From Selaginella moellendorffii (lineage: Eukaryota > Plantae > Lycopodiophyta): a stretch of 64,000 nucleotides of DNA. Every line of letters begins with the position of its first letter. Positions within the stretch are counted from its first letter, which is position 1. The stretch is taken from assembly GCF_000143415.4 (NCBI RefSeq), contig NW_003314282.1, positions 97,700 through 161,699 of the forward strand, read 5' to 3'. Of this stretch, positions 1 to 64,000 are shown in pieces. The translations under genes and the position numbers were made by a program. The notes beneath the pieces were generated by a model, which made no database searches, was not told where the DNA came from, and was given only the letters and a program-made list of their open reading frames with translations.

Positions 1-2366
1 CTTTGGTCATACGCTGGAGAACAGCTTCTCGAAATGGTTGGTCACACGGCTATTGTGTATAGCGTCGCGGGTCATTTATCAGGCGATGTGGCCTCTGGCA
101 GTGATGATGGATATTGCAAAATTTGGAGAGGTGATTTTGATTTTGTGCTTTGAATTATGTGCATTGTTGACATGATGCATCCTTTAGGTGGCGTTTGCAT
201 TCAGAGCCTGGAACATCCTGGATGTGTTTGGGATTTGCAATTTTTACCCAATGGTGATCTCGTGACTGCTTGTTCTGACGGGGTTGCGAGAGTATGGACG
301 GTAGATTCCAGTCGTTATGCATCATCAGAAGAAGTTGCAGCCTTTGAAGCCTCAGTTTCTGCTCGAAAATTGCAAAAGTCAGCGTTTGCGCTATTCTTTG
401 AGGTTTCCTTACATATTGTTGTATCTTTGCAGGAAGACGGTCGGAGGTGTCAAAGTTTCGGAATTGCCCGGCCTGGAAGCACTTCAAACCCCAGGTTCTG
501 GCACCACGTCTATTCCTAGAGCGTTAATAAACATGATCTTTGAAACAGGACGTTCCGACGGCCAAAGCAAAATCGTCCGTGAAGGGGATACCGCTGTTGC
601 GTATTCGTGGAACATGAAAGAATATAACTGGGACAAGGTATTAGGCACGGGCTTTTCTTGTGCTTCCTGAATACTCTTCGCAGGTGGGAGAAGTTGTTGA
701 AGGTCCAGAAGATGCACTCGGTGCAAAGACACTAAACGGCGTTACGTATGACTACGGTAAATTTGCAGATTTTGTTTGCTTTTGGAGCGTAACTTTGACT
801 GGTTTTTAAAGTTTTTGATGTTAATATTGAGGACGGGGAGCCGACTCGCAAGCTACCATACAATAGAGGAGGTAATTTAAATACTTCTTTTGTTGCATTT
901 TAAAAAAAAGGTTTGTGCAGACAATCCATATGATACGGCAGATAGATGGCTTTTGAATGAAAACCTTCCCATGGGATACCGACAACAAATCGTTGATTTT
1001 ATCTTGAGAAACACAGGACAGCAAGCAAACAGTTTCATGCAATTAGATGACTGCTTTTACGATCCTTACACTGGAGGTAAATAATCGCTATATTCAATTG
1101 CTTGTTGATTCGAAGCATTTTAATCAGGAAATGCTTATGTGCCACGGCAAACATCACGCCCTGGTATGTGGAGGGTGTTGTTATACTCTCGCTATTGGTT
1201 TTTACGGTTTCTTTTGCAGCTTCTAAGACAGCGTCAACTTACAATCTGAAGCACATTCCAAAGGTAATAGATAACAGAAAGGATATAAGGAAATGACTGA
1301 CCTTATTCACAATGCAGACGGGAATAACACTTTTTGATACGAGAACGCAAACCGATGGAATTTTTAAAAAACTTACGGAATTCAACACTGGTTCTGTGGC
1401 TCTGTCGTTAGAAGAAATGGAAAGAATACAGGGAATGTTACAAGCTTTAAAAAGCACCTCGCATCAGTCCGTATTTGCCGATGCAGACTTCGAGATTTTG
1501 ACCAGGAAGCTATTTACGTGGCCAGTTGCAAATCTTTTCCCAGGTAACACGGTTTTTGTTTTTTTTTTTTTTTTTTTTCTTTATCGCGAACTCAAATTTG
1601 TGCAGTGCTGGACTTTCTAAGGATACTTGTCCTTGACCCGCAAGCTGCAAATTATTTCTCTCGGCAAAAAGGTATGGTCAAAAGCTCGTGGACTAGTTTA
1701 ACATATGTATTGATTCGCCAGATGTTCTTTTAAATCTGGTGAAGTCTGCCATTCAGTCTCCGGCTCCAAATGCAAACGTCTTTCTCAGTGCTCGGGCTAT
1801 GGTAAATTGCTTTCGACACGAGTGCTTCCAGAATTGGCTCCTCGATTCCAGAAGTGAAGTGAGTTTCTTTTATCTGTTTTGACGTTCTGCTACTGACGTG
1901 TGTAATTTTTGTGTTGCAATCAACAGATTATTGACATATTCTCGCAGTTTAGTACGTCACCTGTCAAGAACATCCGCAGTGGATACGCGCATCTACTGTT
2001 GAAGTATGCTTTTGGCAAATTTGATTTCGTCAATACTAATTGGCGCTGGCTGCAGCTATGCCGTTCGAGTAATTGGTGCAAACGACGAAAACGCTCAGCT
2101 TCAGGTTCTTTCTGCCGCAATGGAGGTAGTTGCTTTTGTTTTAAGTCTCTGGAATCCTGACAGAAACGACACAGATGACTGGGCCGCAAGAAGATGACGA
2201 TATTAACTTCCTCGCGCTTCAAACAATAGGATCCCTTGTGCACAGTGGTCTTGTGAAGTCCGTGGCCAAGGACCTGGACATCCAGAGTGTTGCTGGCACC
2301 GCTAAGAAGTCGAAAGTCTCTAGAATAGCAGAGATTGGAGCGGACCTTGATTACGTTCTAAAATGA
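1..2366 (+). CDS. PLAA: Phospholipase A2-activating protein / DOA1-UFD3 homolog (WD40-PFU-PUL), multi-exon, 5' end outside window
   Basis: Spliced exons read GHTAIVYSV..SGSDDG, SLEHPGCVWD...GDLVTACSDG (WD40), then YDY/VFDVNIEDGEPTRKLPYN and DNPYDTADRWLLNENLPMGYRQQIVDFI (PFU), then a helical PUL region ending IGADLDYVLK* at 2366. Short GT-AG introns. Confidence 0.9.
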
Positions 2367-2495
2367 AGTACAAGGCGGCGGATTTTTCTTTTTGTAGTAA
2401 GAGGCCAGTTATGCAAGGTATGAGCCTCGTCCGTTTTCCTTCCCTTCAATGGACTCCCGGCACTTGAAGCAGTGATAGAAGTTTCTTACACTAAC

Positions 2496-2900
2496 TCACG
2501 GGCATTTTGGTCCCCCTTTTGAGTTCTTTATGTTGTTGTAGCAGGGGCATTTCTCCTTGTTACCAGCTGTGCCTGGCGGAACGCAATTGCACTTCCGGCA
2601 GCAGATGTTGCAGAACTTTATGCAGCGGTTGTGCAAAGAGGCTTTGGAGCAACGGTAGTCACAAGCCGAAGGACAGTCTGGAGACGCAGAGCAAAACAAC
2701 CGATCAGGTTCATACTTCTACGTACAAATCAATCATTTTCTTACTGATGCTTTGTAGGAGGTGTCTTCCAGACTGTGGCGTGTCCTGGACTGTAAGCTGA
2801 TATGAAACAAGAGGGAGCAACATACCTCAAGCGTTTCTTCTCGGCTGTCAGGTACTATCAGCAGCACCATCAGAAGGATTGCTATCTTGTAGGAACTCAT
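2496..2900 (-). CDS. GASA/snakin cysteine-rich secreted peptide
   Basis: ATG at 2900 gives signal peptide [16 protein letters not shown]. Last exon has the 12-Cys GASA domain [11 protein letters not shown]...[22 protein letters not shown]...PKCP. Confidence 0.92.
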
Positions 2901-3536
2901 CTTCTTTCTTTTCTTTCTTCAGGGCGACTTGTGTGTGCAGCAGGCTTTTAAAGCAGTCCTGACCCGAGAATCACCGAGGGGATCAGAGAAAGTTCCAGAC
3001 CTGGCCTGGAGCCAGCCAGAGCTTGGATCTTATCTGACTCACGCAACCACTGTGAGCCGGACAAAGTGACAAGAGCATTACCTCAAAAGCAGGAGCCACT
3101 TTGACGGAACGTGAAGAGTTTGGTACAAAAGAAGCAAAGGCAGCTTCAACCGGGATCCTCCTGTCAACTCAATCAATCAGCTAATGACATCCAGCACACT
3201 GCCAGCCAGCTACAGAACGCGAAGAATCATTGTTCTAGCACTCGGCCCGATCGGGCACAGGATTTTCACTCGGCAGCACAAAGGTGGTGAGTAGTGTACG
3301 CCCGAGGAGATATATCGCTGTGTGATTTTCACCTTTCCTTTGCTTTTGTAGGTAGCAGCGGCCAACCCGGTGCTTCCACAACACGTACAAACATCCAAAC
3401 TTTTTTCACCGCTTCTTCACAGCTGTATCGTTTTGTTCAGGTTCACTGCTTCAAAGCTCGGCTGTGTATATATTTTGAGGGGGCTCGATCGCGGGGGGCA
3501 CTTTTGTTTCCTTTCTTCCTCCGTAGTGGATACGCG

Positions 3537-4037
3537 ATGGTCCACAAATCCGCGCTGGTGGTCCTCCTGGTATTGGTCTTGATGATGCAGCAGCATTGCC
3601 AGGTACGAATTTCTTTCCCTCGATTTTCAGGCTCAAAATGCTTTATGGACTTTCGTGTAGGGAGGCGATGTTGGTGAAAACCATCCGAGCGTTGTGAGTG
3701 TCATCTTCTGTGCTCGTTCTCCTCCGTGCTGATTTTGTTGTGCTTGATGGTTTTGATAGGCTCTCACCACCGCGAGGAGGCTCCAGAATATCAGTAAGTG
3801 GACTCTTTCTTCTTTCAGGAGAGAATCTAAATGATTGTTTGGTCGATCTTTGCAGACTGCGGTTCTGCCTGCGATTACAGGTGCTCCAAAGCTGATGCGC
3901 ACGACAGATGCATCAAATACTGCAACATTTGCTGTGGCAAGTGCAACTGCGTTCCTCCGGGAACTTACGGGAACAAGGAAACGTGCCCCTGCTACAACAA
4001 TCTCAAAAACTCCAAGGGCGGTCCGAAGTGCCCCTGA
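3537..4037 (+). CDS. GASA/snakin cysteine-rich secreted peptide
   Basis: ATG 3537 gives [17 protein letters not shown] signal peptide. Last exon [11 protein letters not shown]...[22 protein letters not shown]...PKCP. Confidence 0.92.
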
Positions 4038-4443
4038 TTTCGATCAGCCTCCAGGTCCAGGTACACAAGATCGCTCCATAAACTTTGCTCCTGCAAAGAA
4101 AGAAGAGAAACTCCATGAGGTTTGATAGGATGTATTGCAGTATTTGTGCTTGAATAATACATCAATGTTCATTGATGTGTAGACAAAAAAAGATTTGTGG
4201 AAAGATCGAAATGGTCAAACTAGTTGAGCCATGGAACTTTCAACTTTAAAGACGACTTTAATTTGCAGTTGACTAACGTAGGATCTTGCGAAGTTTCAAG
4301 TAGTTGACCATGACTCCAATGGAGAATCTTGCGAAGTTTCAAGTAGAATTACCTGGTTCTCCAATTCGGACCAAATCTCCATCGCATACAAAAACAAAGA
4401 ATCATGGGTCGACAAATCAATCGAGTCTTCCAAAGAAGAAAAA

Positions 4444-5716
4444 ATGTTGGCAGTGCACGCATCTCTGGTCGTGACACAGATTTGCTTCGCGGGTTTTGAG
4501 ATTCTGGCGAGGATAGCGCTCGTCGATGGAGTCGACCATCTCGTCTTTACGTTGTATCGCAATTTCCTGGCTTCCATTCTCCTCCTTCCCATTGCTTACT
4601 TTGTGGAGAAGAAGCAAAGGCCAGCGCTAAACTTTAAGTTCGTTCTTCTCTTCTTTGGCCTCGCTTTGCTTGGGTACGTTTGTTCTTCCCTCTTTTGTCC
4701 CTTTCAAAAAAAAACCCAAACGAAGATCTTGATTTTTCCACAGGGTGACGATCAATCAAATGTGTTATTTAATTGGACTCCAGTACACAAACACTGTCAT
4801 CGCTTCAGCACTTCGGAATTTAATCCCAGTTCTTACATTCGTGCTCGCAACAATCTTAAGGTAGCTCTCTCTCTCTCTCATGCACACACACACACACACA
4901 TATTGTCCGCTGCAAATGATTGAAGGGTCGAAGAACTGGACGTGAAAAAACTGGATGGAGTGGCCAAAATCTTGGGAACACTCCTGGGACTCGTTGGAGC
5001 AGTGCTGCTCTCTTCACACCATCCCACAGTCAGAGAAATACTTCGCCACCAATTTCTTCGAAGAAGAGGTGATCTTGAGCTCCAAACAAGTGGATGGGAG
5101 CTTGGCATTGGCTGCCTCCTCCTGGCCTTCCTCTCCTTCGCGCTCTTCCTCGTTCTCCAATCTCTCCTCCTCAAGAAATACGCCGCTCCATTCTCGATTG
5201 GAGCATTCTCGTGTTTGTTCAGCACGCTCCAGTTGGGAATCATCTCGGCCAGCTTTGGCCAGGCCTCGAAGATCTGGAGCTTCTGGACGACAAGCCATCC
5301 TCGAGTGATCCTCAGTGTTTTATATGCAGTAAGCTCTACGATCACTATGATCTTTCAAACTTATTTTCTTTCAGGGATTGATTGGATCTGGATTTGTATC
5401 CGGAGTCCAATCTTGGGGAGTTCATAAAGGAGGACCCGTGCTCGTCGCTGCTTATCAGCCACTGGAGACTGTTCTAGTCACACTTTTCTACGTTTTCTTC
5501 GGTGGACAGGCACTAGATCCTCTCAGGTGATGATCAAAACTCCAAAACGCATAGTCCAATGAATTTGTTTGCTCTTACAGTATGGGTGGAATCCTCCTTG
5601 TGTTTGCTGGGCTCTATCTTGTAGCATGGGCTCAAAGACACCAAAGGCAACGCAAGCTTTTACAGGGTCAAACGATCCGAGAACCACTTCTAGACAACGT
5701 AGTGATCCTAGAATAG
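4444..5716 (+). CDS. WAT1-related / UMAMIT (MtN21, EamA) transporter, multi-exon
   Basis: Hydrophobic exons QICFAGFEILARIAL..LVFTLYRN, AKILGTLLGLVGAVLL, LQSLLLKKYAAPFS, KGGPVLVAAYQPL, GLYLVAWA. TAG at 5714-5716. Confidence 0.88.
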
Positions 5717-6050
5717 TAGTATCTGTGATTCATGAATAACAAAAACAATTTTGCTATCTCGGCAACTCAAAATACTGCCAAGCAATTGGCACTAGGAATT
5801 CTCGGTATGGTTTTGGAGCTCCAGTAGCTCATCTGGAAGAATCAACAAGCGTTACCACATGAAGAAAAAGGTGAGAAGAAAGTCTTAAGTACCTTCTTTG
5901 GGGTCGTGAAGCTGATACGAGGATCAATCTGCCGCTTGACTAGCTTCACCTCGGTATCCACTTCATGAAAAAACCCACGGCTCTTGCAAGCTTCAATCCT
6001 TGCACAGTTTGCCCATTATCAATGTCCGAGTTGCGTACGTACTCTAGTGG

Positions 6051-7920
6051 TTAGTTAGGCGTTTTACCGGTAGCCGCTCCCACAGCCTTCTTCTTTGGGA
6101 CCGGAGCCGGAGCTGGAGCCTTGACTGAGAAAGGGATGAACTCCAACCCAGCCATGTATGGCTGCAAGGCTTTGGGAACTCGGAGCCCATCCTCGGTCTG
6201 GTAGTTCTCCAGAATGCAGCACAAGGTTCGCTGCGTTGCGGTCAGTGTGGAGTTCAGCAGGTGCACAAAATGCTTTGGTTGCTCGTTGGCCTGGAAAGAG
6301 AGAGAGAAAAAAAGCTAAGCAACATAGAAGAAACTAAGAATGTTACGCACCGTTGTCTGGCCATATCTTATGTCAAGATTTCTCGCTTGATAGTCAGTGC
6401 AGTTTGAGCAAGAGACGAGCTCTCGATAGGCCTTCGATGCTGGAAACCACGCTTCGAGGTCGTACTTCTTGGCAGCGGCATCATTCAGCGCTCCAGACAC
6501 GATGACAACTACTTGGTATGGAATGCCGAGCTGCAAACAGAAGAACAAGGATAAGTGAATAAAAACCAGCAAAACAATCAGTGTACAACCTCCTGATAGA
6601 AATCTTCCGAGTTCTTTAGCATCTCCTCGTGCATCTTCCAGGACTCGTCACCGAGAGGGCTTGTGATGCAAAACTGCTCAATCTTATCGAACTGATGCAC
6701 CCGGAAAATTCCAAGGGTGTCTCTCCCGTGCGAGCCAGCTTCTTTGCGGAAGCAAGTAGACAGCCCAGCGTACCTACATCACGCAAAGCTCTTATATGCT
6801 GCAGTTTGCTAAAACAGGTAGCTACCTGATAGGCAAGGATTTCGGATCCATCCAGTCTCCACGATGGTACGAACAAAGAGGCTGCTCCGAAGTAGCGATC
6901 AAGTACTTCTCGTCCTTTTCCGCGAGCTTGTCATCTCCTTCCCCTTCTCCAACCTGTCACGACAATATGTCAAAGAAAATAGCAGCGCTTTGAGCTTTTT
7001 TACCTTGTAAAGCTCCTCATCAAACTGTGCAAGTTGTGCACACTCCTTCATGACATCCTTCTTCATGAAATACGGAGGTTGAAGAGGGCTATATCCACGC
7101 TTGGTAAGAAACGCGAGGCCAAAGTTGATCAAAGCCTGGTTTAGCAAGACACCATGCCCTTTCAGATAGTAGCCCCTTCCACCAGCAACATCCGTTCCTG
7201 AAACCACGGATGGAAAAAAATATAAGTGGGAAGAACGAGACGTCCTATGCAAACCTTTTTTAATGTCAGCGAAACCCAGGCATTCCACCAAGTCAACATG
7301 GTTCTTCAGATTTTTCTCCTGTCGCAATTCTCCCCAGGTACGAATGACCGCATTTTTTTCCTGCAAAAGCCAAAACTTGAGCACAAGGAAAGAAGAAGCA
7401 AAAACCCTGGAAACATCACCTCGTCATTGTCCACGGGGACGGAGTCATGCACGAGATTTCCAATGAGCTTGAGCTTCCCGTCCAGAGTAGACTTGACAGA
7501 CTCGACCTCTTTCTCCTTCGACACGAGGCTGTTGTCCAGGTCGAGCTTCTTCTGCTTGAGCTCCGAAGGATCTTCTTTGTTCTACACCGTAAGCAACTTT
7601 AAGTCCCCACTCACTACAAAGGAGAAGAAAAAATAAAGAGGGAGAGACGATTTTACCCGAAACTTGAGCCCAATCTCTTTGCTGAGACGATTTCCCTCCC
7701 TTCGCAGGCCCTCCACCTCGTGTTGGACTAGACAAATTCACCGAAAACACGCTGAAAACAAGAAAAGAGAGCCGAGAAATCACTTACGCTTGCGCCATTC
7801 CTTGTCGATCTGGATCACCTCATCGACCAGCTCCACGGATGCGTAGCGGCGGCGCTGAGACTCGCGGACGCGCTCCGGATCGCCGCCCTTCTCCTGCCGC
7901 ACAAGATTGATGTCGAGCAT
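6051..7920 (-). CDS. SARS: Cytosolic seryl-tRNA synthetase, multi-exon
   Basis: [26 protein letters not shown]-terminus, [70 protein letters not shown]. Confidence 0.97.
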
Positions 7921-7935
7921 CTCGGATTCTAGGGA

Positions 7936-7943
7936 TAGGGTTT
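7936..7943 (-). promoter_or_regulatory. Telo-box (AAACCCTA) just upstream of the SerRS ATG
   Basis: TAGGGTTT on + strand 15 bp upstream of the start codon. Telo-boxes are typical of plant translation-machinery genes. Confidence 0.55.
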
Positions 7944-8006
7944 TAGCGAAGCGTTTTATGGTAAGTGTAAATGCGATTGGTTAAATTTAAACGCGTTTAA
8001 CACAAT

Positions 8007-9266
8007 TTATTCTTCTTCGCTTTCATCTTCTTCGCGATCTTCATCTTCTTCTTCTTCATCGCTTTCTTTTTCTTCGCTTTCATCGCTTTCTTCCTGACTT
8101 CCTCCGCGAATCGTGACAAGGATGGCAGCAGCGCAGTAGAAGCTCTCGGTGCTGGGCTCATTCCCATAGCTCGCACACGCGCCACCGAGATTCCAATCAA
8201 AGCTTCCACGGCACCACACGATCTTCCATTCTTCCACCAAACGTCTGTCGAGGAACTCACTGAGATCAAACGATTCTTTGTCCTGTGATTCGTAGCAGTC
8301 GTCCGAAACAACAAACTTCCCAAGCATGCTCTCATGCCCAATGAAGCGATTGTCCCCAAACTTTTCCCTCGACCACACCGAGCACACCCGAGCTTCCAAT
8401 CCAGCCGCCACTGCCGCGTGATAGACAAACGCGTCGCTGCCCTTGAGAGCCTCTGGAATGCTCACTTCACTGCCCTGAGCGTAGAGATGCTCGCAAGGAA
8501 ATCCCAGTGTCATGTTCTTCCCGGATGCCTTCGCCTCCACAAAGAGCTTGTAGAGCTCCGACCGTGAAAAGTCCGTCTTTCCAGCCACTGTGCTGGATTC
8601 CTCCACAAAGAGGTTGTAAGTGAGCGTCAATCGATGCCCCGACGTTACCTCGAGCACCTCGTGCTCGCAATCCGAGAAGAAAGCCGCCCAGCCTATCCGG
8701 TCATCGCTGTTCTCTCCTCCAAAGCTAAAGCTCTGCGATTTCTTGCCATGCCGGACCACCAAGTCTCCGCCGGAGTGAGCGCAAGGCAGCGAGACGACGA
8801 GCGAAGCTAGCATGTTTCCAGCCTGGGGAGTGTCTACGTGAGCCTTGAAGAAATCTCCCTGCGCGTAGACGTTGAGCTTGTAGAGCTTGGGAATCACTCT
8901 TTGATTGCTCGGGAAGAGCAGCGTTTTGATCTCGTCTAGAATTCCATACCCGGAGAGATCGAAGTTGGTCGTAAAATCACCGGGCTCCAGCTTGAGCGCC
9001 TTCCTGTAGCTCGGATCCATGACCCTCTCGCCACCGATTCCAAAACTCGCCTCGCTACACGCCGCCGCTAGGGCCTGGATCCCGTCGGGCAATGCGATGC
9101 TCTGCCACGAATCTTGCTGCCTGTAACAGATTCTAACCGGAAATTCTGGCGCCAGCGATCCACCGCAGCAAAAGGGACTGGAGATCTTCCTCGCAGCGGC
9201 CGCGAGCATCCACTTATCAACCATGGCGCCAAGAAACCCTAAACCCTTAATGTCAAATCTTCTCAT
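8007..9266 (-). CDS. 2OG-Fe(II) oxygenase superfamily protein (prolyl-hydroxylase-like), intronless, acidic tail; true start may be MVDKW at ~9224
   Basis: KLNVY..GDFFKAHVDTP (HxD), CEHEV (distal His), GHRLTLTYNL (2OG-binding Arg). Glu/Asp-rich C-terminus. Confidence 0.85.
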   Translation of the reverse strand: MRRFDIKGLGFLGAMVDKWMLAAAARKISSPFCCGGSLAPEFPVRICYRQQDSWQSIALPDGIQALAAACSEASFGIGGERVMDPSYRKALKLEPGDFTTNFDLSGYGILDEIKTLLFPSNQRVIPKLYKLNVYAQGDFFKAHVDTPQAGNMLASLVVSLPCAHSGGDLVVRHGKKSQSFSFGGENSDDRIGWAAFFSDCEHEVLEVTSGHRLTLTYNLFVEESSTVAGKTDFSRSELYKLFVEAKASGKNMTLGFPCEHLYAQGSEVSIPEALKGSDAFVYHAAVAAGLEARVCSVWSREKFGDNRFIGHESMLGKFVVSDDCYESQDKESFDLSEFLDRRLVEEWKIVWCRGSFDWNLGGACASYGNEPSTESFYCAAAILVTIRGGSQEESDESEEKESDEEEEDEDREEDESEEE

Positions 9267-9402
9267 GTAAGCTTGATCGTGGCCGTTGATCCAGTGCCCA
9301 TTTGGACCGTCGATTACATTTAAAGCAGTTTTGGCGCTAAGATCAAGTCGAGCAATTGCAAAGATTCACAAAAAGAATTGGAACTTGAATCAAGCATGAT
9401 CG

Positions 9403-10593
9403 TCAGTTTGGGTCTTCGTTTGCATCATCTTCCATTGTATCATTGTTTGTATTTGGATCATCTTCGTTTTCGTCTGCGTCATCTTCGTTTGGTTCATCTT
9501 CTCTGTCGTCTACACTGACCAGAATCGCGGCTGCACAGTAAAACGACTCAGTGCCTGGTTCATTCCCATAGCTCGCGCACGCGCCACCGACATTCCACTC
9601 GAAATTCTCGCGGCACCACACAACATCGCCCACATCTTCCTCCATTTCCTCGTGTAGCAACTTGCCAATCTCAGCTATTTCAACTTCCTCCCTGTAGAAA
9701 GCATACCCGGACACTAGAAATCTTCCAAGCACGTCTTCGTCACCAATGAACTTTGGATGATCGAAGTCGGGGTTCCTCCTCGAGGCGCGAAAGCCATCTT
9801 CTCTCGACCACACCGAGCACACCGAGGCGTTTAACCCAGCTGCCACTGCTGTGTGATAGACAAAAGCATCGTCACCTTTGAGGCCATTCCCTTGGGCGTA
9901 GAGATGCTTGCAAGGAAATCCCAGTGTCATCTTCTGTCCGGACTCCTTTGCCTCGACAAAGAGCTTGTAGAGCTGCGTGCCTGAAAAATCCGTCTTTGGA
10001 GTGGTAGAGTTCTCGACAAACAGGTTGTAAGTGAGTGTCAATCGATGCCCCGACGTTACCTCCATCACCTCGTGCTCACAGTCCGAGAAGAAAGCCGCCC
10101 AGCCTATCCGGCCATTGCCATTCTCTCCTCCAAAGCTAAAGCTATGGAATTTCTTGCCATGCCGGACCACCAAATCTCCGCCAGAGTGAGCGCAGGGCAG
10201 CGAGACGACGAGCGAAGCTAGCATGTTTCCACTTTGGGGAGTGTCTACGTGAGGCTTGAAGAAATCTCCCTGTGCATAGACGTTGAGCTTGTAGAGCTTG
10301 GCAATCACTGTCTGCTTGGTCGGAAAGAGCAGCGTTTTGATCTCGTCTAGAATTCCATACCCGGAGAGATCGAAGCTGGTTGTGAAATCGCCAGGCTCCA
10401 GCTTGAGCGCCTTTCTGTAGCTCGGATCCATGACCCTCTCACCCCCGATTCCAAAACTCGCCTCGCTACATGCCGCTGCTAGATCCTGGATGCCATCGCC
10501 TGGCGGCAGCGCGATACTCCGCCATAAATCCCCTCCCGATCCATCTTGAGACTGCTGCCTGTAGCAAATCGTGATCGGGGCTTCCGGTGGCAT
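9403..10593 (-). CDS. 2OG-Fe(II) oxygenase superfamily protein, tandem paralog
   Basis: Same HVDTP / CEHEV / HRLTLTYNL motifs. Near-identical core to 8007-9266, with an acidic tail. Confidence 0.83.
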   Translation of the reverse strand: MPPEAPITICYRQQSQDGSGGDLWRSIALPPGDGIQDLAAACSEASFGIGGERVMDPSYRKALKLEPGDFTTSFDLSGYGILDEIKTLLFPTKQTVIAKLYKLNVYAQGDFFKPHVDTPQSGNMLASLVVSLPCAHSGGDLVVRHGKKFHSFSFGGENGNGRIGWAAFFSDCEHEVMEVTSGHRLTLTYNLFVENSTTPKTDFSGTQLYKLFVEAKESGQKMTLGFPCKHLYAQGNGLKGDDAFVYHTAVAAGLNASVCSVWSREDGFRASRRNPDFDHPKFIGDEDVLGRFLVSGYAFYREEVEIAEIGKLLHEEMEEDVGDVVWCRENFEWNVGGACASYGNEPGTESFYCAAAILVSVDDREDEPNEDDADENEDDPNTNNDTMEDDANEDPN

Positions 10594-10656
10594 CGATCCC
10601 TCACAGCAAAAGGGACCATCGCCAACAGCGCTCGCGAGCTCCAGTGTCCTCGATCA

Positions 10657-11832
10657 ATGCGTGGCACGGCTGGCGCCGAGGCGCTGGGCCCGGTGGCAGA
10701 TCGGCTGCCTGTGTGGGATCTCTTCCAGTGCGTGGCGGTCTCCAAATCCTGGCGCGACGCGATCGTCCCCAAGATGAAGCGCGAGCGCTGGTTTTTGGTG
10801 GTAGGGGAGGGAAGGGCCGTGTGGGCGTGCTTTCCCCGGCTGGGATCCTGGCACAGGTTCAAACTGCCCGCGAATTTTCTGACGCGGAGGTATGTGGTGG
10901 ATTACTCGCAGGGGCTCGTGTGCATGGGAACCAGCAGCAAGCTCGATCTCGTGGTATGGAATCCAGCGACCGGATGGAATCGGAGCATTCCCAGGTCGCC
11001 CAGCAAACCTTGCAGGGCCTCGATCATCTCCATGCTCGTGGACGAAAGTACCAACGAGCTCCTCAAGATCGTCATTATCAGCCCAAGGATCACAAAGCCC
11101 CTTGGAGACTATGAACGAATCAAAGACAGAGGGGGCTACTTGGTGGAGATTTTCGATGCCACCTCCAACGAGTGGAGTACCAGTACCAGCACTGGAGTAG
11201 ACACCATGTTGAAGTCCCGGGGATCTTGGAGGAGGAGACCCGTTTTGGCGAAACCAATACCACAGCTCAAGGCACAGAAGAACGGGGTGATATACTTTGT
11301 GGAAAAAATCGGCAACAATGACGCCCGGTTGATGAGCCTGGACGTGGAGGCCAATGCTTGGAAGGAGGTTCCACTTCCAAAGAGAAAGGAGTCCGATTAT
11401 CGCGGTGAGAGGGAGATCGAGATGGATTATTCATTCTATGACTTTCGGGCCCTTGCGTGTGTTGGAAAAAGAATCATGCTTCTTGTGGGTGATGGACTCT
11501 ATCAGCTGGAGGAGATGAGTGGGAAATGGGAGCTTGTGTTGGATGATGCCTATGATGTGACTGCTTGTGCCGGGTGTGGGAATTTGCTTCTAGCCAAGGG
11601 AAACCACCGCACACTACGATCTGGATCGAGAAAAGTAGAACGAGAAGAAGAAGAAGAAGAAGAAGAATTAAGTGGGGATGATGGACTGTTTCGGTATGAT
11701 GTGGAGGACAAGAGGGCGTTTGGTATCAATCTGGACGAGGATCTTGCCAAATCCTTTGGATATGATGGGTGGGATCACACTGAATGTTTGTTTTGGGGGC
11801 ATTTTGCTGCGTTACAAGGCCTGCATGTTTAG
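10657..11832 (+). CDS. F-box protein with kelch/FBA-like beta-propeller C-terminus, intronless
   Basis: First ATG in the ORF at 10657. F-box-like LGPVADRLPVWDLFQCVAVSKSWRDAI, then SQGLVCM..LVVWNPATG and VEIFDATSNEW. Confidence 0.8.
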   Translation: MRGTAGAEALGPVADRLPVWDLFQCVAVSKSWRDAIVPKMKRERWFLVVGEGRAVWACFPRLGSWHRFKLPANFLTRRYVVDYSQGLVCMGTSSKLDLVVWNPATGWNRSIPRSPSKPCRASIISMLVDESTNELLKIVIISPRITKPLGDYERIKDRGGYLVEIFDATSNEWSTSTSTGVDTMLKSRGSWRRRPVLAKPIPQLKAQKNGVIYFVEKIGNNDARLMSLDVEANAWKEVPLPKRKESDYRGEREIEMDYSFYDFRALACVGKRIMLLVGDGLYQLEEMSGKWELVLDDAYDVTACAGCGNLLLAKGNHRTLRSGSRKVEREEEEEEEELSGDDGLFRYDVEDKRAFGINLDEDLAKSFGYDGWDHTECLFWGHFAALQGLHV

Positions 11833-12842
11833 TCAACTCTAGTCAGTCAATCGAGATTCATATCCTCCGTATATACGCAAATCTTTTTATGCCTTCGAGG
11901 CAGCCATGGTGGCGATTTCTTTTTAATCTGCTGCTGATTTATTATTCTTGGTCAGGCAGCACTTCCTGCATTCTAAAGTGTGTTTCAAAAGTCCATCATA
12001 TAATTGGAAAATTGAAAACAAGAATTTTTATTTGCAAAACCATTGACACCTTTTTTTAAGAAAATGGATCTATATATAACTAGCTATAGGACAATGATTA
12101 GATTCAACATAGTTCTGTTATAGTTTTAAAACCATAATTTAAAATTTGTACAAACTATTATTAATTATATTAAAGCATATACAAGGATATTGGCATTCAA
12201 ATAATGTGCTATATTATATCTATATATAGTATATTTAATGTTAATGCATAATAAATTGTATTGATAATTCACTATTATATGAGAAGAGAAGGTGATTACT
12301 TATGTTAAAGATTACTACAAACAATTTTAAGCAATCTATTAATTATAAAAATTGATCAAATAAGTATAAAAAATATAATAAAATAAATTTATGCAATTTG
12401 AATATATTAATTATAAGTTGAAAAACTAATTTTGTGAGTGCATAGAATATGGAAAGGGAATACAGAAATGTGCATATCAATTAGCCCAAAAACCATAGCT
12501 TATATACAAGAGCGAGTAGTTCGGATTGAAACCAATCCAACAGCTACCAAAATCCCACTATGCTAATATTAGTATACAGCATCGTAGCTGTACACTTGAC
12601 CCTCATATCATCCCCTCCTCTCGGAATAATGGAAGACCATCAGGGTTCTTTTGTAGACGGGCCGGGATCTAAAGGAACATTAGGAGGAGGCATCGGCGGA
12701 TCTGTAGATGGTATTAACTGTTCCTGATCCCTTTGTATGAAGCGTTTCAACCGCTGCATATGCACAATCTCTGGAGGATCAGCCTGTTGGATGTCATACC
12801 GAACCTCATAAACTTATGGTCCAACTTGCCGCAACAGCCGAT

Positions 12843-13991
12843 TGTAAGCCACAAATTTTTCCTTTCCAATTTGCTAGCTTACCTCGTCTATCCGTCCAAC
12901 ACTGCCTTGGCTTTTGCTAAGTTCCCTTGCCAAGGTTCTCGCCTATGGTACCAGCTCCTACTTGGTTTCAGCTACTCACTGCACGAGCAACGGAGTGTTA
13001 GCCATCCTTCCACGGATTCCCAAATCACTCCCAATCCCCCTCCCCGGGTTAGACTGGACTTAGGTTCGGCTACACTCCCCGCAAGCACAAGCAGCCAAGC
13101 ACACCAAGCTTCCAGGTTCCTAACATCCCCTGGTACCACAAGACTTGATCATGGGACCCTCTAAATCCCCAGTCTTGAGTGCAACACTTGCTTCGGGACG
13201 CCGGGGCGAAACACCGTGGCCTAACGGCCCGGTATGGGTACCTCTCGCCCCCCACTTCCATCCCGAAGGAAGGCCCAAGCCCCTAGGAAGGGCGAGGACC
13301 AATGAGCCGCATGGTACTCAAGTGGGGCACCACTCCACATGAGCCGGGAGCACCGCAATCGGTTTCCCTTTCGGGAGTGGGAGCTGCTCTTGAGCACTTC
13401 CTTGGATGGCCCCTCCGGCACCAGCCAAGTCCATGCTCACTCCCACCCAAGGCCCCCTCGGTCCCAGTCCCAACCTCAAGTCGGTTTGGAAGCCCAACTG
13501 GAGAGTTCCCTTCAAAACTGGTTCCTGGACCTCACTATCCCTACTATACTTTTGGAACCCCCTGCAGCCCCCCCCCCCTGGGAGACGCACGCTTTGGGCT
13601 TTCACCCCTTGACCCGTATTAGTATTTGGACTTAGTCTCTGGCTCGATCTCGGACCCGATTTCGGATCCGACTTCGGATTCGGGTTCGGACTCGATCACG
13701 GACTCGATCTTGGACCCGATCTCGAACCCGACCTCGGACTCGACCTCGGACTCGGTCTCGGACCCGATTTCGGATCTCGGACTCTGTCTCAAACTCGGTC
13801 TCGAACTCGGACTCGAACTCGGTCCCCGAGTCGGTCTCAGACTCGATTCCGGACTCTATCTCGAACTCGGTCCTAGAGTCGGTCTTGGACTCGATCTTCG
13901 ACTTGGTCCCATCCGATGAACTCTTTGTCATTTTGGTCATGCTTTCGGGGTTCCTTTAGCCTACGACACCTCGGCGAGTTGGTTCCTTACA
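12843..13991. mobile_element. Solo LTR (1149 bp) nested in the gypsy integrase
   Basis: Termini TGTAAG...CTTACA flanked by 5-bp TSD CCGAT (12838-12842, 13992-13996). Removing it restores integrase WKGPYRLLRQVGP. Confidence 0.88.
13630..13910. repeat. Degenerate hexamer-based tandem repeat (CTCGGA/CTCGAT/CTCGAA) inside the solo LTR
   Basis: Visible 6/12-bp periodicity; gives spurious SDS/ESE/RVRD ORFs. Confidence 0.85.
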
Positions 13992-16900
13992 CCGATACGG
14001 TCCTTTCCACTGTGCAAGGAGCCCCTTAGATAAACCACGTACCGTAACATGGAGAAAACGGACTAACACCAAATCATCCACTTTGTACTCCGCAGGTGGA
14101 CGATGATGGGAGTTGTAGCGCCGTTGTTGTCCCACTTGTACGCGGCTTAAGTGTTCGGCAGACTCCGCTCAGACAAGTGGAAGAATGCTCGTCAAATATT
14201 GATCTCATAACCTAGCATCTGCAGCTCGTGGCAATCACGAAGGTAAACCCAACTCCGTTGGTAATATTGGATCATGACCATATAGGAATTTATATGGTGA
14301 AGCACCAACAAAACTCTGCACCCTAATGACATATACATACCGAAGAGACGGCAAATAACCATTTCAATCCAAATGCTTAAAGTTCACATACTTCGCAATC
14401 ATCCCCTTGAACGTCCGAACGAGCTGTTCCACCAGACCGTCTGATTGTGGATGATAAGCACTCGTGAAAGTGTGGCGAATCCCCAACCGAGACGTCAAAA
14501 CATGAAATGCCTTAGCCATAAATGCAGGACCATTATCCGAAAGAATCCGCTCTAGACAAGAATGCTGGAACACCACTCGATTGAGGAGGAAGTATCCAAC
14601 AGCAGTTGCAGAGGCACTAACAAGAGCACCAAGTTCCACCCAACGAGTCAAATAGTCAGAAGCAATAATAACATACTCATTGCCAATAGTCGACCGTGGA
14701 AAAGGTCCTATAAGATCAAACGCCACCAACTTAAATGGACGGGAAACTGCAATTGACTCCAACCATCCTTCTGCAGCCCAAGGGGGAGTATTACGAGCTT
14801 GGCACCAAACGCAACTACGCACATACTGGATAATATCACGTCGCATCTCCGGCCAATAGAAAGACTTGTGCAGCTTCTCAATTACACGACGATGTCCCAT
14901 ATGCCCACCTAGAACAGGAGAATCATGGTAGGCATGGAGAAACCGCAGAATAAAGATAGAAGGCACCACCAGCCGTAAATGATCATCAGGATCTATCTCC
15001 ACAAAATAAAGAAGGCCATTTTCAAGATGATATTGAGAATGTAAATGCCGGAAAGGCAAGTCATCAGCAAGTGATGCAGGATTCTCAAACCCATCTCGAA
15101 GCCTTCGAATCCATAGCTCAACCTTTTGAGCCTTGCGAACCTCATCAAGCGAAGGTAGATCTTGCTCTACACCTTGTGGACACTAAACGTCAAGTACAGC
15201 AACCGCCAACGGCATAGAATCCTCGTCTAGAAAATCCACAGATGCTGGAACGACAAGCTCATCAGAAACATGAGAAGAGAATGGAAAAGGAAGAGGAGCT
15301 CGAGAAAGGGCATCAGAACTCCCTAAGCGATGAACAACATCAAAATCATATATTTGAAGCTTCAAAGCCCACCGAGCAGTATGACCAACTAGGTTCTTCC
15401 GCTTCAATAACGAAGTAACAGCAGCATGGTCACCTTCAAGTAACGTCCGAGAACCATGTAAATATGCATGAAGTTTCTCGAAACCTTAGACTGCTGCTAA
15501 ACACTCCTTCTTTGTCGTGGAGTAGTTCATCTCCGCTGGTTGTAATGTATGGCTTATATATGCAATGGGATGGCGCTGACCAGGCACACTCGAGCTCTCT
15601 TGCATTAACACACCTCCAAGACCAATGTCAAAAGCATCAATGCCCAAAATAAAAGGTCGAGTGTAGTCAGGATATGCCAAAACCGGAGGAGTTGTCAATA
15701 ACTCTTTGAGATCCTCAAACGCCGGCTCAAAATCCAGAGACCAGATGAAAGATGACGTTGATGACTTCAGCAACGCTTGCAACGGTGCAGTGCGATCAAA
15801 AAGATGATCCTGCACCTTGCCCAAGAAGCACTGCACATCATTTACACACTTCGGAGTAGGGAACTTTAAAACAGCCACAAGTATATCAGGATCAACTTGC
15901 AAACCCTCATGAGAAATACGATACCCAAGATAAGTTGTGTCCTTGGATCCAAACACGCACTTCAACTGCTTCAGCTTTAAACCAACATCGCATAGCCGAT
16001 CCAACACTTTACAAACATCACAAATGTGCTCCTCCCACGTCCCCTCCAAGTGGATCAAGACATCATCAATGAAGTCAACAATCACCTCCGGCATATCGCA
16101 AAGAACCTCGTCTATCATCCGTTGAAAAGTTACTGGAGCATTGTTCAAACAAAATGGCATCACCAAGAACTCATACAAACCAAATGGTGTACGAAAAGCA
16201 GTCTTAGGAATATCTTCTTCAGCCATCGGTACTTGCCAGTACCCAGAAGCAAGATCTAGCTTGGTGAACCAACGACTTCGCCCCAGACGATCTAAGAGAT
16301 CAGTAGTGTGAGGAAGAAGGTACACATCCGGGATCGTTACGTCGTTTAACAAACAATAGTTGATGCAGAAACGAATACTCCCATCAGGCTTCGTCACAAG
16401 ATGAGGTTCACATGCCCAAGGACTCCACGACTTCCAAATAACACTTTTCTCCAACATCTTTTTTGACATTTGCATGTAAAATCTTGATCTCCTTTGGTGA
16501 CCGATGACGAACAGAAACCTTGATTGGACAAGCATCCCCAGTTGGAATTGGATGACATGTGGCAATCTTAGCTCCAGACGATAGGTCAAATTTAAAGAGA
16601 TCAGAATACTCCTTCATGAGCTGGTCAACTGCTGCAACACAAAGATCGTCAGAGGGATCGGAAAAGGGAAGAGCAGAACAAGATGGAAACACAGGAAGAA
16701 ATAGTGGAGGAACAAAAGTAATGGAAGCAAAGGTAGAAGTAGAGGGATGAAGAGGTACGGAAGTGAGAGGAATGGATGAAACATAAGGAAGTATGAGACA
16801 AGGGGGAGAAGCCTCAAAGTCACACTTGGCATGATTGCGCTACAACCAATCCATACCAAAAATGAGGTCAAAAGCTTGACTTAGCACCACCCGCAATGAC

Positions 16901-19599
16901 TGCAACTCAAGCTCGAGATCGCCTATACGCACAACTAGGTCTGCCTCATCCCGTGCATATGCATGTGTACGGCCATTGTCATAAAGAATGAAAACTAGTT
17001 CCGCCGCACGACGCAAGTGTAGACAACAACGTATGGCAACAAGTCGAGCAATAGAAGATAAACTCGAACCTATATCAACCAACATGGAGAGAATAATAGG
17101 AGACCTCTTGTTATAAAGACGAGCTTGGAAAGTAAACACTGGATGAACTGGTGCTGAGTGAACCCCTTGATGATACTCCTAAAAGAAAGATGGAGGGGTC
17201 ACTGACTTATTCGCGCAAGGTCCCTCCGTTACTCACATGACTCCTCGTTTCTTGGATGCATCTCGGTGTCCAAACCTTCCACTGCAGCAGCACCAACGGG
17301 ACGTTGCTGATGCCAAGGTCTCCACCCAGGAAATGGAGGTTGCCAATCTGGAAAATGCCGACAACGCTGATAAATATGACCAACTTCATCACATGCCTAG
17401 CAGTGAACATCACGGCCACGACCACATCCTCACCCTTGGCCTTGGACTCGAGCAGCAGCAGCATCAACCTCCATTGGAACAGAACCATCACCCACAGGAA
17501 GTGGAGCTGAAAGACGTGCAGCAAGAAGTGGAAGAGGCAACGTCTCATAACGTTGTGCCAAGTGAAGAGCATCGTCAAGAGTGGTGGGAACAAATGCATG
17601 CACAAGTCCAACAATATCTTGACGAAGTGCTAGCCACAACATTCCTAGCTTGATCCGCTCCGACATATTTGGCTTTGCATGAAGCAAAAGACTTCGGAAA
17701 CGAATACCAAATTGCATCACCGACTCGGATGGCCCTTGGCGAAGACGATGCAATTGTTAGAAGGCATCGTCACAGTCGTCAGCATGTCCGAAGGCACGTT
17801 TGAAGATGTCCGGGAGAACACTCCAATCCCCATGAGTGGTTGCGCTCAAACCATTGTACCACTACAACGCCGTCCCTTGAAGACACGTGGGAAACTCACG
17901 CAAACGCCGAGCATCATCCCAAAAATGATATGTGGCAATCACCGTAAAGTGATCGAACCAATGGTACACATCATCCCCAGGATTCCTGCGAAAGAACTCT
18001 GGTTGAACGCGAGGATTGGCACCAAGAGTAGGAGGAGTTGTACCACGTGCCGTGAACGCCACCATCAACTAAGTTTGGTTGTTCAATTGCAAGCGCATAG
18101 CATCAAGCAATTGTACCAACTGCTGCTCCAGAGTCAAAGGAGAAGATTGCTAATCTGCCATGAAGACGAATGGAAAAAGAGCAAAAGAAGATAAAAAGCT
18201 AGAAGGAAATGGTAGATCTAGACAATGCAAAAAGCTAGATCTAAACCAAAATCTTGAAAGGAAAGAACAAAAGAAAAAAAATGGGATCTAGACGATGCAA
18301 AAGCTAGATCCAAACCAAAATCCCAAATCCAAGCACTCCCCAAGGACAATCAAAGATGCCCTTCACCTCCACCAATATGAGTGCATGGAATATGGAAAGG
18401 GAATACAGAAATGCATATCAATTAGCCCAAATACCTTAGCTTATATACAGGAGCGAGTGGTCCAAATTGAAACCAATCCGACGGCTACCAAAATCCCACT
18501 ACGCTAATATTAGTATACGGCATCGTAGCCGTACACTTGGCCCTCACATTAAAAAATTAATAAAATGAATTAAAGAAATGTTTTCAAAAACCTAATGTTT
18601 CCCAATTCCAAACTTGATCATGATGATATTGCAAATTTAGAAATTTTCAAATTCTTGATTTGCAACATATAATATTGAAGAGAGCTTAATTTTGGCATTT
18701 ATTCAATCCTGTCATTTCTTATGAGTTTAATTCTATAGTACAATAGTCAAGGCTCTTCCCTATGTCTTAAGCTTTTAATGAAATCTATAAATCCTAGAGC
18801 CCATCTTTCTTCATGTTTATGATATGTTTCCTTATCTCCATGGTAGTTGTTGGTATCATAGCAAAGAAAGGGTTGATGATATTATAGTTCTAGATCCAGA
18901 AAAGGTTGATTGATATGTTTTAGTGATAATATGTAGTGTTTATAGATATGTATTTATCATATTTTTATATTTACTAAAGTGTATTTTACCATTATTGTCT
19001 ACAATAAGATTCGTACCTCAATCCTTTATTCATAAGATTTGATCTCAACACATACCATGCACATCCATGGGCATTTTAAGATTAATAAAGACCCATACCC
19101 AAATAAGATCATATAAAAATACTGTTTTAAAAGTTTTATATTTAGAGTGTTCAATATAAATCCATTTTTTCTTCTTTTTTCTTTTAGAATTTTATCTTCC
19201 AGTTTCAAGACAAAGATCTAAGTAGTAAGAGAAGTGATAAAACAAGTATCATATTATCCAATTTTCAAAGATTAAAAAAACATAAATATGAACTTTAAAC
19301 AAGAAAATTACCTCTAAACACTAAATCCTGATTACAAGTAAATTAAAGAAGTTTGTTTAAGACTTATACCAAAAATATTTTAGCATATGGTAACTACATG
19401 TTAAAAAATCTTCTTCACTGTCTAGTCATTGATAATGTAGCAGTAAAAACTCTATGGTTTGCTTATTCCCATATCTTCCATACATGTCACATCCCACTCA
19501 AAATTCTTGTAGTAGTGAACAACATCTCTCAGATCTTCCTTAGCTAATCTCAGTTCTTTCATATTCCTTACTTGGGAGGTGTGAAAGTCATTGTTTATC

Positions 19600-20650
19600 A
19601 CACATCAAACAAAACATACCTCTATTTCTCTGTGATAGACAAAAGCATCATCACCTTTGATAGTAAAGAAATTTTAATTTCATCTTCTTCCTAGATTCCA
19701 TTACTTGAACAAAAAGCTTGTAGAGTTCCTGGTGCAAAAAAAGCATCTTGTGGCCACTTCCCATAATTGTAGCAGTTGTCATCATCATTGTCACCTCCAG
19801 AAAACACTCTCTTCCCTTAACTCTAAGACTTTATTTTGGAGAGAATTTACCACACTTGATTTTCACATAGACTCTTCTTCATCCTCATCTGATTTCAATG
19901 CATATAAGACCTTGACTAGCTTGCCAGTAGCCTTAGCTTCGGTAATCCCCTCTTATGCCTCTTGAAAGAGCATTTGCAATGGCTTGTCCTTATATACTAC
20001 AACCCATGCCTTCACTGCCACTGACAATCCATTGTAGAAAATTTGTCATGCCATGGAATTAGCTTCATCTGGGTCTTGGTTTAAAATGCAAGTTGCATGC
20101 AACAGAGTCACCTAGTCGACTTGCACGGGTTCATCAAGTTTGTACTTCCTGCACTATACAATCTTCAATGCCCTGTCAGTGGGATAGAATAGCTGCCATA
20201 TCAACTCACCATCTCTTCCCAAGTTTCCATATGATCCTCGCTCCTCTAGAAAACAAATTAACGTTGTGCTTCCCCATCTAGGGATATGCACAAAGCATTT
20301 AGTTTTTTCCTCTCCTTTTACCTTATTGTTCTGAGCAGCACATTCAAAGAGTTCTAAGTAAACATTGAAGTCCTCCCCGAGTTTGTAGATGGGGTACTTC
20401 ATGGACATCCCAGCCTGGTAGTATGTGCCACTTCACTAAGTATGGCAAACTGAGGATTATACATCAAATCCAAGAGCATTTCCCTAATCCTATCACCTTC
20501 CTAGCTATATCCAGCAAGAGCTTCACCATCCTCAAGTCACAATACATCACTAATCAGATCCTGCTCATGATCATGAGCAAAAATCATTTCCTTGCCACTA
20601 TTTGCCTCCATCAAACTGTTCAAGAAGCCTACATTTCAATGCAAGAGTGA
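19600..20650 (-). mobile_element. Decayed retrotransposon gag remnant
   Basis: YPIYKLGEDFNVYLELFECAAQNNK (retrotrans-gag-like) and a broken zinc-knuckle-like segment near 19730-19780. Many stops. Confidence 0.5.
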
Positions 20651-21549
20651 TGGGGTGTTAGTAACTCTAACTATTGTACATTAACCAATCTTTCCATATA
20701 TAGTAAGTGAGCATTCCATCTGACTGAATCAAGCTACCACAGCTTAAAACAAGACAACACCACATCATCCACAAAGCCACCACAATTTAAAACAAGATAA
20801 CACCACATTGACCCATGAAGCTACCATAGCTTCAAATGAAAATCCAACTCAAACAGCCTCCACAACAATCAAAGATGATCAATAGAACCTCCCGTCTCCA
20901 CCAAAGAATAGGCAGCTCCATGATCATATTTCAATACTTACATTGCTCAAGGGAAAGAAACCACACCCCACCAACTCACCCGAGATCCCCTATACATGAT
21001 AACTGCGATGACATCATGAACCCTAAAGTTTCAATCTTGACAAGCTTTCTTGCTCTCTTCTAGCTTGATCCTATGCTAGGTGGAACTTGCCCCACAAGCA
21101 TTAAAGGAGAGTAAGGAATAGGTCTAGTTCTGCTCTTCCACTAGTTGCAATGTTGACCATTAAACATTTGTTGTGTTGTCCCTGGACCGCCAATTGCTAC
21201 AGTATACACTGTAGGAATTGCAACTTGTTAACATCAACATAGGAGGAAAAAAAACAATTTTTCACGTATATAAATATTCAAGAGTCTCATTGTTGTTGTG
21301 CATCCCTTCCTTCTTCTTCTTTCTGATACTATGGCACAATCTACTGTCTCTATTGACAGTGCAAAGCTGCAAGATGAAGGCGCTAGTGAGTGATAGCTTT
21401 TGAACTTGCTGAATAAGCTCATAATTTCGTTTGTGCATCTAGATGGGGCTAAAAGGTCCGTTTCATTCATTCATTTATACATGGTCTCGCAACACCATGA
21501 GATCGTTTGGATTGTTTTTATTCATGCATAGATATGTTTCTGTATTGCA

Positions 21550-22147
21550 GGAGGGTCTATTACAGAAGGGACTACAAAGGACAAGAAGGACATCCAGCAT
21601 GTGCTGGATTATTGGCACGATGATATTCTAGATGACACCAATCTTCCACAGGTATATAAGGATTTCCTATATTACATTGTTGCCATTGTTATTCTATCAG
21701 AGAACTCTACTTGGTCCGTTCAAGAAAAAAGATGGCTTCTACAAGGATGGATGGAGGCTTGACAGTCAAAGTAATGGGCCCTTTGTGAAGTTCCCTAACG
21801 AAGATCCTGATACTAAGTACCAGAATTTTGCCGTCCAATGGCAAAAGTCGTGTGTGGTTGCTCCGCTCGGCCAAAACCCCCGACCTGCGAACGCTCTTAT
21901 CATAGAAGCGTATAATAATAGCCAGAAGGAGTTAAAGGTGGCTGTTATCTGGAAACACTTGGGAGATAGTGATGGAAAAGTAATCTCCCATGTTTGTACT
22001 ATATTATTATGCTTGCTGTCTTTCATTTGCAACTCTCTGCTTTGCCAGCTTTTCGACTCCATAGCCACCAAGAATCTTCTGCACTCTTGGCTGCGACAAG
22101 GAGACTCCAACCGTGATGAGCTTGATGGGAGACGGAGGATGATATAA
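21550..22147 (+). pseudogene. Unknown intron-containing gene or fragment; paralogous broken copy at ~30030-30590
   Basis: AG/GT-bounded exons translate in frame (GSITEGTTKDKKDIQHVLDYWHDD.../RTLLGPFKKKDGFYKDGWRLDSQSNGPFVKFP...). No recognised family. Confidence 0.4.
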
Positions 22148-22248
22148 CTTTTCTCTCAGTTCTAGCTTGCTCCAATCGATCGAGAGCACACTGCATGATC
22201 GATGTGCAATAGCCATGATGAAGAGAATGCCATATCGAGCCACTCCAA

Positions 22249-23380
22249 TCACCTGGAACACGCTGCTGGTGACCTTATAACTCCTGGCCAGAGACCATGA
22301 AAGCTGCCCAGTGTCTCACGTCGTAAATCCGGCTTACCATCGTTGGCCTCGATCATCTCCACAACAGCCTCCCTGAGAGCTCTCGCTATGTCCATTCCTT
22401 GGACCAGATTTCTGTATAATTTCTCCATGAGCACCTGAGTGGACTTGTCTTTCACGTCCCAGGGTGATATCAAGCTGTGACTCAAAAGGCTTGACGATAA
22501 CATGGTAGTAATCCCTGAGAGCCTTGCCTGCATTGTTAGCATCCAGGAGCTCCAGTAATGCTGACGGTGAACAAGCGTTGAAGTCGCATTCTCGGTTATG
22601 CCCGACGAGCTCTCTATTGTGCAACAGGTAGAGGTGAGATATGACCAAAATGTCTCTGTCGATTCCAACGTCTTTGAAAATGACTTGGACTTGCCCCCAT
22701 GCTTTCTCGTCGTTCATGTCGAACTCGTCATGCTTCTCGCGGTCACCTTCGGTTGTGGCCAAGAACAGCACGTCCCTTGCATGACCCTCTCAAACCAAAA
22801 ACTTGCCCGCTTGAACTCGTTCAAAGCGCATAGGGAACTCTGATCAAAGTTGTACTTCATGGTTTTTAAGTTCGTGATCCTGTGCTCAAGTAGCCAAAGT
22901 TTGAATTTACCCGCAAGCAACACCTGAGCACAAAAAGTGATCAAAACAGGGAAAAAAACCAAAACAGAAGTCATCAACCTGAGCATCTCTTCGTACTTTC
23001 GGACGGAGTCAACTTCGAAGCCCATCTTCCACAGAAAATAACCATGGTGTCAAATGTGTGGCCGAACGAAGCCAGGTTGGTACGTCGAGGGTAAGTACAC
23101 TCTGCTAGTTGAATCGACTCTGCCATAAATTCGTTCATCAGAAGAAGGGTGGCTCTCCCGATGGCAATAATATGTCATAATATGCCCACGATAAGTCAGC
23201 CATCTTCATCCCACACTGCCGATCGAAAGTTTGCAAAGCAGGTAGCTCAGAGCCAAAGTCTGCAGCAGCTGACAAATTTGTGATTCCTGTTCCTCAGGAT
23301 CCTCTTCTTTTCGAAGCTTATCCAGGCTGTTGCCTATTTCTTCTACTTCCGCACTTAGCTTGGTGTCACTCCTTGCCATC
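22249..23380 (-). pseudogene. Pseudogene of the CHAT protease half-gene (copy of 30698-32689)
   Basis: High similarity to 30698-32689 with frameshifts. A large deletion joins FESQL directly to the VISLW/VKDKSTQ region, removing the catalytic His and Cys. Confidence 0.85.
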
Positions 23381-23643
23381 CAGCGTGATCTCAAAGCTCA
23401 GTGCACTCACAAAGACGCGGCAAACGAAGAGTCCTTCACCGAATCGGTCATGTCAAACCATTTTGAGGAGAAAAGCAAATTTCTCACTTGCTTAGAAGCT
23501 CCATGTTCCAGGAAGACTTTTGTTTCGTCTTGAAATATATGTGTACGCACCGGAGATCGTGAAGTTGTCGGTGCTCTTGCTATTTGACCATCGTAAGTCC
23601 AGGAACTCCTTTTCCTGCAGACCTGCTGTAAGCATTTGAAGGA

Positions 23644-25153
23644 AATGGGAAGTCTTCGGCCTCTTACTTGGCAGGCGCTGTCCGTTTGCTGGACGCATTG
23701 TTCAAGAGCAAGCAGGATCTCAAGCCTGCCGCGAGGAGATTTGCGGAATGCCACTGGATCTGTCTGCGGGAGAGAGATGTGGATGGACTTCAATGGAGTA
23801 TCAGATTCCTCCAAGGCATCATCAACCATTTCACGGAGAAAGAGTTGGAGCCGGATAATCTGTTTGCCTTTCTGCTGGAATACTGCTGACAAAGATGAAG
23901 CTAAGCAGCACCAGGAGTCGGAGTCTCCACGAGCACTGGAAGAGTTTCATGTGGCAAGTCGTCATCTTAGTGCCACTTGGTTCATCTCCTGCCTCGCTCA
24001 GATCTACTAAGGTATACCATGCTGGGATGGGACTCGGATCGGTGATGAAACAGCAAGAGCGAGATGGTGGAGACTGCTGCGACGCTCTGAAGTGGTTCCA
24101 AGTTGGTAAGTTCATTGCCGAAAGCCTGGAGCCGGCATCCATAGAATACAAGGCTTTTGCTTCATACCAGATCGCGAAGACTTTGGTGCAGCTTGGCGAG
24201 ACAGAAGACTGGAAGCGTCTGCCGCAGGATCTGTGCTCTCAGCAGCACTGCTTGAATGGTCAGCGCAATAATCAAGCATAAAGAAGGCGAACCTCGAGAG
24301 GAAATTGTCGCTGCATACGCGGCTGCTAGAAGAAAGCTTGTAAAGCTGATGGTGAATGTCAAACTTAAGCTTGACGAGAAGCTAGGATCGAGGTGTTGCT
24401 CCCAACGGTGCATCTTGAACTACACCAGGTTCGCACGGTTTTATATGCATGCTCACATTGCCAAAAGAACCTGGTATACTCAAGGCCGCTTGGTTGCTTA
24501 TGATCTGTACCGAGAAGGAAGACTGGAGATTAGTAAAGCTCCATGCTGCAAGGTCCCATGCTGAAGAGAACGCCACCCACGCTCACCAGAATCCAGATCG
24601 CTGTGAAGATGGATTATATGGACAGTCTCTGGGCGGCCGGGACGTTCCTCGACGAGTATATCGGCCGAGAAACGAAGGTAACACGCCAGGAATGAACTCT
24701 CGCATGGTTGCGTGCTTCCGGAAGCACTCCAGAGACGCTAAGGACCAAGAGGCGTGGACGAAATACTACGTGGGAAGGGTGGGATCAACGGACGGTAAAG
24801 TCTCGGATGAGCTGAGTTCCCCTGAGAGAGCAACAACGCCTCTGTTAAGCTACTTTGCGGTATGCGTCTACGAAGCAAAGACCATTCGTGAGTACCTGGA
24901 GAGATCCAAGAAGTTCTAGAGGTGAAAAACATAAGCCTTTAGTGCACCAAAAACTCAGACAGGCCGCGGCCGAGTACATGGAAGGGTCTCTCAGGTGGGG
25001 AGAATTTCCCAGCAAGACAACCTGCATTTCGAGAGAGCAATCCATCTCTTGAGACACCTTATCCTTTTTCGCCATGGCGCAGGAGAGCTTATGCACTATG
25101 GAAGATTGTCTGTGTACCTTATCTCCGGCCATCATGCGTAGGATTTGCAGCTA
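23644..25153 (+). pseudogene. Pseudogene of the helical N-terminal half-gene (copy of 32967-34784)
   Basis: Colinear fragments (CHWICLRERDVDGLQWSIR, WFQVGKFIAESLEPA, WTKYYVGRVGS) with many small deletions and frameshifts. Confidence 0.85.
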
Positions 25154-25744
25154 GTGGTGGACAAACACCATCACAAATAATTAACCTGCAAAGAACATTC
25201 TGGATGGAAGTTACCAACTTTTTAGAAAGCTCCGACCATCAATCCAATATCTGAGCGATAAATTGTGTTAGTGGTCAACAAAAAATTAGAAAAGAAAAGA
25301 TACAGACCTGAGGACATCTTACGCCTTGAACAGCAAACAACCAAAACCCCCGAATTCCTCGCGAGACATGCAACAAAAAAGAACTTACGAGAAGCGGCCT
25401 GGAATGGATATAGTGGTCGGTCCCCTGCCAGAGATGGTAAGTGAAGAAAATCCTCCTCTCTACAGAAATTCTTCTGCTCGGAAACTACCATGTACTTGGT
25501 CAATTTCAATGACTTTGATCGTCTAAAAATATATTAATAACAATCCTAGGGTTGTGACCTTTTGGGCAATCAATATGAGAAAATACAAGAGAAGCAATGG
25601 GTAAGAATTGAGTGGAGTGATTCTTTTAAGACATTTGTCCAGTTAGGAGACACAACCATTCAAAACTTTCAAAATTGAATGGTGACTGACAAAGATGAGG
25701 AGCAAAAAAGCTCTAATCCCTAGGTAGTGGTTCTCTATACCTGG

Positions 25745-26330
25745 TGGTGTTGGAGTTTTTGCTCCACAAACTGCACTTCCCACCTTCAAAGACGTGGAAG
25801 TGACTCAGAGTCCCTGCAAATGATATGTCTCTGCTCGATCACTAAGATAACAGCAGTTGCTTGGTGGTATCATCACAAACTCTCAAGTTCTTTACAATCT
25901 GAATGACTGCACCTGGAGCGGTATTGATGAGTGCACAAGTATGGCTAGCCTCTCTCTGTGCTCGCACAAAGCCTCCTCTTTCTACCAGTTTGGGATGTTG
26001 CAAGAAGTACTACTTAGCTGAGCAATCTAGCCTCCTTCATTTGTGCCAGTAGTTGCTTGATTCCCACAGCTTCGTGTTGCGCATGTGACCAATCTACTGT
26101 TCTGAACCTGTGTACCACACCATGATGATCTGTCCAGCAGCTCCACCAGGCTCCTTCCAAGGCTCACAAGCTGCTTCATGGACAAGATTTTGGCTTGCTC
26201 TTCCCATATACCGACTCTTCCGTATTATACTTGCCATGGTGAGATAAGTGGATGGTAGAGATCAGTCAGGATCACTGACGTGGCATTAACTTGGAACACA
26301 GGCCTGGGAGCCTGTCAAAAGTGGGAAAAT
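25745..26330 (-). pseudogene. PPR E/DYW-domain pseudogene fragment (copy of the 3' end of 35236-37934)
   Basis: Matches 35240-35850 (CEHRERLAI, IVKNLRVCDD, FHVFEGGKCS) with stops and deletions. Confidence 0.8.
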
Positions 26331-27249
26331 GTGGAGTTTGGGAGGCTGGCATTCAATACAAGCTATATAACGATGTAATCGACACACTATGAAGTTAACT
26401 GTGCTGAGACTGCACAAGAGCCACTACATTGGGCACCCACTCCATAAGGGCGTTAAATGCCATAACCGCTCTTCAGAGTGCTTGTGCTTGTCTACGTTTC
26501 CAGTGAACTGCACCCCAAGTCTACCTTTCATATCCCTCTAGATGATCACAGTGTCCACTTGGCCATAGTTGAACTGGATCGAAATGTACATATACCTTTC
26601 ACCCGTGAGCAGTTCATGCAAAGGAATGTTGGTTGGAATGCTGCAAAACGACTAGGGTACCTTGTTAACAATAAAGTTGTCCGAGATTCGCATGCCATGT
26701 CTAGATATCACATCGTCGCACAACTGCTCACATAGCTGATTACTGTGCTCTTCCAGGGAAGAACTCCAAGCCTTTCAAAACACCTCTACGTAAATCTACT
26801 CCACGAAAGGTGAGCAGAACTCGTCTTCTGACCGTGAGAACCTGGAATTGATCATTTCCTCTAGCAGGTGGAAGTTGCAAGTTATATCCTGCTTCAGCCT
26901 ATGAACAAACTTTTCCGCCAAATTTCGGATGAAAGACATTGTATGTCCAATAATGAAGCTCTCAACTGTCTTAACTAAAGAAATGTACAAGATAACCTAA
27001 AAGTCTAAAAATTTATTTCCATACATGAGCATTTAGCATTGTGAACACAGAAAGATTGGGTGTAGGACTATGTTGATCAGAAAGAGTTCTGCCCGTGACA
27101 AAGGAGTGTCACAATGAGGAAGAAGAGAAACGTGTGTGACTAGATTGTGGTTTGAGATTGGTGTTTTTTTTGTGGTATGCAAGGCATTCAAACACATTTG
27201 ACTTTGTTCAAGTTTGCTATTCACAACCCTGATAGGTATATGGGATGGA

Positions 27250-28310
27250 TCAAACATCTACTTGGTGATCAGCTTGGTGGATATGTTCATCAAATACAGG
27301 AGCATGATCAATGCCTCAACAGGATGGCTTGTCACAACAAACTGTGCTAGTTCTTGGGTATGTTGAAATTGGAAAGAATGATATAGCTTCAGAGGTTTTC
27401 ATGAGGATTGCTGCTCCAGATGCTTTGAGCTTTGTTGCGGCACTTGTTGCTTGCATGAACTTGGCTATGGCTGTTACCGTTTTTGGAAATGGGAATGGCA
27501 CTTCACTCCTGAGCTCTACAAGCTGGTTACGACAAATCCATTGTTTCATTGGCGTGCCAAGTGCTCTAAGTTGTGTGGTGTATCAGTTTAGTTCCAACAG
27601 ATAACAGAGAGGAGGAACTGGTATTCTGATGGATGATCCAGCAGCACCAGCAGTGTCTACCAGACTCTCAGACACTGGTGGTTTCAATAGAATAGGGCTT
27701 AAAAGTCGATGGAAAGTTGTGAAGCTAAAGAAGCTATGGGGATCCACTCTCAGGCTTCACAAACTGGACAGGACAAACAAGTTTATGTCGAGAGCAGTAT
27801 TATCAACCTCTACGCGAAGTGTGGGAGCATGGTAGACGCGAGCTTGGCTTTCTACAGGATGGAAACTTGGGATGTAGTGTCCTAGACACCACTGATACTG
27901 GGATACGGAGAAAGCGGGGAAGGCGAACTAGGTCTAGAACTCTTCTGAAGTTCTGGCAAATGCAAGCTCAAGGAAGTTGCCCCAACGGACTTACGTTGCT
28001 GTGCTGAGAGCATGTGTGCGGATCGAGATTAGAATGTGACACAGGTTGAGCTGGTGAAGGTCACGAGATTGGAAAGGCATTTGCTCTTCACTGTCAAGCT
28101 GCCAGGGATGGCTTCCTGGGCAACATATTCGTGCCGACTAGTCTGGTGACCGTCGACATATTCTTGAGAATGAGAGCTCAAGAGGGCTGCAAGGCAAGCA
28201 ACTCCCGAGCTTTTGTAGCGGCTTTAATAGCATGTGGGAGTCTGGTGGCACTTGAGCTTGGTAAAAGAGTTCATGGTGAAGTCCTTCGGCTTGGACTCGA
28301 GACAGATACT
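27250..28310 (+). pseudogene. PPR-repeat pseudogene fragment (5' part of the same PPR gene, opposite orientation)
   Basis: LVLGYVEIGKN..RIAAPDALSFVAALVAC and FVAALIACGSLVALELGKRVHGEVLRLGLETD match 36260-37630. Frameshifted. Confidence 0.82.
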
Positions 28311-28314
28311 AGCC

Positions 28315-29010
28315 ATGAGACCTCAAAGCTTGCTGATGTAGGTCGTGACAGAGTCTTTTATGTCCATGCGCATGTTCAGAAATTTCTGGGTAAGGGTCAC
28401 TTTAGCATTCTCAGCCTTGGCCGAGAAAACAGCGAGACGAGCATCCCAGTTTGCTGCGATTGCCACTCTCTCATGTAAGTTGAAGTGCGAGGTCCATAGG
28501 TTTAGGATATCACGATACCTCTGTTCCATCCACGATACCCCAGCAGTCCTTAGCAAGGAGAATGAGTTGGACTTTGGCTCACCATGTCGCGAAGTTTGTT
28601 CCCGTGAGTTTGTTAAGCATCTTCTCCCAACCGTCTCAGTTTTCAGGAGATGAGCCTAGATTTGCAGGAGGTGGGGTATTAGAGGAAGACCCAGCCATTG
28701 TTAGAATCTAGAAGAAATTTAGTAACGAGGTGGTGGTGAAAACTGGTCTTTCCTAGGGGCAGGTCCTAGAGTAGCGGGGCAATGCTGCATCTCATCCTGC
28801 CTCTTGCGCTCCTGGATCCGGTGTGCTCTCGCAAGTGTTGCGAGTGCTTGTGTCGTTTCCTCCTCATCTCCCAGTGGTCGTCTGCACCAGTTGGGATTGG
28901 CCATTGGATCGTTTTCAACCTGATACCATGTAAGAATTTTTGATGCTGCAGCAGCTGTAGCTATTCTTGGACTTTGTGTTTGTGTGTTGTACATTGAGTT
29001 CAACTTCGAC
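28315..29010 (-). mobile_element. Ty1/copia 5' remnant (LTR end, PBS, gag)
   Basis: Minus strand ...CTTACA then TGGTATCAG (initiator-Met PBS) at ~28920-28928. gag N-terminus LNKLTGTNFATW*AKVQLILLAKDCWGIVDG and LTQKFLNMRM..DSVTTYISKL. Confidence 0.7.
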
Positions 29011-30697
29011 ACCCCGTTGCATGTTGTTGGCTTTGATGATGCGCTGCTTGGCAAAACAAATGACAAGGTGATCCAGATTCTCAAGACCATGACTCAGTGT
29101 TGAGGAAGTCTTTGCTACTACTCCTGGTGTACCGTCGCTTGCTCCTGTGCCTGAAGTTGGTCAAAGTAGAGGTGGTGCGCCTTCACAGCTGAACCATATG
29201 AGGCACTTGAATCTGGATGTCTATGGCATGCATGCTAAGCTTGATGTTCATTTCTTCAAACGGAAGGAGGAATCATGAAGGATGATCAAATTAATGTAGA
29301 GGAGCGGGTAGATAGTGATTTTTAGTCTTTTTTCTTCCTGAACAATATATAATCAATGCCTTTTTCTTCTGCCTATTGCTTTCACGTCTGCTTTTTCTAT
29401 GTTGAGCCTTAAAATGGCTTATGTGATAGCAAGATAAAGAAATTTCTCCGCGCAGTGCTTCACGCAACTCCTCCTGCTTCGCGTCTTGTGGAACGATCCC
29501 CATTCAGAGACATTTTACCTAGCTACCATTCTGTGCATGAGAACCTATTTTTCTATTCAGATAGATAAGTAGACACTGCCTCTTCGCAATTAAAGCTAGA
29601 TTTGCAAGCCAGTGCCCAGAGCGAAATTAACTGAACTTTGTAATCTTCTCCCCGTCTAAACAGTGACAAGAATTGTGCCTCAGTTCCTGCATCCTTAGAG
29701 CTCGCGCACGCGCCACCGAATAAACATTGGACCACCTCGAGGCGCGAAAGCCTGCAACAACCAGATCGCTCAAATTCCTTTTTATGCATGCCATTAATAA
29801 GGCTGATTGCTTGTTGAAAAATGTGGCTTTAGAGCAAGTATTTGGGCTAAAAGGTCCGTTCATTCATTAACTGTTTATAGGCACCACGAGGACAGAGGGA
29901 GAGAAAGTCACTTCACTTAATCTTTGGGCGAGGAAGCTTTTCTGCATGTCCATTATGCAGGCATGGTCTCGCAACGCGGAAACATTCGTTTGGATTGTTT
30001 TTATTCATACTTAGATATGTTTCTGTATTGCAGTTAGGGACTACCAAGGATAAAAGAGACATCCAGCATGTGCTGGGGCATTGGCACGATGATCTTCTTG
30101 ATGATACCATTAAATAGGTACTCTATGTGACTTTCCTATGATCACAATTGATGTCATTGTTATATCGGAGAACTCTATTTGTCCATTCATGACAAAAAAT
30201 GGCTTCATGGAGGCTTGAAAGTCAAAGTAATGGGCCCTTTGTGAAGTTTCTATGATAAGAGCGTGCGCAAGTCGGGGGTTTTGGCACAAAGCGGAGCAAC
30301 CACACATGAATAGACTGACTTTTGCCACTGGATGGCAAAATTCTGGTACTTGGTGTTGGTATCTTCTTCTTTTGAGAACAGAGCATGGCGGAGTTAAAGG
30401 TTGCAGTTATCAAGAGAAACACTTGGGAGATAGTGATGGAAAAGTAATCTCCCATGCTAATTATTTGATATTATGCTTGCTCTGGCCAACTTTTCGACTC
30501 CATAACTACCAAGAATCTCCTGCGCTCTTGGCTTCAAAAAGGAGACTCCAATCGTGATGAGCTTGATGGGAGACGGAGGACGATATAACTTCCCTCTCAG
30601 TTCTAGCTTGCTCCGATCGATCGAGAGCATTACCACTCACTGCATGATCGATGTGCAATAGCCATGGTGAAGAGAATGCCGTATCGAGCCACTCCAA

Positions 30698-32689
30698 TCA
30701 CGTGTTCCAGGAACACGCTGCTGGCGACCTTGTAACTCCTGGTAGTGTCGTGAAGGGACTCCCCGAGACGATGAAAGCTGCCCAGTGGCTCACGTCGTAA
30801 AGCTTCTGGCTACCATCGTTGGCCTCGATCATCTCCACGACAGCCTCCCTGAGAGCACTCGCAATATCCATTCCTTGGACCAGATTCCAGTATATCTTCT
30901 TCATGAGCACCTGAGTGGACTTGTCTTTCACGTTCCAGAGTGATATCACCACGGACGGAACTCCAGATATGTGAAACGACCTTGGCAGCGCCAGGATTCC
31001 TTCGGCAAACACTCTCCCAACTCCTGAGCTGCAGGCACTGAGAACCGCCGCTGATGCTCGGAACGGACTTTCACCTGCAAGCTCTACGACTTCGTCCCCT
31101 GTAAGCCTGTGCGAGTTCGACACTGTTGTGAGAGCTCTCGTGAGGCACTCCTCAAACTCCACAGATCTGTCGAGGCGAGCTGACTTTGCAAGGTCGTCTT
31201 GATGCTCTTCTGGCACTGCCAAAATCAGAGCTCCATCTGGAAAGTCCGTGCTAACTGTGCCGTGGCTCGCGATGTGAATCCAGTCACTCTCGGGAAGCTG
31301 CCGCAGCACAAATTCCTTTGTTGCATCATCTTCTCGGACCAAGTTGACGACACTGTGCGCGTTGGCACTCTTTAGAAGGGATCCCACCATCTCTGCCTCC
31401 TCGGTGGCATAGTATAGATCTCTGGTGGGGTTCCCTACGATCAGCGAACGAGATTGCCGTTGCTGCTGCTGCTGCTGCAGGACCTGTCTTCTCTTGTCGC
31501 AATGCTTCAAGAGTCTTAACGAGGAAACAGTCGCTAGAGCATACCTCTCGATCAAGTATTTGTCGTCCTCATCGATCATGGCACCAAATGGCACAAAGGA
31601 AACATCCTGTAATCGCGGGTTTTCACAGTTTGCAAGCAAAAGAACAAGAAACTAGTGCTCACCTCATTTGGAACTATAACCAGTGTCTTCGGTTGAATGC
31701 TTTCCAGTTGTGACTCAAAAGGCTTGACAATAATATGGTAGTAATCCCTGAGAGCCTTGTCTGCATTGTTAGCTTGCAGGAGCTCCAATAACGCCGACGG
31801 TGAACAAGCCTTGAAGTCCCATTCTCGGTTATGCCCGACGAGCTCGCCATTGTGCAACAGGTAGGAAGCCACTCCGTAGGATATCACCCTGCCGTCGCTT
31901 ACAGATAATCCACCGATGTGAGATATGACCAAGATGACTGTGTCAATTCCGACGTCTTTGGAAATGACTTCGACTTGCCCCCATGCTTTCTCGTCGTCCA
32001 TGTCGAACTCGTCGAGCTTCTCGTGGTCACCTTCGGTCGTGGCCAAGAACAGCATGTCCCTTGCATGACCCCTCTCAAACCAGAGCAATGCCCGCTTGAA
32101 ATCGCTCAAAGCGCATAGGGAACTCTGGACCTGATCGAAGTTGTACTTGATGGACTCTAAGTTTGTGATCCTTCCTGTGCTCAAGTAGCCAAAGTTTGAA
32201 TTCACTCGCAGCCAACACCTGACCCAAAACAATGATCAAAACAGGGAAGAAAAACGATACAAAAGTGACCAACCTGATCATCTCTTCGTACTTTCGGACG
32301 GATTCAACGTCGAAGCCCATCTTCCACAGCAGATAACCATGGTGCCAAAGACGTAGAGGGACGATGGTACGTCGAAGGTAAGTACACTCTGCTAGTCGAA
32401 TCGACTCTGCCATAAATTCGTTCACCAGCAGAAGGGGGGGATCTCCCGATGGCAATCTGTCATAGTATGCCCACGATAAGTCAGCCATCTTCATCCACAC
32501 TTCAGATCGAAAAATTTGCAAAGCAGGTAGCTCATGATCTCTGTCCAGGGCCAAAGTCTGCAGCAGCTGACAAATTTGTGATTCCTGTTCCTCAGGATCC
32601 TCTTCTTTTCGAAGCTTATCCAGGCTGTTGCCTATTTCTTCTACTTCCGCACTTAGCTTATCATGGAGCCTGATGCCACTCCTTGCCAT
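30698..32689 (-). CDS. CHAT-domain (caspase-like, clan CD) protease, C-terminal half-gene, 3 exons
   Basis: ATG 32689 (MARSGIRLHD), introns 32219-32273 and ~31608-31663. LVIVP..VPFGAM, LIVGNP, WIHIASHG (His), AVLSACSSG (Cys), VVISLWNVKD, HWAAF. No stops seen. Confidence 0.88.
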
Positions 32690-32966
32690 CCAGCGTGATC
32701 TCAAAGCTCAGTGCACTCACAAAGCCGCGGCGAACGAGAAGTCCTGCAGTCATGTCAAACCATTTTGAGGAGAAAAGCAAATTCCTCACTTGCTTAGAAG
32801 CTCCATGTTCCAGGGAAGACTTTTGTTTCGTCTTGAAATATATTGTGGGCTTGAAACGCGCACCGGAGATCGTGAAGTTGTCGGTGCTCTTGCTATTTGA
32901 CCATCATATCGCTTCAAAGTCCAGGAACTCCTTTTCCTGCAGAACAGCTGTAAGCATTTGAAAGAA

Positions 32967-34784
32967 ATGGAGAAGTGTTCGGCCTCTTACTTGGCAGGCG
33001 CTGTCCGTTTGCTGGACGAATTGTTCGAGAGCAAGCAGGATCTCAAGCCTGCCGCAAAGAGCTTTGCGGAATGCCATTGGATCTGTCTGCGGGAGAGAGA
33101 TGTTGATGGACTTCAATGGAGTATCAGACTCCTCCAAGGCATCATCAACCATTTCACGGAGAAAGAGTTGGAGCCGGATAATCTGTATGCGTTTCTGCTG
33201 GAATGCTTTGAAAGCACTGCTGACAAAGATGAAGGTAAGCAGCACCAGGAGTCGGAGTCTCCACGAGCACTGGCAGAGTTTCATGTGGCAAGTCGTCATC
33301 TTAGTGCCACTTGGTTCATCTCTTGCCTCGACATTGCGACTTCCGATCTACTAAGGTACCATGCTGGGATGGGACTCGGATCGGTGATTCAACAGCAAGA
33401 GCGAAATGGTGAAGACTGCCGCGACGCTCTGAAATGGTTCCAAGTTAGTAAGTTCATTGCCGAAAGCCTGGAGCCGGCATACATAGAATACAAGGCTTTT
33501 GCTTCATACCAGATCGCGAAGACTTTGGTGCAGCTTGGCGAGATAGAAGACGCTCAAACTCTCTGCCTGGAAGTGTCTACCGAAGAATCTGTGCTCTCAG
33601 CAGCTCTGCTTGACATGGTCAACGCAATAATCAAGCATAAAGAAGGCGAACCTCGAGAGGAAGTTGTCGCTGCATACGCGGCTGCTAGAAGAAAGCTTGT
33701 AAAGCTGATGGTGAATGTCAAACTTAAGCTTGACGAGAAGCTAGGATCGAGGTGCTGCTCCCAACGGTGTATCTTGAACTACACTAGATATCGGAGGTTC
33801 GCACAGTTTTACATGCTCATGCTGCCAAAAGAAGAGAAAGTACCTGGTATACCACTCAAGGCCTGCTTGGTTGCTTATGATCTGTACCGAGAAGCAAGAC
33901 TGGAGATAGTCAAGCTCCAAGAAGGCTGGAGCGATGCTGAAGATGCCAGGTCCTACGTTGAAGAAGGAATCGAGGTCATGTACCAGGACGCCGCCCATGT
34001 TTCTGTCACCGCCATTGACTCTCTAGTGCTCGCTCACCAGATCGCTGTGAAGATGGATGATATGGACAGTCTCTGGGCGGCCGGGACGTTCCTCGACGAG
34101 TATATCGGCCGAGAAACGAAAGGTGACACGCCAGGAATGATCTCTCGCATGGTTGCGTGCTTCCGGAAGCACTCCAGAGACGATGAGGACCAAGAGGCGT
34201 GGACGAAATACTACGTGGGAAGAGTGGGATCAACGGACGGTAAAGTCTCGGATGAGCAGTACGAGTTCCTGAAGGAGTCCCTGGAAAGAGCAACAACACC
34301 CCTGTTAAGCTACTTTGTGGCATATGCACTGGCCAATGCGTCATACGAAGCAAGGACCATTCACGAGTACCTGGAGAGATCCAAGAAGTGTGCCCTCCAA
34401 ACCGGAAAGGAGGAGCTTATAATAAACGCGATGATGGAGCAGTTCAATTCACTCCGAGAGAACCAGATGTTCCAAAAGGCGCACGAAATCCAAACAGAGA
34501 TGAAAAAAATAAGCCGCGCTTTTGCGTACCAAAAACTCGGACAGGCCGCGGCAGAGTACATGGAAGGGTCTCTCAGGATAGCCTGGGGAGAATTCCCCAG
34601 AAAGACATCCCTGCATTTCGAGAGAGCAATCAATCTCTTGGAGTCCCTGGAGACACCATATCCTTTTTCGCTCAAGGCCTACCTCGAGAGCAGCCACGGT
34701 GCGGGAGAGCTTACGTACTATGGAAGATCGTCCGTGTACCTTATCTCCGGTAATGCTTCCATCATGCGTAGCATTTGCAGCTAG
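32967..34784 (+). CDS. Alpha-helical (TPR-like) protein equal to the N-terminal half of the fused CHAT genes, intronless, 605 aa
   Basis: Uninterrupted ORF homologous along its length to residues 1-~590 of 44784-48549 and 56826-60623. Own stop codon. Confidence 0.82.
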   Translation: MEKCSASYLAGAVRLLDELFESKQDLKPAAKSFAECHWICLRERDVDGLQWSIRLLQGIINHFTEKELEPDNLYAFLLECFESTADKDEGKQHQESESPRALAEFHVASRHLSATWFISCLDIATSDLLRYHAGMGLGSVIQQQERNGEDCRDALKWFQVSKFIAESLEPAYIEYKAFASYQIAKTLVQLGEIEDAQTLCLEVSTEESVLSAALLDMVNAIIKHKEGEPREEVVAAYAAARRKLVKLMVNVKLKLDEKLGSRCCSQRCILNYTRYRRFAQFYMLMLPKEEKVPGIPLKACLVAYDLYREARLEIVKLQEGWSDAEDARSYVEEGIEVMYQDAAHVSVTAIDSLVLAHQIAVKMDDMDSLWAAGTFLDEYIGRETKGDTPGMISRMVACFRKHSRDDEDQEAWTKYYVGRVGSTDGKVSDEQYEFLKESLERATTPLLSYFVAYALANASYEARTIHEYLERSKKCALQTGKEELIINAMMEQFNSLRENQMFQKAHEIQTEMKKISRAFAYQKLGQAAAEYMEGSLRIAWGEFPRKTSLHFERAINLLESLETPYPFSLKAYLESSHGAGELTYYGRSSVYLISGNASIMRSICS

Positions 34785-35235
34785 TGGAGTGGACGAACGC
34801 CATCACCTGCAAAGAACCATAAGCTACGCTCTGGATTGAACTTAACAACTTTTTGGAAAGCTGAGCGATAAACTGTGAACAAAAATTAGAAAATAAAAGA
34901 TACAAACAGCTTACGCCTTGAAATCCATCTTCCACAGCAAAAAATCCTCGCAACTGAAGCCTCCAATCGACACATTATTACCAAGGAGCCATGCAACCAA
35001 AAAAAACTTACGAGAACTTGCGGACTCTTCATGAAGAAGGAAATTGTTCCCCTTAGTTTTCCCTGGGAAACTTTCTAGCTTTACCATGTACTTGGTCTTG
35101 CAAACCTCAATTTCAATGCCTGCCATGGATCCAAAAGTGAGAAACTAAAAGCCAGAGACGTCACAAAATACCTTGGAAAGCGATGGCTTTGATCGCCACC
35201 TCCTCGTATTACTCCACGGACGTAGATAACAAGGA

Positions 35236-37934
35236 TCACCAAAAGTCCCCACAACTGCACTTCCCACCTTCAAAGACGTGGAAGCGACTCGAGTCCCTGC
35301 AGATGATACGTCTCCGCTCGATCGCCGAGATAACAGCAGTCGCTTGGTGGCAGTCGTCACAAACTCTCAAGTTCTTTACGATCCGAATGACTGCACCTGG
35401 AGCGGTATTGATGAGTGCACAAGCAATGGCTAGCCTCTCGCTGTGCTCGCACAAAGCCTCCTCTTTCTGACAGTCCGAGACGTTACAGGAAATACTGCTT
35501 AGCTGGGCAACATAGCCTCCTTCCTTCATTCGAACCAGTAGTTGCTTGAGCTTGATTCCAACAGCTTCACTTTGAGCGTGCGAGCAATCTCCAGCTCTGA
35601 ACCTGTGTACCACACCATGATGATCCGTCCAGCAGCTCACACCAGGCTCCTTCCAAGGCCTCGCGAGCCGCTTCATGGACAAGATTTTGGCTTGCTCTTC
35701 CCACATACCAACGCTTCCGTAGATGCTTGCCATGGTGAGATAAGTGGACGCTTGCTTCTCGTTGAGCTCCACCAGTGTATTGAATGCCAGCCTCCCAAGC
35801 TCCACATTTTTCCACTTCCGACAGGCTCCCAGGACAGCGTTCCAAGTTACCACGTTCGGCTTATAAGGCATGGACTTCACCAGCAGTACTGCTTCGTCAA
35901 GATAATTTGCCCGGCCTAGAAGATCGACCATGCAGTCGTAGTGCTGAGCTAAAGGCTTGGTCTCCTGTGAAGAGAGGATCTCCTGGAAGTACCTCTTTCC
36001 TCGTTCTACAAGACCAGCGTGACTGCAAGCAGTGAGAAGTGCGAGGAAGGTGATACCATCTGCGCGGTGTCCTTCGTTCTTGAGCATTTCAAACAGTGAA
36101 AATACCATGTCGGTCTTACCGCGACGACTGTAGCCACACATCAACGCACTCCAAGTCACCAAGTTCCTGCTGCTGCTACTGATGGACTCGAACACTCGAT
36201 GAGCACTGGCCATGCTAGCGCACCTCGAGTAGAAATCCACCAAGCAATTGGCAACGTAAGTGTCTGTCTCGAGTCCAAGCCGAAGGACTTCGCCATGAAC
36301 TACTTTCCCAAGCTCAAGTGCCACCAGACTCCCACATGCTATCAAAGCCGCTACGAAAGCTCGGGAGTCGCTTGCCTCGCAGCCGTCTTGAGCTCTCATT
36401 CTCGAGAATATGTCGAGGGCCACCTCGGCATCACCATTCTCGGCGTAGCCCAGGATCAATGCATTCCAGGACACAGGACTGTGATACTGCATCCTGTCAA
36501 ACACCATGCGAGCGTCCAGAAGGCTTCCACACTTTGCATAGACGTCCACCAGACTAGTCGCCACGAATACGTTGTCCAGGAAGCCGTCCCTGGCAGCTTG
36601 GCAGTGAAGAGGAAATGCCTTTTCCAAGCTCGTGACCTTCACCAGCTTTCCATCAACCTGTGTCACATTCTCGTCTCGGTCCGCACAATCCCCGCATGCT
36701 CTCAGCACAGAAACGTAAGTCCGAGCGTCGGGATAACACCCTTGAGCTTGCATCTGCCGAAAGAGTTCTAGACCGAGTTCGCCTTCCCCGCTTTCCCCGT
36801 ATCCCAGTATCAGTGATGTCCAGGACACTACATCCCGAGTTTCCATCCTGTAGAAAGCCAAGATCGCGTCTACCATGCTCCCACACTTCGCGTAGAGGTT
36901 GATAATACTGCTCGCAACATAAACTTGTTTGTCCTGTCCAGCTCGTACAGCCTGAGAGTGGATCGCCATAGCTTGCTCCATTCCCTTGAGCTTGACCAAC
37001 TTCCCATCGACTTTAACACCGTCTTCTTTTGAAACCAAGCTGGTGCAAGCTGTAAGAGCAGCAACAAGTGTCCGAGAGTCCGGTAGACAATGCTGGTGCT
37101 GCTGGACCATCCACCAGAATAGTTCCAATCCCAGTTCCTCCTCTCCGTTCTCAACATATCCAGCTATCAATGCGTTCCAAGACACCACAGTGTGCTGCGG
37201 AGCCCGATCAAAAACCATCCTTGCGTCGACCAAGCTTCCACACTTGGCATACATGCTGATGAGTGTATTCGCCAGCGAAACAATGGATTCGTCGTAACCA
37301 GCTTGGAGAGCACGGGAGTGAAGTGCCATTCCCGTTTCCAAGAACTGGAGCTTGTCTTGGTTGAGCTGGTGACCGTCGTCCGAAGCAGCCGTAGCCAAGT
37401 TCGCGCAAGCAACCAGCGCCGCAACAAAGCTCAAAGCATCTGGAGCAGCAATTCTCGTGAAAACCTCCAAAGCCACAGCATTCTTCCCAATTTCCACATA
37501 CCCAAGAACTAGCGCTGTCCACGAGACGACGTTCTGACAAGGCATCCGGTCGAAGACGGCACAGGCATCGATCATGCTCCTGCATTTGGCGAACATATCC
37601 ACCAGGCTGGTCGCCAAGTAGATGTTCGATCCATCACACGCCTGTGTGTGGATTTTCCTGGCGATCTCGAGATCTCTGGAGCAGCTGCACGCCTTAGATG
37701 CGACCAGCAGCTCCGGAATCCCAGGTGCGTTCTGCAATGCGTGATTATCCCCATCCCTAGCGGCCTCATTGCCGGAGTACTTGAGGAACGATCTCAGCCT
37801 CGAGAGAGCGTACCACTGGACAGAAAAGCGACAGATCAAGAGCGCAGAGCACAGATTTCACTCACATCGTATCGCTGGATCCAAAATTCCGCCCCGAATC
37901 GCGTTGCTGTCGCCGAGCATTTCAGCCAAACCAT
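35236..37934 (-). CDS. PLS-class PPR protein with E and DYW deaminase domain (organellar RNA-editing factor)
   Basis: Repeated VVSW.ALI.GY.ENG and L..MYAKCGS motifs, PG box KEPGVSCW, HSERLA and CDDCH zinc ligands, ends CSCGDFW. Probable short first exon (ATG 37934, intron ~37818-37865). Confidence 0.93.
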
Positions 37935-38352
37935 TCACTTCCATGTGCCCTAAGATTTATGTCCCAAGAGCCCTAATGTTTCAAATTTATTTCCCGCCAG
38001 CTTAACTCCACGTGGCAAAATCTTGGCCGCAGGGAATTTTTGGAGCGGCATGCAAGCATATTCCTCGAAAATTTTAATAGTCGTTTTTTATTTTCTGGAC
38101 AGCTAGGTACGATCGTAGAGAACTCAAAACTTTCTCACAGGGCGGCTATGGGACGAGGCGTGAATCCATGATCGCTGCGTGCGCGGAGCTCCAATCCATC
38201 CTGGCGCGATAGATTCGAGGCAAGGAAAGGGAGAATCGGTCAGCATTCGAGCAGGGAAGGGTTTTAGGACGCCATGGATTGGATCTATCCACCGAGATCC
38301 AGACGCTGGTGAATCGATCAGGATGTAGCGAGCAAGCGATCGTCGGTCAGCT

Positions 38353-39933
38353 ATGGCGGGATTGGAATTTGGTAATGTTGTGGAAGAGCCGGTGAGGAGA
38401 GAGACCAATCACGTAGGGCTCATTCTAGCCCTTTCGTCTAGTGTGTTTATTGGCTCCAGCTTTATCATGAAGAAGAAGGGATTGAAGAAAGCGGGCGCCT
38501 CAGGAGTACGAGCAGGTACCTCCTTGGTTTTATCTTTAGTTTTCTTCGATCATGGATTGAATTTACATTCGATCTAAAACCATATCTTGCAGGAGTGGGA
38601 GGCTATTCTTATTTATTGGAGCCGCTATGGTGGTCTGGCATGATCACGAGTACGTGAGAAACAAAACTCTAAGCGTCTCTACTAACCTATGCGTGAATTT
38701 CTTTTTCGCAGTGATCGTTGGCGAGATTGCAAACTTTGCTGCCTATGCTTTCGCACCAGCGGTTCTCGTCACTCCTTTGGGAGCACTCAGCATCATTGTC
38801 AGGTGTGTATGCTGCTCGATACGATCGCTACTAGTTTTTGGATTTATAACTCGCTGGGTTGTGATATGCAGTGCGATTCTAGCGGATATCATGCTCAAGG
38901 AGAAGCTTGCTGGACTGGGAATTCTAGGATGTCTTCTCTGTGTGGTTGGATCCGTGGGAATTGTCTTAAATGCTCCCGAAGAACGTATCATGAATTCAGT
39001 GGACGAAGTTTGGCGACTTGCTACAGAACCAGGTAGATTTAAGTTCTCTTCTTTTCTTTTTCTCTTTTCTTTTTTCCTTTTAGGTGGAAATAACTAACCA
39101 GCTCGTTTGCTTCCCAGCTTTTTTGCTTTATGCACTGGCAGTCGTTTCTGTGGTTCTCGTGCTCACGTTTCACTTTGTGCCTCGAATCGGCCAAACTCAA
39201 GTTATGGTCTACGTTGGCATCTGCTCCTTGATGGGATCTCTTTCCGTAAGTTCGCGTTCTTCTTTCCTTTCTGCTTTTGGTTTAGACTTACGAGCTTGCT
39301 CTCACACCAGGTCATGAGTGCAAAAGCTCTGGGAATCGCCATCAAGCTTACATTCCAGGGCTCTAATCAGCTTATTTACTCGCAAACGTGGGTGTTTGGA
39401 ATGGTTCTTGTCACCTGTGTGGTCACTCAGATGAACTACCTCAACAAGGCAAGGCATTTTATTCTTTTCTTGCATTGCTTGCAATCCAGATCTAAAAGCT
39501 TCGTCCAGGCTCTTGACACATTCAACACAGCGGTTGTGTCACCAATCTACTATGTAATGTTCACGACGTTCACGATTGTTGCTAGCGTGATTATGTTCAA
39601 GGTGAGAAGTTCACTCGATGTTTTCCTTTATCACAAGCTGCTATTCCTATTCCAGGACTGGGATACACAGAGCCCTCGAAATATTGTCTCCGAGATTTCT
39701 GGTTTCATCACCATACTGTCAGGCACCTATTTGCTGCACGTAACGAAAGACTATGGCAAGGACAACTCGATGGGTATGATAGATTTCTCCATGGTTTCCA
39801 TAGCCAATTATCTCATGTCTCTCTTATCGCAGGTGTTTATACCAACCTTCCCTCTCATATATATTCTTCTCCGACGAGCTCTAAGCAAGACGTGGAGGCG
39901 CCCGGCGAAGAGATGCCAATGAGGCGTCAATGA
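38353..39933 (+). CDS. NIPA-like probable magnesium transporter (DUF803), multi-exon
   Basis: [85 protein letters not shown] 39931-39933. Confidence 0.94.
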
Positions 39934-40389
39934 AGGAAAAAAAAATTCATACAAAGGAGTTTTTCACGCATTTGTACAGTAAGAATTTTTGGTAGTAATG
40001 CGATTGTTCTTTACAGATTGGCATGGAAGATTTCCCAACGGTGTCACGGCGTTTCCCGTGTGGCCCTTTTCTTTTAGTTACCATGGGAAGATCGTATAAA
40101 ACTTCACTGACGGGCATGCCCGTGCTTCGATGCCGCCCCCGTGAAGGCCAGTGACGGGCTTCTACGCTACGTTGCCAAATTACCATTCCATTCCATGGTC
40201 TGACAGGCGTATCTACTGTTTATTTACCATGTATGCGATACGGCTCGAGAGAAGAAATTCATGCATGTGATGATTGATGCGCTCGTGAACACGTTGGGTA
40301 AAAACGTGACTCCTGGCGGGGTAAAAAGCGGGCACTGATGATTAGCTCCACATCAGCGGACAAGTGGAAGATGCCGCGCTTATTCTCTG

Positions 40390-40458
40390 ACGTGTCAGGC
40401 CATAAGGAATGACACGTAGAGAGACTTTCCAGCGTGCCATTCGCGCAAAGTGCCACGT
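40390..40458. promoter_or_regulatory. Cluster of three ABRE/G-box elements upstream of the DREB gene
   Basis: ACGTGTC 40390-40396, GACACGT 40411-40417, GCCACGT 40452-40458. Confidence 0.55.
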
Positions 40459-40684
40459 CAGAAACATGGATTCTCCCTTTTTCTTCTGGAGTCGCCCAGA
40501 GGGGGCCATTGTTCTTGGTGCTTTCTCTGCAGCGACACATTCTCCCTATGATTCTTGATCCTGTCTCGATCGCGAGCGCGTCGCCACTGCCCCCGATCGC
40601 GAGACAAGGGGCGGCGAATTGGTGGAGATCGATTGAGTGATAGATGATCGATCGAGCGCCGCGATCATCAGCAAGAAGGGATCG

Positions 40685-41629
40685 ATGAGGGGCAAGGGCG
40701 GGCCGGAGAATGCGTCGTGCACGTATCGGGGTGTGAGGCAGAGGACGTGGGGGAAATGGGTCGCGGAGATTCGCGAGCCCAAGAAGCGATCGCGGCTATG
40801 GCTTGGATCGTTTGCCACAGCGGACGAGGCGGCGCGAGCCTACGATGAGGCTGCCAAGCGGCTCTACGGCCCGGAAGCCCATCTCAATCTCCCCGATAGC
40901 AAGAACAAGACGACCGATCATCCATCGTCGACGTCCATGGATCAATCGGCAGCCAATCCAGCCAAAAGATTCAAGCTGGAGCATCGCCTGGATCATCACC
41001 GCCACCACCAGCAGCTCCAGCTTCAGCGGCAATCGATCAATTCCTTCTCCCCGGCGTCGTCCCCGTCGTCGCCACTGGATCTTCTCTTCCTCGCCTCGCG
41101 ATCATCCATGGCCTCGTCCGTGAATTTCTCGCTCCAGCAGCGATCCAATCGCGTGACGGAGATGTACGCCAGAGTGGTGGAGAGCCTGAGCTCCGCGCAA
41201 GTGGTCCGCGCATCATCCTCGTCCGCGAGCTTCTCGACTAGTACTGCCAATTTCCGCCATGGCTACCAGCAGCTCTCCGGATCCATCCAGCTCCCTCCAG
41301 CTCCTCGCCTCGATCAAACCGAGAGCTTCAAGCACCATCAGAGTCTCCTCCAGCTTCCCAGCTCTGGCAACAACGATCATGGGCCTCCGCCAGCAGCCCC
41401 GGCGCCGCCGCCAGGATCCAAGTTCCTGGAGCACTTCGAGGTGGTGGATGAATCGTTCGAGGGGAGCTCTTCCGGATCGGATTGGCTGGCGAGCGTGGCT
41501 TGGGACGACGATCATCTCGACTTCCGGCCAGAATGGCCCGGCACTGGCAACGACGAATTCCCAGACAACGGGCCAGACAATCTCGACGATTCCGAGCAAA
41601 TCACGATCTGGAACTTCCACTGTACGTAA
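40685..41629 (+). CDS. AP2/ERF transcription factor, DREB2 (A-2)-like; ORF open from GTG at 40637
   Basis: [13 protein letters not shown] motif followed by [44 protein letters not shown]. Acidic C-terminus ending IWNF. Confidence 0.92.
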
Positions 41630-41756
41630 ATTCTTATCCTTAGAACTAGCGGTAAAATCTTCTTCCTCGATCCCCGCAAATAAAACGTCTCACCAAGGCC
41701 GGGGCCGGTCAAACCCGTTCAACTCTTGTCAAACAGGTCAACTAGAGCCGGTTACG

Positions 41757-43919
41757 TCAATTCACCAGAGAATTTTTTGATGTGCTTCGAAAGATGTTTG
41801 ACATGATCTCATACACCGCAGCGTTGTTCCTGTCGAGCTCCACCAGCGATTCATACGCAACTCTCCCGATCTCTACGTTCTTCCACTTCTGGCACCCGGC
41901 CAAGAGCACCATCCACGCCATCGCATTGGGCTTGAATGGCATCCTGTGCACCATCTCCACCGCGGCTTCCAGCTCGTTGGCCCGGCTCAAGAGATCGATC
42001 ATGCAAACGTAGTGCTCGATCCCGGGAGATATCCCAAACTCGCTCGTCATCCTCGCAAAGTAGCGCTTCCCTCGAGCGACGAGCCCTGCATGGCTGCAAG
42101 CCGTGAGAACGCAACGAAAGGTTACCTTGTTGAGCTCCACGCCTTGCTCGATCATAGCGTCCACCAGCGCGAAAACTCTGGCTGTGTCTCCCCTGCGGCC
42201 ATATCCTGCGACGAGAGCAGTCCAGGCAACCGAGTCAGCCACTGAAAGAAGATCGAAAACGAGTTGGGAGTCGAGCACGCTGCCGCATTTGCAGTAGGAA
42301 TCCAGCAGGGTGGTTGCGAGAACTGGATCGTGCTCGATGAAGCTCCAGTAGCGGCAGAGGTCGGCGTGGATGGCAGTGGCGAGTCCGATCCCCGCGGAGG
42401 AGCCGCAGGCCTTGAGAGCAGCGCAGTAAGTCCGAGGATCCGCGGAGAAACCACGAACTTCCTGCTTCATGCGCGTGAAAATCTCCAGTGCCTGTGATCC
42501 TTGGCTGTTTTGAACGTATCCCACCATGAGTGACGTCCAGAGAACTAGATCGCGCTGCAAGGATCTGTCGAAAGCCCGGCGAGCGTCGGCCATGCTTCCA
42601 CAGCTCGCGTACATGTTTACCAGCGTGTTCACCACCAGGATCTCACGGTCGAAGCCGGCTCTCTCGGCTCGGGAGTGAAGAGCCATGCCTTTGTCGAGGA
42701 TCTCCAGCTTCACCACGAGCTTCTCATCCAGTGAAACTCCAGCTTCCGGCTCTGCCAGGCTCGAGCAAGCCTTGAACGCCGCCACGAACGAGAGAGCCGT
42801 CGGTGGACAGTCCATGGCTTCGAAGAGCTCCAGCGCCAACTTTGGTTCTTCGTTGTCATCGTAGCCGAGCATCAGCGAGGTCCAGGAGATGGCATCGCGC
42901 GTCACCATCTTCTCAAAAACCCGGCGAGAGTCGAGCATGCTTCCACACTTGGCATATAGATCCACAAGACCGTTTCCTACGAACACGTCCGTGTCGTAGT
43001 GGCCTTGAGCTCGAGCTCGAGCGTGGATCTCCATCCCTTTCTCCAGAAACTTTAGCTTGATTCGCTTGGCACTGATCTCCACTCCAGCTTCTTTCTCGGC
43101 TTGAGCAGCACAGGCCTTGATAGCAGCAACGAAAGTTCGATCGTCCGGCTCTAAAAGTTCCATCTCTGTCATCTTGTCAAAGAGCTCCAACGCCAGCTCT
43201 TCCTCCCCATTCTCCACAAAGCCGAGCATCAGCACTGTCCAAGAGATGACGCTGTGCCATGGCATCCTCTCGAAAATCATGAAAGCATCTCTCAAGCTCC
43301 CACACTTGGAGTACATGTCGATCACTGTGTTTGGAAGCTTGATATCTTCGTCTTCCTGCTGATAGCGTCCTCTTCTTCTCAAGCTTCTCAAGCTTTTCGC
43401 GTGTATACCCATGCCCATGCCCAGCGATTCGACCTTCACGACCTTTCCATCCACGAGAATCCCCACTTCTTTCCCGGCCACAGCAATGCAAGCCTTGAAA
43501 GCGCCAAGGAAGCTCAGCCTGTTCGATTCGATGCCCTGCGCTTCCATCTGCGAGAAAATCTCCAGCGCCAAGTCGCCACGGCCATTCTCCGCATACCCCA
43601 TGAGCAATGTGTTCCAAGACACCACATCGCGCTTGTCCATCCTCTCGAAAATCTTCCGGGCTTCCGCCAGGCATCCGCATTTGGCGTACATGTTGATGAG
43701 GCTGCTGGCGACGAAGGCATTGGAATCGATGCCGCTGGCGATGGCGTCGGCGTGCGCGAGTCTTCCCCTGTCTAGATCCCGGGCGCTGCTAGCGGCTCTC
43801 AATCGCGCCAAGATTGTGACTCTCACCTTGTCCGCTGGGGCGCCGTGCCTGGATTCACAGCTGGAGCGCCGGCATTGCCCGCCCAATCCCAAATTCAAGC
43901 GCGACAAGCTCTTGATCAT
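41757..43919 (-). CDS. PLS-class PPR protein with E domain (no DYW), intronless
   Basis: 720-aa ORF with DVVSWNTLLMGYAENG and MYAKCG repeats, ACSHAGLV, HYVCMIDLL. Ends inside the E domain. Confidence 0.92.
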   Translation of the reverse strand: MIKSLSRLNLGLGGQCRRSSCESRHGAPADKVRVTILARLRAASSARDLDRGRLAHADAIASGIDSNAFVASSLINMYAKCGCLAEARKIFERMDKRDVVSWNTLLMGYAENGRGDLALEIFSQMEAQGIESNRLSFLGAFKACIAVAGKEVGILVDGKVVKVESLGMGMGIHAKSLRSLRRRGRYQQEDEDIKLPNTVIDMYSKCGSLRDAFMIFERMPWHSVISWTVLMLGFVENGEEELALELFDKMTEMELLEPDDRTFVAAIKACAAQAEKEAGVEISAKRIKLKFLEKGMEIHARARAQGHYDTDVFVGNGLVDLYAKCGSMLDSRRVFEKMVTRDAISWTSLMLGYDDNEEPKLALELFEAMDCPPTALSFVAAFKACSSLAEPEAGVSLDEKLVVKLEILDKGMALHSRAERAGFDREILVVNTLVNMYASCGSMADARRAFDRSLQRDLVLWTSLMVGYVQNSQGSQALEIFTRMKQEVRGFSADPRTYCAALKACGSSAGIGLATAIHADLCRYWSFIEHDPVLATTLLDSYCKCGSVLDSQLVFDLLSVADSVAWTALVAGYGRRGDTARVFALVDAMIEQGVELNKVTFRCVLTACSHAGLVARGKRYFARMTSEFGISPGIEHYVCMIDLLSRANELEAAVEMVHRMPFKPNAMAWMVLLAGCQKWKNVEIGRVAYESLVELDRNNAAVYEIMSNIFRSTSKNSLVN

Positions 43920-44014
43920 AAGTTAGGGCTCTTCCACATTCCATAGCTCCTCTAGTGGACCTGGTCAAGTATAGTCAACGCAAGTCGTCAAAATGGATGC
44001 TCTTCAAGAGAATT

Positions 44015-44087
44015 TGGAGATGCCGGGTATCGATCCCGGTGCCTCTCGCATGCTAAGCGAGCGCTCTACCATCTGAGCTACATCCCC
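44015..44087 (-). tRNA. tRNA-Ala(AGC)
   Basis: GGGGATGTAGCTCAGATGGTAGAGCGCTCGCTTAGCATGCGAGAGGCACCGGGATCGATACCCGGCATCTCCA: 73-nt cloverleaf, G3:U70, anticodon AGC. Confidence 0.96.
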
Positions 44088-44125
44088 TTAACGCAAAGAT
44101 GAAAATGCAGGGAAAATAAACGTGA

Positions 44126-44143
44126 GGTTTAGGGTTTAGGGTT
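44126..44143. repeat. Short TTTAGGG (telomere/telo-box) run upstream of the tRNA gene
   Basis: GGTTTAGGGTTTAGGGTT. Confidence 0.6.
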
Positions 44144-44783
44144 CTTCTTGCAGAAAGAGCTTTTATTTTCGTTTCCTCCATCCATGGGGTGAAATGGCGC
44201 TCTTCGACTCGCGATCTTGGATGTAAGCAGCATTTTGGAGGATTTTGTTGAAATGCAGATCAAAAATCTTATAATTTTTTTCAGGCATTCTGATGGATCG
44301 TTCTCCCCGGTAGCCTGTGGAAATTCTTCCTTTCAAAATCGTTCTGCCCTTTGGCCATCTTCTCATTTCACGATCAACTCTTTTTTTTCGTTCAGAAGCA
44401 TTGTGAAAGCTTCTTCAGCTTTAATGCGATCTTGGACGTGATCATGTTAAGTTTCACTGGTACTGATCTTCAATTTGTTCATGTAGATCGTATTTTCTTC
44501 AGGCATTGACATTCTGATGGATCATTTTTCTCGGCCGATAGCCTGTGGAAATTCTTCCTTTCCATTGTTCTGTGCTAAAGCTTCCAGGCAAGTGGTTTCA
44601 TTCCTTCATCTTTCCATTTCACAATCAACGTTTGTTTTTCTTTGTAGAAGCATTGCTAAAGTTTTTCCAGCCTTTCTCGCCCGAGTCAAAGGGTAAGCTT
44701 GCATTGAGCACGATGCATGTGATGAATAGTTTAAAGTGCTACTTGCGGGTCAAATAGATACGGCTGCAAGATTCGAGCAAGAA

Positions 44784-47700
44784 ATGGAGGGGACTTGTTG
44801 TTCGTCTTGCTTGAAACGAGCTGTTCTTGTGCTGAAAGAGTTGTTTGAGAGCAAGCAAGATCTCAAGGCTGCTGTCAAGAGCTTTGTTGACTGCCATTTC
44901 ATCTGTTTGAAACAGGGAGATGCCGATGGATTTCTGTGGAGTACCAAGCTCCTCCAAGGCGTCATCGGTCACTTTTCAGAAAAGGATTTGGAGCCCGAGA
45001 GCCTCTCGGTATTTCTGCTGGAGTGCTTTGCAAACGACCAGCAGCAGGAAGAAGAAGATCCACAGGCACTGTCAGCGTTTCATGTGGCAACACTCCATCG
45101 AGACAAAGCTCTGTTCGACTCCTGCCTCGATTCCGCAAGATCAGATTTTCTGAGGTATCATGCTGCCATGGGCCTTGGATTGATCATTCAGCAGGATGGT
45201 GGAGAAGGCGCTCTAAAATGCTTCCAAGTTGCCAAGTCCATAGCAGAAGGTCTGGATGTAGAGTACAGGGCCATAGCTTCGTACTGGATGATGAAGACTC
45301 TGGCACAGCTTCAAGAAGCGAATATTGCTCTAGATCAGGTGTTCACTGGATCGGTAATCTCGTCAGCTCTGGTTACCATGGTAAAAGCGAAGATCAAGCA
45401 GAAGGAAGGCCAAGCTGGGAAAGAGGTGGTCTCCGTGTATGCTGAGGCTAGAAGAACACTGGCAAACTTCATGGTGAATCTCAACGATAAGCTTGCGGAA
45501 AAGTTGGAGTCGTCCTGCTGCTCTACCTTGTTCCTCCTCGAGTTTATTCGCTATGACAACTTTACCAAGTTCTCCATGTTGATGCTGCCATCTCGGCCAG
45601 ATCCAGAGGCACTCCCTACACCATTGAATGTATGCTTCGCTGCATATGATTTCTACAGAGAAGCGAGACTGGAGATACTAAAGCTCCAAGAAAACTGGAA
45701 CGACGCCAAAGATGCAAGGGCCCATATCGAAGAAGGATATGACACTGGTCTCGACTCTCTCGTACTTGGCCATGAAATCGCGTTGAAGATGGATGACTTA
45801 GACAGCATTTACTGGGCCGGAGTGTTTCTGGACAACTATATCAACCGCGAGATCACAGCAGACACTCAAGCTATGGTTTCTCGACTGATAGCATGTTTCG
45901 AGAAATACGAGAACGAAGACAACAAGGCTTGGGCATATTACTACGTTGGAAGAAAGGGAACAATCGATGGCAGATTTTCCAGAACACAGTATGAACTTCT
46001 GGAGAAGTCCCTGGAACAGGCAAAGACAGGAATGCTGCGTTACTTTGCTGCGTATACGCTAGGCCATGCATGCAGTGACAAGAAATCAAGGCAGGAGTAC
46101 CTGGAGAGCGCAAAACACTGCGCTCTCCAAACCGGCAACGAAGAGCTCATAATCGACGTCATGCTCGAGCTGTTCGTTCTTCTCATAGAGCGCCAGATGT
46201 TCCAAAATGCAAGTGAGCTTTGCCAGGAGCTTGAGAAGATGATCAACAGCAGCCATTTCTCCAGCGTGGTCTTTGGTCAAGGTGTTGTGGCGCTCATGGA
46301 AGGGCATCTCAAGGTTGCTTGGGGAGATCATTCCGGCAGCTTCCTACATTTCCAACGAGCTGTCCACCTTTTGGAACCTCTACAAACTCTATACCCGGCG
46401 GCACTGGTCACGTATATGTGCGGCGAGAACAAACGCACAGTGTCTTACTTTGGCAGGGCATGTTTGCAACGCAGCTTCAGCAGCGCTACCACCGCGATCG
46501 AAAATTTTGTGAAAAACTCGTCGAAAGGTATGCGTGTTTTTTTTTCTTTTCTTCTTCTGCTTTCTTACCATTCTTTCCTACAGGAATTCCTCATTTGGGA
46601 ATTGAGCTCTACGATGAGGCACAGTTGGAGTTCGACGAGATTCTAGAGTCGTTAAAAGAGCTGGATAAGCTTGAAGAGGAAGGAGATCTCGAACAACAGG
46701 AATCACGGATCGCGCACTTGCTCCAAGCTCTGAAACGTGATCATAGGGAGGTCGAACTACATGGTAGACTGGAGGTTTTTGAAGCTAGAGTTTGGATGAA
46801 GATGGCTCACCTGGCACATGCATACTACGAGAGATTGTCTCAAGAGGACGATCAAATCGCGTCGCCTATTTCACTCGTAAACGAATTCATGACACAAGCA
46901 ACTCAGCTTGCAGAGGCCACGTTTCTGCGAGGTACTGCTGTTCCTCCGGTTCTTTGCTCCCATGGTTTTCTGCTGTGGAAGATGGGCTTCACCAGAGATG
47001 CTGTCCAAAAGTTGGAGCAAGCACTCAGGTTGGTATTGTTCATATTTTGTGTCTTTCCTCTCTTTCTAAATGTTGCATTCGTAGGCATTGGCTGCGAGTG
47101 GATGAAAACTTCGGGTATGTCAGCACGGGAAGGATCACTAATATAGAATCGATCAAAGTCTACTTCAAAGGAGTGCAGATGGTCCTTTTCGAAGCAAACG
47201 AATTCAAGCGAGCAATGATTTGGTCTGAGAGGAGCCATGCAAGAGACATGTTGTTTCTGGTCACCCGGGAAGGAGATCGCGAAAACTCGACAGAGTTTGA
47301 CATGGACGACGACAGAGCCTGGTTAGAAGTTGAAGAAATCTCCAAACTCATGGGAAAGGACACAGCCATTGTAGTCATATCACACCTTTCAACAGCAGCG
47401 TTTAGCTCGGTGGCTACGTATCTGTTGCATGATGGAGAGCTCGTCGATTTCAGAAAACGGTATGGTTTCCAAGTCTGCTCGCCATCAGATTTGCTGGAGC
47501 TCATGAAGGACAACGACGCAGACAGCGCTCTCAGGGACTACTACGACATTATCGTCAAGCCTCTCGAGTCTCGACTGGAAAGCATTCAGCCCAAGAGGCT
47601 CATATTTGTTCCAACCGAGGTAAACTTTCTTCTTTTCACTTGTATGGATCTCAAATTCATATGATCAATGCAGGATGTTTCCCTTGTTCCTTTCGGCGCC

Positions 47701-48549
47701 ATGATCGATGAAGACGACAACTACTTGATCCAGAGATATGCTGTAGCCACAGTTTCCTCGTTGAGGCTCTTGAACCATTGTGACAAGAGAAGACGGGCCC
47801 TACGGCAGCAGAAGCAGAAATCACAAACTTCGTCATCTCTGGTGGTTGGCAATCCCAGCAAAGATCTGTATTATGCAACGAAAGAAGCAGAGATGGTGGA
47901 GTCGTTTCTGAAGAGAGCCAACACAGGGAGCGTCGTCAACTTGCTGTGCGAAGCTGATGCAACGAAAGATCTTGTGCTGCAGCAGCTTCCTGAAAGTGAT
48001 TGGATTCACATCGCAAGCCACGGTACAGTTACCGCGGACTTTCCAGATGGAGCTCTGGTTTTGGCAGTGCCGGAAGAGCATCGAGACGACCTTGCAAAGT
48101 CAGCTCGATCTTCCGAGTTTGAGGAGTGCCTCGTGAGAGCTCTCACAACAGCGTCGGTTTCGGACAGGCTCACAGGGGATGAAGTCGTAGAGCTTGCAGG
48201 ACAGGGTCCGTTTCGAGCATCAGCCGCGGTTCTCAGCGCCTGCAACTCAGGAATCGGAAGAGTGTTTGCCGAGGGAATCCTGGCGCTGCCGAGATCGTTC
48301 CACATCTCCGGAGTTCCGTCCGTGGTGATATCACTTTGGAACGTGAAGGACGAGTCCACTCAGGTGCTCATGGAGAAGATGTATGGTAATCTGGTGGAAG
48401 AAGGGATGGACATTGGGAGTGCTCTCCAAAAGGCTGCTGTGGAGATGATCGAGGCTGACGATGGCTGCCAAAAGCTTTACGACGTGAGGCATTGGGCAGC
48501 TTTCTTCGTCTCGGGGAGTCCCTTCACAACTCTAGTATCAACAGTGTGA
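44784..48549 (+). CDS. Fused helical(TPR-like)-CHAT caspase-like protease, 4 exons
   Basis: ATG 44784, introns 46528-46583, ~47029-47084, ~47620-47673. Catalytic WIHIASHG and VLSACNSG, VVISLWNVKD, HWAAF. Frames join without stops. Confidence 0.88.
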
Positions 48550-48759
48550 ATGAAGTCGCACGCTCCAAGCGTTATTTTGGTGAAGTTTCTCTGCCGTTCT
48601 CGAACTTCTTTTCTTCAGCAAGTGGACAGAAAATGGCCATTGTAGATAAGCTTCCAACATCTTTTTTTATTTCACATCGTTTTCTTTCACGTAGTGAACT
48701 TTGTGGAAGGATTTTTCATTTAACAGTTTATACAATTGAATAAGCCAAGCTTGGGAGAA

Positions 48760-50815
48760 ACGGAGGAGAGTTCTTGTTCGTCTTGCCTGAAACGAGCTGT
48801 TCTTTTGCTGGAAGAGTTGTCCAAGAACAAGCAAGATCTCAAGCCTACTGTCAAGAGCTTTGCTGACTGCCATTTCATCTGTTTGAAGCAGGGCGATGCC
48901 GATGGATTTCTGTGGAGTACCAAGCTTCTCCAAGGCGTCATCAATCACTTCTCAAGCGAAGATTTGGAGCCGGATACCCTCTCAGTGTTTCTGCTGGAGT
49001 GCTTTGCAAACAGCCAACAGCAACAAGAAGAGGATCCACAGGCACTCGCAGCGTTTCAGGTGGCAACACGCCATCAGGAAAAAGCACTGTTCACCTCTTG
49101 GCTCGATTCCGCAAGATCAGATTTGCTGAGGTATCATGCTGCCATGAACCTTGGATCGATCATTCAGCGGGATGATGGAGAAGGCGCTCTAAAATGCTTC
49201 CAAGTTGCCAAGCCCACAAGCAGAAGCTCTTGATGTAGAGTACAAGGCCATAGCTTCGTATTGGATGATGAAGACTCTGTCACAGCTCGGTGAGCTTCAG
49301 GAAGCAAAGATCGCTCTCGATCAGGTGTTCACTGGATCGGTAATCTCGTCAGCTCTGGCTAGCATGATAAAAGCGAAGATCAAGCAGAAGGAAGGTGGCG
49401 ATTGGAAAGAGGTGGTCTCCGTGTATCCCGAGGCTAGAAGAATCACTGGCAAACTTCATGGTGAATCTCAGTGACAAGCTTGCGGAAGAATTGGCATCGT
49501 CCTGCTGCTCTACGTTGTTCCTCAACCATATCCGATATGACAGGTTCACCGAGTTCTTCATACTCATGTTGTTCTTCATCTCCACTGCTACACCATTGAA
49601 CGTCTGCTTTGCTGCCTACGACTTGTACAGGGAAGCCAGGTGCGAGATAACAATGCTCCAAGAAGGCCGGGTCGACGCGGAAGATGCAAGGTCCCATATT
49701 GAAGAAGGCATCGAAGTTACGTACGACAAAGATCTCAATCGTCTATAAACACTTGGGCCCAGTGAATGTTGTCCAAGTCACCAATCTTCTAGGCAATCTG
49801 ATGGCCGAGGACGAGTGGATCAGTCGAGAAGTACTCCAGAGACGGTGAAAACAGTAGAGCTTAGATAATAAATCTAAGAGCTTCCTCAGAAACAGAGAGA
49901 GATCACGAACCGGTTTAGGTTTGAGATATCCTTCTAGGAGTGCTACAACACCTTGTCCAAACACCACCAAGTTGGAGAAGCTGCTTGTAACCTTTCGAAG
50001 TTCCTGGAGGATCTCATTTGCCTCTTGGAACAAATCCTGCGATATGAGAGCGTCAAACTGCCAGGTGATGACGTCGGTGATGAGCTCCTCGTTACTGACT
50101 TGAGGAGCATAGCGTTTCGCCCTCTCCAAATATTCTCGGCTTTTTTTCTTGTCACGCGTTGCCAAGTTCACTCGCAGCAAAGTAACGTAGCATTCCTGTT
50201 TTTGCTTGTTCCAGGGAGCTCTCCAGGAATCCATGCTGTGCTTCAAAAGACTGGCCGTCCACTACTCCTCCTCTTCCAATGTAGCAATCTAGGTATTGGC
50301 TGTCAATGGATGGAAACTTGGGCTGTTTGAGCACAGGGAGGATCTATAATAGAGTCACTCAAGGCCTACTTCAAGGGACTGCAGATGATCCTACTGGAAG
50401 CCAACGAGATCAAGTGAGCACTGATCAGGTCTGATAGGAGCCATGCAAGAGACATGCTATTTCTAGTCTGCAAAGAAGGGGATCGTGAGAACTCGATGGA
50501 GTTTGACATGGACGACGAGTCAGAAATTGAAGAAATCTCCAAGCTCATGGGAAAGAAACAGCCATCTTGATTGTATCTATGATTTCGATATCAACTTTTG
50601 ATGAGGTGGTTATCTATCTTCTATACAACGGGGAGCTTATCAAATACAAACACCAACACGGCTTTCAAGTTTGCTCGCCAACGGATTTGCTGAAACTACT
50701 GGATGCTAACGACACAGACAGCGATCTTGGGGATTACTACAAGATCATCGTTGAGCCTTTTGAGTCACAGCTAGAAAGTATTCAAAGAAACTTGTCTTTG
50801 TTCCAGGTGAGGTGA
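48760..50815 (+). pseudogene. Truncated helical-CHAT pseudogene with internal inversion
   Basis: Start codon reads ACG where 56826 has ATG. Frameshifts, segment ~49745-50283 inverted, ends before the catalytic exon. Confidence 0.85.
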
Positions 50816-50849
50816 GCTATTTTCTTCTCTTTTTTTTTCTTGAAAACTC

Positions 50850-64000: not shown

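What the first reader, a model, noticed from the sequence alone, without database searches (positions are those of the whole stretch)
30698..34784. Clean gene fission: helical half and protease half encoded as two intact divergent genes
Seen: the + ORF (32967-34784) ends YYGRSSVYLISGNASIMRSICS*, aligning with FFGRNRLQMSFGDAVVLLKACN of the fused paralog at 56826. The - gene (ATG 32689) begins MARSGIRLHD, aligning with that paralog's MGAATGITLYD a few codons later. Almost nothing is lost or duplicated, both halves have their own start and stop, and they share a 277-bp divergent spacer. Both stay open despite heavy divergence from the fused copies, whereas their recent duplicate at 22-25 kb has decayed. 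Inference: a selected two-component sensor/inhibitor plus protease pair on a bidirectional promoter.
Basis: partly seen in the sequence, partly recalled or inferred. Interest (0 to 1): 0.8.

Follow-up and report, generated by a model that had tools for sequence, protein, structure and literature searches.

The report
Protease gene split by an inversion
In the spikemoss Selaginella moellendorffii, a small inversion cut one copy of a caspase-like (TPR-CHAT) protease gene into two head-to-head genes; both are still transcribed, correctly spliced and kept intact by selection, so this is a real gene fission, but whether the two proteins still work together is untested.

Summary
The window is Selaginella moellendorffii scaffold GL377586.1. 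It holds a tandem family of about 1,200-aa helical-repeat + CHAT protease genes.

- **The split.** In one copy, the first ~590 residues are a single + strand ORF (A, 32967-34784). The rest is a three-exon - strand gene (B, ATG 32689, stop 30698). The two start codons lie 277 bp apart, and only about 4-6 codons are missing at the junction.
- **Transcription.** Stranded RNA-seq shows both genes transcribed from opposite strands. Both B introns are spliced, both haplotype alleles are expressed, and no re-joined RNA was seen.
- **Assembly.** The second haplotype has the same arrangement with intact ORFs, so this is not a mis-assembly.
- **Selection.** The split predates a segmental duplication. 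That duplicate (21.5-26.4 kb) has 39 indels and about four times more amino-acid changes; the focal pair has no disrupting indel. Haplotype pN/pS is 0.28 for A (p=0.008) and 0.55 for B (not significant).
- **Architecture.** B alone has a Csx29-like short-TPR + CHAT fold with its His/Cys dyad. A is a lineage-specific TPR-like solenoid.

A single inversion placing the promoter region between the halves is the best explanation. The sensor/inhibitor role of A is untested. The scan noted this fission before on another piece of the same genome (s1-328938), without RNA evidence.

The parts
32967..34784 (+). Gene A (SELMODRAFT_413529): single-exon ORF of 605 aa, equal to residues 1-589 of the fused paralogs. 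It is an all-helical, TPR-like solenoid.
   Evidence: ORF and alignment. Transcribed from the + strand at about 28x in X23. Public protein P0001 is 99% identical. No Pfam family. Helical model of the homologous part of F, with TPR-solenoid fold matches.
32690..32966 (.). 277-bp spacer between the two start codons; the putative shared bidirectional promoter.
   Evidence: B RNA coverage ends near 32754 and A coverage begins in 32932-32971. The spacer differs by 1.1% between haplotypes, against 3-5% in introns and flanks. It is 94% identical to the spacer of the decayed duplicate and has no other match in the window.
32274..32689 (-). Gene B exon 1 (ATG 32689). The start Met aligns with internal Met594 of paralog F.
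   Evidence: RNA coverage and splice joint.
32219..32273 (-). B intron 1 (55 nt, GT..AG), at the same position as in F and G.
   Evidence: Sequence. 28+8 spliced reads and 2 contigs.
31663..32218 (-). Gene B exon 2.
31607..31662 (-). B intron 2 (56 nt, GT..AG), at the same position as in F and G.
   Evidence: Sequence. 41+13 spliced reads and 2 contigs.
30698..31606 (-). Gene B exon 3 with stop codon. It holds the CHAT domain (about 30758-31597), catalytic His439 (31262-31264) and Cys516 (31031-31033).
   Evidence: Pfam CHAT E=3.3e-49. His and Cys invariant in a 40-sequence alignment. Residue positions. The three-exon model equals public protein P0005 (626 aa).
30454..30697 (-). B 3' UTR (extent taken from RNA coverage).
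   Evidence: Depth table.
21480..26360 (.). Decayed segmental duplicate of the whole head-to-head unit (C-half remnant 22255-23394 on -, N-half remnant 23638-25132 on +).
   Evidence: It has 33 deletions and 6 insertions relative to the focal CDS, 28 of them frame-disrupting, including a 658-nt loss in the CHAT exon.
56826..60623 (+). Fused paralog F (3 exons, intact), used as the reference for the unsplit state.
44784..48549 (+). Fused paralog G (4 exons, intact). Its extra 56-nt intron 46528-46583 lies exactly at the fission site.

Best explanation
One member of a Selaginella-specific tandem family of TPR-like/CHAT (caspase-fold) protease genes was cut by a single small inversion.

**How the split arose (inferred).** The ancestral gene lay on the - strand. 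The segment holding its first ~590 codons and its 5' flank was flipped. One breakpoint fell within about 4 codons upstream of an internal Met (F Met594), which now serves as B's start codon. The other breakpoint fell upstream of the gene. The N-terminal solenoid (A) and the rest (B) now lie head to head, with the former 5' region between them.

**What is shown.**
- The collinear, non-overlapping homology of A and B to the fused paralogs.
- Separate transcripts from opposite strands whose 5' edges are about 200 bp apart.
- Correct splicing of B.
- Expression of both alleles.
- The same layout in both haplotypes and in an older duplicate.
- Intact ORFs maintained since the split, while the duplicate decayed.

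**What is inferred.**
- The spacer acts as one bidirectional promoter.
- B is an autonomous Csx29-like short-TPR + CHAT cysteine protease with its His439/Cys516 dyad.
- A still binds B in trans as a detached N-terminal regulatory or substrate-recognition arm. This resembles the N- and C-terminal fragments of autocleaved separase, which stay associated (recalled from knowledge, not tested here).

I put about 0.85 on 'real fission, both halves expressed and selected', about 0.7 on the single-inversion route, and about 0.35 on the halves working as one complex.
For: - **Layout and homology.** A aligns to F residues 1-589 and B to 596-end, with no overlap and a gap of about 4-6 residues.
- **Gene structure.** Intron positions in B are conserved with F and G.
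- **Transcription (stranded RNA).** B is read from the - strand at about 54x (X23) and 15x (X24). A is read from the + strand at about 28x and 3.4x. There are 41+13 and 28+8 spliced reads at B's two introns. No loose ends join A to B. Heterozygous SNPs at 30-55% in both genes show both alleles are expressed.
- **Assembly.** Haplotype 2 (L002) has the same layout, with a 626-aa B and a 614-aa A ORF.
- **Timing.** The split predates the segmental duplication, because alignment is contiguous across the spacer at 94%.
- **ORF integrity.** All 39 CDS indels fall on the duplicate lineage and every deletion is polarised by F/G. The chance of this under equal rates is about 4e-12.
- **Amino-acid changes.** Polarised changes are 15 in the focal pair against 56 in the duplicate (p=1e-6).
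- **Haplotype comparison.** pN/pS is 0.28 for A (p=0.008) and 0.55 for B. CDS divergence is 1.1-1.9% against 3-5% in flanks and introns.
- **Paralog comparison.** Pairwise omega against F and G is 0.2-0.4.
- **Fold.** The B model has pTM 0.76, and its best fold matches are full-length Csx29 TPR-CHAT, then separase. His and Cys are invariant.
Against: - Nothing shows that A and B proteins interact, or even that either is translated.
- Lineage-specific omega is imprecise. It is about 0.25 if synonymous changes are split evenly between the two lineages, and about 0.6 using the few polarised synonymous changes (7 vs 16). The N:S contrast between lineages is not significant (Fisher p=0.40).
- B's haplotype pN/pS of 0.55 is not significantly below 1.
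- A's C-terminal 24 residues differ by a frameshift between alleles, so the junction-proximal tail is not constrained.
- Transcription start sites are inferred from coverage bins and contig ends, not mapped.
- The spacer has no detectable homology to the upstream regions of F or G, so its origin as the ancestral 5' region is not demonstrated.
- Co-expression rests on only two raw runs.
Confidence: 0.7

Rival explanations
1. The genes are the same, but the two products no longer work together. B is a self-sufficient TPR-CHAT protease. A has taken an independent role, for example as a free solenoid that titrates or regulates the fused paralogs F and G or their ligands, or some unrelated scaffold function.
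For: B alone matches full-length Csx29 and cyanobacterial TPR-CHAT proteins over 75-82% of its length, so it does not obviously lack anything. The A:B RNA ratio differs between runs, about 0.5 in X23 and about 0.2 in X24. A's junction-side tail is unconstrained.
Against: Head-to-head placement with a conserved 277-bp spacer (1.1% between haplotypes) and parallel rise and fall in the two raw runs fit co-regulation. In every intact paralog the A-like region is covalently attached to the B-like region.
Confidence: 0.3
2. The fission arose by an inverted duplication of the whole gene followed by complementary loss. The left copy lost its N-half and the right copy lost its C-half. This is the classical duplication-degeneration route, as opposed to one inversion.
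For: The cluster is rich in duplications, internal inversions and partial copies: fragment H, the L003 copy and the 21-26 kb duplicate. The spacer has no recognisable homology to the upstream regions of F or G.
Against: Two independent deletions would have to end within about 4 codons of each other, leaving neither overlap nor a real gap. No remnant of a lost N-half or C-half flanks either gene. dS to F/G is similar for A and for B exons 1-2, at about 0.9-1.6.
Confidence: 0.12
3. The pair is a transcribed but functionless remnant of a gene broken by inversion. Its ORFs are open only because too little time has passed.
For: Substitution-based omega after the split is imprecise, and B's haplotype pN/pS of 0.55 is not significant. 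The family shows birth-and-death turnover.
Against: The sister duplicate, of the same age, has 39 indels (28 frame-disrupting) and a stop codon, while the focal pair has no disrupting indel in 3.7 kb of CDS. A's pN/pS is 0.28 with p=0.008. Both splice sites of both introns are kept and used. The catalytic dyad is kept in both alleles.
Confidence: 0.06
4. The head-to-head arrangement is an assembly artefact.
For: None found. The window is an older Sanger-era assembly.
Against: The same arrangement occurs on two separately assembled haplotype scaffolds that differ by 1-5%, and in a duplicate that is about 8% diverged at aligned sites (85% by blastn). RNA reads cover the spacer and splice across 32935/32990 on the - strand, which links A's 5' end to the spacer.
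Confidence: 0.01

Closest known systems
TPR-CHAT proteases (Pfam CHAT PF12770; Csx29 of type III-E CRISPR 'Craspase'; cyanobacterial and metazoan TPR-CHAT proteins such as human TTC28 and the coral expansions in PMC12314368)
   Same: There are N-terminal TPR-like helical repeats followed by one C-terminal CHAT caspase-fold domain with a His/Cys dyad. B's model matches full-length Csx29 best, and its nearest relatives outside Selaginella are cyanobacterial TPR-CHAT proteins at 24-31% identity. Family growth is by tandem duplication, as in corals (PMC12314368).
   Different: Here the helical region is split between two genes. The ~590-aa N-terminal solenoid has no detectable relatives outside Selaginella-like sequences: only 7 hits among 1.84 billion representatives. 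No CRISPR or other known partner is present, and activity and substrate are unknown.
Separase (clan CD protease with a large N-terminal helical domain)
   Same: A large alpha-solenoid lies N-terminal to a caspase-fold protease. Separase is among the fold matches of both the solenoid and B. From general knowledge, not tested here: autocleaved separase fragments remain associated, which is a precedent for a non-covalent N-half/C-half enzyme.
   Different: There is no sequence relationship beyond the fold. In separase the split is post-translational, not genetic. No securin-like partner was identified.
Gene fission in eukaryotes (duplication-degeneration cases such as Drosophila monkey-king; insertional fission such as mitochondrial cox2, PMC5374615)
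   Same: A single ancestral ORF is now encoded as two separately expressed, complementary genes, both retained.
   Different: The most parsimonious route here is one intragenic inversion. It leaves the halves head to head around a shared 277-bp promoter region, with an existing internal Met reused as the start codon. Full-text searches found no described case of this combination.

Membership tests
CHAT-domain (clan CD, caspase-fold) protease | Significant match to the CHAT domain model | tested here: met
   B exon 3 matches PF12770 at E=3.3e-49, 168 bits against a cut-off of 24.
CHAT-domain (clan CD, caspase-fold) protease | Catalytic His and Cys present | tested here: met
   His439 (IASHG) and Cys516 (LSACSSG) are invariant columns in a 40-sequence alignment. 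Both are present in both alleles.
CHAT-domain (clan CD, caspase-fold) protease | Caspase-like alpha/beta fold | tested here: met
   The AF2 model of B has pTM 0.76. Foldseek matches are Csx29 at 3e-10, then separase, gingipain and SAVED-CHAT.
CHAT-domain (clan CD, caspase-fold) protease | Proteolytic activity | not testable with these tools
   Needs a biochemical assay.
TPR-CHAT architecture (helical repeats and CHAT on one polypeptide) | Helical repeat region N-terminal to CHAT in the same protein | tested here: met
   B residues 1-230 are helical. Cyanobacterial TPR-CHAT hits cover up to 82% of B. The larger solenoid A is on a separate polypeptide, unlike in paralogs F, G and P0004.
Gene fission (split gene pair) | The two genes match contiguous, non-overlapping parts of a fused homolog, and the fused state is ancestral | tested here: met
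   A matches F 1-589 and B matches F 596-end. Paralogs F, G, P0004 and P0007 and the bacterial relatives are all fused.
Gene fission (split gene pair) | Each part has its own transcript, start and stop, and no re-joined RNA exists | tested here: met
   Strand-specific coverage on opposite strands, with no loose ends or joints linking A and B. This holds within about 30-55x depth in one run.
Gene fission (split gene pair) | Both parts under purifying selection after the split | tested here: met
   Indels are 0 in the focal pair against 39 in the duplicate. Amino-acid changes are 15 against 56. pN/pS is 0.28 for A and 0.55 for B. The substitution-only branch omega is imprecise.
Bidirectional-promoter gene pair | Head-to-head genes with start sites less than 1 kb apart | tested here: met
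   The ATGs are 277 bp apart. Coverage edges are at about 32754 (B) and 32932-32971 (A).
Bidirectional-promoter gene pair | Co-regulated expression | tested here: inconclusive
   Both genes are higher in X23 than in X24 (B 54 vs 15, A 28 vs 3.4). Only two raw runs were available.
Two-component protease plus regulator (separase-securin or Craspase style) | Physical interaction, and control of the protease by the partner | not testable with these tools
   No complex prediction or experiment was available.

The most novel reading that the evidence does not exclude
A and B reassemble as a non-covalent TPR-CHAT holoenzyme. The detached, fast-evolving solenoid A acts as a dosage-tunable sensor or gatekeeper of the B protease. 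The pair would belong to a lycophyte immune-like or cell-death protease cluster that diversifies by duplication, inversion and gene conversion. It would be a natural 'split' version that reveals what the N-terminal solenoid of eukaryotic TPR-CHAT proteases does.
Probability: 0.25. Interest if true: 0.7.

Novelty: new variant of a known kind. Interest (0 to 1): 0.5.

Why it matters
Well-documented gene fissions in eukaryotes are rare. Here the route can be reconstructed: one inversion, an internal Met reused as a start codon, and the old 5' region now firing in both directions. An internal control is also present, because a same-age duplicate of the split pair decayed while the focal pair stayed intact.

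The case also offers a natural experiment for eukaryotic TPR-CHAT proteases, whose function is essentially unknown. The large N-terminal solenoid and the short-TPR + CHAT core can be expressed, knocked out and assayed separately, exactly as evolution has separated them.

Tried and rejected
- **Pfam on A and on B exons 1-2.** Nothing reached significance even at E up to 10; only faint TPR hits appeared.
- **Sequence search of solved structures with the CHAT exon.** Nothing was found, so fold comparison was used instead.
- **Bacterial promoter/terminator scan of the spacer.** This tool does not apply to a plant, and it gave no hits.
- **Homology of the spacer and of the sequence downstream of A to the upstream regions of F and G, or to the transposon-like sequence in L003.** None was found, so the ancestral-promoter origin of the spacer stays inferred.
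- **A possible 3' splice at 34806.** The loose ends there are allele differences: haplotype 2 has an 11-nt insertion at 34804.
- **The annotated 31-nt intron in SELMODRAFT_413529.** It has no read support.
- **Lineage-specific N:S contrast.** It is not significant because few synonymous changes can be polarised at dS above 1.
- **Literature searches.** Searches for CHAT domain + Selaginella, CHAT domain + gene fission, and gene fission + inversion + bidirectional promoter found nothing relevant.
- **Pfam on the ORF head-to-head with F (55448-56704).** No family even at E up to 10.
- **Spliced models.** They were searched exon by exon, by reference. For whole-length B I used the public protein P0005, which equals the three-exon model. 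Scripts walked codons across exon junctions by coordinate only to classify variants.
Full report
**Source and setting.** The window is identical to Selaginella moellendorffii assembly GCA_000143415.2, scaffold GL377586.1; locus L001 matches window 22967-44839 at 100%. It holds intronless DYW-type PPR genes and genes with GT..AG introns of about 55 nt. Along it lies a tandem family of genes that encode a long all-helical N-terminal region followed by a CHAT (caspase-fold) domain:
- fused copy F, 56826-60623, 3 exons;
- fused copy G, 44784-48549, 4 exons;
- a rearranged fragment H, 48751-50866;
- the focal locus;
- a decayed copy of the focal locus at 21.5-26.4 kb.

**Check of the observation.** The + ORF runs from 32958 (first ATG 32967) to 34784. 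It encodes 605 aa that align end to end with residues 1-589 of F and with exon 1 of G, at about 52% identity. On the - strand, ATG 32689 opens a gene whose product aligns from F residue 596 to the end. Between A's stop and B's start only about 4-6 residues of the fused sequence (F ..ENLQ..) are missing, and nothing is duplicated. A's TAG aligns with F's GAG590 codon, and B's ATG aligns with F's internal ATG594. The start codons are 277 bp apart.

Three corrections are needed.
- The - gene is three exons in three frames (32689-32274, 32218-31663, 31606-30698). Its introns of 55 and 56 nt sit at exactly the positions of the F and G introns.
- Pfam CHAT covers only the last exon (E=3.3e-49). B therefore keeps about 230 aa of helical repeats plus a beta-rich linker ahead of the protease. 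The cut lies inside the helical region, not at the domain boundary.

**Transcription.** I laid two stranded raw RNA-seq runs (X23, X24) and two contig sets (X1, X5) of the same species on 30100-35400.
- From 30454 to about 32754 all pairs have the first mate on +, meaning RNA from the - strand in the usual stranded protocol. Mean depth is about 54 in X23 and 15 in X24.
- From about 32932 to 34878 the orientation flips, with depth about 28 and 3.4.
- The orientation switch within the spacer is direct evidence for two divergent transcripts.
- Both B introns are spliced (41+13 and 28+8 reads) and are absent from the X1 and X5 contigs.
- No loose ends or joints connect A's 3' end to B, so there is no sign of a re-joined message at this depth.
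- About 40 single-base variants at 30-55% frequency show that both alleles of both genes are expressed.
- B's coverage edge (about 32754; contigs reach 32725/32743) and A's first coverage (bin 32932-33108; a contig starts at 32971) put the two 5' ends about 200 bp apart. This is what a bidirectional promoter would give. The start sites themselves are not mapped.

**Not an assembly artefact.** The second haplotype scaffold (GL377596.1, L002) has the same order: PPR-DYW gene, A, a 276-bp spacer, then B. It aligns continuously to 29000-37000. The diverged duplicate also has the head-to-head layout, with alignment running straight through the spacer at 94% identity.

**Selection after the split.** Because the duplicate shares the layout, the split is older than the duplication. 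The two copies are therefore same-age replicates.
- Relative to the focal CDS, the duplicate carries 33 deletions and 6 insertions. Twenty-eight of these disrupt the frame, one is a 658-nt loss in the CHAT exon, and there is also one stop codon.
- Every deletion removes residues that F and G possess, so all events lie on the duplicate's lineage. The focal pair has no frame-disrupting indel in 3.7 kb. Under equal neutral rates the chance of 39:0 is about 4e-12.
- Amino-acid changes that F/G can polarise number 15 on the focal lineage and 56 on the duplicate (7:29 for A, 8:27 for B; p=1e-6).
- If synonymous changes are shared equally between lineages, omega is about 0.25-0.27 for both A and B and about 0.8-1.1 for the duplicates. 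This is my arithmetic.
- With the few polarisable synonymous changes (7 vs 16), the focal estimate rises to about 0.6. The N:S contrast is then not significant, so the substitution-only estimate is imprecise.
- Between haplotypes, A has 9 non-synonymous and 9 synonymous differences (pN/pS 0.28, p=0.008). B has 15 and 8 (0.55, p=0.13).
- Haplotype CDS divergence is 1.1-1.9%, against 3-5% in introns, UTRs and flanks. The flanks also carry indels, whereas the CDS has only one.
- That one is a 1-nt deletion at 34711 in haplotype 2. It is seen in 9 of 26 and 3 of 7 reads and in an X1 contig. It replaces A's last 24 residues with an unrelated tail and gives a 614-aa ORF. A's functional core therefore ends near residue 581.
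- Pairwise omega against F and G is 0.2-0.4 in every exon.

**What the proteins are.**
- A has no Pfam family.
- A profile of the N-terminal region found only 7 proteins among 1.84 billion representatives. Five are S. moellendorffii annotations. The other two are P0005, which is B itself, and an unnamed distant 977-aa fused TPR-like + CHAT protein. This solenoid is therefore lineage-specific at the sequence level.
- An AF2 model of F exon 1 (pLDDT 66) is entirely helical and matches TPR solenoids such as Ski3, TTC7B, Ctr9 and the separase N-terminus. The fission site (residues 590-596) abuts a low-confidence stretch (594-603) between better-predicted blocks. This fits a flexible joint but does not prove one.
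- B equals the public protein SELMODRAFT_413528 / XP_002973293 (626 aa).
- B's nearest relatives outside Selaginella are cyanobacterial TPR-CHAT proteins at 24-31% identity. Some cover 75-82% of B.
- In a 40-sequence alignment, His439 and Cys516 are invariant.
- B's model (pTM 0.76) best matches full-length Csx29, the TPR-CHAT protease of Craspase, followed by separase, gingipains and SAVED-CHAT.
- B thus looks like a complete minimal TPR-CHAT unit, and A like an extra N-terminal arm.

**How it arose.** One inversion explains everything. I infer an ancestral - strand gene whose N-terminal ~590 codons and 5' flank were flipped.
- A single breakpoint produces both A's end and B's beginning, which is why nothing is lost or duplicated.
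- The former 5' region lands between the halves.
- An inverted whole-gene duplication followed by complementary deletions would need two deletions ending within about 4 codons of each other, and it leaves no remnants here. I rate that route much lower.
- dS to F/G is similar for A and for B exons 1-2, at about 0.9-1.6, as expected for one history.

The site seems to be a recurrent boundary in this family.
- G has a 56-nt phase-1 intron in the codon that aligns with B's start Met.
- A decayed copy about 23 kb beyond the window (L003) is 93% identical to F. It begins 5 nt upstream of the same Met, behind transposase-like sequence.
- Fragment H and the L003 copy each carry internal inversions, so the family is inversion-prone.

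**How it probably works.** The following is shown: two divergent, co-located transcripts, intact and constrained ORFs, and a preserved catalytic dyad. The following is inferred: the 277-bp spacer is a shared bidirectional promoter, B is an active protease, and A acts on B in trans. The spacer is as conserved between haplotypes as coding sequence, at 1.1%. The precedent of separase fragments staying associated after autocleavage is from my own knowledge and was not tested. Equally possible is that A now acts independently, for example on the fused paralogs. No result addresses the 'sensor/inhibitor' idea.

**Comparison with what is known.** TPR-CHAT is a recognised architecture in bacteria (Csx29) and in animals (TTC28; hundreds of tandem copies in corals, PMC12314368). 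Gene fission is a known process. Full-text searches found nothing on CHAT genes in Selaginella or on fission of a CHAT gene, and nothing combining fission, inversion and a shared promoter. Both genes are already annotated as separate hypothetical proteins.

**Verdict.** This is a real, cleanly reconstructed gene fission in which both halves are expressed and retained. It is a new variant of known kinds, and of moderate interest until an interaction between the halves is tested.

Noticed in passing
window 46528-46583: Paralog G has an extra 56-nt GT..AG intron (phase 1) in the codon that aligns with B's start Met and F Met594, which is exactly the fission site. Paralog F has no intron there.
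   Followed up: partly
L003 8400-10600 (same scaffold, about 23 kb beyond the window end): A decayed C-half-only copy (SELMODRAFT_413537, P0006) is 93% identical to F. Its homology starts 5 nt upstream of the same Met codon, behind Transposase_21-like sequence. It also has an internal inversion and has lost the catalytic Cys. This is a second rearrangement boundary at the same site.
   Followed up: partly
window 48751-50866: Fragment H of the family has N-half residues 1-342 on +, residues about 337-525 inverted on -, then a middle exon on +. This is another internal inversion in the cluster.
   Followed up: no
window 30698-31606 vs 47674-48546 and 59763-60620: Synonymous divergence is mosaic. 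For the CHAT exon, dS is 0.4-0.5 between B and F/G and only 0.08-0.095 between F and G. All other exons give about 0.4-1.6. This suggests gene conversion among CHAT exons, including across opposite orientations.
   Followed up: partly
window 32755-35171, - strand: A low-level spliced - strand RNA runs antisense through gene A into B's 5' end. Its CT..AC joints are at 32935/32990, 33428/33510, 33605/33652, 34953/35012 and 35118/35171. It may be read-through from the PPR-DYW gene or a distal alternative start of B.
   Followed up: no
window 34747-34777: The public model SELMODRAFT_413529 (613 aa) removes a 31-nt 'intron' to skip the stop codon. No RNA read supports that splice, and the unspliced ORF is 605 aa.
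   Followed up: yes
window 34711: A 1-nt deletion allele (haplotype 2, about one third of reads) replaces the last 24 residues of A and lengthens the ORF to 614 aa.
   Followed up: yes
window 55448-56704, - strand: An intact 418-aa ORF lies head to head with fused paralog F, 121 bp away. It has no Pfam family even at E up to 10 and no paralog in the window. Another note of the scan (s1-402783) reads it as pore-former-like.
   Followed up: partly
window 30207-30248, + strand: A 42-nt internal exon of a + strand gene lies just downstream of B. It is well expressed, with spliced loose ends on both sides. One flanking exon sequence matches 21721, inside the duplicated block.
   Followed up: no
window 14364-16589, - strand: There are retrotransposon reverse-transcriptase, RNase H and integrase ORFs between the duplicated blocks and the 2OG-oxygenase genes.
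   Followed up: no
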